A DNA stretch of 63,440 nucleotides from a virus (taxonomy: Duplodnaviria > Caudoviricetes), in IMG/VR virus record IMGVR_UViG_3300025133_007312, positions 1 through 63,440 of that record, one strand, 5' to 3'. The notes below the pieces were generated by a model. That model saw only the letters and a list, made by a program, of their open reading frames with translations. It was not told the origin of the DNA and searched no databases. This document shows positions 1 through 63,440 of the stretch, one piece after another; within the stretch, counting starts at the first letter, position 1; the number at the start of each line of letters is the position of its first letter. A program made the translations under genes and the position numbers.

Positions 1-9
1 TAATGCTTT

Positions 10-678
10 TTAATAAGAGGGCAACAGTGTTTCTTCTAATTGAAAAGCATTACGTTGTGCCGAACTTGATACATAAGATTCATAATTCATTACATTTTCA
101 TAAGTTTGATTATAATAATTGTATATAACCTCAACGGACGCACCTTTCATATCAGGGGGATTATTAATTAAGTTCTTGTACCTGTCATCCACTGCAAAAC
201 CAAAATCGAATGTCAGTTCCTCAAATTTATTATTTACACCATATTGCGGGGGTGTAACTCCCAATGGATTAGAAACCCCCTGTAAAGATGTAAGGGAGTT
301 AATCCAGTTATGTAAAGAAGGTTGTTGATTGTAAGTACCGCTTTCGTCGTCAGAGGTACTAAACGCACCCCCTGGGGATCGAAGAATGGGTTCAATTTTT
401 AATATTTCTTTGTCCCAATTTGTCACCATGTTTGTTGGTTGAGCGCCACGGTTTTGGGCGAAAACCAGACTGCTTATTTTATAAGAAATAGATCCAGCAA
501 CAGAAGTGCGATCCGAGACAAACTCGCCCGAAGAATCATAAACCTTGCCCAACCTATAGCGAATTAAATCAACATTATCTGGTTTATAGATAATGGTCTG
601 CTTTCCTAAAGGGGGCGTCGTTTCATCATTATATGATGCAGAGGAAAATAATTTAATGTCGGTTTGTAATGGGGTCAT
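10..678 (-). CDS. hypothetical protein, probably virion-associated
   Basis: 222-aa ORF coupled by a TAATG overlap to the upstream structural-module gene; no recognisable motif. Confidence 0.55.
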   Translation of the reverse strand: MTPLQTDIKLFSSASYNDETTPPLGKQTIIYKPDNVDLIRYRLGKVYDSSGEFVSDRTSVAGSISYKISSLVFAQNRGAQPTNMVTNWDKEILKIEPILRSPGGAFSTSDDESGTYNQQPSLHNWINSLTSLQGVSNPLGVTPPQYGVNNKFEELTFDFGFAVDDRYKNLINNPPDMKGASVEVIYNYYNQTYENVMNYESYVSSSAQRNAFQLEETLLPSY

Positions 679-3600
679 TAGTATTGAGAAACCCCTCTTG
701 GTACACGCAAAGTGGATGAATTTCTGACACCAGAAATATTATTACGCTGAGATAATGGGGATTGATTAGGGGAAACATTTTCTCTATAATATGTTATTTG
801 ATATTGTGGATTGTCCAAAGTTATTGACAGCGAATTTGATTGCTGCGGTTGCTCCTCTCTCTCTTCCATAATTATATTACTTTCGTTGTTACTTATGAAA
901 AAATAATTATCAATTATAGGTAAATTATTATCATATTGAATATTAAAAGAAGGGTTAGAGTAGGGCAGCAACCTACAAAGCAATTTTTTATTAGATGTTC
1001 TTGCTTTATCAAAAACATTTTTTGTGAGAGGTCGCCAAATATCATCTTTAACCGAAATATTCCCATTTTTATTCTGTTGGTATCCACTTAAATATTGTAC
1101 CACGGCAATATTTTGAAATAAGTTTTTAGCAATATTTTGAATCGCTGGTGTTGAAAAGGGGTCTTGATTAATAAGACTTGTTATTTCGGGGCGTATTGCA
1201 GGAGATGGGGAAAAATTAATATCTTTTATGATGTCCTGTGCTATGATGAGCGCCTTTAGTTGATTAGGTAAAACAGATATAACCTGGTTTGAATCGTCAC
1301 AATCTGTAGAAAGGACTTCAGGATTAAATTGTGAAATGTTTGGTTTTTCTGCTTTGAGCACCATTTCACTAGATAACATAGATTTAAAAAAAGTGGTAGA
1401 TTTAGCAATTTTGCTTGCAGTTGATTTTTTAGAGATTTTATTCTTTTTCAAACTACCACCTACATCATTTAATGATGCACCCTTGGAAATATTGTTATTG
1501 GTTGCCTTAAAAATTTTAGGGTTATTTTCGTCGCTCACAACTGAGGTTCCATATGTAACAGAGAAAAAGTTATCGAGTTTTCCATTTAAGGAATTAACTT
1601 CCTTGTCTAAGGAATTCTTTCCAACAGATCCAAGATTACTATTTAAATTTTGATTATTTTTGGAAGAAAGTCCCGTTATTACCATATCTACATATTGATC
1701 ATCAAATGATAATACAGATTCGATACAATCAGGTTTTTCTCCCTGGTTGTAAACAATTGAAGGGGTGAAATAACTATAAGAGGAAATATCCAGATTCATC
1801 TGGGCATTGGGTAATGAAGGTACAGATACATCAGCATTAGGCGAAGAATAGATTTTTTCTACTTCGCTGTTCTTATACTCAACAAACTTTTCATAAGAAA
1901 TAACTCTAATCCCCGGTGTTTGATTGGGGAGATCCTCATCCCTCATTTTGAAAAATACATTACCAAAATTTTTTAATATTTTAGTATCAACAAAAGTATC
2001 CCGAAATATATGATTTATTTTAATCTGATTGATCAAGGGATTGTTGTTATTTCTGCTTGCGCGACTCTTAGACACAGTATTTTGCTGATCTTTGGTCCCG
2101 TAATTTTTTCTAGAGAGGACAACGTTTCTACTTAATGTGTCGCTCATTTGCTGGAGGATTTCTAAAATTCTTATATATCCGTCCGAGGTTCCCGAAAAAG
2201 GGTTGAGAATATTTCTCATGGTCATCAAAGCGTTATCTCGTATATTTTGAGGGAACTCATTATAAGAAATTAAATTAAACGCCTCCATATAAACGGCGGG
2301 GATATCATCCCAGAAATCCCCGGAGATATTGATTAATTCTGTGTTATAGGAAATGTCCTTTATAAAAGAATTAGTAAACTTGTTCATTACCCCATCATAA
2401 AACTTTTGTTGATTTCTATTAGATAAGTTCTGTTTATCAAATGATTCTTCAACAGTTTTACGATCTTTTGTTATACCTATAACATGATTAATTTTTTTTA
2501 GTTTGTTTATCTGTTCACTAATTCGTGTTTTCAATTTTCCGAAATAATCAGATCTGTTATCCTCTATTTCTAACTCAATTTCATATTGATATAGTTCATT
2601 GTTGCGCTCACTAATTGATTTATCGGTGCCAACAATATAAATAATATTTTTAGAATTTTGCCGAATCAGGATATTTGAACGAGATGCTAATTGCGATACT
2701 CCATCGCCCGAAGAAGGGAGTGCATGAAATTCGCCATTTACATTTTTTGCCTCTATTATCATTTCTCTAGTGCGATCTACTAAATATGATTTTTGAAATT
2801 CCTTAGTATACCCCTTTCCTGTTTTAATGTACTCAAGCGCCGTTTCTCCTTTTTTATCCATATCGGCACTCTCCACACTTGACAAAGCAAGCACGGGATT
2901 AAAAGGTTTAGATGTGGAAAATACTTCTTCATCTAATTCAACTAACGGTCCACCTTTAGATTTAATTCTATAAACTTTAACAGAGGAAATGTTTATATAT
3001 GGCATTAATTTGTTAATCGAATAAGATTTTAAATTCAAACTGTCTAGTGTCTTTGCCCTTACCAGGGAATTCATATCCACAGCAAAAGTAAAATCTATGT
3101 TCCCATTTGATTCTCGGGAAGTATATAAATTTGAAAAAATAGAATTGTTAACAACAGCGTTATTTTTTTGCTTGTTTTCTTCAACTGGTCTTTTAAATAA
3201 AGTATTATTTGCCACCATATTTAAAGATCGTAAATCGTGAATAGTGCTATTTTTAACAATGGTCCGGTCAAGAATAGGTTGGGCGCGAGTTCCACCATGT
3301 ACCATTCCCCCCATATATCCAGTATAGGGTTGTCCATTGACTTCTACATCCCCATCGTGGTAATGAACTTCACCAGTCCAAACTTTACCCCCATTGGGTC
3401 CTGTGGTTTTAAAAACTGAAGATTCCCTAACCACTTCTCCGCTTAAAATAACCATTTCTTGTGTTATTTTAGAAATAGTGGGAATATCTAAGTCTCTAGT
3501 CTCACTTTCAACGTATGTAAATGCCGAATAACATAAGTGGTCTTGTTCTTCAGGAATTAAAACTAAACTATCGTTTCCTGGGGTGTTTTGCTTGGACGGA

Positions 3601-4127
3601 AATGAAACCACCTTATTGAAACTATATACGATTCCTTGTGGGGTTGCATTTGACTCTGCGAATTTTTGAGGAAGGGAATTTTCACTCTGATCGCCCAATA
3701 ATTCTTTCAATGTAAAAAACGCGATACTGGTTCCATCAAGTAAAGATTTAGAAAAGTGGTCGTTGGATGTGTTCTGAATTTTTAATATCTGTGTCGATGA
3801 ATTAATTTTTCTCCATTGTTGAGTTGCGGCGGGTTTGGTAGTTTGGACTACTGCTATCTTTATCGCATCTTTGATCTTTTTAGAAGATGGATTTTTAAAC
3901 CAGGTAGAATATTTGCCGTTGTATATATCCTTTAATACTACATTTATATCGATTTTTAAAAATTTACCACTTGGTGATGAATTTGTGGAAGGGGCGTTAT
4001 CTTTTTCAGTAAGCAGCGCACCCTTCATTTCTTGAATGGTGATCCTGTCAAAATATACAGTAGGAAAAGTTTCGCCTACGATGGTCTTCCCATCTAAAGA
4101 AATGCTGGTATCAATATTTAAAGTCAT
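678..4127 (-). CDS. large hypothetical protein, probably virion structural
   Basis: About 1150-aa ORF; ATG at 4127 forms an ATGA overlap with the upstream stop; lies in the baseplate operon. Confidence 0.65.
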   Translation of the reverse strand: MTLNIDTSISLDGKTIVGETFPTVYFDRITIQEMKGALLTEKDNAPSTNSSPSGKFLKIDINVVLKDIYNGKYSTWFKNPSSKKIKDAIKIAVVQTTKPAATQQWRKINSSTQILKIQNTSNDHFSKSLLDGTSIAFFTLKELLGDQSENSLPQKFAESNATPQGIVYSFNKVVSFPSKQNTPGNDSLVLIPEEQDHLCYSAFTYVESETRDLDIPTISKITQEMVILSGEVVRESSVFKTTGPNGGKVWTGEVHYHDGDVEVNGQPYTGYMGGMVHGGTRAQPILDRTIVKNSTIHDLRSLNMVANNTLFKRPVEENKQKNNAVVNNSIFSNLYTSRESNGNIDFTFAVDMNSLVRAKTLDSLNLKSYSINKLMPYINISSVKVYRIKSKGGPLVELDEEVFSTSKPFNPVLALSSVESADMDKKGETALEYIKTGKGYTKEFQKSYLVDRTREMIIEAKNVNGEFHALPSSGDGVSQLASRSNILIRQNSKNIIYIVGTDKSISERNNELYQYEIELEIEDNRSDYFGKLKTRISEQINKLKKINHVIGITKDRKTVEESFDKQNLSNRNQQKFYDGVMNKFTNSFIKDISYNTELINISGDFWDDIPAVYMEAFNLISYNEFPQNIRDNALMTMRNILNPFSGTSDGYIRILEILQQMSDTLSRNVVLSRKNYGTKDQQNTVSKSRASRNNNNPLINQIKINHIFRDTFVDTKILKNFGNVFFKMRDEDLPNQTPGIRVISYEKFVEYKNSEVEKIYSSPNADVSVPSLPNAQMNLDISSYSYFTPSIVYNQGEKPDCIESVLSFDDQYVDMVITGLSSKNNQNLNSNLGSVGKNSLDKEVNSLNGKLDNFFSVTYGTSVVSDENNPKIFKATNNNISKGASLNDVGGSLKKNKISKKSTASKIAKSTTFFKSMLSSEMVLKAEKPNISQFNPEVLSTDCDDSNQVISVLPNQLKALIIAQDIIKDINFSPSPAIRPEITSLINQDPFSTPAIQNIAKNLFQNIAVVQYLSGYQQNKNGNISVKDDIWRPLTKNVFDKARTSNKKLLCRLLPYSNPSFNIQYDNNLPIIDNYFFISNNESNIIMEEREEQPQQSNSLSITLDNPQYQITYYRENVSPNQSPLSQRNNISGVRNSSTLRVPRGVSQY

Positions 4128-5263
4128 TCGCAATCCCCTATTTTATTACCTGTGGCGTCTGTTTCAAAAACTTTTGAATTATCAAACTGCTCTCGTTTTT
4201 CTATCTTGGAGCAATCCAAATCCCGTTCCGAAAAAATTCCTTGAGAGTTATCAACTGTTAATTTACAAAGTGTTTCTTCATCAATTTCATTATCCATATC
4301 AATTGAAAAATAATACCCCACATAACTTGAATCTAGGTCTAAACTTCTCATCTCATTAAGATCCCCTTCGGTTTCATTAAGAAATCCCCGAGATGTTGCA
4401 TCTCTTATGATTTCGTCACTATCCTCGTCAACAAGTATTCCATCTTTCACTAGTTCGGTCTTTTTCACAAAATAAAGGGGAGTCATATTTTGCTTCTTTT
4501 CGCCGCTAAAGTCTTCATCTTCTACTTCATAAACTTCAATGTCAAAATTCTGTTCACCGAAGAATACATTATTTTCTGCTATAGCAATAATGATCTCCTC
4601 ATCTCCTGGGATGATATTTATAAAACTTTCATCTTCTTCAAAATAATAATCATATTCAGTCACGTCTGAGTTTGCAGGCACTTTGCCAACAATGGTTTGA
4701 TATTCCACTGGATTTAAATTAAGTTGTGGGATTCTTTCTGTTGTAAATGCACCCGTTAAGTGATTAGAGGAAGATGATACAAGTCCCTGGAGGGTTGATA
4801 TATTCCATGAGGGCGCACTGTTGGTGTTCAAGTCAGAACTTCCAATAGGATAAGTAAGGGAATAAAATTTATCTGCGTCTGCTTGAATGGGCGGAAGAAA
4901 TGCATTTTCTTTAGGTGTGATTTCTGTGTATTCTATGCGTTCCATAGATGAATCTGAGGTGAAGGGGTCGGTAATGATCATCACCTCTTTATCTTCAAAA
5001 GTAAATCTTTCCCTTACCTTCGCGACTTTTGTCTCACATCCCGCATAATTTGCTTGTGCCTCAAGGCGTGGAGTGTCGTTTTTTATGCGATTTTGTATAT
5101 CATTTTGAAGTTCTGTTGTGGAGGCATACTCACTGTCATATAGAACCCCATCATCGAAAAAACTATAGTAATGTGGACTAAATTTACCCTTAGAAATCAA
5201 ATATCTCCCATAGGACGTAATCTCTATGTCAATAACCTGTTCTTTTCCGTTTAAAAACTTCAT
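4124..5263 (-). CDS. hypothetical structural protein (tail/baseplate region)
   Basis: 379-aa acidic ORF with a GAGGG SD; follows the giant baseplate gene. Confidence 0.65.
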   Translation of the reverse strand: MKFLNGKEQVIDIEITSYGRYLISKGKFSPHYYSFFDDGVLYDSEYASTTELQNDIQNRIKNDTPRLEAQANYAGCETKVAKVRERFTFEDKEVMIITDPFTSDSSMERIEYTEITPKENAFLPPIQADADKFYSLTYPIGSSDLNTNSAPSWNISTLQGLVSSSSNHLTGAFTTERIPQLNLNPVEYQTIVGKVPANSDVTEYDYYFEEDESFINIIPGDEEIIIAIAENNVFFGEQNFDIEVYEVEDEDFSGEKKQNMTPLYFVKKTELVKDGILVDEDSDEIIRDATSRGFLNETEGDLNEMRSLDLDSSYVGYYFSIDMDNEIDEETLCKLTVDNSQGIFSERDLDCSKIEKREQFDNSKVFETDATGNKIGDCE

Positions 5264-5277
5264 CGTGCCCTCTTTAT

Positions 5278-8200
5278 TTAAGTATCATCTTCGCTAATTT
5301 CAGATCCAGGTAACACAAATGTATTTTCAGTTTCAATTTGTGCCAGTTCAACAAGCGAAAAGAAATCATATGGCCAATTATAACTGTACGGAAGTTTTTT
5401 CTTGCCAAGACTAAATGCTAAATTAAATTGTTCGTCGTCCGAATTGGATGGGGTAACATCAAAATAATTATAAGATGCGCGTTTCTTGACCTTGAAAACC
5501 ATCCAACGTGTATCAGGGGGTAATTGCTTGCCGTGGAAAAATTCATCGTTTCCTGTGGGGTGACTGAATGTGTTATCATCAATACTTGGATCAGACATTT
5601 CTGGATTCGTGGATATTCTCGGCATAATTCCTTGCCAAATATCTGCTAAATCTTGAGCATTCAAGTAATGATTAAACTCGAATATATACATCGCAAAAGG
5701 ATTAATTTTTGAACGACCCTTACCATAAGTCATAAAATCTAGTTCAGGGGGAATAACATAATTGTCCATCAGTGATAACATTTTTGTAATTGATTCGCTA
5801 GGTTTTGCGTTTCCATCATTATCAGTTGGGATATTAAATAAGTTATCCTCTTTGTTTTGTTCATACCATTTCTTATAAAAATCGTATGTGCGAGTTTTAA
5901 TTCTAAAGAAATTCCTATCAAGAACTGGCGTTGTTTGTGCATACTTAGAAGAACGAGCGTAAGCACTTGGCGAATAAGGAATTGCTATTATCGCTTCACT
6001 TATTTTCTTAACGTCTGCGACTTCTCCAACTTTACGAATCTGGGGAGTATCAAAGCATTTCTGGAGCAGAGAAGCAGAACCAGGGTTATATCCCTCTTTA
6101 AAGGTTTCTTCGATTCCAAACGTTACTCCGTTACTGGATGTTAATAACTGTCCATATCCACTCCACATTCCTCTACCGAATTGTTCAACACGAGGTTGAT
6201 TACTAAAATCTAATACAGGTGTTTCCATTTTAGGACTAATGATCCATCGATTGCGACTTTCATCTGGGGCGTCAACCACTTCTAATAAATTGCCTTTATC
6301 GTCAAAGCGTGATTGTTTCTCAGTTAAAATACCAAATGTGTTAATGGATGCACTTAATTGCATCGCGCCTTCTTCGGCGGGGTAAGTGATTCGATCTGTG
6401 GTGGAAACTTGTGCATATGTGATGGAACCACTCTCCTCTCGAATGGTAACATCTGGATAAAGAGTTCCGGTCACAACTACCGTACTAGTGTAAAGTGTCT
6501 CCCACAAAGTTGGATCTCCATATTTATAAAGGGTTTGTGCGCCATTGACCGTATCATTATCTCCCACTCTAGGATTGCCGTTGGGATAACTTGTGTCTGC
6601 TTGAGAGGTCTGGGGACAGTATTGATATTTCAAAATCCCGTTATCTTCAATTAAAATTCTAAACCACCCGCCTGCTTGATAGGGGAGTGACGGGTTAAAT
6701 ACATTAGACCCATCTTCCCAAATATATATTTGACTGCCACCAGTTTTTGAATCAGCCGAAGATTGAATAGCATAATTAACGTCGGGGTAACTCGCGCTCG
6801 CATGTGGGTTATCGTTTAACCCAACAAAAACATTTTTGTCCTCTTGAGGTACTTGCCACTCAAAAAACTGACCGATATTTACCGATCTAGAATTTGCAGA
6901 AATCGCACCTAAGTCCCAGGCGACCGCTGCGCTTGTTTTTCGTAAACTAAAGTATTCTCCAATCGCGGAACTAGAACATTCGAAAACGCCGGTCGCGCCT
7001 CCGGAAGAAGATGTAACCCAAGAAATAAAGTTTGATCTTTTCTGTAACTTAGTAAAATTATCATATAACCCCTCGTTCCCGTAGTCAATTTCAGACTTCT
7101 CAAACATTTTTTTATAACTAAAATTACCTTTTTCGTCTTCTTCGTCAGCAACATATTTAATTGTAGCGGTGGACTTTCCGTAAAAATAAGGCGGGGTATA
7201 AGGGGCATATAAAGGATCTCCCGCATTTTCTGTAAACATAAAATATCCATATTCAGGAAGCGTGTCAAAATATAGGGGGCAATCTTCATTGAATAAATAT
7301 TCATCGCTGTTATACCCACCACTCACTGGTGGTCCAAAAAATTGCCCATTATAAGTTCTATATTGTGTTATGGTATAAGGTTGTCCATTGTTGGGTTCAT
7401 TTAAATAATCATCGATCATTATAACACCTTTGTCCTTTTCCACCGTAAGGTTGATATAATATGCCGTGCCAGAAACCAAAGATATTTCATCCTGCCTCTG
7501 TGATTTAATAGATTTTAGACGCGCTCCTTCTAAAAAGAACGTAGGAATTTCAGCAAGAAAATTATTTATTCCCAGTCTATAAAGATTGTATTCTGCCGAA
7601 GATATACCTTGAGTGCGAGCATCAGTGTTCATATAAACATAGGGTTCGCGGGGTTGCTGGAATCCTCTTGATCCGGTGTCCAACACGCCATTAGCATATT
7701 GTTGAAGTCCGGTATAAGTAGGATAAAGAAGCGATAATTTAGTATTCACCGCACTTCCACTATTTGATGGAATGCCTATATCTGATAAAGGATCTAATAT
7801 TGATTCAAATGGTATGCGATAATTCGCGGAAGACGAAAGGTTAATACCAAAAGTGTTTGCGTCTGTGTCATTTGATGCATCCCCAACACTCGAAGTGTAC
7901 GCTGCCCAGTCTACGGCGATACCCGATTTTATCGTATTATACATAATACCTGGCGCATAATAAGGTTGGAGTGCAGACTGTAGGGCGAGCGCCCCTGAAT
8001 TTTCAAAACTAGAAGTAATAGCAAGTCCATCTCTCCACCCTAGTCCGCTGATATAAGGTCCCACTGATTGAGAAAATAATGTTGCCAGTTGAAGAGATCG
8101 CTGTGACGGATAAAATCCGTTATAAGGCAAGAGTTTCTTTACACCGTTACACGTCAAAGATATATGTCCCAAATCTAAGTCGCTCGAAAATTCACCAAAA

Positions 8201-11200
8201 TAATTTTGAAAATCAGTATTGGAGTAGTCATTAAAAAAGGATTCATTGAACCCTCGTGCCTCACCAGATGACTCTATTAACGCACTAGAAGTAATGGGCG
8301 CACCATTAAGCGTTAAGAACTTATCATTATTTTTTCTGAAATTGAATTCTGAATAATAATCCATATGCTCTGAAATTCTAAACTCAGGAAGAATAGTAAA
8401 GTTAGGTGCAACCTTGCTGATGTCTTGACTATAATCTTCATACGAATCAAACCAGGGATTTTTGCCTGCAAGTTGGGCAGTCTTCCAGGCGAGTTTATTT
8501 AAAGATGCGGTCTGGTCCTGTCCTATAGTTTTAGAGCGATGATAATAATAAGCAGATGCAGTAGGATAAAATGTGGTTTGGTGTGCCCACGAACCAGTTA
8601 CGGATGACCCAGAAGATATACCAACATACCCGGCAATAGTTTGCCAATTTGGAGAATTTAATTCACCAGTATCAGGAAAAAGTGAAATAATATATTCACT
8701 ACCTGATAAATAATCATCAACATCGGAATTTGGTGGGAATAAGGACTGGGGATTAATAAGCCACCACACATAAGTTCCATCGCCCCAAACTGTATCACAG
8801 AAAGTAAGTGGTGTGGACCCCATTCCATAAATGCTGGTTGCTGCGCCGTCTAAATAACCCTGCGAATTGGGTAATGTAGTATAGACAAAGGGCATTACAC
8901 TAGAAGTGAGAGTATGTGTGTCGCCAGGGTATTGTGCGGGCGTATACTCAGTTCCCTCAAAAGAAATTCTACGATTCCTTAAATCTGCTTGGTCCCTCCA
9001 CATCGATCTTCTCAAAAGAGGTCCACGATCAATACCATTAGAACCCGTAGAAAATGATGCTGACCCATCAGTCACTGTGGCAGTTTCTGCATAATCTGTA
9101 CGTGTTCGAGTTTTTGCCAAACCAGTTAAGGCATCACGAGGATAAATAATTTCGCCATACTTGTTTTGAACGAGTGTTATATTATTGGCGTCTATAATCT
9201 GGTCATACATCTCCTGTGTGTTTGGTTCTACAAAACCAATATAATCAGTAATAGACCCAGAATTTCCGATAGGTTGAGAAAAATACTGTTTTTTATTTCC
9301 ATAGGGGTGAACAATGGTAGTACGATTACCTTCATTATCCCCCACAATACTTTCTAAAGATTTATTCTTAAAACTAACCGGGGGTTCTACAAAATTTTTA
9401 AATGCGGAGGGGCGTCTGTCAAGATATTGAGCAACTTGCCCCGGACCATTTCCATCAGGTAGAGTTACTACAGAAGGTGCGGGTGATACAGATAAGATAT
9501 TATTTTTCTTGTGGTAACGAGCGATTGGCGTTTCGCCAGTACGACTCTGTTTCCACGAAGGATATTGATAAGGTCCATTTAAATTCAAAAAATAATAAGG
9601 AATATCACGAGAAATGCCCGAATTGCTTGCGAAGTATTCCCCAGGACTAATAGTGTTTGTGCTAGAGGTAAGTTGATTAGCGTACCCCTCCATATAATCA
9701 CCGGGAAATTGAATACCAGCAACAGTAAACAGTCCATTGTAAGAACAAGTGACTGAATTAGAGAGTGCGCTATCAGGATGCCCAACCCATAGATTTGTAG
9801 ATTGGAGAAAAGGAACCGCTGATTGAGTAGTTGAAGTTGTGCCCGAAGGGATTGTGAAAGGGGTAACATAACCGAATGTATTACACGCAGACTTAGATAC
9901 CGAAGCAGTTACCCACGCATACTGAAAAACACTTTGGGGGATGGCGTGTTGTACCCACCAATTATCATAAATAACTGAGCATGTACTTTCTTGAGTAACG
10001 ACATGTCGTGGGTTTCTATTAGTTTTATCATAAGCGGCATTTGTGTCATATCCATCAGCACTTACAGAACTCCCAGACTTAATTCCAAATCGTCCGGTAT
10101 ATTCTGAATACCATCCATCAAGTGCTCTCCGCACTGTTAAATTTCTATAATTTAAAGTATTGTATACTGAATATTCAGCGCCGAAAACATTTAATCCGCC
10201 CGCTGTGGTTTCAGGTCCACCAGGGGCGGAAAATCTTTCTACAAAAATAGATTTATTTGTTCCCGTTAGATCATAGCGGGGCATCTCATAGTCAAATAAA
10301 TCCTTAACATACGATGATGAGGCATTAGTGAGGGTCGCACCTTCAGTTTCAATAAAATATCTATTGTTAATTGTGCGACCAGAAGTTTGAAGAATTTCAT
10401 AATCTTCAGAATAGTTCCCGATAGTTTGAGATCCGGTATTATACTTAATATTGCGAATATTAACAGGTTTTTTTGCTGTTCCCTCTCGAAATCTGGTTGC
10501 CCGTGCTTGAGAGTAACTACGGGGAGTGAGTTGGATAGCATTCCCAGTTATATCTAAATTCCATGATTCACCCCTTAAATCCCCATCAGTCTGAGGTGTG
10601 GTGACAATTCCTTGGTGCCGTGCTTGGCGACCACCAACATGCTCTTGGGTGAACGGACCTTGAATTGGAATACCACCTTGATGATAAGAATCGTCGTGAT
10701 AATTTGTGATATTAATGCTTGCTGTCACTCCAGAGGGAAATGTTCCATTTACTGGGGTGTAATTGTTCCTTACTTGCTGAATATATCCTGTATCCGCAGA
10801 AGAACTATAAAGACTAAATGGGGCAATTGTATCTCCTTTTTGACTGCTATATCCCAAGGGGTTTGTGGAATTTTGCAATTTAAAAAATGTTTTTCCTTTC
10901 CCTTTTAGTTTTTGCACTGGACTATTAAACTTAGTAAGTACAACATCGGAGGAGGGGGCAGATAAAGTAATGTTGGTTGCTAATTTTAATTCATCCTTTG
11001 TATAGTCTATGTGTTTCTGTTGGTTTGTGGTATTAGAACCCCCCTCATAGATAATAGGAGATTCGCTCACTATAGAACTCACGGAAACAGCACGAGTACG
11101 ACCTTCACGAATCTCTTCATTCCGTGCCTTCATAGCTTCTTTGATCGAAGAAGTATATTTCGAAATCGAATCTGGTCCTATAATTTTAGCAATTTCGCTT

Positions 11201-14200
11201 AATCTTAAATTAACATCGAGTTTATCCATTTCTTCCCGGTTAGCAATATCATTTAATAAATCTTCTATCAGTTGATCTGCTGGATCTTCGGGGCGAGTTC
11301 GGACAAAGGGGTTCGAAACTGGTAAACTGCGGGCAGCGCCGTAAGGACTATCAGGCATCGCAGTCGATATAGCTTGAACTTCATAAACAAGGGGACTTTC
11401 CGTATCCGCAGTCGGAAACTTAGACCAATATTTATTCCTCTCAAGCACATGACTCTCAACCATGTTCTTCATTCCATCTAAAAAGTTGGCAGATGCAGGT
11501 GCTAATTGCATTAGCATCACTGAAATTGAAGAATCGATCCATTTATAATATTCAAGAAACTTTTCAAAATCTGGATCGTTGGTCACATTTTGAAAATAAA
11601 GTTGGCGGAGTTTTTCTAAATTTTTGTACCCTTGGCGATAACGGTAAACAGGTTCGCCCATAATATTATTAAAATCTACAATAGTGGCAAACATGTTTAA
11701 CATATCTTTAGAAATCACATTATACATGCTCTTTTCAAAAGAGAAATAATAGTCAATAGGTCGAGATGAACGAGTAAATAACTCATCATCAGTTTCACTA
11801 ACAATAGAAACCATATTGGCGCTATTAATAAGTTCGGGTTTTTTCTGAATAGAGGAGTTTACATATTTTCTTGTAACAACAGAATCTCCAACAGGGAAAC
11901 CATGTCCATATCCGGGGTGTTGCATTTGAGTAATGCTGTCTAAAAACGAATATCCCGAAATATTTGCCGACCCAGAGGAGTAGTCAGGAACCACAAATAC
12001 GCCTGTGGTCCCAGTAACAGTTTCAAAATCCCAATTCATCGCTAATGTTTTAATGTCGGGAATATCATAAGGTGCAAGTCCCAATACAGTTCCTGAAACC
12101 GGGAGAAACTGATTATCTCCAGGTGATTTAACACCAAAATTAAAAGGATCTTTTGCATGAGATTTTAAATGCTCATTTTCAATTTTCTTTGCCCACACCC
12201 TACAACTAGAAATTTGAGCATTACATTTTTCCAATAATGTGCTTGTGAAATTTGTTTTATGAGCACCCACAAACATTCTCTTGTCCGCCTGAAGGAAACT
12301 TATACCGGAGGTATCAGAAATTGATGACGAAACGTCAAAACTATTAACAAGATCATCGAGCACATACTGAAAACCAGTAAACCTTACCGTATAGTTAGTG
12401 CTCGTGCTTCCAGAAACAGAACCAACAAAAGGATCTTCAGGATAAACTCTTAAAGATAGATTCCACTTAGAGTCGCTATATACACTTTTAAAAACACTGC
12501 TAGTTAATTCTGGCATAAAACCTCCCGCAGTGCCAGTTAAAACAAAGAATGCCTCATTCCTTTTTAAATTTTTTCTAACTGAATATATCTGAAAATTTCC
12601 AACATCTGGGGTTAACCAAGGTGGGTTACTTGCATCTGTCGTATGGGCACCAAAAATAGAAGAAGAGAGGAAATCAACTGAAAAAGAACCATCAATATTA
12701 TTAGGAGGGTTTGGTTTAAAGAACGCCTCACACTCAAACGTACTTCCAATATTTGCTGGAAGATCAGTGAAGTTAATAATTTCACTTTGGTCAGATGATG
12801 GTGCTGGTCTTTCTTGATATACTGTTGCCTCAAACCGATCAGGGTCAAAAAAGTCAATTGCTTTTTTTCTAACAACTGAATATCTTTCGTTCTCTCTTAA
12901 TTGATAATCGACATTATTTCCGTAAAGGTTAAGATTGACAATCGACTCATCAACACCAAAACACCTAATTAAATTTCTAAATGCTTTTTCTGTACCCTTT
13001 GATTTATAAATGTCTACAAGGTTATTATAGATATTCAAATAAATTAAGTTTTTGGTATCACTAAGTTTTGCTTCAAAATTTTCAGTTTCATTACGAGAAG
13101 CAAGGTATTCTAAAGCGGTGGCATTAGACAAAATCTCATCATTATCCATCCCAAAGGAGCGCAGGATTTCGGACATAAATGGTTGAGGTTTAGACCCACT
13201 AATCACAGTATCATATGAACGTGCCTTAACGTCTTTTAAAGCGCCCATCTGTAATTGTAGTTGGTCGAATTGACTACCCATTATCTGAGTTAGATTTCTA
13301 AGAGGGGAATTAGTTTTTGATTGATCTTCGTTGGTTATCCAACTTGGTAATGACCAATAAAGCGCAGAATTATTCTCAGCATCATAAAGTTTCCCTTGGT
13401 CAATATATGTGGTGCGTAAATCAGAAACTAGAGGGTTGGCAAGATATATAATCGGATCTTTAAATTCTGATGCTGCGGCGTCTGAAAGAACCATCGCAGA
13501 TCCTGTATTTCTCGACCCAACTGAGTATCCTGTCCAGGTTCCGTTAGAGGAGCGACCGGCATAATCTAAAACTACTGCGTCTTGAGAATCAATGGAGGAG
13601 GTATCTATGATGCCCTCATTAAACTTATAATAAATGCCCAAATCGGCATTATTGGAAAAATCGTATTTTTTTGATGAACTGACCGCTAATTCATAATCTG
13701 TATTGGTGCCGCCATTAATGCTGGTAAACCAGTTTTCTTGAATATCTTTTTCGGTCCTTGCGGTCTTCCAGATGCGGAAATCATCAAGAGATCCAGATAG
13801 TTTGCCAGCACCTTCTCCCGCATAATCAGGATTGGCGGAAAGCGCCCCCAAATACCCCACCATTGAACCTGTAATTTTACCAATTGAATCACCACCACCC
13901 ACAACGCTCCCCACTGTCTGGAATGCACCATTAACATAAAGGCGAGAGGACAAACTAGAACCATCATTTTTAAAAGTGAGTGCATAATGCCTCCATGTGT
14001 CATCATCTATAGGGTCGCCTGAGAGTATCAATTGATATTGGGAACTTACAGATCCCGATGTGAGATTGGCATATATGTTATTATCGGACACTCCCTCTAT
14101 AAACACCAAAAAACTGCCTTTCGATGCAGCATCTGATGAACCATTCCAAATATCTACGATAACTTGCCTATCTGATTGGGATCCTACATCAAAATCTGGT

Positions 14201-14778
14201 TTTTTCAACCAGAACTCGATGCTGAATCCTTTAGCGCCGTCTATGTCGATGTTTGTGTCCTGCCGAGAACCACTAGCATAAACATTTGATCCTGTAAAAT
14301 AATTTGATATTTTTTTAGTTGAATCATATCCAGGTGATTGGTTTGGTCCGCCGAAAAACTTAATATATTCTTGAGTTGTTGTAGGAGAAAAATCACCGGA
14401 ACCCCCACTGGTTATAGTTCCATAATCATATCCAATATTTACATAACCATTACTTCGGGGATATAAATTATCAAAAAAGTATTTATCGAGATAAGTGCCT
14501 GTTAATTCCCAATTAATTTTTTCACGATCTGAACCATCATAAGGATATTCATTAGTAATGTAGTCAATAGAGGTCTTATAATATTCTTCCGCTAACCCAT
14601 AAAAAGAAAAATTAGATGCAGTCGTAAAATCTACATTGGGTATAACCTGTTTTACTTGGGCGACTTTAGACTTAACGTAATCCGCCGATTCAATGGGATC
14701 ACCCACCTCACCCAAACTAGAGTCTGCTATAAGTTTGTTGCCTTGTCCCTTCTCAAATAAATCTTTAATATTTGCCAT
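5278..14778 (-). CDS. giant baseplate/tail protein with LamG (ConA-like) domains
   Basis: 3166 aa; LamG pattern FSIEFWLK...WRHYALT...LYVNG...GSLDDFRIW; YKSKGTEKAFRNLIRCFG resembles P2 gpI/T4 gp7-type wedge segments; Ser/Thr/Gly-rich. Confidence 0.75.
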   Translation of the reverse strand: MANIKDLFEKGQGNKLIADSSLGEVGDPIESADYVKSKVAQVKQVIPNVDFTTASNFSFYGLAEEYYKTSIDYITNEYPYDGSDREKINWELTGTYLDKYFFDNLYPRSNGYVNIGYDYGTITSGGSGDFSPTTTQEYIKFFGGPNQSPGYDSTKKISNYFTGSNVYASGSRQDTNIDIDGAKGFSIEFWLKKPDFDVGSQSDRQVIVDIWNGSSDAASKGSFLVFIEGVSDNNIYANLTSGSVSSQYQLILSGDPIDDDTWRHYALTFKNDGSSLSSRLYVNGAFQTVGSVVGGGDSIGKITGSMVGYLGALSANPDYAGEGAGKLSGSLDDFRIWKTARTEKDIQENWFTSINGGTNTDYELAVSSSKKYDFSNNADLGIYYKFNEGIIDTSSIDSQDAVVLDYAGRSSNGTWTGYSVGSRNTGSAMVLSDAAASEFKDPIIYLANPLVSDLRTTYIDQGKLYDAENNSALYWSLPSWITNEDQSKTNSPLRNLTQIMGSQFDQLQLQMGALKDVKARSYDTVISGSKPQPFMSEILRSFGMDNDEILSNATALEYLASRNETENFEAKLSDTKNLIYLNIYNNLVDIYKSKGTEKAFRNLIRCFGVDESIVNLNLYGNNVDYQLRENERYSVVRKKAIDFFDPDRFEATVYQERPAPSSDQSEIINFTDLPANIGSTFECEAFFKPNPPNNIDGSFSVDFLSSSIFGAHTTDASNPPWLTPDVGNFQIYSVRKNLKRNEAFFVLTGTAGGFMPELTSSVFKSVYSDSKWNLSLRVYPEDPFVGSVSGSTSTNYTVRFTGFQYVLDDLVNSFDVSSSISDTSGISFLQADKRMFVGAHKTNFTSTLLEKCNAQISSCRVWAKKIENEHLKSHAKDPFNFGVKSPGDNQFLPVSGTVLGLAPYDIPDIKTLAMNWDFETVTGTTGVFVVPDYSSGSANISGYSFLDSITQMQHPGYGHGFPVGDSVVTRKYVNSSIQKKPELINSANMVSIVSETDDELFTRSSRPIDYYFSFEKSMYNVISKDMLNMFATIVDFNNIMGEPVYRYRQGYKNLEKLRQLYFQNVTNDPDFEKFLEYYKWIDSSISVMLMQLAPASANFLDGMKNMVESHVLERNKYWSKFPTADTESPLVYEVQAISTAMPDSPYGAARSLPVSNPFVRTRPEDPADQLIEDLLNDIANREEMDKLDVNLRLSEIAKIIGPDSISKYTSSIKEAMKARNEEIREGRTRAVSVSSIVSESPIIYEGGSNTTNQQKHIDYTKDELKLATNITLSAPSSDVVLTKFNSPVQKLKGKGKTFFKLQNSTNPLGYSSQKGDTIAPFSLYSSSADTGYIQQVRNNYTPVNGTFPSGVTASINITNYHDDSYHQGGIPIQGPFTQEHVGGRQARHQGIVTTPQTDGDLRGESWNLDITGNAIQLTPRSYSQARATRFREGTAKKPVNIRNIKYNTGSQTIGNYSEDYEILQTSGRTINNRYFIETEGATLTNASSSYVKDLFDYEMPRYDLTGTNKSIFVERFSAPGGPETTAGGLNVFGAEYSVYNTLNYRNLTVRRALDGWYSEYTGRFGIKSGSSVSADGYDTNAAYDKTNRNPRHVVTQESTCSVIYDNWWVQHAIPQSVFQYAWVTASVSKSACNTFGYVTPFTIPSGTTSTTQSAVPFLQSTNLWVGHPDSALSNSVTCSYNGLFTVAGIQFPGDYMEGYANQLTSSTNTISPGEYFASNSGISRDIPYYFLNLNGPYQYPSWKQSRTGETPIARYHKKNNILSVSPAPSVVTLPDGNGPGQVAQYLDRRPSAFKNFVEPPVSFKNKSLESIVGDNEGNRTTIVHPYGNKKQYFSQPIGNSGSITDYIGFVEPNTQEMYDQIIDANNITLVQNKYGEIIYPRDALTGLAKTRTRTDYAETATVTDGSASFSTGSNGIDRGPLLRRSMWRDQADLRNRRISFEGTEYTPAQYPGDTHTLTSSVMPFVYTTLPNSQGYLDGAATSIYGMGSTPLTFCDTVWGDGTYVWWLINPQSLFPPNSDVDDYLSGSEYIISLFPDTGELNSPNWQTIAGYVGISSGSSVTGSWAHQTTFYPTASAYYYHRSKTIGQDQTASLNKLAWKTAQLAGKNPWFDSYEDYSQDISKVAPNFTILPEFRISEHMDYYSEFNFRKNNDKFLTLNGAPITSSALIESSGEARGFNESFFNDYSNTDFQNYFGEFSSDLDLGHISLTCNGVKKLLPYNGFYPSQRSLQLATLFSQSVGPYISGLGWRDGLAITSSFENSGALALQSALQPYYAPGIMYNTIKSGIAVDWAAYTSSVGDASNDTDANTFGINLSSSANYRIPFESILDPLSDIGIPSNSGSAVNTKLSLLYPTYTGLQQYANGVLDTGSRGFQQPREPYVYMNTDARTQGISSAEYNLYRLGINNFLAEIPTFFLEGARLKSIKSQRQDEISLVSGTAYYINLTVEKDKGVIMIDDYLNEPNNGQPYTITQYRTYNGQFFGPPVSGGYNSDEYLFNEDCPLYFDTLPEYGYFMFTENAGDPLYAPYTPPYFYGKSTATIKYVADEEDEKGNFSYKKMFEKSEIDYGNEGLYDNFTKLQKRSNFISWVTSSSGGATGVFECSSSAIGEYFSLRKTSAAVAWDLGAISANSRSVNIGQFFEWQVPQEDKNVFVGLNDNPHASASYPDVNYAIQSSADSKTGGSQIYIWEDGSNVFNPSLPYQAGGWFRILIEDNGILKYQYCPQTSQADTSYPNGNPRVGDNDTVNGAQTLYKYGDPTLWETLYTSTVVVTGTLYPDVTIREESGSITYAQVSTTDRITYPAEEGAMQLSASINTFGILTEKQSRFDDKGNLLEVVDAPDESRNRWIISPKMETPVLDFSNQPRVEQFGRGMWSGYGQLLTSSNGVTFGIEETFKEGYNPGSASLLQKCFDTPQIRKVGEVADVKKISEAIIAIPYSPSAYARSSKYAQTTPVLDRNFFRIKTRTYDFYKKWYEQNKEDNLFNIPTDNDGNAKPSESITKMLSLMDNYVIPPELDFMTYGKGRSKINPFAMYIFEFNHYLNAQDLADIWQGIMPRISTNPEMSDPSIDDNTFSHPTGNDEFFHGKQLPPDTRWMVFKVKKRASYNYFDVTPSNSDDEQFNLAFSLGKKKLPYSYNWPYDFFSLVELAQIETENTFVLPGSEISEDDT

Positions 14779-14792
14779 TTTTCTTGTTCCGT

Positions 14793-16259
14793 TTACTCAA
14801 CTCTAAAATTAAAAATCTGCTTTTGTTCTTGGTACGAACCGTCGATATAATATAGAAACCGGATACTATATAAATAACCAGACTCTAATAAACTCATATC
14901 TAGATCAAAATAACTCCCACTCACGTCGTAAGAGAGTTTTGTATGATTGGCACTACCTGTCCCGTAGGATATAACATCCTTGTTATCTATAACACGGACT
15001 ACCTTATAAAAGGCATCTTCAATAAAATAATTTTGTATCGCAGTAGAAGCAACGGTATAAATGGTCGGACTCCAATTTTTGAGTCGGGTAAATAATCTTA
15101 ATCGTGCGCCCGCGTCATCACGACTATAAGAATTTTTTAAATTAGTGATTGTCGTTACATATTGTGGTATATTATAATAATCAGAAGGATCATGTGTCGA
15201 AGTAGAAAAACTTCCGGTATTATAATACGTTGAACCGCTATACCACTTATCGTAGACGGTACTCGCAGTTGTATAAAGGGCGAATGAAGCAGAATAAATT
15301 CCCGTTGAAACATATCCGCCCGTTATTGGATTGGTTGGGGTGGGCGTTAATTCTTCGCCACTGGCGGTTGCGGTATGAAGTGTTACATAAATAGAACCTG
15401 TCTCCACATCATTTATGTTAGTTAACTGTCCTCGATGATAATTGTAAATATAGAGAGTGTTTAAATTATTTGCTGAACTCAAGGCAGAACTTGATACAAC
15501 AAAATTTCCTCGATTGTCTTTTTTGCTACTGTCCCAGCGTGCCTCTATAATAGGTCTGCTAAAAAAGTATTCACTGCCCCTAGCAGAGAATCTTTTTGTG
15601 TAATAAGACTGATTGCCACCTTCTTGACTTCCCGTGAGAAATACACCTACGCCATAGTTGCCCAATCCACTTGCACCAGTGCCCTTAATCCACTGTTCAA
15701 CCAATCCGGTCACATCAACCTCTAAATCTTCAGTGCCCTCTTGAAATGTTTGAGAATAATTAAATTCCGCATATGCAGATGCAGTCAAAAAATCTCCACC
15801 TTCGTTAGTCCAAGGTGAATGGGCGCGAGCATTAATCCAGTTGGAACCAGTGCCATCATAAGTTAAATCGGAATAGTTGTCTAAATCAACCCCATTTCCC
15901 TCTTCCCAGGATTGAGATACAGGCGAAGCAAGAAGGGTAAAGTTTTTTGGGAGTGTCTGATCGTGAACCACATTAGACATGCGCAAATAAAAATTAACGC
16001 TACCACTAGCGGGGATCTTACTATTGTTCCGATCTTCTAAAATGGTAGTAACACCATTTAAAACTGAGGATGTTACTGGAAATTGTACTAGCACTCGTGC
16101 CGCCTCAAGAGAGGAACTTGATGCCTGTGCGTAAATGGAAAAAACTTCTAGGGTATCTGCCAGTCCTGTATTGCTTCCGGTGCCACGAGTGACCAAATTA
16201 GAGGTGTAGGCATTTGTCAAGGTGTTATTTTTGTCTGCAAAATATCTTTTTATGCCCAT
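14793..16259 (-). CDS. virion structural protein, beta-rich, possibly carbohydrate-binding
   Basis: 488 aa between the wedge gene and the giant baseplate gene; TAATG coupling; S/T/G/Y-rich. Confidence 0.65.
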   Translation of the reverse strand: MGIKRYFADKNNTLTNAYTSNLVTRGTGSNTGLADTLEVFSIYAQASSSSLEAARVLVQFPVTSSVLNGVTTILEDRNNSKIPASGSVNFYLRMSNVVHDQTLPKNFTLLASPVSQSWEEGNGVDLDNYSDLTYDGTGSNWINARAHSPWTNEGGDFLTASAYAEFNYSQTFQEGTEDLEVDVTGLVEQWIKGTGASGLGNYGVGVFLTGSQEGGNQSYYTKRFSARGSEYFFSRPIIEARWDSSKKDNRGNFVVSSSALSSANNLNTLYIYNYHRGQLTNINDVETGSIYVTLHTATASGEELTPTPTNPITGGYVSTGIYSASFALYTTASTVYDKWYSGSTYYNTGSFSTSTHDPSDYYNIPQYVTTITNLKNSYSRDDAGARLRLFTRLKNWSPTIYTVASTAIQNYFIEDAFYKVVRVIDNKDVISYGTGSANHTKLSYDVSGSYFDLDMSLLESGYLYSIRFLYYIDGSYQEQKQIFNFRVE

Positions 16260-18061
16260 TATTTTATTGTCCCCTTAATATCATTTTGGGGAAATTTAAT
16301 TTCGAACACCACATTATCTGGCGCAATCAAATATCTCCCATCGTCAGAATAACTATCATCAATATTAAATGCTTGATCGGAGTAATTTAATCCCGATTTA
16401 TGAACAATCTTTACACGCGAAACATCCACAATACTATCTAATTTATTTAATCTACTATAAATTTCAGTAACCGAAAAGGGTTCACCAATATCTAATTTTC
16501 TATTATAAAACTCTGTTAATTCTTCAATGGCGTCTGTTAACACATCAAATTTATTTGCTTCTAAATTTGCGATTGCGGTGAATTGTATTCCCAAATTTAC
16601 AATTTTTGCATCTAAAATATCAACTGTATCATTAATCATTCTACTAGAATTTATCCATGTTTTTAAGTTTTCTTTAATAGTGTTATTAGTCTGGATTAAT
16701 CGCCCATAATTATCTTCAGAGGTCACATATAAATTTAGATTTCTTTTCAAAGAAGACGGATCTCGTCTTATAGAAACTCTTTTGATCGCTCCAAATTGGG
16801 GTGGCATCGAATAACACATAATCTTGTAATCTTCCTGGGTTACTGCGCGGTTTTGTGAAGTGAAAGAACTATATATACGATTTTTTAATTCCTGCACTGT
16901 GGGAAGTGTAACATCTCCCACAATAGGATTTTCATTGTTAACTTCCAAAGAAGATATTACAGTCTCAACTTCAGTTGCATTTAAAGATGATTCATCGCTA
17001 AACTCAAAAATAGGAGAACCTATATTAACCACAGAGTTTGCTGAAGAATTGCAATTTGTTGATTCATTAGTTCGATAGGTTACAGTTAGGACAGTATTTG
17101 CAGGCGCAACACCTAATTTATCCGTCTTTAATAAGTTATAGGGATCAAAATTAGTATCTGAATAGTAGTCTCGACCGTGTTTATTTAAAACTATCTTGCT
17201 GGGATCTATTAAAGGTTCTACATTATTTTCGGTGATTTCTTGACCAAATCCAAATTGAATAGCGGTAGTTCTTCGATTTCTCTCTATAACAAACCTTCGC
17301 GGGACGACAAAGGGGCGTAAATTTGCTTGCGTAATGGTACTATTGTCTCCTGTATTTGTGGTTGCTCGATAAACTACATCTTGAGAGAGGTAATCCACTT
17401 CATAATATTCATTACCCTCAGAATCAGTTACTGATACTATCTCACTTATATTGGGCGCGGCAAGTTCTAATTTTAAGAATTTTTGAAATGTGCCCACGGT
17501 AATCTCTTCTCTCTCAACGATACCAGAAATTACTTTTCCTGATGTTCGGATGGCGTAGGAGAGGGGAACGCCAGTTGTGTTATTTACGCGCCCTACAACA
17601 ATCTCATTATTGGGATCTGCAAAATTAACATCTTCGGTAAGAGAAAATCCATTTCCATTAGTAGACGAAAACGTTGATCCCTTTTTTAAAATAGGCATAT
17701 AATCAGTGTCAGGAATAGCACCACTGGATAGTGACGGGATAATAATATATAAATCTACTTCTCCAAAAGATGAAGGGTTGCCTTGGAATTTATATCCTAA
17801 CTGCTTTCCAATTTTTATTATATTTTCATATTCTATGGCGGTATCCAAAAAGGTTTCATTTACACTATAGTCCAGATAGAAAGAAAGAATGTCGCCAATA
17901 TAAGAAACAGAATCGAGCATTAATGAACCAAATCCTGCTTCGCTAAAATCTTTAAATGTGTTTGGGTAATATCTTTTAGCGTAGTCGGTAAGATCTCGCC
18001 TTATGGAATTAAAATCTCTAGAGGTATATTTTATTAATGGATATTTTTTATTAGCAGGCAA
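16259..18061 (-). CDS. baseplate wedge subunit (T4 gp6 / Baseplate_J-like)
   Basis: N-terminal YTSRDFNSIR..L..Y...YYP..FKDFSEAGFG and internal QNRAVTQEDY motifs; adjacent to the gp25-like gene; TTG start with GGGAG SD. Confidence 0.88.
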   Translation of the reverse strand: MPANKKYPLIKYTSRDFNSIRRDLTDYAKRYYPNTFKDFSEAGFGSLMLDSVSYIGDILSFYLDYSVNETFLDTAIEYENIIKIGKQLGYKFQGNPSSFGEVDLYIIIPSLSSGAIPDTDYMPILKKGSTFSSTNGNGFSLTEDVNFADPNNEIVVGRVNNTTGVPLSYAIRTSGKVISGIVEREEITVGTFQKFLKLELAAPNISEIVSVTDSEGNEYYEVDYLSQDVVYRATTNTGDNSTITQANLRPFVVPRRFVIERNRRTTAIQFGFGQEITENNVEPLIDPSKIVLNKHGRDYYSDTNFDPYNLLKTDKLGVAPANTVLTVTYRTNESTNCNSSANSVVNIGSPIFEFSDESSLNATEVETVISSLEVNNENPIVGDVTLPTVQELKNRIYSSFTSQNRAVTQEDYKIMCYSMPPQFGAIKRVSIRRDPSSLKRNLNLYVTSEDNYGRLIQTNNTIKENLKTWINSSRMINDTVDILDAKIVNLGIQFTAIANLEANKFDVLTDAIEELTEFYNRKLDIGEPFSVTEIYSRLNKLDSIVDVSRVKIVHKSGLNYSDQAFNIDDSYSDDGRYLIAPDNVVFEIKFPQNDIKGTIK

Positions 18062-18082
18062 CTTATTAATCTCCCAAAATAA

Positions 18083-18478
18083 TTAGTCGGTTGGCAAAGT
18101 TATTTCAACAGTGTCCGTAGTTTCTAAAGGAGTGATGTTGTAAGATATTTTAACACCTAAAAAATTAGTGTCGAAATTAGGTTCATTGTTGGTGGCAGAA
18201 TTAAAAGTAATGTCCACCACTTCTATATAAGGCAAATATCTCGACACTTGACTCTTTATCCTCCCAGAAATGCTCGAATATAAAAGAGGGTTATCCAATT
18301 CAAACAAAAATTGACTTAATCCCACCCCAAAATTAATATCCATAACTCGTTCACCTGGACTTGTCAAAATTAAATTTTTAAAGTTTTGTCTTACAAGTTC
18401 CTGGTAAGAAGTTATTAGGTCAAAATCGTTAGTTGCGCCCCTCGTGAGGGGAAGTTTTGGTGTTAGTCCACTAGGCAC
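18083..18478 (-). CDS. baseplate wedge / sheath initiator (gp25/GpW-like)
   Basis: QNFKNLILTSPGERVMDINFGVGL..FLFE motif; 131 aa. Confidence 0.9.
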   Translation of the reverse strand: MPSGLTPKLPLTRGATNDFDLITSYQELVRQNFKNLILTSPGERVMDINFGVGLSQFLFELDNPLLYSSISGRIKSQVSRYLPYIEVVDITFNSATNNEPNFDTNFLGVKISYNITPLETTDTVEITLPTD

Positions 18479-18543
18479 TATATCTCTCCATTATTTTAAT
18501 TAGAGGGAATATAAAGTTTTTATTCTAGAAACTTCCAAAAGAA

Positions 18544-21500
18544 CTACTCCTCCTCATTTCTGGTCGATAGTCCTGCTCGGGTAGAACGATGTGGGTCTGT
18601 TGCAGATTCTGTAACTCCCCATGATCTCGACCCTTGGTTGGGCGTCTCTGATGGTTCTTCCATGGATTCCTCCGCATCGGAAGATGTTCTTCGAGGGTCG
18701 CTAGGATTGGCAGCGGAAGATGTTCTTCGAGGGTCGCTAGGATTGGCAGAAGTATTTTCGCCCGGTTCATGACTTGCGCCGGGAAGTCCCTCCTCGGCAG
18801 CGGTTCCCTCGGATGAAGACGGGCGGGCATTGTCAACCGTTTGTTGTGTTGCGGGTGATGAAGGTCCAACAACCGCACCAGGTGTTGGGGCGATATTTGT
18901 AGCACGAGACGCAGCATAATAAGCATTAAGTACCGACGCATTAGACCCAGGAGGGGGTAATCCCAAATCGGCACTACAGTTTTCATCGGATTCACCTATG
19001 TTTTTTGTATTAGAAGATTTTTTGCCATTTAGCATATCATTAATCCAATCCGATGGGGGCATTGAATTTAACCAATTGGGTTCTGGTTTATAATCTAGTG
19101 CCCAATAAACAAACCCAAAGGGGATAGTAAGGGGGGGACCAAAAAAGAAAGGTGCAAAAATAGTTGCGGGCAATAATGCCAAAGAGACTGCCCATATTTG
19201 AGGTTCTGGGATAAAGTTTTCCTCAATCGGGTCGAAAAGAGAGGCATCCGGTTTTGATGGAAGAACAGCATTCTTGCTCTTACAAGAACCAGGACCCACC
19301 AAGTCAGTGCATGTGGTTCCGGTTGCCCATTCCTCACCAGTCTCATATAAAGCCGTCGCCAAATCAGAGATGCCGCTTGCCGTATCGGAAACTGCCTGTG
19401 ATGATTGGTTTATGAGTTGTTGAGACTGCGCAATAAATTTGTTCACTACATGAATTAAGTCGATAATTCGTTTAGATAAAAGAATATTAATATCAGCGGT
19501 TTCCATAAACCCCTTGAAGATTAGAACCGATGATTTGAGTATCATCATCGCCATTTGCCCCGCAAGACCCTTAATGTCAAACCCGTTTAACATACTTTCC
19601 ATCATCTCTCTATTGGATGGCGCACATTTTGACTTTTCATAATTGCCACTATCCAAAAGAATAAACAATAATTGCCTTAACTCTTCTTTAGTCGCATCAA
19701 AAACAGTATCTACATTTTTAATAGTGGAGAGATAAGTGTTTGAGTAAATATTATTAATCCCTAACATCCTATCAACGGGAAAAAGATACTTAAATAAGAG
19801 AGCGTAATCTTCTGTTTGATTTAATTGTGAAATGAGGGTTCTTAAGTTGCGTTGATAAACTGATTTAAAAAATTTTGAATAAACAGGGGTCGCCTCAACC
19901 AAAAACCCATTATCATCTAATTGAGGAGTAGAGTTCTTTTCATAACTAGATCGTGCATCTCTCATGGAAGTGTGCATATTAAATGGCATCTCCACTCCCG
20001 TAATAGGAATAATATTTACAGTTCTTGTCGCGCCATTAGCAGATTCCTTTATATAATATGATTTTGTATTTTTAATAGTGGAATTAGAGATAAACGAGCG
20101 ATGGTCGTGCAACTGAGAATCTTGATCAATTATCTTTGCTGAATCTTGGGGATCTATTAATTTAATGGGCATAACATAAGAAAGTCTAAATCCAAGATGA
20201 AGTTCCTCAAAATAGTCCCCTAGGATCTGATTACTAAATTCATATTCTCGTACTTGTGGATTTTGTGGTAAGTTGGCACCACATGCATCAGCAAGAGCAC
20301 TTTCAGAATTAATTATATCCCGATGCTCAATTCTGCCGCCAGATGCAATTGCCTGAATAAAATCATCGAACTCATCAATATTAATAATTCCTGTACGAGC
20401 CCATTCAGATCCTGCTTTGGCAGTCGTTACGAGGAGTTTATTATTAATTTTTTGAGTCATTCCTGCGGCAGTTGTACTTGCATTAATAGGATCATTGGGG
20501 TCCGTATTTAATTCTACCGCCCTTATATAAGGTTCCAATACCAATCCACCGTTTCCATAATCACTAGTTGGGGGAACTTCCATTGGGCGGCGAGGGGGTG
20601 GTAAATCGTTCACACGACTAAGAAGATCACTTCTTAACTTTAATCTTTCCTGTTCTGCATTTGATAAATCTCGAAATGCATTTTCCCACTCATTAATCCA
20701 CTTATCATATTGCTGTTCTACTCGCTCATGAATCCTTGAGTCAGCAATAACTTGTGCCCGTTCCCACTTCAAAACGTGTAAAATAGATAAAGGATCTAAG
20801 TCCAGAAGGGACGGTGCTGAATATGAACCTACGTCGATGTGTGCTATTGCATGATAAAAGGTCTTTAAATGAAATAGATCGCGAGTTCCATCTGGATTTA
20901 AAATAGAAGAAGCATTAGAAACGGGATTGGCAAAGAGTGCCATAGAATGTTGAGCGTTATCAAGATCAGTAAATACCGGGACTCGTTGAAAAGTTCTTGC
21001 CGGTCCCCAATAACGCCATGGATCTCTCAAAACTGCTACCCGACTGGCAGGATCATTTTCAAGAGCAGCGCGATCACTAGAACGCATAACAGTGGGGGCG
21101 AAACCAAAGCGGAATTCAACGCCATTAAAATCTTTTAAATACCGTGGTAAAAAGTTGGGAACGAGTGTGGGGCGGATAATTTCAGACAATCCAATATATC
21201 CTTGGGGGTTGCCCCAAACGGCTCGTTCTCCGCTTTCTGGGAGGTAATTCCCAATTCTCAAATAATAAGGATCTTCTCTCCATAATTTAAACCTAGGTTG
21301 GTCAGTATCAAAATAAGAGGCATCTGGGGCACTATAAGACCTTCCATAGTCATCTCCATCGAACTCAATCTCTCTACGTCGCTGTTGCCAAGAGGTCACG
21401 CCTTCCAAAACTTCGTCTCTTACACCTGAAGTGCCTATACTTACTGCACTTAAACTTCCCCGATTTAAAACGCCTTCCATCCGGGTAATCTCTGAATGAT

Positions 21501-24500
21501 CAAGAGTTGGCGACCAAAAACTTCCTGCTGTTGCGTTTGTAAAAACTTCTTGTGTCAGTTCAGAGAAGGTACTAGTAGGATCAAAAATTAACCCGTTAGC
21601 GACTAGTGCGCCATAGAAGTGATGACCTCTACCCAAGTCAATTTCATAATCTACATAAGGTCCATGACTGGGCGATCCAAGATCTCTTTGACCAACTTGA
21701 TCTATACTCGAACTAAAATTATGCCAAAAACCATAATTATTGTTTGTCATCAACCCCGCGCTATTATTACTAAAACGAATTCCAGGGGGAAACTCAATTT
21801 TAGATGAAGATAGAACTTGATCATAGAACCACCCAGGATAGTATGTCTTGCCATCAGATGTAATTGCCCCATTGTCAAACCCCCTATCTACATTAAAAGT
21901 GGTCGGGTGCGCGGTCATCGCCGTAAACTGGATAAGAGTGGACATTCCCCTTTTTTCATCCTCTGAAACCCCATATTGATATGCTGGACTTAAAAACTCC
22001 GTTAAGTTATCCCAGTTGTCCTCCAACGCGGAATAGTCTCTTGGACTCACAGAGGGATCGGGATGCCCACCAGACAAACCTGATGTTAAGAGAATTTCGG
22101 CAGCGCGGGAAGTGTGCTGTGGATCTGCTCCATGTTTATCAATCTTTTTCGATGGGGAAGTATCTTCTGTGCCCGCATAAGGTGTATTATTAAGTCGATA
22201 TTTTTCAGCATTAGTTAGATTAGAGTCCTCGTTTAAAGACCAAATTTTGATGCCGGTAGGTTGAGGGTACGGCATGTTTGGGTTCGGAGACGATTCTAAT
22301 CCAAAATACTTTCTAAAAAGAAATCCACTAGGGGCACGTTCAATATCTTGTGATATTTGAAGAATTTCACCCGGAGATAATGTTCCATCAGTCAAAGATT
22401 TAATTATCTGTGGACTAATAAATTCCAGGTCATTATTGGCGGAACTATAAGATGCATTTAATCGCGGTTCAGTTTCGGATCTTTGGATGGGCACCATTCT
22501 AATCCATTGTTCTAACAAAATTGTATCAATCGAAGTATCCCCTCTTGCACCTACCAATTTAGACATTCGATTAGCGACTGACCAGATTTGTTGTCGTACC
22601 AAAAATTTAATTGCCACATCATAATCAGTTTCCAGTATTCTTTCAGATGTGGAGGGATCTAGTGGAAGATCAACGTTGCGATTATATAAATCTAATACCT
22701 CTTTCTCAAATTCAGTAAAATATCCCTCTTTCTCGATTTCAGACGTAATATATCGACCAATATATAATACTAATAGGTTATCTACATCCTGGGGTTGCTT
22801 GTAGCGGAACCAATAAAAGACTTGCAACGAACGTAAAAATATTTCTGTTATATAAGTTCTCAGTATTAATAAAACAACGCCACCAAGGTTAGATTTTTCA
22901 AAAGGATTATCTTTATTACTACCAAGTCCGGTTGTATTAGGAAAAGACGCTTCCAGGCACTGAATAACAGAATATTCTTGTTTAATTCGATTTTTTACTG
23001 CATCTACATCAAGCAAATGCGCCGGACATTTTTGATTTTCAATACGCATAGGAGATAAATCTAATGCATTTAAATTTTTTAAATCGAACATGGGGTTTGA
23101 ATCTGCACCAATTTGACTTGTGAAACTACAAAAAATATCACGCCATACCTCATTATAGTAATTTAAGTTTCCTGCTGGCGATGTATCAAAAAGTTCTTTT
23201 AAGTTCGCTGTATTGGTGCCCATTCTTTGGCGGGGTTGCAATTCTAAATTTTGGTAAATTTGCGGACCCATATTAAATGAATCGTCTACTAAAGATCTAA
23301 AAAAGTTATCTTGAGGGGTACGATCTTGATATCGAAGGTGGTGAAGTGGATCTAAATTCCGTCCAGAATAACAATCTACTGCCCGTTTATTGATCTTTTC
23401 TTGTGGACCAGAAATGATCGTATTCAATTCTAATTGTTCTGCTCCGGAGGATGTTTCCCTAAATGCAGTGGGAGTGTCAGCAGCCACAATAAATCGAAAC
23501 TTATCCTCCGAATCATATCCTTCGTCGATCCACCCCCACGGAACATCATAGTTCAAACTAAATCCAAGATCATTAATCTTTCCAAATAACCCCCCCAATG
23601 CTTCTTTGAACCCAGCACCAATTTGTGCGTCCGACTGAGATCCCCTTGTATCTTGAGGAGTAAAAAAATCACTATCAAAGGTAGAACCCTTTAACGTCTC
23701 TAAATCAATATTAAGATTATCCAAAAGTTTATTAGGGACATCAAATTTAAATCTCTCGGCAGGAAGATTGTTATTTAAGTTAGTTAAGGGGGAAATGTAA
23801 AGTTTATTAAGTCCAGATTCCCTATGGCAAAAAGTCCGATATGTCTCTTGAAACCCCGGAGCAAAAGTATCATGACCCCTCTCCTTGATCACAACAGGAA
23901 CTGGGGAATATCCGTATTTTTGACTATAATATCCATTAGGGTCACTCCTCCCACCAAGGGATTTTCGATAACCAGGATTAGTATTATCATAAAAACTAGA
24001 ATTTGAATTCACATATTCATATAACATTTCAGATTCGGGAAAAGGTTTTGACATTCCTTGTGCCTGCTGAACGACGTTGTTCAGCTCTTCGGGGGCGGTA
24101 TTATTAGGATCGGGGGTGTCGTTGTGTGCAGCACCCACTGTAAAACCGTAAGATTGGAGAATCTCTGCTGTAGCACCCAACCAATTTACATTAACAAACC
24201 CAGAATCAGATGGAGTAGGCGGATACCTTGCTGGTTCATTAGATGTGAAAGATTTCATTGTTTCCCCATTCTGGTCAACTGCACCGGGGGGTAAAGAACC
24301 AAAAGAGTATTGCCCTTTTCCCACTAAATCTAAAAATTCAGCATTAAACATCCTTACAACTTTACCATTAATTTTCCTAGTAACTGTGCGAGGAATAATC
24401 CTCTCGACAGTTGGTGTTACGGTAACAGTGGGGACATAAGAAACTACATCCCGATTAAACGTGGTGGCGACACTATCATACAAAGTTCCAAGCAACTGAT

Positions 24501-26844
24501 CCATTGTAAAATCAAATTTAGGATGATGTCGATTGATAAGACCCGGTACGGTTTTGCCCGTTTTAGGATCATAGTGGCAATAAATAGGGGGAATTAATCC
24601 ATCTAATATATTATCTTTCTGCAAGAGAGCATTAAGTTCTTCCAACCGCTTTTTATCTCTAGCGTTTGATGAATCAATTTGCTCCTTAATTAAATCTAGG
24701 GGCATATCCTTCTTTGATAATAAGTTTTTGCGAAGTTCTGTGTCATCTGGATCACATAGGCACTCAAATTCTTGAGGTAATCTATCAGTTATCTCTTTAA
24801 CTGTTTGAAGTACCGTGGTATATCCAGAGAGTTTACCGATATCATTAAAGAACCCCAAAACATCTTCATCACTCTCCATCAATCCCGAATCGCGTATAGA
24901 GGGATAGTTGGAAGCAAGATTTTTAATAGTATCAATAGCATCTTGACTTGCACCACAACCTAGCATCATATTTCCTGCTTCGGCAGGAGTTAAAACTGAA
25001 GATGCTGCACTTAAAAATCCACCCATTTCTTCTTTTGCTTGGTTTGCTTGTTGAGTAAGTTCTTCTTGAAGTTTTTCATCACCTACATAGTTTTTATAAT
25101 CTGTTCCACGGACTTTGTTATGCAACTCCAATTCACCAGGCAGCAATAAGGGGTTTTTGGCAGATTGTTGCGTTTGTGCAATTAGTTTTTCTTGTTGTTC
25201 TGCAACTGATGTGCTTTGTCCGCCAGGTAAATTAATCCTCGTGCTGGTGATGCCTGTTTCGATTGCGCCTACCGCTGCTGCTGTAAAGGATTGTGCGCCT
25301 GCTCCCAAAACATTTCCGATACTCATTCCGCCGAAATTTAATCCGTCAAATCTTCCGCGTCCTTCCGCCTCATTTTGCAGAGCGCACTCCTTACAAAAAT
25401 CCAAAAGCATTTTAATAATCTCAATTACCATCTTGAAGAGAGTAGATAAAAGAGCGCGAATTATACCACTCTTAATAGATTCATAAATACCATCTAGGTA
25501 ATCTACAATAGGGAGATCATCCTTTAAGTATATTGTGGGGATATCAAAAATAGTTTTTTTAATATCAGATGACAGTGCTTCCGCCTGGTTTAAAAATAAT
25601 TTTGCGTTTGTTAGAAAGTCAAGACCGCGAAAATTTAAACACTCAAGTGCTGCTTCGATTAAAGAACGAATAGGAACTTTGTTTAGGACCTTTTTGTATA
25701 CGTCATTAACAGAGGGGGTTAAATTTGATAGTTCTCTTAAGTTTCCAATGATGCTATCTCCAACAAACTCAGATGCAGAATCTAAATTTTTCTTTAATTC
25801 ATCTTTAAACTCTTGAGATCCAAATAACCTCTCCTCTGCACTATACTCAGAATAAGTTTTAGAAGTCTTTTCATTTGCTTTTTCTTTTGCTTTTTTCACC
25901 GCTGCCGGTTCAGGGTTACTAAACATCTTTGCAGTGCTAAAATCAAATTTAGGGGGATCATAAATGTAGTTATCTATAAATTCCTTAATTGGTAAATTCT
26001 CTGAATCTTTGAATAGTTTGTCAAGTTCATCGATGCTCGACAATAATCTATTATTGCGAGCATTTGAAAACGACAGCGACTTTCTAAAATTATCAAAATT
26101 TTTATCTAGTGGTTTATGGCATTCATTATCTCTCAAGACCACATAACTTGGACTATAATCAGCACTCATACCAAAAATAAGTTCCATGTCGGAACCCCGT
26201 TGATAGGTATATTCATTATCCAACATTAACTTGGAAAGTGCGGGAATGGTTTGATTTATTTTAGTAGATTGAGATTTAAAACTCAATTTTGGAATACGAC
26301 CAAACAATTTTCTTGTTTCAGCATCATATCCTTCAAGCAAACTTCTTAAGTTGTTAATCTTTTTGTATAAATCTTTAGTATTAAACCTTACCTTAATAGC
26401 GGCAGTTTGAAGTCCTAAATCACCTTCCACTATTCCTGGTAGTCCATCTATCTGTACTGCCGCAATAGATACCAAAATTTTTAAACGAGAATTGGGGCGA
26501 GGTTTAATATCCCACCCCTCGACCATTACATTCCCAAATAATTCTTGACGCTTATCGGATTGACCAGGGTTTTTGTCGTAATAATTTAATATTCTAACAA
26601 ATCCCTTTTCTTTGTTTGCCGCTTTTTCTAATCTCGTGGCAAGATCATCTCGACTTGATCCAGCAGATTTATAATCAGTTACTACAGTAACCACATAACG
26701 ATTTTCTAAATTTAACGTTCTTCCATTAACAGTTTTAGTCTCTGCGGCTAAATAATATGGTTCACTTTTATTATTAAGAGTGGTCCAATCAGTGGTAATG
26801 GTTACGGGGGGTTTGTTTAAATCTATGTTTGTTTTGGTTGCCAT
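18544..26844 (-). CDS. giant hypothetical virion protein with C-terminal hydrophobic segment
   Basis: 2766-aa ORF between the spike-like and gp25-like genes; hydrophobic stretch IWAVSLALLPATIFAPFFFGPPLTIPFGFVYWAL; disordered tail. Confidence 0.7.
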   Translation of the reverse strand: MATKTNIDLNKPPVTITTDWTTLNNKSEPYYLAAETKTVNGRTLNLENRYVVTVVTDYKSAGSSRDDLATRLEKAANKEKGFVRILNYYDKNPGQSDKRQELFGNVMVEGWDIKPRPNSRLKILVSIAAVQIDGLPGIVEGDLGLQTAAIKVRFNTKDLYKKINNLRSLLEGYDAETRKLFGRIPKLSFKSQSTKINQTIPALSKLMLDNEYTYQRGSDMELIFGMSADYSPSYVVLRDNECHKPLDKNFDNFRKSLSFSNARNNRLLSSIDELDKLFKDSENLPIKEFIDNYIYDPPKFDFSTAKMFSNPEPAAVKKAKEKANEKTSKTYSEYSAEERLFGSQEFKDELKKNLDSASEFVGDSIIGNLRELSNLTPSVNDVYKKVLNKVPIRSLIEAALECLNFRGLDFLTNAKLFLNQAEALSSDIKKTIFDIPTIYLKDDLPIVDYLDGIYESIKSGIIRALLSTLFKMVIEIIKMLLDFCKECALQNEAEGRGRFDGLNFGGMSIGNVLGAGAQSFTAAAVGAIETGITSTRINLPGGQSTSVAEQQEKLIAQTQQSAKNPLLLPGELELHNKVRGTDYKNYVGDEKLQEELTQQANQAKEEMGGFLSAASSVLTPAEAGNMMLGCGASQDAIDTIKNLASNYPSIRDSGLMESDEDVLGFFNDIGKLSGYTTVLQTVKEITDRLPQEFECLCDPDDTELRKNLLSKKDMPLDLIKEQIDSSNARDKKRLEELNALLQKDNILDGLIPPIYCHYDPKTGKTVPGLINRHHPKFDFTMDQLLGTLYDSVATTFNRDVVSYVPTVTVTPTVERIIPRTVTRKINGKVVRMFNAEFLDLVGKGQYSFGSLPPGAVDQNGETMKSFTSNEPARYPPTPSDSGFVNVNWLGATAEILQSYGFTVGAAHNDTPDPNNTAPEELNNVVQQAQGMSKPFPESEMLYEYVNSNSSFYDNTNPGYRKSLGGRSDPNGYYSQKYGYSPVPVVIKERGHDTFAPGFQETYRTFCHRESGLNKLYISPLTNLNNNLPAERFKFDVPNKLLDNLNIDLETLKGSTFDSDFFTPQDTRGSQSDAQIGAGFKEALGGLFGKINDLGFSLNYDVPWGWIDEGYDSEDKFRFIVAADTPTAFRETSSGAEQLELNTIISGPQEKINKRAVDCYSGRNLDPLHHLRYQDRTPQDNFFRSLVDDSFNMGPQIYQNLELQPRQRMGTNTANLKELFDTSPAGNLNYYNEVWRDIFCSFTSQIGADSNPMFDLKNLNALDLSPMRIENQKCPAHLLDVDAVKNRIKQEYSVIQCLEASFPNTTGLGSNKDNPFEKSNLGGVVLLILRTYITEIFLRSLQVFYWFRYKQPQDVDNLLVLYIGRYITSEIEKEGYFTEFEKEVLDLYNRNVDLPLDPSTSERILETDYDVAIKFLVRQQIWSVANRMSKLVGARGDTSIDTILLEQWIRMVPIQRSETEPRLNASYSSANNDLEFISPQIIKSLTDGTLSPGEILQISQDIERAPSGFLFRKYFGLESSPNPNMPYPQPTGIKIWSLNEDSNLTNAEKYRLNNTPYAGTEDTSPSKKIDKHGADPQHTSRAAEILLTSGLSGGHPDPSVSPRDYSALEDNWDNLTEFLSPAYQYGVSEDEKRGMSTLIQFTAMTAHPTTFNVDRGFDNGAITSDGKTYYPGWFYDQVLSSSKIEFPPGIRFSNNSAGLMTNNNYGFWHNFSSSIDQVGQRDLGSPSHGPYVDYEIDLGRGHHFYGALVANGLIFDPTSTFSELTQEVFTNATAGSFWSPTLDHSEITRMEGVLNRGSLSAVSIGTSGVRDEVLEGVTSWQQRRREIEFDGDDYGRSYSAPDASYFDTDQPRFKLWREDPYYLRIGNYLPESGERAVWGNPQGYIGLSEIIRPTLVPNFLPRYLKDFNGVEFRFGFAPTVMRSSDRAALENDPASRVAVLRDPWRYWGPARTFQRVPVFTDLDNAQHSMALFANPVSNASSILNPDGTRDLFHLKTFYHAIAHIDVGSYSAPSLLDLDPLSILHVLKWERAQVIADSRIHERVEQQYDKWINEWENAFRDLSNAEQERLKLRSDLLSRVNDLPPPRRPMEVPPTSDYGNGGLVLEPYIRAVELNTDPNDPINASTTAAGMTQKINNKLLVTTAKAGSEWARTGIINIDEFDDFIQAIASGGRIEHRDIINSESALADACGANLPQNPQVREYEFSNQILGDYFEELHLGFRLSYVMPIKLIDPQDSAKIIDQDSQLHDHRSFISNSTIKNTKSYYIKESANGATRTVNIIPITGVEMPFNMHTSMRDARSSYEKNSTPQLDDNGFLVEATPVYSKFFKSVYQRNLRTLISQLNQTEDYALLFKYLFPVDRMLGINNIYSNTYLSTIKNVDTVFDATKEELRQLLFILLDSGNYEKSKCAPSNREMMESMLNGFDIKGLAGQMAMMILKSSVLIFKGFMETADINILLSKRIIDLIHVVNKFIAQSQQLINQSSQAVSDTASGISDLATALYETGEEWATGTTCTDLVGPGSCKSKNAVLPSKPDASLFDPIEENFIPEPQIWAVSLALLPATIFAPFFFGPPLTIPFGFVYWALDYKPEPNWLNSMPPSDWINDMLNGKKSSNTKNIGESDENCSADLGLPPPGSNASVLNAYYAASRATNIAPTPGAVVGPSSPATQQTVDNARPSSSEGTAAEEGLPGASHEPGENTSANPSDPRRTSSAANPSDPRRTSSDAEESMEEPSETPNQGSRSWGVTESATDPHRSTRAGLSTRNEEE
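18678..18749. repeat. perfect 36-bp tandem duplication (2 copies) inside the CDS
   Basis: CGGAAGATGTTCTTCGAGGGTCGCTAGGATTGGCAG at 18678-18713 and 18714-18749; encodes ANPSDPRRTSS twice. Confidence 0.95.
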
Positions 26845-26846
26845 AA

Positions 26847-27791
26847 TTAATTTGAGTTGTTAAAGCGACTATTAATATACTTCTCCCCTGGGTATTCTAA
26901 ATATGATATCTGAAAATTTGTCAAATTTGTTTTAAATAATTCAATTGATTCTATAACTTGACTATGCAAATCCAGATTGCAAGATTTAGCGGCAAACGAG
27001 ACTGGCATTGATTGAATTGTTGGTTGTCCTTGAAAGGGAGATACATGCCAATGATCTGCCACCACTGAATTAAGATACATCTGGTGAGTACAAAAAGCAT
27101 CAACAATTCCGCTTAATTTATTCATATGGTGTATCACCCTATTTAGTGCATCGACCAAATTATCACCTTTTACAAGGGGTTGGAGAGAATTAACTTCATT
27201 CCCGGCAATAATATCGATGCCCCCCATTCCCAATATCTTTCCACCTTGTGAATTTTTAGTGTCAGTTCCTGTGACTAATTTAATCCCCTCGCGTGCAATA
27301 ATCCTAATTCCGTCTGCTTTCATCGCGATAGCAGATTTAGGCGATTTTTCTGCGCCCTCCAACCCAGGACTCCCAAGTGTTCCCGGTGCCAGGGCAAAGT
27401 TCAGATCAACATCTGTTTTTTGACTAATATAAATGCGGGCGGCATCTTTAAAAAGATCGGGTTCGATGCCTCTCCTTTCCCCATTAGCATCTACAGCAAT
27501 TGCATTCGGACCTTGATACCCCGCAACAATATCAATCATTGATGATTGCGTGTCTCCTCGCCCGCCATATCCGGATAAAATACTTCGCGGTCGGTCGCGT
27601 CCAAAAACAATGCCAGAATTTTGAAATTTTTCTCGATTATCAATAACGCGCTCAACAGCGGGTATCTTCAAATAAGGGGGGCACGGGTCGGTGCCTTCCA
27701 CATAAGCAGCGTCTTTGGGACTCATTTCATCTAAGGATTTTTGAGTTTTAGGATTTAATCCTACAGTATCATGTGCTTTTTTAAAAGTCAT
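26847..27791 (-). CDS. baseplate central spike-like protein (gp5 C-terminal / gpV-like)
   Basis: Beta-strand repeats (IAMKADGIRIIAREGIKLVT), LVKGDNL, and a C-terminal HWH (HxH metal-binding tip motif); position in module. Confidence 0.6.
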   Translation of the reverse strand: MTFKKAHDTVGLNPKTQKSLDEMSPKDAAYVEGTDPCPPYLKIPAVERVIDNREKFQNSGIVFGRDRPRSILSGYGGRGDTQSSMIDIVAGYQGPNAIAVDANGERRGIEPDLFKDAARIYISQKTDVDLNFALAPGTLGSPGLEGAEKSPKSAIAMKADGIRIIAREGIKLVTGTDTKNSQGGKILGMGGIDIIAGNEVNSLQPLVKGDNLVDALNRVIHHMNKLSGIVDAFCTHQMYLNSVVADHWHVSPFQGQPTIQSMPVSFAAKSCNLDLHSQVIESIELFKTNLTNFQISYLEYPGEKYINSRFNNSN

Positions 27792-27800
27792 TAAAAACCT

Positions 27801-28868
27801 CTATTGCCAACTTGGTATTCTTTTTGCTGCTTTTGCGGGTCCATAGTATACCCAATGCCAGGGTTCGCTTCGGACTGTTCGAACAAACCCATATTGGGGA
27901 GCATTATTTCGCAACCACTCATAAACTTTCGTTATGTATTTGGGCGGTTTAGAACCTTTTGTACTAATATCAATGGCGATACCATTTTGATGACGACTAT
28001 ACCCTGGTTTTGCTGCATTCTTTGGTTTACCCTTTTTTGCCCATCGTTTACGAGATTGCTCTTGTTGCTTATAAGTTCGAAAACCAGAATTTATTTTCAT
28101 CGTTGCGCCGGGATTGTCACTCTCAAATGCTCGTTTCATATTTTCATAGGCAGTAGCAACTTCAGGTTTTGCCCTGAATCCAGAACGAGGACCAGGTAGT
28201 GAATTAAGATCTATTTTCCCAATTACTTTCCCCCTGGACCATGCGCAATTATCCCCACGGGGATCTTTTTCACATTCTTCTTCTTCGGGAAGATCAACGG
28301 GGATCGCCTCTTTTCTTGTAACCCACTCCTGAAAATGTTTTGTTGCTGGTTCTGCACTGAGGGGGACTCCGCACTTAGCAATTATACCCATATAAATACC
28401 AACTGGGTTTAAATACCCACGCGCCAACGGATGGTATACATATACGTCATCCCCCACATTTGGCGGTTGATTATCTAATTGGGGAGTCCCTTCATAAACA
28501 TAATGTTGGTAAATGAGACTCTCTTCGTCGCCGGGATTAATTAAATTGCTAGGTATCGCCTTTCCTGAATCAAATGCTGTATGGACATATAATTGTAAAC
28601 AATTAAGATTTTGAAAATTATTTTCTTTGTTAAGGCGGTCACGCATTCCACCTGGGGTGGGGATGGCGTTTTGAACAACCTTTAAAACTTTTCCTGGGAT
28701 GAGTTCATTGATATCAACACCGGGCGGTCTTAAAGACTCCCTTACAATCGCCTGGAGGCGATCAGTAAATTTTTCTCCAGGTTCAAGAAATGTTCCGGGG
28801 AATTTCCTATTAGTTGAAAGAGAATTAACTAATCCATTTTCTAATTTAATTTTATCTTTATCGCTCAT
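27801..28868 (-). CDS. tail-associated M15 (VanY-like) peptidoglycan peptidase
   Basis: SGFRTYKQQ...PGYSRHQNGIAIDI...EPWHW zinc-peptidase motifs in the C-terminal half; N-terminal half of unknown fold. Confidence 0.85.
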   Translation of the reverse strand: MSDKDKIKLENGLVNSLSTNRKFPGTFLEPGEKFTDRLQAIVRESLRPPGVDINELIPGKVLKVVQNAIPTPGGMRDRLNKENNFQNLNCLQLYVHTAFDSGKAIPSNLINPGDEESLIYQHYVYEGTPQLDNQPPNVGDDVYVYHPLARGYLNPVGIYMGIIAKCGVPLSAEPATKHFQEWVTRKEAIPVDLPEEEECEKDPRGDNCAWSRGKVIGKIDLNSLPGPRSGFRAKPEVATAYENMKRAFESDNPGATMKINSGFRTYKQQEQSRKRWAKKGKPKNAAKPGYSRHQNGIAIDISTKGSKPPKYITKVYEWLRNNAPQYGFVRTVRSEPWHWVYYGPAKAAKRIPSWQ

Positions 28869-28870
28869 GA

Positions 28871-29164
28871 CTATTCCTTATTTAGTTGCTTAAAGATTTC
28901 TTCTCTTTCCTCATCTGACAAAGAAGAATCAGTAGATTCAGTTTTTTGCTTAAGGGACGCAATTTTAACCAATTGCTCATTGGAGCGTTGCAAAGTCTCC
29001 ATGTATTTTGCTGCTGTTAACCCTACTTCTTTATGACGCTCATCTGCGCCAGATAAATATTTAATAAGATCCTGTAGAAGTTCCTGTGTTTGCTCTCGAT
29101 CATCTCGAATATTATTAATTGCTTCGCTTGTCAACTTATCAAAATTTTGCTTCACTTGTCCCAC
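28871..29164 (-). CDS. hypothetical coiled-coil protein
   Basis: 97-aa helical ORF in the operon. Confidence 0.6.
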   Translation of the reverse strand: MGQVKQNFDKLTSEAINNIRDDREQTQELLQDLIKYLSGADERHKEVGLTAAKYMETLQRSNEQLVKIASLKQKTESTDSSLSDEEREEIFKQLNKE

Positions 29165-29850
29165 TTCTTCTTAAAATGACCATATTCCCCCCTAAATCTT
29201 TTTAAATTGTTTAAAATTTGTTTAGTATTGAGATTTGTCATTTCCCTTATATACAGATAAATAGCTTTCTTATTAAATATCTCAATGTCATCTGACTCCT
29301 TAAAGAGTATTTTTATTGCTTCAAGAATTTTCTTTTCGTTTTCTTTTAAATTTAATTTGGATTCCCAATTATATACTTCTTTTAGGAAGTGCTCCATAAA
29401 CTCTCTCTTGTTTCTATCTTCAATATAGCGATTATAGATCGAGAGATATTCAACTTCTACTTTTTTTGATATTTCATCATACTTTGCTTCGCGCTTCATC
29501 TGAACTGAATTCTTTTTAACGCGAGCAATAAACCAATTTTTAGTAACAACACTAAAATATGAAAATGCCTTTGATCCCTTTGACGCATCAAAGTTAGAAA
29601 GAATAGTGATAAGGTGTATTTCACACTCCTCTTTTAAACTGGCGACGTTGGGAAGGGTACTAAATTTATAAGTAAAAACAATCTTGTTGATCATCTCAAC
29701 AAAAACTGGACGGATTATATTACAATAAAGTTCATTCTTTTTCTTGTTGCTATTACATGAAATATATTCAAGAATAGCATCTTCATGAACTTGTGTGAAA
29801 TATTGATTACTCTTTTTCTTCTTGAGTTTCTTCTTGGTTGTATTCATCAT
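29152..29850 (-). CDS. phage sigma factor (T4 gp55-like late sigma)
   Basis: Region-2-like NFDASKGSKAFSYFSVVTKNWFI; 232 aa; directly upstream of the structural genes. Confidence 0.72.
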   Translation of the reverse strand: MMNTTKKKLKKKKSNQYFTQVHEDAILEYISCNSNKKKNELYCNIIRPVFVEMINKIVFTYKFSTLPNVASLKEECEIHLITILSNFDASKGSKAFSYFSVVTKNWFIARVKKNSVQMKREAKYDEISKKVEVEYLSIYNRYIEDRNKREFMEHFLKEVYNWESKLNLKENEKKILEAIKILFKESDDIEIFNKKAIYLYIREMTNLNTKQILNNLKRFRGEYGHFKKKWDK

Positions 29851-30169
29851 CTACTTTTTGTAAAATTTCCACTAAATCTGGTTGGGCGAAGGAATAAATA
29901 TCCTCGTACCTTTCAAAGAAAACAACAAGATTTCTTGTATGTTCTAGTAAAGATTTCAGCGTCTCATCACCATAAAAGGTAGGCAATTCGTAAACTGCAC
30001 TTAAGTGCTTTTCATAAGTCTCCAAATGAGTAAACAATTGTGCAGATTCTTCCGATGCAGCGATGATGGGGGCGATAACTTTTCGAATATAAGAAAATAA
30101 AACCGCTACCACACTTAAAAGAAGTATAGATAACAATAATAGAATTATATGCGTTAAATCAAGATTCAT
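29807..30169 (-). CDS. hypothetical membrane-anchored protein
   Basis: N-terminal hydrophobic helix IILLLLSILLLSVVAVLF. Confidence 0.6.
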   Translation of the reverse strand: MNLDLTHIILLLLSILLLSVVAVLFSYIRKVIAPIIAASEESAQLFTHLETYEKHLSAVYELPTFYGDETLKSLLEHTRNLVVFFERYEDIYSFAQPDLVEILQKVDDEYNQEETQEEKE

Positions 30170-30416
30170 ACTTTCTACCTTTTAATTCTTGTTTCGTATT
30201 ATCAGATTCTTGTTTAATATCTTCAATAACTTCCCGTACAATGGTGCCGGGTGGTTGATCTTTATTTATTAATTTTGGATAATTAAAAGAAACCGGGATT
30301 TTGTTTAATCCATTTTCAATACCACACTTGACGCAAACACTGTGAATCTCGCTTAATGAATGGGAAATCGTATAAGTCATTTCGCAGTGTTTACAGCAAT
30401 AGGTATATTTAGGCAT
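30159..30416 (-). CDS. FmdB-family zinc-ribbon protein
   Basis: MPKYTYCCKHC...CVKCG pattern. Confidence 0.75.
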   Translation of the reverse strand: MPKYTYCCKHCEMTYTISHSLSEIHSVCVKCGIENGLNKIPVSFNYPKLINKDQPPGTIVREVIEDIKQESDNTKQELKGRKYES

Positions 30417-30672
30417 CTACCGAGTCCTTCTTTTTAGTCACCTTTTTAGTTCTTGGTTTGGTTTTACGTTTTGCTCTCTTTTTGGGAACTGTTTTTTCAC
30501 TGGGTGGTGGTGGTTTGTCAAAACGCACCGATGGGGGATTTTCAATTATTAATCCATCTACGGAATTTACGACATTAAACCCCTTCAACACAGAGGTGAT
30601 ATCTATCTGTTCCATAATACCTTTTTGTAGAGCAAGCATAATTGCCCCAACTGCCTGATTTGATAATTCCAT
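30409..30672 (-). CDS. hypothetical protein with basic tail
   Basis: 87 aa; GGAG SD; Lys/Arg-rich C-terminus. Confidence 0.6.
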   Translation of the reverse strand: MELSNQAVGAIMLALQKGIMEQIDITSVLKGFNVVNSVDGLIIENPPSVRFDKPPPPSEKTVPKKRAKRKTKPRTKKVTKKKDSVDA

Positions 30673-30681
30673 ATTATCTCC

Positions 30682-31488
30682 TTATATATTTTTGATTTGG
30701 TCCTCAATGGTTCTTATTCCAAGAGAGGTATTAAGTTCTTTATTGCTTTGTAAAGTACGATCACAGGGTGTGTGAAATTCGTGTGGAGTGATATCTAAAT
30801 TTAAGTTAAATCGCTCGGATAATAAAGTTAATAAAGTATATTTATCTATCGCGTTAGAGTGAAGGTGAAACAATCCATGCTCGTGCATATCTTCTTTAAT
30901 AATTTTTTCGCAGACCAAGGCATATTCACTAGTGGTTATACCGTTCCATAAATGATTAGTAAACCCCTTTACCTCTTTATCTTTCATAGATTTTGCCCAC
31001 TCAATCAAACTGGAATTATTATGAATTTCCTCGCCAATAATACTAGTTCTGAGGACCATACAATTCTTTGGTTCTCCCAGAGATTTCGACTTACCGTAAA
31101 AATCGGTACAATCGTGCAGACTATTTTCATCATAATTCCCGCCTTTCCCCGAAAAAACACAATCTGTGGTTATATGAACGAGTTTCGTCTTAGTCTTTTT
31201 ACAGTAGGCGGATAATTTATAAGGGAATAAAGAGTTTATTTTAATACTTGTTGCTCGATCATTTTCAATATTTGGTTTAATGATCCCAATGCAGTTTATA
31301 ATGTAATCTACTTTAGGTAAATGTGTTAATGGTGTCTTACGGGCATCAAAATAAACTTTATTCATCCCATATGTGACATCAAAATTGCGATAAGATAAAT
31401 GAGTCTCATACTCGCTATTATTCAAAAAATGCTTACCAACTGCATTCCCCAACATTCCCGTGCTGCCCAAAATTAAAACTTTTACCAA
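30682..31488 (-). CDS. rmlD: dTDP-4-dehydrorhamnose reductase-like SDR (RmlD family)
   Basis: GSTGMLG Rossmann motif; HITTDCVFSG; YGKSK catalytic YxxxK. Confidence 0.85.
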   Translation of the reverse strand: MVKVLILGSTGMLGNAVGKHFLNNSEYETHLSYRNFDVTYGMNKVYFDARKTPLTHLPKVDYIINCIGIIKPNIENDRATSIKINSLFPYKLSAYCKKTKTKLVHITTDCVFSGKGGNYDENSLHDCTDFYGKSKSLGEPKNCMVLRTSIIGEEIHNNSSLIEWAKSMKDKEVKGFTNHLWNGITTSEYALVCEKIIKEDMHEHGLFHLHSNAIDKYTLLTLLSERFNLNLDITPHEFHTPCDRTLQSNKELNTSLGIRTIEDQIKNI

Positions 31489-31491
31489 TCT

Positions 31492-32574
31492 CTACCCCTC
31501 AATAATCTTTTCCACATATTCAGCAATCGCCAAACAACTTGTTAGTCCTGGGGATTCTATCCCCACTAAATTAATAAAATTCTTATAACCCTTATCGACC
31601 TCATTTTTTATAATAAAATCCTTGAATCCTGCCTGTTTTTTTATTTTAGGTCGCACACCTGCGGTGTCTGCCCAAATATCTTTACACGAAATATCCAAAT
31701 ACTTATTTATACTATCACAGAAATGTTGGTGATTTAAATCATTTATTGAATAATCGACATCACTTACATAATATGCGTTAGGTCCAAAAGATAAATTTCC
31801 CCCCATATCCAAAACCGTATGTATTCCTAATCCATGTTCAGAAGGAAGGGGGTAAATTAAGCAATTCATATGAGGATACTTATTTGTTTTATAATATTCC
31901 CCTTTATACCACTCTATTTCATATTCTTCTATGCCTAACATTTGAGCGATTTGATCACTCCAAAGACCCGAAGAATTTATCACAATGCGACTCTCAACAT
32001 TATAATCCTCCCCCTCAAAAGATAGTACATATTTATCGTTCAGCAGGGAAACATCAGAAACAGCGGTATTATACACTACAACTCCATTATTTTTTGTAAA
32101 ATTGTTTCTAAGTTGAAGCATTAAAGAGTGTGCGTCTACAATCCCCGCGCTAGGGACTTGGATTGCCTTAATTGCTTTAATTTCAGGTTGTATTTCTTTA
32201 ATCTTCTGTGGGTCGAGAATCGTCAGGTTAGGGACTGCGTTTGCCATACCACGTCTATAAATTATATCTAATTGCGAAACTTCTTTCTCTGTGGTGGCAA
32301 CAATTAACTTTCCACACTGTTTATGTGGTAAATTATACCTCTGTAGAAAATGATACAGGAGGCGGTTGCCGTTAATACATAACGAAGACTTTAAAGTACC
32401 CTTTGGGTAATAAATACCAGAATGAATGACTCCGCTATTACGACTGGATGTATGTTGACCGAACGAGGATTCTTTTTCGACTATTAGAACATTATTAAAT
32501 TTATGGGAAAGTTGAGATGCAATTGCCAATCCCACAATACCTGCACCGATGACCACTGCATCAAACTCATACAC
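31492..32574 (-). CDS. FAD-dependent oxidoreductase (LhgO/L-2-hydroxyglutarate oxidase-like)
   Basis: GAGIVG; TSSRNSGVIHSGIYY; KGEYY; GIESPGLTS. Confidence 0.85.
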   Translation of the reverse strand: MYEFDAVVIGAGIVGLAIASQLSHKFNNVLIVEKESSFGQHTSSRNSGVIHSGIYYPKGTLKSSLCINGNRLLYHFLQRYNLPHKQCGKLIVATTEKEVSQLDIIYRRGMANAVPNLTILDPQKIKEIQPEIKAIKAIQVPSAGIVDAHSLMLQLRNNFTKNNGVVVYNTAVSDVSLLNDKYVLSFEGEDYNVESRIVINSSGLWSDQIAQMLGIEEYEIEWYKGEYYKTNKYPHMNCLIYPLPSEHGLGIHTVLDMGGNLSFGPNAYYVSDVDYSINDLNHQHFCDSINKYLDISCKDIWADTAGVRPKIKKQAGFKDFIIKNEVDKGYKNFINLVGIESPGLTSCLAIAEYVEKIIEG

Positions 32575-32599
32575 CTCTAATTAAACATAATTACACGAT

Positions 32600-33016
32600 T
32601 TAACGATAATTATCTCCCCATATGTCCCACTTATCCCACTCAAATCTAATATCGTCACCCACACTTTCTTCTAATGTGGAAGTAGAAAAGAACATAATAA
32701 TAGTGCCATCTTCCAGGTTCTTAAATCCATTTGCAAAACCAGGGGGGATATATAAAACAGAGGGACTCTGAGAAGATAGGGTGAAGGTGTTTATCTCGTC
32801 CGTTTTCATATCTACTGCACCTACTAACGCTGTTCCACTAGGCACATAGACATATTTTCCTTCTTTTTGGTGCCCGTGCCATGCACGAATAAATCCCTTT
32901 TGGTGATTTTCAACTTGGTAAAAGCGTTTTACATTAGAAAAATCAAAATCGTTCACGAATCGAAGAAATCCTCGATCATCGGCAAAGACATTCCCCTTGA
33001 ATTGTTTAAAAGTCAT
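32600..33016 (-). CDS. cupin nucleotide-sugar epimerase/isomerase (RmlC/FdtA-like)
   Basis: DDRGFL; IRAWHGH; LYIPPGFANGF. Confidence 0.8.
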   Translation of the reverse strand: MTFKQFKGNVFADDRGFLRFVNDFDFSNVKRFYQVENHQKGFIRAWHGHQKEGKYVYVPSGTALVGAVDMKTDEINTFTLSSQSPSVLYIPPGFANGFKNLEDGTIIMFFSTSTLEESVGDDIRFEWDKWDIWGDNYR

Positions 33017-33947
33017 TCAGTTTCCTCATAAACGCCGCATTGGAATAAATCTCGTCAGAAGTATCTTTAATTCTTTCTTCCAGAATCAAAGAAGAGATCT
33101 GTAAAATTCCATCTTCTAAATTATACACCGGATTCCACCCAGTATGTAAATATTTTTCATTTTTTACTTTATAATTACGCAAATCTTCAAATTTCATATT
33201 GGTATATGATATAACGCAATCGGGAATAAGTCTTTGAATTTCTTTTCCTAGATCAGAAATGCGAAAGTTCTTATAGGATAAATTGTATAATCCACTAATA
33301 TTATTTTCAATACCATGTAATATTGCTGTGGAAACATCTCTTACGTGCAAAAGAGGTCGCCACTGTTCTCCACCGAAAACTGTTAAAGGTTCGCCAAGTG
33401 CCGCCTTCATTGACAGAATATTCGCTACTAAATCTAAACGGATACGACTATGATCATCCCCCAATCCAAAAAGAGTACCTAAGCGAAACACTAAAGAATT
33501 CGGGGAATTACTCAAAACATATTTTTCCGCTTCAAGTTTTGTCGCGGCATAAAGTGATAAAGGATTAGGAATGGCATCTTCTTCTATTAAGTTATTATTG
33601 ACGCCATAAACTGAACACGTAGAGGGGAAAATAATTTTTCCTTTATAATTGTCCACTAACCATTTAACTGAATCAACATTAAGTTCAGACGTTAATTGAG
33701 GATTAACTGCACAAGCACCATCCCCCACAAGTCCTGCCAACCAGATAACCACGTCATATTTATCAATGATGTTGCTTAATTTTTGCTGATCTCGAATATC
33801 TCCATAAATAAATTTATTATTTTTCATATAGCGGGACTCAAAAAGAAGATTGTCATAAACCGTCACATCATAGTTGTTATCCGACAAATGATCAGTTAAA
33901 AAACCCCCAATATAACCTGCGCCCCCCACAATTAAAATCTCACTCAT
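33006..33947 (-). CDS. NAD-dependent nucleotide-sugar epimerase/dehydratase (extended SDR)
   Basis: GGAGYIG; STCSVYG; YAATK; RLDLVAN; QWRPLLHVRD. Confidence 0.88.
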   Translation of the reverse strand: MSEILIVGGAGYIGGFLTDHLSDNNYDVTVYDNLLFESRYMKNNKFIYGDIRDQQKLSNIIDKYDVVIWLAGLVGDGACAVNPQLTSELNVDSVKWLVDNYKGKIIFPSTCSVYGVNNNLIEEDAIPNPLSLYAATKLEAEKYVLSNSPNSLVFRLGTLFGLGDDHSRIRLDLVANILSMKAALGEPLTVFGGEQWRPLLHVRDVSTAILHGIENNISGLYNLSYKNFRISDLGKEIQRLIPDCVISYTNMKFEDLRNYKVKNEKYLHTGWNPVYNLEDGILQISSLILEERIKDTSDEIYSNAAFMRKLNDF

Positions 33948-34525
33948 TAGTTTCGCCCCCTCTTAGACCTTAAACAAAAAATCATAAGTTTTCCATCATA
34001 AAAAGTTCGAACATCTAATATTTCAAAAAAAGGTTTAAATTTTTCTTTCCAAAAATTTAAACCTTTTTGTATGAGATGTAACTCAACACCATCCAGACAA
34101 TCGGAGTGATTCGCTACAGAAAAGTAGCAAAAAGAACTATTTTTTGAAAAAGCAGACATAATTTCATCAATAAACTTTTCTTCTATATGCTCCAAGACAT
34201 CTAAGCAACAAAGTAAATCAACTTTTTTAATTTTGCTTAAATCTTCAGCGACAGATAAATTAATTTTAGTAAAATTAACATTACTAAAATTATTAATGTT
34301 ATAAAAACATTCTAAATCATAAGAATGAATAGATTCTATTTTATTTTCAGAAATATATGGAAATAAGTTGCCTCTACCTGATCCAATATCCGCTAGAGTG
34401 GTTATTTCTTCTTTATGCTGGAGATATGTAATAAACTCACGAGCATAAACATAAGAAACGAACTGTCCCGTGTTATATTCTAACCGTGTTTTAAACAAAT
34501 TAGAGTATATTTCTTTATAATTCAT
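33947..34525 (-). CDS. class I SAM-dependent methyltransferase
   Basis: LADIGSGRG motif I; CLDVLEHI. Confidence 0.8.
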   Translation of the reverse strand: MNYKEIYSNLFKTRLEYNTGQFVSYVYAREFITYLQHKEEITTLADIGSGRGNLFPYISENKIESIHSYDLECFYNINNFSNVNFTKINLSVAEDLSKIKKVDLLCCLDVLEHIEEKFIDEIMSAFSKNSSFCYFSVANHSDCLDGVELHLIQKGLNFWKEKFKPFFEILDVRTFYDGKLMIFCLRSKRGRN

Positions 34526-34568
34526 CAATATTCTCGGTTGTTTCTATACATTTATTAATTTTATCCGT

Positions 34569-34630
34569 TAAATAAGAAGAATAATTCCTGTTTAATATTA
34601 AAATATCAACAAACTTATTCTTCTTATTTA
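34569..34630 (-). repeat. 16-bp perfect inverted repeat forming a long RNA hairpin
   Basis: TAAATAAGAAGAATAA (34569-34584) and TTATTCTTCTTATTTA (34615-34630); the 30-nt spacer also pairs on the minus strand using G-U. Confidence 0.85.
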
Positions 34631-35731
34631 CCCCCAAATTTTTTCACCACGATGAGTCGGGTCTTTGCTTATTTGCACCCTCAATATCTTCTCTATTTCT
34701 TTAGATGTAACACCATTTCCCAACCATAGTGCATTTCCACTAAAAGGTTTAAGTGCCCAATCTAAACAATTTTGAAAATCCTCATCATTTGCATCAAGCA
34801 TTATACTACATTCGTTTTCTAAAGATTCAGGGCGCTCAGTAAAATCTCTGGGCACTATAACGGGGACATTTAATAGGGCGGGTTCTTCTTGTGCTGTACC
34901 GCTATCACTAATGATGAATAAAGAATCTTGCATAAACTTAACAAAATCCCTATATCCCATTAAATCAATTACCTCTATTTTTCCTAATGTGATTCCATAT
35001 TCCTCTATTGATTTAAATGCTCTACCAAAATTAAGCATTTTCACAGACTTTCCAGTTTGTTCAATACAAAAATTTGCAAATTTTATAATAGATTCCATTC
35101 TATCTTTATATTTAAAATTTTCAGGTCTATGAATATCTAATAAGATATGCTCTTTGATTCCCACATAATTTAAATCCACGATCTCATTTAAAGGTTCAAC
35201 AATCGTGTTTCCCACCACAAATATTCGCTCCTCGGGGATACCTTCTCGTAATGCCTTTTGCTTATAATTTTCGTGATAAACAAAAAGAAAATTTGAAACA
35301 TGATCGCAAACTTTTCGATTAATTTCTTCTAGCATTCTCTCATCGTAACTTCTCATTCCCGCTTCAATATGCCCTATCTTATACCCCTCTTTACGCAGGG
35401 GAACTGCGGCAAGAACTGAATTACTGTCGCCCAAAAAAAGGACAACATCAGGATTAATGTTTTTCTCACGAAACAAATCAATAATTGCCGGTCCTAAGTC
35501 TGCTTGCTGTTGATAATGAGATTTTGTAGGACCACCAATCTGCAAATTATAATCAGGTTCGCGAATATTCAAATCTTTAAAGAAGATTCCCGATAACAAC
35601 TCATCATAGTGTTGTCCTGTGTGAATCAAAATATGCTCACACCAATCTGCATTGTCTAATGCTTTAAACACCTCTGACATTCTAATAAAATCAGGACGAA
35701 TACCTGAAACTGTTACTATTGTCTTTTTCAT
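34628..35731 (-). CDS. wecB: UDP-N-acetylglucosamine 2-epimerase (non-hydrolysing)
   Basis: GIRPDFI; HTGQHYD; GDSNS; HIEAGMRS; EEINR; DSGTAQEE; TERPE; ATG at 35731 gives an ATGA overlap. Confidence 0.9.
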   Translation of the reverse strand: MKKTIVTVSGIRPDFIRMSEVFKALDNADWCEHILIHTGQHYDELLSGIFFKDLNIREPDYNLQIGGPTKSHYQQQADLGPAIIDLFREKNINPDVVLFLGDSNSVLAAVPLRKEGYKIGHIEAGMRSYDERMLEEINRKVCDHVSNFLFVYHENYKQKALREGIPEERIFVVGNTIVEPLNEIVDLNYVGIKEHILLDIHRPENFKYKDRMESIIKFANFCIEQTGKSVKMLNFGRAFKSIEEYGITLGKIEVIDLMGYRDFVKFMQDSLFIISDSGTAQEEPALLNVPVIVPRDFTERPESLENECSIMLDANDEDFQNCLDWALKPFSGNALWLGNGVTSKEIEKILRVQISKDPTHRGEKIWG

Positions 35732-37350
35732 TGTTTTTCTAAAGTTTCCTTGATCGCAGAACACAACGTATTGTCGTAATCCTGATAATTTTCATGAGTT
35801 ATGAGGTTATTATATTTCTGGGATGTGGGGTGCCCACCATACCAATGAATTCCAATGCCTTTTTCTTTTAACTCTTTGAATGCATTTATCTCATATATAT
35901 TGTTTAAATTTTTAAAATCATAATAATAAACACTATCCACGTCCAAATTATGAATTTGGTTATTAAAAGCAGACGCCAACAACTCATAAGTGGGATATAA
36001 GTTTATAATCATATCAGATCCAATTGATTGATATTTACTTGGGTCAAAATTATTCATAGATAATTTAGCATAAGTTTTAAAAAGGATATTATTTTTTTCT
36101 GCCATCATAAATCCAATAGATGGCATAGAATTATGCCTGGGGTCATAGCACATAATAGTGTCCACATTAGAATGGTTTTTTATATTAAAGTTTGCGTTGT
36201 TAAGACTCTTAAAGAAAATAATATCCATATCACACCATAGACCACCATTTTTATTTAAGATGTTCCACCTCAAGTAATCTGATTTATGGACTTCTGATGC
36301 CTCATTGGTGAGTGGGGAATTTGAAAAATCTACATAAATCGTTTTAACCGAAACTTCTTCTAATAGTTTGTCAAAATAATCTAATTCCCCTGTATAATCT
36401 GTGCGATCATAGCGGTGATGATTATCATCTTCTCCCCAGGTTCGAGATTCACTTAAAACTTTAGGCAAATATAGATGAACAGACCAATCAGGATTATGAG
36501 TCTTAAAACTTTTAATCGTCATATATCTCATAAACGACATTTTATTACTCCCCCAATAAAAATTAGCAATCTTGGGGATCTTCCCGAGGTGCCATTTCGG
36601 GGAAGCATCATATATCTCCCCAGTCAACTTATCTGCCTCTGCTACACAATTTCGATTTTCCACAGAAAGAGAGTCAGGGGGGTCATTATGAGTCCCCAAT
36701 ACTTGATCCACGTAAGCATATCTACTCTTTAATCCCATTCTCATCGCCATATGATAATCTTCACCCGGAATATTTATATAATCACCGCATCTTTTCTTTA
36801 AATCCATTGTAAACATAAAGCAGGTTCCAAGGAAACACTGGATTCGGTTAATCTTACACCAATCATCTCGAATCACTACGTCGCCTGAAACACTATTATC
36901 ATGTGATTGCCCATTACAAAAGGTAAATTTCTTGGAATATGGATCTTGGTGATAAGGTTTGAATATACGACCTAAATATTTACTCTCGAAAGCAGACGAA
37001 ACAAATTCAATATCTCGATTATCTTTCATTACCGTTACTAAGGATTCTAAAAAATGAGGGACTTTATTATCATCTGATGATGCCCACGTACCAAATTCCC
37101 CGTTCGCTTTTAAAAATCCCAAATTTAATGCAGACCCAGTGCCGCCATTTTTCTTAGTAAAAATTTGAATGCGCTTATCTTGCTTGGCATAATTTTCTAA
37201 AATAGTAGACGTATAATCGGTAGAACCATCATCCACAATTATTAATTCAAAATTTTCATAAGTTTGAGCGAGAATATCGTCTATAGCAGATTTAAGATAA
37301 GGCGCGTCATTATAGGTGGGCATCACTATTGAAATTAAATCTTTTTCCAT
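35728..37350 (-). CDS. two-domain glycosyltransferase (GT2 + GT32-like DxD domain)
   Basis: ISIVMPTYN...VDDGSTD; then IPKIANFYWG...KSDYLRW.IL...GGLWCDMDI. Confidence 0.85.
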   Translation of the reverse strand: MEKDLISIVMPTYNDAPYLKSAIDDILAQTYENFELIIVDDGSTDYTSTILENYAKQDKRIQIFTKKNGGTGSALNLGFLKANGEFGTWASSDDNKVPHFLESLVTVMKDNRDIEFVSSAFESKYLGRIFKPYHQDPYSKKFTFCNGQSHDNSVSGDVVIRDDWCKINRIQCFLGTCFMFTMDLKKRCGDYINIPGEDYHMAMRMGLKSRYAYVDQVLGTHNDPPDSLSVENRNCVAEADKLTGEIYDASPKWHLGKIPKIANFYWGSNKMSFMRYMTIKSFKTHNPDWSVHLYLPKVLSESRTWGEDDNHHRYDRTDYTGELDYFDKLLEEVSVKTIYVDFSNSPLTNEASEVHKSDYLRWNILNKNGGLWCDMDIIFFKSLNNANFNIKNHSNVDTIMCYDPRHNSMPSIGFMMAEKNNILFKTYAKLSMNNFDPSKYQSIGSDMIINLYPTYELLASAFNNQIHNLDVDSVYYYDFKNLNNIYEINAFKELKEKGIGIHWYGGHPTSQKYNNLITHENYQDYDNTLCSAIKETLEKQ

Positions 37351-37361
37351 CTTTCACGCTC

Positions 37362-38639
37362 CTAACTGTTAAACTCTAACCCACCATCAAAATCAGATTC
37401 TTGAGAATGTTCATAAACGACACCACACATCTTCTTATATTGAGCGTCTTCTGAAAATTCCTCTTTAATCCATTTTTGCAATTTCTTGGATTTGGACAAG
37501 TGAGTATTATAATTTTTTACCAGCGCCCGCATTGATTTTTTAGCAGACCACTCCTTGGGAAAACACCATTGAGAATCTTTTATTAAAATATCTTGCCAAA
37601 CTGCTTCAGGTTGAATGGGTTTAAGATCATGAGCAACAGATGTAAACATAGCAGTTTTCTTCTTTTTAGTTGGGGCATATAAATAATCTAGTTGTCCGCC
37701 CCAAGCTGGCGTGATAATTGGTAAACCGTTACATGCTGCTTCAAAAATTGGCAACCCGAAACCTTCACCATGTGACAAAGAAATAAGGCACTTGATTTTA
37801 GGATGATTATATAATCCGACCATTTGGGATTCTGGAATATCACCATGTAGAAGATAAACTGAACATTGACGATCTGGATATTTAGATAAAATATTTTTCA
37901 ATCTCATTTGAGTGAATCGTCGATCACGTAAGGATTGTTTAGCAGTGGAAACCTTTAACACCAGTCCCACCTCTTGCTCTTTGAATTCCTGCACAAACCA
38001 TTCGATGGTATTTTCCAAATTTTTACGCGGTATCCAGGTAGCAACAACAAGAAAATTAAAATCATGCTTTAAATCAAGATCAATATTTTCTCCAGTCACA
38101 TCCTTAATAGGAAAATTAACCACATCTACTGGAACCGCACATGACACCTTAAAAGATTGCTTTGTCTGATGATTATATGCATCATAAACAGTATCTATAA
38201 ACCCACTTTTGGAATGTTCAGAAACCACCACAACTTTATTCATCATAAGAGATTTCTCTATCCATTTGGGGGATATTTTATTTGTTTCAGTTCCCGCTGT
38301 AACTCCAATATTGATGGGTGCGAGTTTTTCCCATTCTTGGGGGATTGTCACCTGAATCGACATATCAAAACCTTGTCCCGTAATCCACTCAGTACCGTCA
38401 CTATCCCTTCGACGTGTCATTTCATTATGCATATAAATGCCTGTTTTTTGAATCAAGTGGTCCATCCAGCGTCTTTCTTCATTATCTTCAATTAACCACG
38501 AAGTTGTACCCCAATTAAGATTATCTAAATAAATATCAAATTCATCAGGAAGTGTCCTAAGTGCCCTTAATACAAATCGTGTATGCTCACCATATCCACT
38601 TTGAGATAATGCGGGTCCTTTAACCAAAACTCTTTTCAT
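37362..38639 (-). CDS. GT4-like (GT-B) glycosyltransferase
   Basis: SGYGEH; RKNL; GEGFGLPIFEAACNGLPII. Confidence 0.85.
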   Translation of the reverse strand: MKRVLVKGPALSQSGYGEHTRFVLRALRTLPDEFDIYLDNLNWGTTSWLIEDNEERRWMDHLIQKTGIYMHNEMTRRRDSDGTEWITGQGFDMSIQVTIPQEWEKLAPINIGVTAGTETNKISPKWIEKSLMMNKVVVVSEHSKSGFIDTVYDAYNHQTKQSFKVSCAVPVDVVNFPIKDVTGENIDLDLKHDFNFLVVATWIPRKNLENTIEWFVQEFKEQEVGLVLKVSTAKQSLRDRRFTQMRLKNILSKYPDRQCSVYLLHGDIPESQMVGLYNHPKIKCLISLSHGEGFGLPIFEAACNGLPIITPAWGGQLDYLYAPTKKKKTAMFTSVAHDLKPIQPEAVWQDILIKDSQWCFPKEWSAKKSMRALVKNYNTHLSKSKKLQKWIKEEFSEDAQYKKMCGVVYEHSQESDFDGGLEFNS

Positions 38640-39967
38640 ATTTCAATTAACTCCCATGTATCGTATCCTTTTCGATTTTCCCACGATCCATATTTCTCGT
38701 GTGTCTCTAACATTAACTTTTCCCACCTACTAATATAACTTTCAAATGAATAATCTTTTAAAATTTTATCTTGGCAATTCTTTCCTAACTGTTCGCGTTT
38801 TTCTGCCCCATATGCGTACATTTGCATTAAAGCATCCACCACCTGCTGTTCACATAAGCGATCTTCATAAATATATGGAACTTGCTGAGATCCAATAATT
38901 GCCTTCGAGGAAGATTCAAGCGCAATACCATAATCCGTTTCTATATTCTTGCCACTTTGTTGGCGGTGGCGCTCTTGTATTAAATCATGGGTAACGTTAT
39001 CCATATCTGTCACCTGTTCTTGTAATCCTCCCGTTAAAGTGGCAATAATAGGGGTGCCACATGCCATTGACTCAAATGTATATAATCCAAACCCTTCTGC
39101 ATCTGATATACTGATTGTGGTGTCTGCCGCGTTGTATATCATACATAAATCGTTAGGGGGCATTTTTTGATTGGAAAAATATATATTAGTGTTCTCAGTT
39201 AAATTTAACTTTTGTGCAATCGCGTGTAAATCTTGACCATTCGGGTCCTTGGGGTCAGTGTGGAGCAAAATAGTGGAATTTCTATGTCCATATTTTTTCT
39301 CTAACTCGTCTAAGAAACTCTTAAACCAAAATAATAATGAACCGCTTTGCTTTCGACGCGCATTTCGATTAGTCCAAAAAATAAAAAAGTTGTTTTCATC
39401 TATTCTTAAATTATCCTTTCTAAATTTTGAAACTATATTTTTATCTAATTTTTTAAAAATATTCGGCGGCACCGCGTGGGGGATATATTGCTCGTGGACC
39501 GTTGGGGATACCGTTTTAACTATATCCGATGTTAATTTTGATATAGTTGCAACTACATCAGTGGAGTCATACCACACCTTATTATAGTCAGGATAAGGAA
39601 AATTATCCCATACGTGATAATAAACTAAGGGAACTAAAGCACGAATTTCATGTTCCATGTCCCACAACCACTCATAAAACCGAGGGTCAGTCATAAACCA
39701 CAATATATCAGGTTTATAACTCCTTATAATCGACCTTATGGAATCTGGTGTTCCATACCCATCCACAGGATGGATAACCCAATCGTCTTTATATTCTTCA
39801 GTTTTTGTAAGGTTATAATTTTGATGTTTTATCGCACCGGCAACACTATAAAAAGAAAATTTTCCAGTATCTAAAAGTCCAGTTATAAAATATTTAGTTT
39901 GAGTTCCAACACCAGAAGGTGATAGGGGGTGATCCGAAATTGTAAGTATTTTTATTTTTTTATCCAT
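38636..39967 (-). CDS. GT4-like (GT-B) glycosyltransferase
   Basis: SGVGTQ; NRNARRK; AEGFGLYTFESMACGTPII. Confidence 0.85.
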   Translation of the reverse strand: MDKKIKILTISDHPLSPSGVGTQTKYFITGLLDTGKFSFYSVAGAIKHQNYNLTKTEEYKDDWVIHPVDGYGTPDSIRSIIRSYKPDILWFMTDPRFYEWLWDMEHEIRALVPLVYYHVWDNFPYPDYNKVWYDSTDVVATISKLTSDIVKTVSPTVHEQYIPHAVPPNIFKKLDKNIVSKFRKDNLRIDENNFFIFWTNRNARRKQSGSLLFWFKSFLDELEKKYGHRNSTILLHTDPKDPNGQDLHAIAQKLNLTENTNIYFSNQKMPPNDLCMIYNAADTTISISDAEGFGLYTFESMACGTPIIATLTGGLQEQVTDMDNVTHDLIQERHRQQSGKNIETDYGIALESSSKAIIGSQQVPYIYEDRLCEQQVVDALMQMYAYGAEKREQLGKNCQDKILKDYSFESYISRWEKLMLETHEKYGSWENRKGYDTWELIEI

Positions 39968-39974
39968 TTAATCC

Positions 39975-40739
39975 TTAAGGACAATGGGGGGTTCCTCGAA
40001 ACTCACATCGTCCACACTTTAATCTATTTTTGGGATGATTATTACTATGGATATTATATACTGCTTTATTTAAAATGTTTAAAGCATTATTAATTTTTTT
40101 TTCACCAGAGGACACACGAAAAATTTCAATACGGTCCTTTTTAGCAGTTCTCTTAAGTAATCCAAAATAGGTTTCAACCAATTTGGGATCAATCTGGTGC
40201 TTCTGAGCGAAAAAATTCTTATAATAGGTTAACTGATAAGTCACTATTTTATCCGATTTCTTTTTCCTATCCCACCCCCAAGAACAAGATTTCCAATCAA
40301 TAATGTGGTATTTTCCATTTGGTGTTTTTAAAACTAAATCGATGAATCCCTTAAAATCATGGTCCACATCTATATTGTTTATTTTTTCCATCAATTTTTC
40401 TTCACATGAAACTAATTCCCACCTTGGGAATGTCTTATCCAAAGATTCAATCACCAATGCTGCCAAATCAATCCCTTGAATCTTCATATCTTCTACCATC
40501 TTTTCCTTAGACGGATCGAGTGTTATTGAATCTAGTTCTTTAGAAAAGGATTCAAGAAAAATCTTTTTATAATTTGATTTTCTATTTTTGGTTAATTCTT
40601 CACATGCAAGATGAAGAGAAGTTCCAAAGGCAGTATATTCATTTCCCTGAAATAATCTAATCTTATCGATGTATGTTAATTTATGATAAAAGGGGCAAAA
40701 ATCCCAATTTTTTAAAGCACTATATGATATATGCGACAT
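39975..40739 (-). CDS. PD-(D/E)XK exonuclease, Cas4/RecB-like with Fe-S cysteines
   Basis: ISYS..K.W.FCP; GFIDLV; IIDWKS; QLTYY; C-terminal CGRC......C. Confidence 0.85.
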   Translation of the reverse strand: MSHISYSALKNWDFCPFYHKLTYIDKIRLFQGNEYTAFGTSLHLACEELTKNRKSNYKKIFLESFSKELDSITLDPSKEKMVEDMKIQGIDLAALVIESLDKTFPRWELVSCEEKLMEKINNIDVDHDFKGFIDLVLKTPNGKYHIIDWKSCSWGWDRKKKSDKIVTYQLTYYKNFFAQKHQIDPKLVETYFGLLKRTAKKDRIEIFRVSSGEKKINNALNILNKAVYNIHSNNHPKNRLKCGRCEFRGTPHCP

Positions 40740-40748
40740 TCTCCACCT

Positions 40749-41114
40749 CTACTTTTTGGTGGTCTTTCTTCTTTTTCTTGTCCGCTTTTTGGACACCGTA
40801 AGAGAATTAGCAACACCATTATTTAATGATACCACAGGTAGGTTAGGGATGTCAACCGTCTTTTTTTCTAATTTAATAAATTTAAAACTTCCGTGAGGAG
40901 AAGTAAATTTATTATCAATTCTTGTTATAGAATTAGGATGCAATACATAATCTTCATACCCTCGCTCCTTTAAGTAACTAAGTGCCGCTTCGGATGTGAT
41001 GCCCTCCCTTATGATTGGGGGGTTTCTCCTACCACCATTATAGACAGCGCACGTTATGTTTAAAATTATCTCATCTTTATTTTTTTCTATATTAATTTCC
41101 ATTAATTTCCTCAT
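40749..41114 (-). CDS. hypothetical protein with basic tail
   Basis: 121-aa ORF; true start possibly at the second Met. Confidence 0.55.
   Translation of the reverse strand: MRKLMEINIEKNKDEIILNITCAVYNGGRRNPPIIREGITSEAALSYLKERGYEDYVLHPNSITRIDNKFTSPHGSFKFIKLEKKTVDIPNLPVVSLNNGVANSLTVSKKRTRKRRKTTKK
40826..40855 (-). promoter_or_regulatory. sigma70-type promoter upstream of the Cas4-like gene
   Basis: TTGACA-18 nt-TATCAT with extended TGn. Confidence 0.55.
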
Positions 41115-41796
41115 TATTTAATTTATTTAAGATTTTTACTATTTTTGAATAAAGAACTGGACTAAGGTCTTTTAAATATTCGTGTTCTTCAGATAAATAT
41201 AATAAAAATCCATTAGCAAAATATTCTCTAACACTAGTAATTGAATATGGCGAAAAAAATAATCCCGCACTAAGCAAAGACAATTTATCATATCCTACCT
41301 CCTGATAAAGAAAGATATCAAACTCTCTTAAATGATCATCAGAAAAAAACAATTCAGGAGTTATTTCATATCCGTCTGCTTTTAAGAGTGAATAAAGTCT
41401 TTGTTTTTTAGATTCATATTCCTGCTCGATGCCGTCGCTGCCATATAAAATTTCTTGGAATCTATCTTCTAATAAATGTGCTATTTCATGAATAATATTT
41501 TCCGCAATTAAAGGTTCCGTTATGACATTAACAATATTGTTGGATGAAATCCAGATCGCACCGTCTTTCAACATTGATTGTATTTTACGTTTATTTAAAT
41601 CATCAAAATCACCTATATAAATTGCGTCTAATCCATTTAAGAAATTTCTATTTATCTTTTCCTTTACAGAATTTAATATATTGTTTGTTTTTATGTGTTT
41701 GGAAAATTTATTAATAACATAGACCGGAACATTATATAACATATATTCGCTTCTATCCTGTATTCTCCTATTAGACTCTTTTATATATGTTATCAT
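41092..41796 (-). CDS. putative zincin metallopeptidase
   Basis: IIHEIAH with downstream REYFA. Confidence 0.6.
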   Translation of the reverse strand: MITYIKESNRRIQDRSEYMLYNVPVYVINKFSKHIKTNNILNSVKEKINRNFLNGLDAIYIGDFDDLNKRKIQSMLKDGAIWISSNNIVNVITEPLIAENIIHEIAHLLEDRFQEILYGSDGIEQEYESKKQRLYSLLKADGYEITPELFFSDDHLREFDIFLYQEVGYDKLSLLSAGLFFSPYSITSVREYFANGFLLYLSEEHEYLKDLSPVLYSKIVKILNKLNNEEINGN

Positions 41797-41852
41797 AAAT
41801 TTATATATTTATATTAATATCACATTTTCAAAGAAAAATCAAGAAAAAAATA

Positions 41853-43175
41853 TTATAAAACCTTCGCAGAAATTGTAGCAACCTTTGATCTTTCACCTTT
41901 CAAAAATGTAACATGCCCAGAAATATCAAACTCTTTAAGTTTTTCAATAACATACGCTAATCCGTTTGAATTTTCGTTTAGGTTTACATTATCGATCTGT
42001 TCTATATCTCCAGTTAAAATTATTTTGCTACCTTCTCCGACTCTAGTTAAAATAGTTTTAACTTCATGACGTGTTAGATTTTGACATTCATCAATAATAA
42101 TATAGGCATTTTGAATACTTCGACCTCGAATATAGGTTAGTGCCTCTACCTCAATAACCCCTTTTTCCATATAAGACTCCAGCATTAAATCATCGTTTCC
42201 AAATAAAAATCTTAAATTATCTTGAATGGGCGCTAACCAAACTCCCATTTTTTCTTCCATCGTTCCTGGCAAATATCCAATATCTTTGCCCATTGGCATG
42301 ATAGGGCGTGACACTATGAGTCGATTATAAGTTGGTTTCTCACCAATCACCTGCTCTAACCCAGCAGCAACAGCACACAAGGTCTTTCCACTACCTGCTT
42401 TCCCTATGAGGGAAACCACAGGAATATTGCTATTATACAATAAATCCATCGCGAAATTTTGTTCTTTATTTTTAGGGGCGATGCCCCATGATGATCCCGC
42501 CCGGTGTTCTTTGACTTTATGGAGGGGTTCGTGTTCATTAGTAAATTGCGTTAATACTGTTTTCTTCTCATTTGCCGAAGAAACCATCATTACAAATTGA
42601 TTTGGAGAAAACTGAGTTATATCGGAGATATTTTCCATATATATGTTTTCGCCTTCGTAAACTCGATCAATAATTTGATCATCTACTAAGATATCGATAA
42701 ATCCCGTATATAACTCTCCTCCATGCTCTATAATATTTTCAGGAAAGTAATCTTCTGCTATAATCCCAATCGCATCACACTTTATTCGTAAATTGATATC
42801 ATTACTAACTAAAATTACTTTTTTAGTGGGATTTTCAGTTTTTAAAGTAAGTGCAGTAGCAATAATTTGGTGATCGGCAATTGATGGGTCATAACCTACA
42901 GGGAGTTCGTCCAAGTTAGGTGAAACAGAAAAAGCAACACCCTTACCTTTGTCAATTCGGACCCCCTTATGAAGTAAACCCTTCTCTCGAAGACCATCTA
43001 AAATACGAATAATTCGTCGTGCATTTACCCCCACACCATTTGGTCTTTTTTTATGCTTATCTATTTCCTCAAGTACAATTAAAGGTATTGCAATATCATT
43101 ATTTCCATAAGAATAGAAAACTTTAAAGTCAGTTAAATATACACTAGTATCAAGTACATATATTTTTTTCCCCAT
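41853..43175 (-). CDS. phoH: PIN-domain PhoH-family ATPase (PhoH2/YlaK-like)
   Basis: N-terminal PIN VLDTSV; GKAGSGKT; YIRGRS; IIDECQN; GDIEQID. Confidence 0.92.
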   Translation of the reverse strand: MGKKIYVLDTSVYLTDFKVFYSYGNNDIAIPLIVLEEIDKHKKRPNGVGVNARRIIRILDGLREKGLLHKGVRIDKGKGVAFSVSPNLDELPVGYDPSIADHQIIATALTLKTENPTKKVILVSNDINLRIKCDAIGIIAEDYFPENIIEHGGELYTGFIDILVDDQIIDRVYEGENIYMENISDITQFSPNQFVMMVSSANEKKTVLTQFTNEHEPLHKVKEHRAGSSWGIAPKNKEQNFAMDLLYNSNIPVVSLIGKAGSGKTLCAVAAGLEQVIGEKPTYNRLIVSRPIMPMGKDIGYLPGTMEEKMGVWLAPIQDNLRFLFGNDDLMLESYMEKGVIEVEALTYIRGRSIQNAYIIIDECQNLTRHEVKTILTRVGEGSKIILTGDIEQIDNVNLNENSNGLAYVIEKLKEFDISGHVTFLKGERSKVATISAKVL

Positions 43176-43265
43176 ATAACCCTCTTAATCCAACCTTTCC
43201 TATTACTAAATAGCACGGACTTTTAATATTTTACATCGTAGTTAGATATAGGAAATATCCCCCCT

Positions 43266-44126
43266 ATGTTAAAAGATGCGGTTGCAAGAATAATATTAAT
43301 GATAGTGATAATAGTAGTGTTTACTGCTTGTTCCTCGTGTGTCACCAATTCTTATTTATTTGGCGAAGGTAATCTTTTCAGGTCTAAACGACGCTCATTT
43401 ATAAAAATAAATACGCACAAGAATTTATTGATAGTAAAAACATCTTCCATAAATCGCGGGCATGTGGAAGAAGATTATATGATAAATTTTTCATCAGTCG
43501 CATCGGGGGTTATTCTTAATCATTATCGTGAAATAAGTTTAGTGGCGACATCAGCGCACGTATGCACAATGAAATATGGCAACCAACTAAATTATTTCAT
43601 CCCTGATTATTCTCCCAACAATAAAAATTGGCACGTCTTAGAAAAAAATGTTTTTAGGTTATCAGACATAAATGGCAAAAGATATACGGCGGCAATATTA
43701 AAAATAGATCTATCATCAGATTTATGTATTCTCCTAACTAAATCTATACCACATCCACACATTCAAATTTCAACTATGGACCCCCTTATAGGCGAAAAAT
43801 ATTATAATATTGCAGCGCCCCATGGAATATGGGAAAAGAAACTTGTGCCTATGTTTGAGGGGCGATTTATAGGTAAGACAAAATCAAAATTTACCGGAAG
43901 CGATTCTTATATGTTTAGTATCCCCGCAGCAGGAGGTTCTTCAGGGAGTCCCATAATAAATTGGTATGGAGACTTAGTGGGGTTACTCCACTCTGCCTAT
44001 AGCGATTTTCACCACATATCACTTACAGCGACTAATCAACAATTGCAAGTTTTATTATCCGGGTCATTAATGAAGTTGAGAAAGCAGTATGATGCATACA
44101 AAATTATTTTATCCATTAATAATTAG
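43266..44126 (+). CDS. trypsin-like serine protease, membrane-anchored or lipoprotein
   Basis: Catalytic triad motifs TSAHVC, DLCIL, GGSSGSP; N-terminal hydrophobic helix followed by Cys. Confidence 0.8.
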   Translation: MLKDAVARIILMIVIIVVFTACSSCVTNSYLFGEGNLFRSKRRSFIKINTHKNLLIVKTSSINRGHVEEDYMINFSSVASGVILNHYREISLVATSAHVCTMKYGNQLNYFIPDYSPNNKNWHVLEKNVFRLSDINGKRYTAAILKIDLSSDLCILLTKSIPHPHIQISTMDPLIGEKYYNIAAPHGIWEKKLVPMFEGRFIGKTKSKFTGSDSYMFSIPAAGGSSGSPIINWYGDLVGLLHSAYSDFHHISLTATNQQLQVLLSGSLMKLRKQYDAYKIILSINN

Positions 44127-44131
44127 CACTA

Positions 44132-44722
44132 ATGAGTCGTAAATTATTTTTCAAGTTTAAATATCTAAAACTAGAACTAGATGAGACAAAAGAAGCAACA
44201 GATGAATATAACACCCAGTTCATGAACGACTTTCAAGAAGAAATTGAGTTTCTAAACTCAATTAACACCCCAAATATCCCAAAAAATGAACCTAATTTAA
44301 CAAAAGAGGGCACTATATCATCCTCTAAAGATACCTCCGCTTATCCTCAAGAATTCAAAGAATTTTACAAAGAACTTATTAAAAGTTTCCACCCAGATTT
44401 AAAACCAGACTCAGAAAAGGAAAAATACGAAGAACTGATAAAAGGGGTAACTAGGGCGTATGAAGAACAAGAGTGGATCGAATTAATCAATATTGCAGAA
44501 CTGCACAATTTGCCCATCCCAAATTTTCCAGAGTCGTATCAGGACGAATTTGAAAAAAATTTAACCAAAATAGAAAATAATATATTTGAGATGAAAAATA
44601 AACTTTGTTGGGTATGGATGTCCAAACTAAAACCAAATAACCGTTCAAAAGAAGATGTTTATCGATTAATGAACATTGATATTGAGAAATTTAATGAATG
44701 GAAAAAAAATAAAAATCAGTAA
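44132..44722 (+). CDS. J-domain-like protein
   Basis: FYKELIKSFHPD...VTRAYE (HPD motif) flanked by coiled coils. Confidence 0.65.
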   Translation: MSRKLFFKFKYLKLELDETKEATDEYNTQFMNDFQEEIEFLNSINTPNIPKNEPNLTKEGTISSSKDTSAYPQEFKEFYKELIKSFHPDLKPDSEKEKYEELIKGVTRAYEEQEWIELINIAELHNLPIPNFPESYQDEFEKNLTKIENNIFEMKNKLCWVWMSKLKPNNRSKEDVYRLMNIDIEKFNEWKKNKNQ

Positions 44723-44925
44723 ACTACATGAATATCAATATCATGACTTGAGGTGCCCTCTAGGTCTATCTGTTTGGAGCGACCATTAAGGTCTTTAACA
44801 ATTATGACACCTTCATCATTATGAGGATCAATTAAGAAACTAGTTATGGTGGATGGTCCTTCACACGAGGTTTCTTTACTCTCGCGATCTGTATATAATA
44901 AAAATATTTTATCACCAATATTCAT
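44716..44925 (-). CDS. small hypothetical protein
   Basis: 69-aa ORF with an upstream CTACTTA motif. Confidence 0.5.
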   Translation of the reverse strand: MNIGDKIFLLYTDRESKETSCEGPSTITSFLIDPHNDEGVIIVKDLNGRSKQIDLEGTSSHDIDIHVVY

Positions 44926-44977
44926 AATGCTACTCTATCATAAGTAGACCCGAAAGGCAAGGAGGGAATAAAAATAA

Positions 44978-45226
44978 TGGAGGTGGCGGGAATCGAACCC
45001 GCGTCCTCAATGTTTTAATAGTTTGTGATACACAAGGTTAAAAGATTGGTATAATAAAACACGGTTTTGGGTAACAAGGAAACCGTAAACCCCGCTTTGA
45101 TTGCTTACGCCGCCAAAGTTAGTGCAACATTATCGTTAGCAGTTATTTGTTTTAAGCCTTTTAGTGTTTGCTTATACACCCTTGCACAAATCTACCTCGA
45201 CACCCAGTCGAATCCAGTTCACCCCC
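44978..45226 (-). ncRNA. ssrA: tmRNA, reduced (249 nt), tag peptide ANDNVALTLAA
   Basis: 5' GGGGGTGAACTGGATTCGAC; 3' GCGGGTTCGATTCCCGCCACCTCCA; acceptor stem with G3-U wobble; tag ORF 45140-45105 following ATAACT; CCA not encoded. Confidence 0.93.
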
Positions 45227-45239
45227 GTAGTGTATAAGT

Positions 45240-45268
45240 ATTGTAGCAGTTATTTTTTGGAATGTAAA
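45240..45268 (-). promoter_or_regulatory. sigma70-type promoter of the tmRNA
   Basis: TTTACA-17 nt-TACAAT with TGn, 13 nt upstream of the mature 5' end. Confidence 0.7.
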
Positions 45269-45277
45269 GAAATTAAT

Positions 45278-45613
45278 TTAAGGACGAAGTCCTGATTCTA
45301 CCGCTGCACTGACTAAATCTTTAATGCCCAATTCACGAAGGTCATTATCATCATAATTAGACAGCATTTGCTGTATTCCTGCACCCAAAGCGGGCATCAT
45401 TCGAGGGTATCCTCTGGCAATTTCCATGGCGCGTTTTATATAACCTTCAAATTTTTCAGTATCTCTGTTCTTCGCTGCCCGTTGCATGTCTTGGATGAGA
45501 AATTTCGTTTTATCGCTTTCACGCGATACACCTGAAGTATCATATGGACCTTCAATTAATTTTTCTACTTCTTCCTTGATAATTTTCTGAAGTTTTTCTT
45601 TTGTTAGTTTCAT
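45278..45613 (-). CDS. hypothetical, possible head-internal protein
   Basis: N-terminal MKLTKEKLQKIIKEEV; AGGAG SD; upstream ACTATTTA. Confidence 0.65.
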   Translation of the reverse strand: MKLTKEKLQKIIKEEVEKLIEGPYDTSGVSRESDKTKFLIQDMQRAAKNRDTEKFEGYIKRAMEIARGYPRMMPALGAGIQQMLSNYDDNDLRELGIKDLVSAAVESGLRP

Positions 45614-45684
45614 ATAGATCTCCTATTGGGTATAATAAATAGTTACTTATAAACCGAGAAGAACACCTGCCCAACAATTATATA

Positions 45685-45793
45685 CAGCAAGATTGTTATT
45701 TATTTCCAATAACAACGGTAGGTCTAATAAAAAAAAATCATTAATGTGACCACACAATGATCAAGTAGGTTATAATTAAAATTTATCTTGCTG
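45685..45793 (-). ncRNA. candidate structured small RNA (about 109 nt)
   Basis: Begins 6 nt after a TATAAT; ends complementary (CAGCAAGAT/ATCTTGCTG); internal hairpins ATCATT..AATGAT and TTGTTATT..AATAACAA. Confidence 0.5.
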
Positions 45794-45799
45794 ATTGAG

Positions 45800-45829
45800 A
45801 TTATAACAATTAAGTGATGGCGTCGTCAA
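45800..45829 (-). promoter_or_regulatory. sigma70-type promoter
   Basis: TTGACG-18 nt-TATAAT with TGn. Confidence 0.65.
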
Positions 45830-46199
45830 TCTTTTTTTCATAATATTGCTCAGTTTTATATTTCTTAACCAACTCTATGAGAGTTTTTTCTTGAATGCCT
45901 AAGAATCGTGCTGCTTCGCGTTTTGACTGGGTGGCAGAAAGTGCGTATTTTAAGACGGCATCGGAAATGATATATTTAAGTGATTGCCACACGGGAAAAC
46001 CATAAAATTTTCCCTTTAATAAATCGCGAGTGGCGATTTCTAATTTTAAAGAAACTACTTCCTCCAAAGAAAGATTAGATAAATAAACCTCTAATTCTTC
46101 GTTAGATTTCCCTTGTTCTCTTAATTTTTTGGATAATGAATAACTTTTATTTTTACCGCTATTCGTCTTCTTGGTCATTTGATATACCGAGTATACCAT
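45810..46199 (-). CDS. Fis-like helix-turn-helix DNA-binding protein
   Basis: C-terminal ALS...SKREAARFLGI.EKTL..LVKKY. Confidence 0.65.
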   Translation of the reverse strand: MVYSVYQMTKKTNSGKNKSYSLSKKLREQGKSNEELEVYLSNLSLEEVVSLKLEIATRDLLKGKFYGFPVWQSLKYIISDAVLKYALSATQSKREAARFLGIQEKTLIELVKKYKTEQYYEKKIDDAIT

Positions 46200-46434
46200 A
46201 TCCCGCTATATCTTTAAACGGTGATTCTCCAAATGCTTCTTTCTGACTTGCAATTCTAAATAACTTATCAACAATACGTGTTATTGCTAACATATCTTTA
46301 TATTGAGTGGGTTCTACGCCATTGGGATATAAAACTTTTAAAATTTGCTCGGATTTCTCAAATGAACTACCATATGCCTTATTCTTTAAGTCAACAAGTT
46401 TACCAACTTCAGTACCAATCTTTTCAAATTTCAT
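46159..46434 (-). CDS. DUF1599 / nucleotide-modification-associated domain-like protein
   Basis: KNKAYGSSF...DKLFRI...DIAGYGIL; ATG at 46434 with GAGG SD. Confidence 0.65.
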   Translation of the reverse strand: MKFEKIGTEVGKLVDLKNKAYGSSFEKSEQILKVLYPNGVEPTQYKDMLAITRIVDKLFRIASQKEAFGESPFKDIAGYGILGISNDQEDE

Positions 46435-46444
46435 TAACACCTCT

Positions 46445-47323
46445 TTATAGGTCAAAGTCAAATTCTTCTTCGCCAGTTCCCGTTCCAAGATCTTCTTCGC
46501 CGCCAGTCTCAAGGGACTGATCTTCTTTTTCTTTTTCATACGCATCCGTAGTGGGTTCAGTGATTTGGGTACTCAACTCTGCCTCATATTTATCAAAATA
46601 CATTTTTATATTGGTGATTAAATAATCACGAAATGTTTTTCGATCTGTATCATCGCTTAAAATTGCATAAGAGTCAATAATATTCTTTTCAATATTGTCA
46701 TAGGTTTTCGCTGCCATGTTCCGCCCGGTTTCTTCTTGACCCTCAATTCCAAATTTAGATTCTTCTTCTTCGGGGATTTCACCATCGTCATCGATGTCTA
46801 TAAACATGTCATCGGGATCTATTTCTGTTGGTGCATCTTCTTCGTCTTCAACTTTTACCTCAACTTCTTCAAGGGGGACCTCAAGTTCACTTTCGGTGCC
46901 TGCATGGAGATTAACATCTTCTGCTGCTAATAATTTTGATACTGCATCTAAAAGATTTGCTCTAAAAGAGTCCCTTTGTTCCGTGGAGGTTGTGAGGGTT
47001 TTAAAATCAACTTCGACACCAGGCAAAATTTGCTTAAGTAATTCTTCAAGTAGATTAATGGCAGTTGACGAATGTGGGGCATTTTCAACTTCTTTTTTTG
47101 CCTCAATAATTAATTTTCTCACAATATCACGTAACTCTAAACTCTCGTTAACTGGTTTTGTTTTGTGGATTACATTACGACACAGTTCACGAATAATTGT
47201 ACGCAATTCGCGCTCATCAGATTGTCCTTCGACATCGCCTTTTGAATGAGGAGTTCCGGCACCTGACATAGACGAAATTTCATTTTGAATCATATCCATT
47301 AAAAAATTTTTAGAATTATTCAT
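46445..47323 (-). CDS. acidic hypothetical protein, possibly prohead core/scaffold-like
   Basis: 292 aa, highly acidic; ELRTIIRE and ELRDIVRK motifs. Confidence 0.6.
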   Translation of the reverse strand: MNNSKNFLMDMIQNEISSMSGAGTPHSKGDVEGQSDERELRTIIRELCRNVIHKTKPVNESLELRDIVRKLIIEAKKEVENAPHSSTAINLLEELLKQILPGVEVDFKTLTTSTEQRDSFRANLLDAVSKLLAAEDVNLHAGTESELEVPLEEVEVKVEDEEDAPTEIDPDDMFIDIDDDGEIPEEEESKFGIEGQEETGRNMAAKTYDNIEKNIIDSYAILSDDTDRKTFRDYLITNIKMYFDKYEAELSTQITEPTTDAYEKEKEDQSLETGGEEDLGTGTGEEEFDFDL

Positions 47324-47570
47324 TTTTATTTTCCTGCAAAAAATTAACTTCTTCTTCTAATTTTTTGATCTGTTCATCCATACGTCGAGTCACCCGCCGC
47401 AATTCATTTACTTGGTGTTTCATTAATTCCACCCGCCTTTGATCAGTTCTTGTGTTGGGGCGCAAAGAAGACAAATTTTCTTGAAGGGATTGTATCCAAA
47501 CTTGAAAAGGAGGAGCAACCCCCTCATTAAGAATGAAATTTTTTGTTATTTCGTTTAATGAATTTTTCAT
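47316..47570 (-). CDS. hypothetical coiled-coil protein
   Basis: 84-aa ORF in the operon. Confidence 0.55.
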   Translation of the reverse strand: MKNSLNEITKNFILNEGVAPPFQVWIQSLQENLSSLRPNTRTDQRRVELMKHQVNELRRVTRRMDEQIKKLEEEVNFLQENKNE

Positions 47571-47590
47571 ATTAAATTACAAAAACTATA

Positions 47591-47779
47591 TTATTCTTTA
47601 TTGACTCTAGGTATGGATTTAGAACGTGTTTTTATTTGTTTTCTAGTTTTAATTTCGGGTATACTTTTGGGTATACTAACTTGGACCACCTCTAAAGACT
47701 CGGGCACACTTATCCTATTTGGACGGGATTCTAAACCTGGTAAGAGTCCGAGTTTTCTCAATTTTCTTTTTAATGCCAC
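47591..47779 (-). CDS. small basic hypothetical protein
   Basis: 62 aa; GTG start with GGAG SD. Confidence 0.5.
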   Translation of the reverse strand: MALKRKLRKLGLLPGLESRPNRISVPESLEVVQVSIPKSIPEIKTRKQIKTRSKSIPRVNKE

Positions 47780-47791
47780 CTTATTGTACTC

Positions 47792-48694
47792 CTATTTACA
47801 CCACTTTTCAACAAGTTTAGTATATGTTTGTTGTCTTGCGTTTCGACGAATACTACGACCTTTCGGAAGAAATGATTCTACAATTTCTTCTTCTGACCCT
47901 TCGATATTATCTTCTTCAAGTGGTTCATGCCTCTTGTCAAATCTCATTCTTTTTTCTATATCTCTAACCTCGTCGCCATCTTCGGCACGATTTCGACGAT
48001 AATTCGCTTTTTCGCGATCACCAGAATCTTCTGCCACCGCAATTTCCGCATCACCGGCACCCAAGGCAACTGCTTGGGTATCTCCAGCGGCGTCATCCAT
48101 CATCCGATCAAGATCGCCCTCTTCATTTAAATCTTCATCAAACATTTCTTGAATAACTCCACGAATGATGTTTCTTAACCTTGACTCATTTAATTTGTCT
48201 TTTGACATTTTATTATCTCCTAAATTTTCGTTATATCCCATTTGTATTGTCGCAAACGGGGCACCTTTAAATAATGGCACAACACCATCTTTCTTTATTC
48301 CATCTTCCCAGTCTCTAAAGATCATATTACCGCACTCATATGCCTCGCGTTCCATTTCACGAAGATGTTCATCCGTTTGAGCGTATCCTTCATTGGTATT
48401 TGCACTATTTGTTAAATCACCACGACAATTTTGAGAGTGATGAACTAATTCGTGCGAAAAAGACCTCATTAAATCCTTGGGATGTCTCCCCATAAAATAA
48501 AGACTAATTTCTTTAGTCTCTGGGTTATATGATGCGGTTTTTCCCAAGGGGTTTAATGAATTACTAGTATTGTTCACTAGATTAAGGTTTATATCCTCAT
48601 TAAATCTAAGTTCTTTTTTTGAAGTATTATAAAGATTATTAACCAACTCTAAAAATAACTTAAAATCTCCTTTGTCGGATGTTGGACCATTCAT
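47792..48694 (-). CDS. zincin metallopeptidase-domain protein with acidic C-terminus
   Basis: FSHELVHHSQ...EMEREAY; LNESRLRNIIR motif. Confidence 0.65.
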   Translation of the reverse strand: MNGPTSDKGDFKLFLELVNNLYNTSKKELRFNEDINLNLVNNTSNSLNPLGKTASYNPETKEISLYFMGRHPKDLMRSFSHELVHHSQNCRGDLTNSANTNEGYAQTDEHLREMEREAYECGNMIFRDWEDGIKKDGVVPLFKGAPFATIQMGYNENLGDNKMSKDKLNESRLRNIIRGVIQEMFDEDLNEEGDLDRMMDDAAGDTQAVALGAGDAEIAVAEDSGDREKANYRRNRAEDGDEVRDIEKRMRFDKRHEPLEEDNIEGSEEEIVESFLPKGRSIRRNARQQTYTKLVEKWCK

Positions 48695-48727
48695 TACTCA
48701 TAAATAGTCATTTAGAATATTAAAAGG

Positions 48728-48925
48728 TTATAACTTAATGATAATCATATGTTCATCTGTGATTTCTTGAGAGTTCGGATTATTGTAGGAAGAACTATGC
48801 GACGGTCGATAAATTGGCAATTCAATTCGGGGACGATTTTCGTCTTCTTTTCTTTGCCTTCGTTCTTCTTCTTCGATAATAATTTCGATTGGAATATCTT
48901 CCCAAGGTTTTTTATCGTTCCCCAT
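48728..48925 (-). CDS. small hypothetical protein
   Basis: 65 aa with GGAG SD. Confidence 0.5.
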   Translation of the reverse strand: MGNDKKPWEDIPIEIIIEEEERRQRKEDENRPRIELPIYRPSHSSSYNNPNSQEITDEHMIIIKL

Positions 48926-48947
48926 ATTCTAACTACTCCGGTCTTCA

Positions 48948-49208
48948 CTAATGTGACTCCAATTTCAATGATCCCAAATTCATTTCTTTAATTTCCCCAA
49001 GAGAAGAACGAATAATCGCTGTAAAAAATACCCTATTATTAAAAAAAGTCTTTTCTTTTACCCTTACAATTATTCCATAAATTTTTTCTTGTTGACCTAA
49101 TGGAATCCATGAAACTAAGTCACCATCTTTAAATTGTGATGTTAATCTAAATCCAATTCCGGTTTTATCATTTTGCTGCCCACTCAATATATGTATAAAT
49201 ACATTCAT
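48948..49208 (-). CDS. small hypothetical protein (SH3/KOW-like pattern)
   Basis: FKDGDLVSW...YGIIV pattern; start uncertain. Confidence 0.45.
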   Translation of the reverse strand: MNVFIHILSGQQNDKTGIGFRLTSQFKDGDLVSWIPLGQQEKIYGIIVRVKEKTFFNNRVFFTAIIRSSLGEIKEMNLGSLKLESH

Positions 49209-49635
49209 TCGCCATTTGTTGATAGTTCTTGTTATCTACAAATATGCCTATTCGGTCTGCAAGACTCACGCCACGCTTCCAAGCATCTATTTCCTCAATG
49301 AGTGTTTCAACCCTATATCCCTTTGTTCGCTCAATGCCACGGTGGGTTAAAAATTGATTCATTTTTGCCTGTGTTGGGTACGTTTGTTCATATTTGTGAC
49401 TATTTTGTTGAATTAATAAGTGACCGCATTCATGTAACAGAGAATATAATCGCTTTTCTGAACCGCTGCGTTTAGAAATTGTTATGTACTTTCCATTAAA
49501 AAAGATTTCATCACGCACACAATAATCGCAGTCTACCGACCATCCCTTATTTTCCAACCATTCCTCTAATCGAGAAAACCCCTCAATAAACATTTTTTGC
49601 TTAATTTTTTGCATTTTTGTTGATTTCTTGCCCAC
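49168..49635 (-). CDS. zincin metallopeptidase-like protein (ImmA/IrrE-like)
   Basis: LLHECGH...EEIDAW; GTG at 49635 with GGAGG SD. Confidence 0.65.
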   Translation of the reverse strand: MGKKSTKMQKIKQKMFIEGFSRLEEWLENKGWSVDCDYCVRDEIFFNGKYITISKRSGSEKRLYSLLHECGHLLIQQNSHKYEQTYPTQAKMNQFLTHRGIERTKGYRVETLIEEIDAWKRGVSLADRIGIFVDNKNYQQMANECIYTYIEWAAK

Positions 49636-49659
49636 CTTGCACCTCCAAATGGTAAGAAT

Positions 49660-49688
49660 AGTGTACCACAAAGTAGATTTTTTGTCAA
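49660..49688 (-). promoter_or_regulatory. sigma70-type promoter
   Basis: TTGACA-17 nt-TACACT with TGn. Confidence 0.75.
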
Positions 49689-49701
49689 GTGGTTGATTTT
49701 A

Positions 49702-49962
49702 TTAAGAAGATAAGTCCTGCAATTCAATAATTAATCTTTCAAAGTCTGCAACTTTCCATCCCTTGAAGTATATTACGGATAAATAAGGATCAGGGGCGAC
49801 TAAAGCAATTAATCCGCAGTCCTGGGTTGGATCACTATAATAATTAATTATTTGTTGACTTTTTTCTCGTATATGGGAAATTAAAGGTCTTGTTCCGGTA
49901 TTAGAAAGAAATTCTTTATGCCGCTCTATACTCTCAATTAATGGATTGATAAAAATGTCCAT
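49702..49962 (-). CDS. hypothetical protein
   Basis: 86-aa ORF in the operon. Confidence 0.5.
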   Translation of the reverse strand: MDIFINPLIESIERHKEFLSNTGTRPLISHIREKSQQIINYYSDPTQDCGLIALVAPDPYLSVIYFKGWKVADFERLIIELQDLSS

Positions 49963-49964
49963 TT

Positions 49965-50981
49965 TTAACTACTTTGGGTCAATGCTATCATAGCATTTTT
50001 ACCGCTGCCTCCGTTATATAATTTGGAAACTTGCCCACTATTAAGTTCAAAGTTCCACGCTGATATCTCGTCAACCATTCCTTCAAGCATCCATGCTCCC
50101 CCCAAATACCAGTTCCCCAGTCCCGTCGCATTAGAGGTATTTAACTTATTTGAAAACCCCGTACTAGCGCCATAATCTTTGTAGGGAGTACCCACATCAA
50201 TTCCGTTAACATATGCACTGATCGAGCGATTACCAAGAATAGATCCACTAATTGCCCACACTATATGATTCCATTGGTTGGCAACAATTGGATTCACCGA
50301 TGCCGATGGGAACCAGTTCCAAGTGTTGGTAGATCCGCTGACATACCATCCCACAGATCCATCAGTGGTGGACGATGCATTTGAACCCAAAACCAACATA
50401 AAACTATAATCGCTTACATTTGGATCCTTCAACCAAAAGACCCCATTATATTGCCAGGTTGATTGAGTAGAATTGGTAGGTCTAACCCATGCGGAAATAG
50501 AAAACGATTCAGAAAATAAAGTTTCCCATTGTGGTCTATTCGCTGGTGTGTCAAAGTCAACATATGCCTGTCTTGTATTGTAAACAGAAGAAGTATAAAG
50601 TTGAAGTGAATACGAACCACTAAAGGCATTTGCGGTTTGAAATGTCGGAATACCGCCCGCCCATCCCCTATCCTCTAAAGTCCCACTATATGTAGACTGA
50701 GATCCTGTTACCGAAACAGAGGTGGACGAAGAAATCTCAAAATCTGCATAAATAAATGGAACATAGTAAGAGGGATCTGGATCAGGTAAAATTGTATTCC
50801 GACTAAAAATTGATGTAGCATTCCCCTCTGTCACAACATAGGGGGCACCCGCCAATCTTAAATTTCGCGCAGATGGGGCACCAATAGAAAAGGGTGCCTG
50901 AACTTGAACATCATTTGAATCAACATATTCGGAAGAACCGGAGGAAAGAGTGGTGATTATATAATTATTGGTGTTTGACAC
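49965..50981 (-). CDS. LamG/ConA-like lectin-domain protein, probably virion accessory
   Basis: FSISAWVRP...NQWNHIV...YVNG...GMVDEISAWN.EL...V.KLYNGG. Confidence 0.8.
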   Translation of the reverse strand: MSNTNNYIITTLSSGSSEYVDSNDVQVQAPFSIGAPSARNLRLAGAPYVVTEGNATSIFSRNTILPDPDPSYYVPFIYADFEISSSTSVSVTGSQSTYSGTLEDRGWAGGIPTFQTANAFSGSYSLQLYTSSVYNTRQAYVDFDTPANRPQWETLFSESFSISAWVRPTNSTQSTWQYNGVFWLKDPNVSDYSFMLVLGSNASSTTDGSVGWYVSGSTNTWNWFPSASVNPIVANQWNHIVWAISGSILGNRSISAYVNGIDVGTPYKDYGASTGFSNKLNTSNATGLGNWYLGGAWMLEGMVDEISAWNFELNSGQVSKLYNGGSGKNAMIALTQSS

Positions 50982-50995
50982 TAAAATAATTAGTC

Positions 50996-51289
50996 TTATT
51001 TATCTTTTACATTCCTAAAAGCACAATGAATGCCACGGAATGCTTTACGATCAATTTTTAATTGAATTCCTGAGTCTATAAAACTATAATCCAGAATAGC
51101 ATTAGCGCAACGATCAATAATTTTAGCGGCATCTGCTTTATTACTATAGACCCACACAAACCCATCTTTTTTATCCGCATTACAATCCAGAATGTGGGAT
51201 TCCGATTCGGGTCCGCCACCTTTGCCCTTAAAGTGTTTAGAAAGTTCTTTAAGAGTTGGTTTTTCGTTTAATAATTGTCCCTTGATCAT
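50996..51289 (-). CDS. hypothetical protein
   Basis: Likely start at MIKGQ (51289), immediately after the upstream stop. Confidence 0.5.
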   Translation of the reverse strand: MIKGQLLNEKPTLKELSKHFKGKGGGPESESHILDCNADKKDGFVWVYSNKADAAKIIDRCANAILDYSFIDSGIQLKIDRKAFRGIHCAFRNVKDK

Positions 51290-51290
51290 A

Positions 51291-51881
51291 TTATTTTCCT
51301 TCATGGAAATACACATTAAAAAGTGCTTCCATAGATTTTGCTGTTGCCAAAGCATCATAATATGAGCGATGACGTTCATTATTTTTTAGTTGATTGTTGG
51401 TAGTTTCGAACAAGACATCAGCAGATGCTCTATTGCCCCCAACGTGATTAACGAGCATTAAAAATTCTAAAATTGAGGCACTATCTACAGTGCGTCCATA
51501 AAAATCCTCATTGATATTTTCATTTGCCAATTTATATAATCTCTGCAAAAAACCATAATCAAAACTAGAGTTGTGAGCGATAATTTTTGTAGGTTTGCGT
51601 TCTGGACCGAGAACTGTGTCCATTTTTTTTCTTATGGATTTCACTGCTTCGTTCGGACTTTTTCCTAACTGCTTTACCTTATTTAAATCAATTTGGTTAA
51701 TTTCCATCGCTTTTGGAATACAACTAATATTTTCTTCGCAAATATATGTATCGAAAATCGGTTTAATAACCTTTCCAGGTTTCCATAGAATACCGCTGAT
51801 TTCCAAAATGCTGTGTTCTTTTGGATTCAGTCCGCCAGTTTCTACGTCAAGTACAATATATGACTGTTTATCTTTGAACAT
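51291..51881 (-). CDS. DEDDh 3'-5' exonuclease (DnaQ/oligoribonuclease-like)
   Basis: VLDVETGG; AHNSSFDYGFL; HRSYYDA. Confidence 0.85.
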   Translation of the reverse strand: MFKDKQSYIVLDVETGGLNPKEHSILEISGILWKPGKVIKPIFDTYICEENISCIPKAMEINQIDLNKVKQLGKSPNEAVKSIRKKMDTVLGPERKPTKIIAHNSSFDYGFLQRLYKLANENINEDFYGRTVDSASILEFLMLVNHVGGNRASADVLFETTNNQLKNNERHRSYYDALATAKSMEALFNVYFHEGK

Positions 51882-51887
51882 AGTATA

Positions 51888-51916
51888 ATATTACCACTAT
51901 TTTACCCAAAGATCAA
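51888..51916 (-). promoter_or_regulatory. sigma70-type promoter, likely giving a leaderless mRNA
   Basis: TTGATC-17 nt-TAATAT with TGn; ATG 6 nt after the -10, no SD. Confidence 0.5.
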
Positions 51917-51939
51917 GATAAAAATGGAGATCTGGTCTT

Positions 51940-52350
51940 TTATGATGGTTGTTTATTAAGGTATTTCAATACTTTATCGTGAATTTTAGAATCCACATTA
52001 TCTTTCCAAGAAGAATCACCTTGATTAATCTTATTTCTAATTTCGGTGGCAGAGATAAACCCTATATTTGGCGGTGGTACATGCTCAATAATGCCATATC
52101 CTACGCCACGACCATAATTAACCGATTCAATATCCGGAATAGTCATTACCACTACGTCTTTATCTGCATAAACAGTTTCTAACATGTCCACTGTTTCTTC
52201 AGTGGTAAAGGGGTTTTTATCATCAGGGGGAATGTCCCTAACACAAATTAAAACAGGGATATTTTTATCTAATTTTTCTCCGATTAACCATTTGTGTCCA
52301 TTATGTAAAGGTTGCCATCTACCGACAAACATCGCTCTCTTAGTAGTCAT
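51940..52350 (-). CDS. HIGH-superfamily nucleotidyltransferase (cytidylyltransferase/NMNAT-like)
   Basis: MFVGRWQPLHNGH; ISATEIR. Confidence 0.8.
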   Translation of the reverse strand: MTTKRAMFVGRWQPLHNGHKWLIGEKLDKNIPVLICVRDIPPDDKNPFTTEETVDMLETVYADKDVVVMTIPDIESVNYGRGVGYGIIEHVPPPNIGFISATEIRNKINQGDSSWKDNVDSKIHDKVLKYLNKQPS

Positions 52351-52712
52351 TTATTTTCTCCTATTATAAAATCTATAGTTTTGTGCCATGCATTTGGGTC
52401 TTCTTTTTCAAATCTAATGGCGTGATCATCAATATAGTATTTTGCCGGATGTTTAATATTAGTAACATCATCAAAAAAATGCGATAAATTATATTTATCC
52501 AACCATTTGCGAATAGGTTTAACGGGACGACTAGACACAATAATTAATCGATACCCCGCATCCTTTAATTTTTGAAGTGACGGTATTGCACCTGGCATTG
52601 GTGGGTCATATGTATTGGTTAACCCCTGAAACCCTTTAGAATATTGGTGAATAACACCATCAAAATCAATAGCAATTGTAGATTCCTTAAATTGTGTTTT
52701 TACTTCTTTCAT
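52347..52712 (-). CDS. HAD-superfamily phosphatase (capless)
   Basis: IAIDFDGVI; VSSR; K; YIDD. Confidence 0.8.
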   Translation of the reverse strand: MKEVKTQFKESTIAIDFDGVIHQYSKGFQGLTNTYDPPMPGAIPSLQKLKDAGYRLIIVSSRPVKPIRKWLDKYNLSHFFDDVTNIKHPAKYYIDDHAIRFEKEDPNAWHKTIDFIIGENK

Positions 52713-52713
52713 A

Positions 52714-53511
52714 TTATAATTTTAAAAACTCCTCCCATGTTGTTTTTAAGATTTCCAAATCGGATTTCCAAATGTGCTCCACCTTCTCCCTTGATCCCTT
52801 ATTTTGCTCGTATATCTCCCATTTACGTCCACTCAGTACATGGTGGGGCGAAGATCCTTTTTCAAAATATTTTTTGTTAAACGGAATATTATACTTTTCA
52901 AATTCAAAATCAGAGCGAAGTATATCCTCTAAAAATATAAGATGATCTATATTTTTTATAATTTCTTGTTCTGTCTTATAATGGGGGGGATAAGGTATGA
53001 CTTGAGGGACTGCATGTAAAAATACATTTCTTAGTGATGGATGGGGAAGGGGAACTGGGTCGCATAATAAATCCAGATAATCATTAAAGGTGTAGTTCTC
53101 CCAATTAGGCAGTGAAGGACCGACGAAACCACAATCCATCCACACTTTGAATTGATTAAAGCAAGAAATCGCCCTATCATATACATTCCTAACAAAAAAA
53201 ATATTTTTATAGAGAGGATCTTCAAAGTGTTGTAAGGATGCTTGTTCTGTGGGAAAATATGGGACAACCCCTTTGGCGTGCCCATACCAAGTAGGAGATC
53301 GATAAAGGTGCAACCACCCGCGATTTTTTTTATTTAAATCACTATATGCCTTTTCGAGCATGTTTTTTGAAGCATAAAACGCCTTTAAAATACTCAGACT
53401 AGCGACCTTGGGACGATGATAATAACATATTTTTCTTTCGACATCGAGGAGCGCGTCGATGATAAATATCCCTTTTATGGACTGAGATTCTATTTGTTGT
53501 TGATAATTCAC
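52714..53511 (-). CDS. PAPS-dependent sulfotransferase (Sulfotransfer_2-like)
   Basis: 5'-PSB-like HRPKVASLSI; 3'-PB-like FVRNVYDRAIS; H..PQ. Confidence 0.7.
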   Translation of the reverse strand: MNYQQQIESQSIKGIFIIDALLDVERKICYYHRPKVASLSILKAFYASKNMLEKAYSDLNKKNRGWLHLYRSPTWYGHAKGVVPYFPTEQASLQHFEDPLYKNIFFVRNVYDRAISCFNQFKVWMDCGFVGPSLPNWENYTFNDYLDLLCDPVPLPHPSLRNVFLHAVPQVIPYPPHYKTEQEIIKNIDHLIFLEDILRSDFEFEKYNIPFNKKYFEKGSSPHHVLSGRKWEIYEQNKGSREKVEHIWKSDLEILKTTWEEFLKL

Positions 53512-53516
53512 TTTTT

Positions 53517-54266
53517 CTATAATTGAGAAATAATATATTTCTCTAAAAGTGCCACTGATTGATCTAAACTCTGATTAGCGGTATTAATTATGAGATCGCA
53601 GTCTTTTGGTTCCTCAAAGGGATCAGAAACTCCCGTAAAATTTTGAATTTCCCCACTTAATGCCTTAGCATACAACCCCTTTACATCGCGGTCGATACAT
53701 GTCTCTAAACTACACTTTATAAAAACTGTTTTAGCGCCACATTTATTTTCCAATTCTTGGCGCACTTCTTGATACGGATTAATGGCAGACATAATAGTGA
53801 TTACACCATTTCGACTTAAAACCTTTCCCACAAATCCTAAACGACGAACATTAGTATTTCTATCTTCCTTGGAAAATCCCAAGTCTTTACATAATCCTTC
53901 GCGATATTCATCCCCATCAATGATTTCAATTTTATATCCCTTTTGTCGTAATTTTTCTCCAACTGTAAACGCCAGCGTCGATTTTCCTGCGCCTGACAGT
54001 CCTGTCATTTGTATAAACATACCCTTTGTTTTACCCCACTTAATAAAATTCCACAAGCGTTCATGAAGAAAAAACACAAACACTTGAATAATATTATAAC
54101 ATAAAGCTATTAAACTTGTAGATTTAATATTGCCTGTAGTCGCGAAGACAACCGCAACTAGAATAACAACGGCAACCAAGCGCCATGTTACTGCTTTCCA
54201 AAAACTTCTTTTTTTTGAGTCAATCATATTTTTCTCAACGCCAATAAACTCACACTGTTTTTTCAT
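53517..54266 (-). CDS. cysC: adenylyl-sulfate (APS) kinase with N-terminal DUF2061-like membrane domain
   Basis: TGLSGAGKST; DGD..R; LGFSKEDR..N; RDVKGLY; FTGVSDPFEEP; N-terminal RSFWKAVTWR...HERLW. Confidence 0.92.
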   Translation of the reverse strand: MKKQCEFIGVEKNMIDSKKRSFWKAVTWRLVAVVILVAVVFATTGNIKSTSLIALCYNIIQVFVFFLHERLWNFIKWGKTKGMFIQMTGLSGAGKSTLAFTVGEKLRQKGYKIEIIDGDEYREGLCKDLGFSKEDRNTNVRRLGFVGKVLSRNGVITIMSAINPYQEVRQELENKCGAKTVFIKCSLETCIDRDVKGLYAKALSGEIQNFTGVSDPFEEPKDCDLIINTANQSLDQSVALLEKYIISQL

Positions 54267-54323
54267 ATAGAATATTTCACAAAGTTTCCGTATATATATT
54301 TTTTGGAAAAACTATTTATGAAT

Positions 54324-55166
54324 ATGTCTTTGCATGTAAGTTATATTATTCCCCACCGAGATCGTGAAGGTCTTTTTCAATATAACCTAAATAGTCTCAA
54401 GGCACAAACTAATAAAGATTTTGAAATTATTATAATAGATAGTTCACAGGATTCCTCAAAAATAAAAGAGATTGTAACTCAATACAAAAAATTTTTAAAT
54501 ATTCGTTTATTTTTTGTAGACCCCAAAAAATGTATCTATGCTCACGACGGCAGCATTTATGGTAATAATTTCTGCCCCGCACTTCAACAAAATATAGGGG
54601 TTAAAAAATGTGATGGGGATATTATCGTCCTTACATCTCCAGAGATTGTCAATGCGTCCACAAATGTAAGTAAAATTATTAATAAATTTAAAAACAGAGA
54701 CTCACAATTTTTATTAGGGTGGATGGACGAAATGAAAAAAGAAAATATAGCACCATGGATCAATTCGGGATACAACTTAAATCAATTAAAATCCCTCTGC
54801 GAGAACAATGCCAAAATTGGTGCGTGGTGTAAAGAGCATGATTGGCGACCAGCAAACTATTTTCTAGGAGTTCTCCTAAAAAAAGATTTCATTCATATTG
54901 GGGGAATAGAAGAGTCTTTCATGGGGGGAATTGCATGGGAGGATGATGAGTTCTCTCGTAGGTGTATTGATAATGATATAAAATGTTCTTTTGAGGGCGG
55001 TATTGGGGGCGTTCATCTCTCCCATCCACGCACTTATCAATGTGTCGGGGAGACGGCATGGGAAATTGATAGCATTAATGGAAAAATTTTTCACCAAACT
55101 TATAATCTCGTTGCTAACCAAAATCACGAATGGGGATCTTTTGAAACTATCATAGGGGAATATTAG
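54324..55166 (+). CDS. GT2-like glycosyltransferase with GT7-C-like motif
   Basis: VSYIIPHRDR; FEIIIID; GGIEESF...WEDDEF; start uncertain (54303/54318/54324). Confidence 0.8.
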   Translation: MSLHVSYIIPHRDREGLFQYNLNSLKAQTNKDFEIIIIDSSQDSSKIKEIVTQYKKFLNIRLFFVDPKKCIYAHDGSIYGNNFCPALQQNIGVKKCDGDIIVLTSPEIVNASTNVSKIINKFKNRDSQFLLGWMDEMKKENIAPWINSGYNLNQLKSLCENNAKIGAWCKEHDWRPANYFLGVLLKKDFIHIGGIEESFMGGIAWEDDEFSRRCIDNDIKCSFEGGIGGVHLSHPRTYQCVGETAWEIDSINGKIFHQTYNLVANQNHEWGSFETIIGEY

Positions 55167-55172
55167 TTTAAA

Positions 55173-56861
55173 ATGAAAAATTATGCTGAAAATTTATGTA
55201 AATCTTTTCCGCTATGGAAGAGATTTTCTGAGCGGTTTAAATGGAACTTGGGAGACTATGACTTTAAATCCTACACAAACCCAGAAAGCATCCCCAAAAA
55301 GCAAAAAAGCACCTTTAGTAATTTTAAACAATTTTTTGATTGTGTATATATTGTTAATTTAAAAGATGAAGTAAGTAAATATGAAAAAACCCTCAAAATA
55401 TTGAATTCCTATAACATCACAAATGTTAAAAGAGTTATCGCATATGACGCGATAAATAACCCTAAACAATATCGCAAACTAAAACGAATCCACGACCAAA
55501 GTGCTACTGAACATTGGAAAACAGAGGGTCTTTTCAGAGTCCCAGGAGCATTCGGAGTTCATATGTCTCATATTTGGATTCTTGAAGATGCAATTTCTCA
55601 CAAATGGAAATCCATTCTTATTCTGGAGGATGATGTTGTATTACATCAGGATTTTTATGACCTTTTCATGCACCAGTATAAAAATTTACCCGACCATTGG
55701 AAAATGTGGCAGTTGGGGGCATCACAGCATGGCAACTGGAATGAATTGGAGATTAATGACAAAAATCAACTCTACAAAGTGAAACCAAAGACATATGGAG
55801 CTTTTGCGTATGCTCTTAAATCAGAAATTTTTGGATTATTGTGGAATGAATTTCAAAAACATAAATTGCCCAATGATGTAATTACGGGTAATATTGCAAA
55901 TGAATATTATTCATCCAGCGCGTTTGTTTCTCATCCCAATCTAATAATTGCCGATATTATTCCCAGCAAGACACGGGGGGCATATAAAGAAACCTTAAAT
56001 CCGCCACCAAAAAATGACGGTAAATTCAAATATCCCAAAACCCTTCATTTATATTGGGGAAAAACCCCTCTTTCATTTTTAAATTACTTAACCGTAAAAT
56101 CTTTTTCCAAATATCACCCCCATTGGAAAATAAAGATTCATATTTCTAAAAATCCAACTCACCCTGCACTGAATAAAAGGGCATATAGCGGACCATGTTT
56201 TTTACAAAAAATAAAAAATATTCCCAATTTATCACTCCATCCAGTAGACTTAGATAATATTGGATTTAATAATGAAGGAGGTGACACCCACAAGAGTGAG
56301 TATTTTCGATATTATATATTAGAAAAAGAGGGCGGGGTTTGGTCTGATTTTGATATTCTTTATTTAAAATCTTTGGAGGGATCTTTTAATTTTACCGAAG
56401 AGAGTGTTATCTTTAAAAAAAGGTTTTTGGATTTGCAGTCTAAAGAACTTATTAAGTATCACCCTGTGGGATTGTTTTTATCACAACCAAAAAGTCGCTT
56501 TTTTAAATTTTTAAAAGAACAATGTGCAAACCAATATAACTCCACCAACTATCAACATGGGGGCACTAAACTATTTCAACGCTTATTTTCAAATGAAGGA
56601 AGCGTTTATGCCATTGATGAAGACTTACGAGAGCACATATTAACCCCCCAAAAACCCGCTTATTTACCTATAGAACGAAACAAGGTACATACCCTTTATG
56701 AATCCGGTTCTCCAAAAAAATTCACTTCCGATACCGTGGGCGTGTGCTGGTTTAATGGGACAAAAGAAAGTCAGGAATATAATTTAAAATTAAGTAAAAG
56801 GATAAACTGTTTTAATCCAGAATGCCCAATGGATTACCTAATCGAGCAATTCATCGCGTAA
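55173..56861 (+). CDS. two-domain glycosyltransferase (GT25 + GT32-like)
   Basis: FDCVYIVNL; GVHMSH; ILILEDDV; then YPKTLHLYWG...KSEYFRYYIL...GGVWSDFDI. Confidence 0.82.
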   Translation: MKNYAENLCKSFPLWKRFSERFKWNLGDYDFKSYTNPESIPKKQKSTFSNFKQFFDCVYIVNLKDEVSKYEKTLKILNSYNITNVKRVIAYDAINNPKQYRKLKRIHDQSATEHWKTEGLFRVPGAFGVHMSHIWILEDAISHKWKSILILEDDVVLHQDFYDLFMHQYKNLPDHWKMWQLGASQHGNWNELEINDKNQLYKVKPKTYGAFAYALKSEIFGLLWNEFQKHKLPNDVITGNIANEYYSSSAFVSHPNLIIADIIPSKTRGAYKETLNPPPKNDGKFKYPKTLHLYWGKTPLSFLNYLTVKSFSKYHPHWKIKIHISKNPTHPALNKRAYSGPCFLQKIKNIPNLSLHPVDLDNIGFNNEGGDTHKSEYFRYYILEKEGGVWSDFDILYLKSLEGSFNFTEESVIFKKRFLDLQSKELIKYHPVGLFLSQPKSRFFKFLKEQCANQYNSTNYQHGGTKLFQRLFSNEGSVYAIDEDLREHILTPQKPAYLPIERNKVHTLYESGSPKKFTSDTVGVCWFNGTKESQEYNLKLSKRINCFNPECPMDYLIEQFIA

Positions 56862-56876
56862 TCCAACCCTGAACAT

Positions 56877-58871
56877 TTAATTGCTTAGATCAGATGAAAT
56901 CGTTTTTAAAATCCCTTTGTCTCTTCGACTCATATATCGATTAAAAATTGTCATAAAATCGTTTTCTTCAAATGTATCAAGATTGGTATGATTAAATTTA
57001 TTAATAAATCTTTGTGAGTGGGGAGATCCGTTAAACCAGTGTATGCAGCACGAATTTTTTACCTTTCGTAACACTTCTTTGGGCGAGTGGGACGATTTAA
57101 AAAGCGTGCTCATCTGATACCACTTATAAGGGGCAAATACATCTATATTTACTAAACTCTTATCCCAATCATAATCATTCTCTAACATAAATTTACTTGC
57201 CACCTTATTAAGCATGGGGGTTCCGATACTCGAATAGTGGTCTGGATTTAAATTATCCCATACGGATTCTAATAATTTTTTCGTTATTTCACTGTCGGGA
57301 TGAGAAAACACTATATATTGACAAAAATGTCGTTCGTTCGATTTTATCTCGTTCTGATGATGATTACAAAAAACAAATTTTGATTTATCATATACTTGAG
57401 AAGCGGTCGGGCGCTTATGTTTGGTGCCAAATCCCCCATTAAGTGAAATCGCTAACTCTCGTATATCCTTATAGGAATCATAAGGGGTCGCCTTCACCAC
57501 CCTTTCAATTGAGTTAACCCAAAAAGTATCCATGTCTAACCACATTCCGCCTGATCGGGTCAATATTTTTAAACGTAAGAAGTCTGATTTAATGACTTCT
57601 GATAAATAAAATGGAATCCCCTCAAACCCAGATTCAAAATCGATTTCCACCACCTTAATGTCCATTTTTAGTAATTCTTTTATATAATTAGATGAGGTAT
57701 ATTTTTTCTTATTTTCAAAACCAGTCCAAGAATTATAAACAAATCTTCGTTTGGGGTAGTATAATACCACTTCCCAATCAGGATTAAATTTTTTAAAAGT
57801 ATAAAGCGTTAAATAATGCAAAAAAGATAAATTGGACATATCCCAATAAGTGAACGCAATTTTGGGAATAGAATTGAAATATTTTATATTAGGGGGACAA
57901 TAAATTTGATTTTTGGGCGCGTTTGCATAATCTGGATTTTCTATGAGTCGTGCTTGAAGGCATATTTTTTCCGAACGGAAGGGCACTTCATCTAACTTTG
58001 TTATTTTCTCTTTAAGAAGACCTTTAACTATTTCTAAAAAAAATTCCTCGGTGTGCTCATAAAATACTTTTTGATTTTGTTTCCACTGGGTATAGATTTT
58101 TTTATTTTTGGAATCTGCATTAATTTTGTAAGAAGGGTTTGGTTGATGATATTGGTGAACTACAAATACTTTCTCGGTAAACGGATCAGGAATTTCGATG
58201 TTTAACCCTGCTTGATATTTTAGTGACATAACAAAACCATCATCATCAAAGCAATACCCTTTGTAGTAATCTGAATTAAATCCGCCAACTTCTTCTAATT
58301 TTGTCTTATAAATGGCAGAACAGTAATGATATCCCGAAGTGATCGATGGTGCGGTTGGTTGAGGATGATTATACCAATAAACTCCCGAATTGACTTTATC
58401 TTTATTTATTTTCGCCAATCCCTTATCAAAAAACACCATATCATATATGGTTTTTCTAGAATTTAATATCTCCTGAGTTGCTTCTTTTGAGTGAGAGGTA
58501 TAACAGGCATAACTTATATATTTGTCTTTAGTTAAGTTTTTTAATGTGTATCCTAAAATGTTTCCCTCATGGATACACTCGGGACTTTGAATAATAATAA
58601 TATCCCCTTGCGCTTTTCTAAATCCTAAATTATAAATTGCGCCTGGGTTTACTATCTCACGCTGGTTCCGTTTAGTTATCACCTTTAACAATTCAATTGG
58701 AAATGAATATTTTGCTAGGATATTGTCGATTTCATGGCGTTTATTACTATTGTCGTCCACAATAATAACTTCAAAATCATATTTACCTGTGTAATCAGTT
58801 TCAAATTTGTCTAAAGTGCTCTGTAATAATTCTTTACGATTGTGATACGCCATTACAATGGAGAATTTCAT
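56877..58871 (-). CDS. two-domain glycosyltransferase (GT2 + GT32-like)
   Basis: FSIVMAYHNR; VDDNS; GGFN...FDDD; then IPKIAFTYW...KSDFLRL.IL...GGMWLDMD. Confidence 0.82.
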   Translation of the reverse strand: MKFSIVMAYHNRKELLQSTLDKFETDYTGKYDFEVIIVDDNSNKRHEIDNILAKYSFPIELLKVITKRNQREIVNPGAIYNLGFRKAQGDIIIIQSPECIHEGNILGYTLKNLTKDKYISYACYTSHSKEATQEILNSRKTIYDMVFFDKGLAKINKDKVNSGVYWYNHPQPTAPSITSGYHYCSAIYKTKLEEVGGFNSDYYKGYCFDDDGFVMSLKYQAGLNIEIPDPFTEKVFVVHQYHQPNPSYKINADSKNKKIYTQWKQNQKVFYEHTEEFFLEIVKGLLKEKITKLDEVPFRSEKICLQARLIENPDYANAPKNQIYCPPNIKYFNSIPKIAFTYWDMSNLSFLHYLTLYTFKKFNPDWEVVLYYPKRRFVYNSWTGFENKKKYTSSNYIKELLKMDIKVVEIDFESGFEGIPFYLSEVIKSDFLRLKILTRSGGMWLDMDTFWVNSIERVVKATPYDSYKDIRELAISLNGGFGTKHKRPTASQVYDKSKFVFCNHHQNEIKSNERHFCQYIVFSHPDSEITKKLLESVWDNLNPDHYSSIGTPMLNKVASKFMLENDYDWDKSLVNIDVFAPYKWYQMSTLFKSSHSPKEVLRKVKNSCCIHWFNGSPHSQRFINKFNHTNLDTFEENDFMTIFNRYMSRRDKGILKTISSDLSN

Positions 58872-58897
58872 ATGATTATAATTATCTCACATCTCAA

Positions 58898-59398
58898 TTA
58901 AGATATCAAAAAATCTTCCCAGGGGCGCGGGATTTCCCCGTGAATATAAGTAAAAAAATTTAATCTAGGTTGAGATGGTTTTTTCTTAAGGATTAAATTT
59001 GCATCTTGTGGTGATTTGTCGCCTTTATGTGTATTACACCGATGGCACGAGGTAACTAAATTGTCCCAAGAGGTTTTGCCCCCTTTTGATCGGGGAATTA
59101 CATGGTCAATAGTAAAATTTTTCTTATTTAATCTTTTTCGGCAATATTGACATTCGCCACGATCTCTTATAAGGATATTAGTTCGGGTTAATTTAACCCC
59201 CCACGGCAATTTAAAAATAAAGTTGACTAATCGCACAACGGCAGGTAATTTAAACTTTTTATTTGGTGAATTAACCCATATATCTTCATATTCTCGGATT
59301 ATCTCAATTTTCTCTTGGAAGTACATCGTCATCGCCTTTTGCCACGAAACTTGTTTAATTGGACGATAACTTGCGTCTAAAACTAATACATGTTGCAT
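58898..59398 (-). CDS. HNH endonuclease (McrA-like)
   Basis: VLVLDASY.P; RD...CQYC; TIDHVIPRSKGG; CHRCN..K. Confidence 0.9.
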   Translation of the reverse strand: MQHVLVLDASYRPIKQVSWQKAMTMYFQEKIEIIREYEDIWVNSPNKKFKLPAVVRLVNFIFKLPWGVKLTRTNILIRDRGECQYCRKRLNKKNFTIDHVIPRSKGGKTSWDNLVTSCHRCNTHKGDKSPQDANLILKKKPSQPRLNFFTYIHGEIPRPWEDFLIS

Positions 59399-59447
59399 AT
59401 CTATTAGTATATAGAACTTTATACTTCATAGAGTAAAAAGTCAAGGC

Positions 59448-59473
59448 AAAAAAAAAGGGGCAAATGCCCCCTT
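59448..59473 (-). terminator. rho-independent terminator
   Basis: Minus strand GGGGC-ATTT-GCCCC followed by a T run of about 9-10, downstream of the beta-barrel gene. Confidence 0.85.
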
Positions 59474-59499
59474 CAAAAAATCTTATTTTTTAATTATGA

Positions 59500-60111
59500 T
59501 TATAGTGAGACGCCGAGTCCAAGACCCAAAACGTGTGCCGTAGATGACAAATCGCTACCTGTCGAATCAAGCATATAAAATGCTGTCACACTCATTGTAT
59601 CGTTCACACCCTTGGTGATACCAATGGACGCACGGTTGCCCGTAATACCATCGGCGTTTGCGCGAAGTTCGTCCGAAACGCCTAAAGTAATACCTCTTAT
59701 TTGAGTGCTCATATCAAGTGCAGTGCGACCACTCAAGGTGTCAAATCCACTCAACTCAATTCGAGACGCGCTATCGATATTTAAATCACCGCTCAATAGT
59801 CGAAAAACACCCCCAACATAAGGTCGGTGCTCACCAGCACTTGTATTCCGATACCCCACAGAGACGCCCATAAGATCATTAACCTTAAAACCAAGGTTTA
59901 AATCAGTATGTTGACGTGCCAACGTTGGACCAGAAATGTCACTAAAACGAAGTTCTTCTTCTACGTTTAAGGTTACATTATCTGCAACACCACCTGTAAC
60001 ATTCAAAGTAGTCCAAACGGATGTCTCCGCTGCCATCGCAGTATCCGCCCAAAGCGCGATACCAATTGCGGCGAATCCAAACGCCAGTATTTTTTTCATT
60101 TTGTTAGTCAT
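59500..60111 (-). CDS. outer-membrane beta-barrel protein (DUF2490-like)
   Basis: Signal peptide ending AMA; alternating amphipathic strands; EEELRF; terminal strand HVLGLGLGVSL; AAGGAG SD. Confidence 0.7.
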   Translation of the reverse strand: MTNKMKKILAFGFAAIGIALWADTAMAAETSVWTTLNVTGGVADNVTLNVEEELRFSDISGPTLARQHTDLNLGFKVNDLMGVSVGYRNTSAGEHRPYVGGVFRLLSGDLNIDSASRIELSGFDTLSGRTALDMSTQIRGITLGVSDELRANADGITGNRASIGITKGVNDTMSVTAFYMLDSTGSDLSSTAHVLGLGLGVSL

Positions 60112-60144
60112 TTTATTAACTCCTTATATTTCCCTAATTGGGAA

Positions 60145-60218
60145 AGCCACAAATAGGATTCGAACCTACGACCTACGGTTTACAAAACCGTTACTCTACC
60201 GGACTGAGTTATTGTGGC
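60145..60218 (-). tRNA. tRNA-Thr(UGU)
   Basis: GCCACAA...TTGTGGC acceptor; anticodon arm ACGGT-TTTGTAA-ACCGT; GGTTCGAATCC; CCA not encoded. Confidence 0.93.
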
Positions 60219-60236
60219 ATTTGTTATTTGATTGTG

Positions 60237-60318
60237 TGCTCACAGGGGGATTCGAACCCCCACGCTGCTTAAGCAAAAGATTTTAAGTCTTCCGTGTCTA
60301 CCGTTTCACCATGCGAGC
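60237..60318 (-). tRNA. tRNA-Leu(UAA)
   Basis: GCTCGCA...TGTGAGC-A acceptor; GAAGA-CTTAAAA-TCTTT; long variable arm; GGTTCGAATCC. Confidence 0.92.
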
Positions 60319-60502
60319 AAAATTTCCCACCTTTCCCATGATCTGCATTTTTGCCAAAATAGAGCACTTCAAATTCTGAAGTTTCTGCCTTATAAGCACA
60401 ATGAAGATGAAGCAAATGTCGCATTAATAACTCCAATGGTCTTTTTTCAATCGAAATGATCGTGTTCGGTATTCCATTTTCCTTATAAATAAATTTATAC
60501 AT
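60269..60502 (-). CDS. small hypothetical protein whose 3' end overlaps tRNA-Leu
   Basis: TAATG coupling to the upstream gene with AAGGA SD; stop lies in the tRNA variable arm. Confidence 0.5.
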   Translation of the reverse strand: MYKFIYKENGIPNTIISIEKRPLELLMRHLLHLHCAYKAETSEFEVLYFGKNADHGKGGKFCSHGETVDTEDLKSFA

Positions 60503-60717
60503 TATTTTTTTTCCTTACAAAACTCACTCCTACACGGTGAATTACATCGTGTATAGCATTTTCCAAACTCATGGGAGTGATTAATGGTCCTTTGACAGAT
60601 CACTGAGCAATCTGATGTACATTTAAAAAAAGTTTCATCACAATAAAGATGAGAACTAGAAGTGCTGCATGGGTTAGGATTTACCAAAAAAAATACAACA
60701 AACGCAAGACCTCTCAC
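60502..60717 (-). CDS. small Cys-rich, possibly exported protein
   Basis: GTG start with GGAG SD; hydrophobic N-terminus; two CxxxCxxxC clusters. Confidence 0.6.
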   Translation of the reverse strand: MRGLAFVVFFLVNPNPCSTSSSHLYCDETFFKCTSDCSVICQRTINHSHEFGKCYTRCNSPCRSEFCKEKK

Positions 60718-60741
60718 TTTTTATCTCCATCTCATTTTTAG

Positions 60742-60770
60742 ATCATATCACCCTAAATGGTGCCTGTCAA
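60742..60770 (-). promoter_or_regulatory. sigma70-type promoter for the small ORFs and tRNAs
   Basis: TTGACA-17 nt-TATGAT with TGn. Confidence 0.75.
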
Positions 60771-60776
60771 CATAAA

Positions 60777-60902
60777 TCAACTTAACTTTCGCTGTATTAA
60801 ATTTTTTATTTTCTTATAAAAATCAATTAAACGTACAGATACAAAAACAAACGAAGCGACCGGGATTATAAAAATATAAATAATTATTTCCCTTAACCTC
60901 AT
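60777..60902 (-). CDS. 41-aa single-pass membrane peptide (below the ORF-track cutoff)
   Basis: Translated by hand: MRLREIIIYIFIIPVASFVFVSVRLIDFYKKIKNLIQRKLS; fills the gap after aceA. Confidence 0.45.
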   Translation of the reverse strand: MRLREIIIYIFIIPVASFVFVSVRLIDFYKKIKNLIQRKLS

Positions 60903-60913
60903 CTTATTAATTA

Positions 60914-62158
60914 TTAAAATTGTTCTTCTTCAGTAGAATTTTTTAATGCAAGTGTGGAAGACTCTCCGTCAGAAATAACTTGAGAAATTTTGTCAAAATA
61001 TCCAGTTCCCACTTCACGTTGATGCTTGACTGCTGTAAATCCGTGAATCACTTCATCAAATTCATTTTGCTGTAATTCGGAATAAGCAGACATGCCTCGC
61101 TCAGAGTATTCCTTAGCGAGAGTAAACATGCTATGGTTAAGGGCATGAAAACCAGCAAGAGTCACAAACTGAAACTTGTATCCCATTGACTCCAACTCCT
61201 TTTGAAATTTAGCAATTGTTTCCTTATCTAAATGTTTTTCCCAATTAAATGAGGGAGAGCAATTATATGCTAATAATTTATTGGGATACTTTTCATGAAT
61301 GGCATCTGCAAATTTTTGTGCTTCCTCTAGCGATGGAGTAGAAGTTTCTAACCAGAGAAGATCGGCGAAAGGCGCGTAAGATAGACCTCTCGAAATGCCC
61401 ATCTCAATTCCGCCTGTAATTTTATAAAAACCCTCTGGGGTCCTTTCGCCTGTAATAAATGGGTGATCCCTCTCGTCTATATCGGAAGTTATGAGTTTTG
61501 CTGAATTAGCATCTGTTCTGGCAATTATGATAGTGGGTGTGTCGCATACGTCGGCAGCAAGTCTTGCCGCAGTCAATGTTTTAATAAATTGTTTGGTGGG
61601 AACAAGGACTTTGCCGCCCATGTGCCCACACTTCTTTTCTGCCGCCAATTGGTCTTCAAAATGAACACCCGCAGCACCCGCTTCGATCATAGACTTCATG
61701 AGTTCATATGCGTTCAGCGGACCACCAAATCCAGCTTCAGCATCGGCAATAATCGGTGCGAAATAATCATGTTCAGGTTGACCTACAATACCGCCCTCAA
61801 CACACTCAAGTTGATCTGCTCGCTGGAATGCTTTATTTATTTTTCTTACAACAGCAGGGACGCTATTGACGGGATATAAACTTTGATCGGGGTACATATC
61901 CCCTGCTAGATTTGCGTCTGCTGCGACTTGCCATCCACTTAAATAAATCGCTTTGAGTCCCGCCTTTACTTGTTGAACTGCTTGATTGCCAGTTAAGGCA
62001 CCTAGGCACCGAACGGCATCTTCCTCATGTAACATTTCCCATAATTTCTTTGCCCCATCAGTTGCAAGCGTATATTCAATCTTTTTACTTCCACGAAGAT
62101 TCAATACTTCTTCTTTAATATATGTTCGTTCAATTCCATCCCATCTATATGGTGACAT
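60914..62158 (-). CDS. aceA: isocitrate lyase
   Basis: [12 protein letters not shown]; YPDQSLYP; DAEAGFGG; catalytic KKCGHMGGK; [10 protein letters not shown]; [11 protein letters not shown]. Confidence 0.97.
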
Positions 62159-62175
62159 ATTTCTTACTCCTTCCT

Positions 62176-63440
62176 TTATTCAATTATTTCGTAACACTCT
62201 AGTGTTAAAAAATCTTTTAAATTATCTGACATGCACATATCTTTTATCAAGTTAAATATAGTTTCAAAATTTTTATTTTTTTCATATTTTCTGGATTCTT
62301 CTCTCAACACTTGATTAAAATATGTTTTATTCATAACAACGCGATTACTTAAAACAATCTCATGTTTTATCCACTGCCAAATTTGGGCACGACTTATTTC
62401 TGCCGTTGCTGCATCTTCCATTAAATAATTAATTGGTACGCACCCATTTCCCTTAATCCACGAACTGATATAGAGAAATATGATATTAATATTTTCACGC
62501 AACATTTGCTCGGTGCAATCACCAATCGGGGGAATAATCAAATCACTTATAGTAATATCTCGGTTTAATGATGACTTGGTGCCTATTTGGTTAAGGGCGG
62601 GCATGTGTTCATCAAAAATGGATTTAGCAATATGTACCAAAAAAGGATGAGCGACCCATGTTCCATCATGTCCAGATTGTACCTCCCTGAGTTTACCTGC
62701 TTTTACTTTTCTCATCGCAATATCATTTGCTTCGGGGTCGTTTCCAATAGGTATCTGTGCTGCCATGCCCCCTATCGCATGAACCCCGCGCCGATGGCAA
62801 GTCTTTATAAGTAATTGAGAGTAGGATTTCATAAAATGAGAACCCATATCCACCGTGGAACGATCCGGTAACACATAATTTTTATCATGTTGGAAGGTTT
62901 TTATAAAACTAAAGATATAATCCCATCGACCACAATTTAGACCGGCAGAATGCTCTCGCAACTCGTATAAAATTTCATCCATTTGAAGAACCGCAGGAAA
63001 TGTTTCAATTAAAACAGTCGCCTTTATAGTTCCGGGGGGAATTTCTACATATTTTTCTGCAAAATTAAAAATTTCCGCCCACAACCTTGCTTCCCTGGAG
63101 TGTTCTAGTTTAGGGAGATAAAAATAAGGTCTTGTTCCATTTTTCAAAAGTTCTTTATAGTTATGAAAGAAGTATAGACCAAAATCAAAAAGACATGCGC
63201 GAATACGATCACCACCAACCAGATAATTCTTTTCTTCTAGATGAAGACCTCTTGGTCGGACAAATAGAACGGCAGTATCACTTTCCAATGTATACTTTTT
63301 CTTTTGGTTTGTACATGTTATGGTTTTTCTTACCGCGTCATAAAGATTAATTTGTCCATTAATGCAATTATCCCACGTAGGGGAATTAGAATCTTCAAAA
63401 TCGCACATATAAACATTTGCACCTGAATTAAGGGCGTTTA
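62176..63440 (-). CDS. aceB: malate synthase A (5' end outside the window)
   Basis: Frame open to the edge ([17 protein letters not shown]); RPRG; YLPKLE; [12 protein letters not shown]; GGMAAQIP; [12 protein letters not shown]. Confidence 0.96.

What the first reader, a model, noticed from the sequence alone, without database searches (positions are those of the whole stretch)
51940..54266. Self-contained phage sulfation module: APS kinase, sulfotransferase, HAD phosphatase and a candidate minimal ATP sulfurylase
Seen: four tightly packed genes, cysC -> sulfotransferase -> HAD -> HIGH nucleotidyltransferase, back-to-back with glycosyltransferases. Established: PAPS synthesis needs ATP sulfurylase (Sat is a HIGH-fold HxxH enzyme) plus CysC, and sulfotransferases are inhibited by PAP, which CysQ normally removes. 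Neither sat/cysDN nor cysQ is in the window. Inference: the 136-aa RWQPLHNGH protein may be a stripped-down ATP sulfurylase and the HAD a non-orthologous PAP phosphatase, giving a complete cycle that sulfates phage-made glycans.
Basis: partly seen in the sequence, partly recalled or inferred. Interest (0 to 1): 0.85.

Follow-up and report, generated by a model that had tools for sequence, protein, structure and literature searches.

The report
Phage sulfation cassette, candidate new ATP sulfurylase
A large uncultured phage carries a tight gene set for making activated sulfate and attaching it to sugars, and its small 136-residue enzyme probably belongs to a so far undescribed family of ATP sulfurylases that also appears to fill a gap in sulfate assimilation in some marine bacteria.

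Summary
The four genes are real and co-directional on the minus strand, packed 5 nt apart, 1 nt apart and overlapping by 4 nt. They are APS kinase (with an N-terminal DUF2061 membrane segment), a probable Sulfotransfer_2-like enzyme, a 121-aa HAD phosphatase and a 136-aa HIGH nucleotidyltransferase (NT).
- **Neighbourhood:** an APS-kinase gene lies within 1.5 kb of the NT in 66 of 80 related viral loci, in three gene orders.
- **Fusion:** 113 of 120 longer relatives are APS kinase-NT fusions, and both domain orders occur.
- **Sulfotransferases:** they lie within 5 kb of the NT in 26 of 80 loci.
- **Near-complete relatives:** 5 of 5 phage genomes have NT, APS kinase and a sulfotransferase. None has Sat, CysD or CysH.
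- **Bacteria:** in a 120-genome phylum sample, 78 genomes carry the NT. Of these, 74 have CysC, 75 have CysH and 0 have Sat or CysD.

By sequence and fold the NT is closest to archaeal NMNAT (Z 13.4), not Sat (Z 9.9). If it is a sulfurylase, it arose independently of Sat rather than by trimming it. The substrates of the HAD and of the sulfotransferase are unresolved. No enzyme activity was shown.

The parts
53517..54266 (-). APS kinase (CysC) with an N-terminal DUF2061 membrane segment
   Evidence: PF01583 E 5e-52 (residues 81-228); PF09834 DUF2061 E 1.5e-11 (residues 24-73); TIGR00455 196 bits against a cut-off of 138.7.
52714..53511 (-). Probable PAPS-dependent sulfotransferase (Sulfotransfer_2-like); rare subtype
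   Evidence: PF03567 E 1.2e-3, 19.5 bits, below the cut-off of 22. ESM Atlas feature score 0.97 to PF03567 clusters, structural TM 0.69-0.72. Only one homologue found (48% identity). AF2 model unusable. No PDB sequence hit.
52347..52712 (-). Minimal capless HAD-superfamily phosphatase; substrate unknown
   Evidence: PF00702 31.7 bits against 26.4 and PF13419 27.1 against 23.8. phrog_1238 E 1.1e-16. Homologue between or next to cysC and the NT in 27 of 80 loci. One HAD+NT fusion, P0121.
51940..52350 (-). 136-aa HIGH-motif nucleotidyltransferase, NMNAT-like fold; candidate ATP sulfurylase
   Evidence: PF01467 24.2 bits. AF2 pLDDT 93, pTM 0.86. Best fold match 1f9a, Z 13.4; Sat 1v47, Z 9.9. Linkage to APS kinase. 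Phyletic complementarity with Sat and CysD.
54303..55166 (+). GT2 glycosyltransferase, divergent neighbour
   Evidence: PF00535 E 2.1e-8.
55173..56861 (+). Two-domain glycosyltransferase (GT25 plus DXD sugar-binding region)
   Evidence: PF01755 E 1.6e-8, PF04488 E 4.2e-7.
56877..58871 (-). Two-domain glycosyltransferase (GT2 plus DXD sugar-binding region)
   Evidence: PF00535 E 2.4e-13, PF04488 E 1.3e-6.

Best explanation
The four genes form a phage PAPS-supply and sulfotransfer cassette inside a glycan-biosynthesis island. The proposed steps are:
1. The 136-aa NT adenylylates sulfate (ATP + sulfate -> APS + PPi). It would act as a small ATP sulfurylase that evolved from an NMNAT-like ancestor, independently of Sat and CysDN. 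This step is inferred.
2. The membrane-anchored APS kinase converts APS to PAPS. The family membership is shown; the activity is inferred.
3. The sulfotransferase moves the sulfate onto an acceptor, probably a sugar made by the neighbouring glycosyltransferases. This step is inferred.
4. The small HAD phosphatase pulls or clears the cycle. It would remove either the 3'-phosphate of PAP or the pyrophosphate released in step 1. This step is inferred and the two options are not resolved.

The same NT family appears to replace Sat and CysDN in the assimilatory sulfate pathway of a marine bacterial clade (records titled Dadabacteria or Thermodesulfobacteriota) and in a few Acidobacteria.
For: (1) Neighbourhood.
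- In 80 IMG/VR loci found with the NT profile, an APS-kinase-like ORF lies within 1.5 kb of the NT in 66 of 80. Counting only loci unique by NT ORF, it is 51 of 62.
- Three arrangements occur: cysC-NT, cysC-HAD-NT and NT-cysC.
- Six of the 14 misses are explained. In two, cysC lies 2-3 kb away. In three, the NT sits at a contig edge. In one, cysC is cut by the contig end.
- The short kinases of the divergent group still match PF01583 best (E 1e-15 to 1e-18).

(2) Fusion.
- Of the 120 best relatives of 239-2000 aa, 113 contain an APS-kinase domain: 110 as kinase-NT and 3 as NT-kinase.
- Of the 150 best 50%-identity cluster representatives, 49 are fused: 37 as kinase-NT and 12 as NT-kinase.
- Fused forms occur on bacterial contigs of 121-659 kb.
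- Single fusions exist with Sulfotransfer_2 (P0131, E 3.8e-12) and with a HAD (P0121).

(3) Sulfotransferase linkage.
- A sulfotransferase ORF lies within 5 kb of the NT in 26 of 80 loci. All 10 of the 10 that I checked pass Pfam cut-offs.
- L006 and L017 repeat the window's order cysC-..-ST-HAD-NT.
- Of 16 long viral records with the NT, 13 have Sulfotransfer_2 or Sulfotransfer_3. This includes 5 of 5 records that are at least 90% complete.
- The same 5 all have APS kinase. Sat is over cut-off in 0 of 16 records. CysD is in 0 of 5. PAPS reductase is over cut-off in 0 of 16.

(4) Pathway hole in bacteria.
- In 120 genomes of one phylum, 78 have the NT, 18 have Sat and 15 have CysD. The three sets are disjoint.
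- Of the 78 NT-positive genomes, 74 have CysC and 75 have a CysH-size PAPS_reduct gene.
- The four examined closely also have a sulfite/nitrite-reductase haemoprotein.
- All of G001-G005 (these four plus one acidobacterial carrier) have a bona fide NadD, so the NT is not needed for NAD synthesis.
- Second phylum: Sat is present in 71 of 101 sampled genomes of an acidobacterial class. All 3 NT-carrying genomes lack Sat and lack a CysD over cut-off.

(5) Chemistry.
- The NT keeps the HxGH and ISxTxxR motifs of HIGH adenylyltransferases.
- It shares the fold of the Sat catalytic domain (1v47: Z 9.9, rmsd 3.0, 126 residues aligned).
Against: - No activity was measured.
- By sequence the NT is an NMNAT relative: MJ0541 E 4.3e-18 and PRK01153 E 1.4e-13. 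Twelve NMNAT or PPAT structures rank above the first Sat.
- PF01747 is not significant (E 0.0068). hhalign against nine Sat proteins gives probability 4.5%.
- The sulfate-binding QxRN motif of Sat (recalled) is not present.
- The bacterial complementarity rests on few evolutionary events (clades), not on 78 independent ones.
- In the Dadabacteria-type genomes the NT is not next to any sulfur gene.
- Eight of 80 viral loci show no kinase near the NT.
- Four of 10 cysC-seeded phage loci have a sulfotransferase but no NT within 6 kb, so the NT is dispensable there.
- Xylella, Xanthomonas and Stenotrophomonas siphophages carry a kinase-NT fusion beside NADAR-like and MazG genes, with no sulfur context seen. 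Their kinase matches only the first 90 or so positions of PF01583.
- One NT fusion is to a mannose-6-phosphate-isomerase cupin (P0123).
- The HAD+NT and ST+NT fusions are single sequences on single contigs. They could be read-through artefacts of overlapping genes.
Confidence: 0.6

Rival explanations
1. The kinase, the HAD phosphatase and the NT together build a nucleotide-activated sugar or polyol for the glycosyltransferases. The logic would be kinase -> phosphatase -> nucleotidyltransferase, as in ADP-heptose synthesis. The sulfotransferase would then use PAPS made from host APS.
For: - The kinase+HAD+HIGH-NT triad mirrors HldA-GmhB-HldC (recalled pathway).
- The HAD's best PHROG is annotated in heptose metabolism (phrog_1238, E 1.1e-16). 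It has weak GmhB-type hits (PDB 4pnh, E 0.053).
- The cassette sits among glycosyltransferases, epimerases and UDP-glucose dehydrogenases.
- One NT is fused to a PMI-type cupin (P0123).
Against: - The kinase is an APS kinase by an equivalog-domain model (196 bits against 138.7), not a sugar kinase.
- The model does not explain the APS kinase-NT fusions in bacteria.
- It does not explain the stand-alone NT in genomes that have CysC and CysH but lack Sat and CysD.
- Fold matches to sugar or glycerol-phosphate cytidylyltransferases are weaker (Z 6.1-7.3) than those to adenylyltransferases.
Confidence: 0.13
2. The NT is simply a small NMN/NaMN adenylyltransferase (NAD salvage), as in many large phages. 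Its position next to cysC has no shared-pathway meaning.
For: - The closest characterised relatives by sequence and fold are archaeal and NadM NMNATs.
- The GRxQPxHxGH, NPFT and SxTxIR motifs are shared with MJ0541.
- Phage NadM-type NMNATs are the more distant hits in cultured phages.
Against: - Scores are far below the NMNAT family cut-offs: 50.8 against 127, and 37 against 181.2.
- About 30 residues of MJ0541 (78-108) have no counterpart.
- No Nampt, Nudix or RNK partner was seen. Instead the partner is APS kinase in 66 of 80 loci, with frequent fusion.
- All 5 cellular carriers examined (G001-G005) already have NadD over cut-off.
Confidence: 0.07
3. The NT works on sulfonucleotides but not as the sulfurylase. 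For example, it recycles or degrades APS or PAPS, or it makes a related adenylyl-anion such as a selenate or phosphonate adduct that the kinase then 3'-phosphorylates.
For: The same linkage evidence applies as for the main explanation. Linkage alone fixes the pathway, not the step.
Against: - In the NT-positive bacteria the only step of the CysC-CysH route without a candidate is sulfate adenylylation.
- HIGH enzymes catalyse alpha-phosphate transfer with PPi release, which is exactly that step.
Confidence: 0.1

Closest known systems
Bifunctional PAPS synthases and Sat-CysC fusions (e.g. human PAPSS1 1x6v, Aquifex 2gks, Thiobacillus 3cr8)
   Same: An APS kinase is joined to, or sits next to, a HIGH-fold adenylyltransferase. 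The commonest domain order of the fused relatives (kinase N-terminal, transferase C-terminal; 110 of 113) matches animal PAPS synthase (recalled). The fold is shared (Z 7.0-8.7).
   Different: The transferase here is about 130 aa against roughly 350-400 aa. It lacks the PUA-like domain and does not match PF01747 significantly. Its nearest relatives are NMNATs, not Sat.
Archaeal / NadM-type NMN adenylyltransferase (MJ0541 1f9a; M. thermautotrophicus 1ej2; NadM 2qjo)
   Same: Best sequence match (E 4.3e-18) and best structural match (Z 13.4, 131 residues, 27% identity). The GRxQPxHxGH, NPFT, GYE and SxTEIR motifs are shared.
   Different: Scores are far below the curated cut-offs. About 30 residues of MJ0541 (78-108) are missing. 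The genomic partners are APS kinase, HAD and sulfotransferases rather than NAD-salvage genes.
Rhizobial NodP/NodQ/NodH sulfation of Nod factor (recalled)
   Same: A dedicated extra copy of the sulfate-activation enzymes is linked to a sulfotransferase that decorates a glycan.
   Different: There the sulfurylase is CysDN-type (NodPQ). Here no CysD or Sat is present in near-complete relatives.
Phage cysC / cysH auxiliary metabolic genes (COBRA paper, PMC10914622; passages read)
   Same: Phage-encoded cysC is known and is transcribed in lakes.
   Different: That paper interprets cysC as part of assimilatory sulfate reduction. The word 'sulfurylase' does not occur in its main text. In the 16 long phage records examined here, cysC travels with sulfotransferases (13 of 16) and never with a PAPS reductase over cut-off (0 of 16).
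CysQ (PAP phosphatase, inositol-monophosphatase fold) and the DHH-type PAP phosphatase of Methanothermococcus (PMC10322725; abstract seen only in a search listing)
   Same: A phosphatase is linked to PAPS use. A precedent exists for non-orthologous PAP phosphatases.
   Different: The phage protein is a 121-aa HAD. Its substrate was not tested and a pyrophosphatase role is equally possible.

Membership tests
ATP sulfurylase, Sat type (PF01747) | Significant match to the catalytic-domain model | tested here: not met
   PF01747 E 0.0068, 16.3 bits against a cut-off of 24.3. hhalign against 9 Sat proteins gives probability 4.5%.
ATP sulfurylase, Sat type (PF01747) | HxxH motif on a HIGH/Rossmann-like nucleotidyltransferase fold | tested here: met
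   H16-N-G-H19 is invariant in A1 and nearly invariant in A2. Fold match to 1v47: Z 9.9, rmsd 3.0, 126 residues aligned.
ATP sulfurylase, Sat type (PF01747) | QxRN sulfate-binding motif before HxxH, and the GRD loop (motifs recalled; both visible in the Sat alignment A4) | tested here: not met
   The NT has GRWQP where Sat has FQTRNP. It has NYGRGVGY where Sat has NYGCTHFIVGRDHAGVG. The resemblance rests on a non-significant alignment. Acidobacterial fused relatives read GRD.
ATP sulfurylase, Sat type (PF01747) | N-terminal PUA-like domain; protein length about 380-400 aa | tested here: not met
   The NT is 136 aa and a single domain. The Sat ORFs fetched here are 385-575 aa.
ATP sulfurylase (activity, any fold) | Forms APS and PPi from ATP and sulfate | not testable with these tools
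   Only context evidence is available: fusion, neighbourhood and phyletic complementarity.
Archaeal/NadM NMN adenylyltransferase (TIGR01527, PRK01153) | Score over the curated family cut-off | tested here: not met
   PRK01153 50.8 bits against 127. TIGR01527 37 bits against 181.2. The match covers residues 4-76 only.
Archaeal/NadM NMN adenylyltransferase (TIGR01527, PRK01153) | Same fold and ATP-binding motifs | tested here: met
   1f9a: Z 13.4, rmsd 3.2, 131 residues aligned, 27% identity. Foldseek top hits are 2qjo and 1m8k.
Archaeal/NadM NMN adenylyltransferase (TIGR01527, PRK01153) | Complete acceptor-side region (MJ0541 residues 78-108) | tested here: not met
   The profile alignment splits into two segments that skip chain residues 78-108.
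APS kinase (CysC; TIGR00455, PF01583) | Score over the equivalog-domain cut-off, with a P-loop | tested here: met
   TIGR00455 196 bits against 138.7. PF01583 E 5e-52 over profile positions 1-152. The P-loop GLSGAGKST is in the translation.
Sulfotransferase family 2 (PF03567) | Score over the Pfam gathering cut-off | tested here: not met
   19.5 bits against 22, E 1.2e-3, although the match is near full length.
Sulfotransferase family 2 (PF03567) | Sulfotransferase fold | tested here: inconclusive
   My own AF2 model failed (pLDDT 34.9). The Atlas's own model (pLDDT 0.66) aligns to PF03567 clusters at TM 0.69-0.72, and the feature score is 0.97.
Sulfotransferase family 2 (PF03567) | PAPS-binding motifs: 5'-PSB PKxxS/T and 3'-PB RxPxxRxxS (motifs recalled) | tested here: inconclusive
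   P34-K35-..-S38 and R108-N-V-Y-D-R113-..-S116 are conserved in the single homologue. The second stretch aligns to VRDPFTRALS of the Pfam-verified P0131 (E 0.036). No structure confirms their positions.
HAD-superfamily phosphatase (PF00702) | Score over cut-off; the four HAD motifs | tested here: met
   31.7 bits against 26.4. DxDGV, SSR, K and DD are readable in the translation (motif definitions recalled).
CysQ-type PAP phosphatase | Inositol-monophosphatase fold; PAP hydrolysis | not tested
   The protein matches HAD families only. No CysQ or inositol-monophosphatase model was run on it, and PAP hydrolysis cannot be tested with these tools.

The most novel reading that the evidence does not exclude
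The roughly 130-aa NMNAT-derived protein is a third, independently evolved class of ATP sulfurylase. It replaces Sat and CysDN in the assimilatory pathway of marine Dadabacteria-type bacteria and in some Acidobacteria and Bacteroidota (there often fused to APS kinase). It gives many large aquatic phages their own PAPS supply, which they spend on sulfating glycans rather than on sulfur assimilation. The small HAD would be the cassette's dedicated PAP or pyrophosphate phosphatase.
Probability: 0.5. Interest if true: 0.88.

Novelty: new variant of a known kind. Interest (0 to 1): 0.8.

Why it matters
Sulfate activation is thought to rest on two enzyme types, Sat and CysDN. A third type of only about 130 residues would change how sulfate assimilation is scored in genomes and metagenomes. 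For example, the 78 NT-positive genomes examined here look auxotrophic for the ATP-sulfurylase step by standard annotation.

It would also explain why some sources label these small proteins 'adenylylsulfate kinase'. It would offer a compact enzyme for PAPS regeneration in biocatalysis.

For phage biology, the result re-reads the widely reported phage cysC 'auxiliary metabolic gene'. In these phages it belongs to a glycan-sulfation system (13 of 16 long records have sulfotransferases, 0 of 16 a PAPS reductase) rather than to a boost of host sulfur assimilation. This points to sulfated phage-made or phage-modified polysaccharides as an unexplored feature of infection.

The hypothesis can be tested directly with standard assays and E. 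coli cys mutants.

Tried and rejected
- **Sulfotransferase structure.** An AlphaFold2 run on a 2-sequence alignment gave pLDDT 34.9. I did not use it for any fold search.
- **Sulfotransferase sequence searches.** The PDB sequence search returned 0 hits at E <= 10. BLASTP against the sulfotransferase half of P0131 gave only a local match (E 0.036). The homologue search found a single relative.
- **tblastn with the window's own sulfotransferase.** It found 0 of 80 loci. At first this suggested that sulfotransferases were not linked. That was an artefact of sequence divergence, corrected by Pfam-seeded searches.
- **hhalign of the NT family against nine Sat proteins.** Probability 4.5%, E 0.009. 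This is not evidence of specific kinship beyond the shared fold.
- **Gene context of the stand-alone NT in Dadabacteria-type genomes.** The neighbours are Leu/Phe-tRNA-protein transferase, a GDSL lipase, a class-I glutamine amidotransferase and a Lon-like protease. This is uninformative.
- **HAD substrate.** The PDB search (best 3mc1, E 2.6e-4), NCBIfam and the Atlas give only generic HAD matches. Neither PAP phosphatase nor pyrophosphatase could be favoured.
- **Identity of the phage.** The best PhoH matches in cultured phages are below 38% identity. No host could be inferred.
- **Downstream RNase_T exonuclease (51291-51881).** I considered it as part of the cassette and rejected it. It gave 0 hits in 80 loci.
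- **Literature.** Eight searches found no paper describing this NT family as a sulfurylase or a phage sulfation cassette. The library holds only CC-licensed PMC papers and bioRxiv, and supplements are closed, so earlier mention elsewhere is not excluded.


Full report
**1. What is in the window**

The window is a complete IMG/VR virus record of 63,440 bases that CheckV rates about 35% complete. At 51940-54266 four ORFs lie head to tail on the minus strand.

| Coordinates | Length | Assignment |
|---|---|---|
| 53517-54266 | 249 aa | APS kinase with DUF2061 segment |
| 52714-53511 | 265 aa | probable sulfotransferase |
| 52347-52712 | 121 aa | HAD phosphatase |
| 51940-52350 | 136 aa | HIGH nucleotidyltransferase (NT) |

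The gaps are 5 nt and 1 nt, and the last pair overlaps by 4 nt.

- **APS kinase.** It is a canonical member: PF01583 E 5e-52, and TIGR00455 196 bits against a cut-off of 138.7. It is preceded by a DUF2061 membrane segment (E 1.5e-11).
- **HAD.** The third protein passes the Pfam HAD cut-off (31.7 bits against 26.4).
- **NT.** The fourth protein is a HIGH-motif nucleotidyltransferase (PF01467 24.2 bits, motif GRWQPLHNGH). Its best named relatives are NMN adenylyltransferases, but at scores far below their cut-offs (50.8 bits against 127). Its match to the ATP-sulfurylase model is not significant (E 0.0068).
- **Sulfotransferase.** The second protein matches Sulfotransfer_2 over nearly its whole length but just below threshold (19.5 bits against 22). 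The ESM Atlas places it among viral Sulfotransfer_2 clusters (score 0.97; structural TM 0.69-0.72). My own model failed.
- **Flanks.** Three glycosyltransferase genes follow on the other side (54303-58871). More lie at 35728-39967.

**2. The NT family and its partners in viruses**

The NT belongs to a very large, tightly conserved family. 7,995 of the 8,000 scored candidates had E <= 0.001. The best 120 are 68-100% identical, 126-148 aa long, and many come from marine surveys.

I collected 80 viral loci with a family profile and asked what lies beside the NT.

- **APS kinase.** An APS-kinase-like ORF is within 1.5 kb in 66 of 80 loci, or 51 of 62 after removing identical NT ORFs. Three gene orders occur: cysC-NT, cysC-HAD-NT and NT-cysC.
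- **The 14 misses.** Two have cysC 2-3 kb away. Three have the NT at a contig edge. One has cysC cut by the contig end. Eight show none.
- **HAD.** A HAD homologue is present in 27 of 80 loci.
- **Divergent group.** In the loci with 50-57% identity, the partner is a short kinase of 147-157 aa whose best Pfam family is still APS_kinase (E 1e-15 to 1e-18). It is often followed by a HAD-like ORF of about 116 aa.

**3. Fusions**

- Among relatives of 239-2000 aa, 113 of the 120 best contain an APS-kinase domain: 110 as kinase-NT and 3 as NT-kinase.
- An exhaustive search of 1.84 billion cluster representatives found 1,101 relatives. Of the best 150, 87 are short stand-alone proteins, 49 are fused to APS kinase (37 in one order, 12 in the other) and 14 are other long forms.
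- Fused proteins occur on bacterial contigs of up to 659 kb. Some are labelled Pyrinomonadaceae, Acidobacteriota or Saprospiraceae by their sources.
- Single examples are fused to a Pfam-verified Sulfotransfer_2 domain (P0131), to a HAD (P0121), to a PMI-type cupin (P0123) and to DUF6717 (P0171).
- The single examples should be read with caution. Overlapping phage genes can be joined by one sequencing error.

**4. Sulfotransferases**

The window's own sulfotransferase has only one detectable homologue and found nothing in the 80 loci. Other sulfotransferases are nevertheless common there.

- Seeding with Pfam-verified ORFs, I found a sulfotransferase within 5 kb of the NT in 26 of 80 loci. All 10 of the 10 that I checked pass Pfam cut-offs.
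- Two loci (L006, L017) repeat the window's order cysC-..-ST-HAD-NT.
- Across 16 long viral records carrying the NT, 8 have Sulfotransfer_2 and 7 have Sulfotransfer_3. The union is 13 of 16.
- All 5 records that are at least 90% complete have the NT, APS kinase and a sulfotransferase.
- PAPS reductase is over cut-off in 0 of 16 records. Sat is over cut-off in 0 of 16; the two sub-threshold hits fall on short ORFs of 136 and 141 aa and match only the HxxH stretch of the model (positions 29-91), so they are most probably the NT genes themselves. CysD is in 0 of the 5 near-complete records.

In these phages the activated sulfate therefore has sulfotransferases as its visible consumers, not reductive assimilation.

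Conversely, 4 of 10 loci seeded with cysC have sulfotransferases and glycosyltransferases but no NT within 6 kb. The NT is therefore frequent but not obligatory.

**5. A pathway hole in bacteria**

The genome collection yielded 14 cellular loci.

- Two Acidobacteria carry the kinase-NT fusion.
- Twelve records titled Dadabacteria, Thermodesulfobacteriota or similar carry a stand-alone 152-aa NT with uninformative neighbours.

In a sample of 120 genomes of that phylum the distribution was as follows.

| Gene | Genomes of 120 |
|---|---|
| NT | 78 |
| Sat | 18 |
| CysD | 15 |
| none of these | 9 |

- No genome has two of the three.
- Of the 78 NT-positive genomes, 74 have APS kinase and 75 have a CysH-size PAPS-reductase gene.
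- The four examined in detail, two of them closed chromosomes, also have a sulfite/nitrite-reductase haemoprotein.
- All of G001-G005 (these four plus one acidobacterial carrier) have a NadD over cut-off. This removes the need for the NT in NAD synthesis.
- In the Sat-positive sister genomes cysH sits beside sat. The simplest reading is a non-orthologous replacement of Sat by the NT.
- In a second phylum, Sat is found in 71 of 101 sampled genomes of an acidobacterial class and CysD in 2 of 101. All three NT-carrying genomes lack Sat and lack a CysD over cut-off.

The caveat is that these patterns reflect a few clades, not many independent events, and most of the genomes are metagenome bins.

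**6. Structure**

The AlphaFold model is confident: pLDDT 93 and pTM 0.86 from 71 sequences.

- The best structural match is the M. jannaschii NMNAT (1f9a: Z 13.4, rmsd 3.2, 131 residues aligned, 27% identity). PPAT and NadM follow.
- The first ATP sulfurylase (1v47) is at rank 13 with Z 9.9. Foldseek agrees.
- A family profile hits MJ0541 at E 4.3e-18 in two segments that skip chain residues 78-108. From memory, that region contributes to the NMN site. I did not verify this here.
- hhalign against nine Sat proteins is not significant.

The NT is thus a shortened NMNAT relative on the same superfamily fold as Sat. It is not a trimmed Sat.

**7. Interpretation**

Known fusion partners of APS kinase are the sulfurylase components Sat and CysN (established knowledge). 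The NT has the right chemistry, which is alpha-phosphate transfer with PPi release. It is the only candidate for the missing step in genomes that keep CysC and CysH. It also travels with sulfotransferases in phages.

I therefore hold that it is an ATP sulfurylase of a new family (confidence about 0.6). The window's four genes would then make PAPS and spend it on a glycan built by the neighbouring glycosyltransferases. The HAD is a genuine member of the cassette, but its substrate (PAP, PPi or something else) is open.

Points the model does not explain:
- the kinase-NT fusions of Xylella-type siphophages, which lie beside NADAR-like and MazG genes;
- the NT-cupin fusion;
- the eight loci without a kinase.

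**8. Novelty**

Eight literature searches found no description of this family as a sulfurylase or of a phage sulfation cassette. The COBRA paper treats phage cysC as an assimilation gene and does not mention a sulfurylase (passages read). The library is partial and supplements were closed.

Noticed in passing
window 54048-54197 (minus strand; residues 24-73 of the APS kinase): The APS kinase carries an N-terminal DUF2061 predicted membrane segment (E 1.5e-11). The closest phage relatives match from residue 12-14 onward, so they share it. It suggests PAPS synthesis at the membrane.
   Followed up: partly
window 5278-14778, 18544-26844, 678-4133 (minus strand): Three giant ORFs of 3166, 2766 and 1151 aa. 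I did not examine them.
   Followed up: no
window 35728-39967 and 41853-43175: A second block of three glycosyltransferase-like genes (phrog_2170, GtrB-like) and a PhoH-like gene. PhoH has no cultured-phage match above 38% identity.
   Followed up: partly
window 51291-51881 (minus strand): An RNase_T/DEDD-type exonuclease lies directly downstream of the NT (E 2.5e-15). It is not conserved with the cassette (0 of 80 loci by tblastn).
   Followed up: yes
L001 4596-5336 (Xylella phage Bacata gp31); L002 3593-4324 (Stenotrophomonas phage DLP_6): Cultured siphophages and a large Stenotrophomonas phage carry a 243-246-aa kinase-NT fusion (phrog_10255). In Bacata it lies beside a COG3236/NADAR-like gene and a MazG gene. 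The kinase matches only the first 90 or so positions of PF01583. Its role there is unexplained.
   Followed up: partly
L092 8588-9334; L093 8505-9251: In two closed Dadabacteria-type chromosomes, a 248-aa class-I glutamine amidotransferase lies just downstream of the stand-alone NT.
   Followed up: no
genomes G106 and G108-G121 (same phylum as G001): Fifteen small genomes of about 1 Mb have CysD. At least seven of them (G106 and G108-G113) have no APS kinase at E <= 1e-10, and the rest were not listed individually. This suggests an APS-based rather than PAPS-based route in that clade.
   Followed up: no
P0123, P0171, P0172 (relatives of the NT): Rare fusions of the NT exist to a mannose-6-phosphate-isomerase-type cupin, to DUF6717 and to a cysteine-rich N-terminal region of about 240 aa.
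   Followed up: partly
L121-L123, L125 (viral loci seeded with cysC): These phage cysC genes have no NT nearby. They sit among Sulfotransfer_2 or Sulfotransfer_1/3, GT25, GT2 and FkbM-methyltransferase genes. Phage sulfation clusters therefore also exist without the NT.
   Followed up: partly
protein lists: One source (JGI) names many stand-alone 130-aa NT proteins 'adenylylsulfate kinase'. This is probably annotation transferred from fused forms, and it is a likely source of over-counted phage 'cysC' genes in surveys.
   Followed up: no
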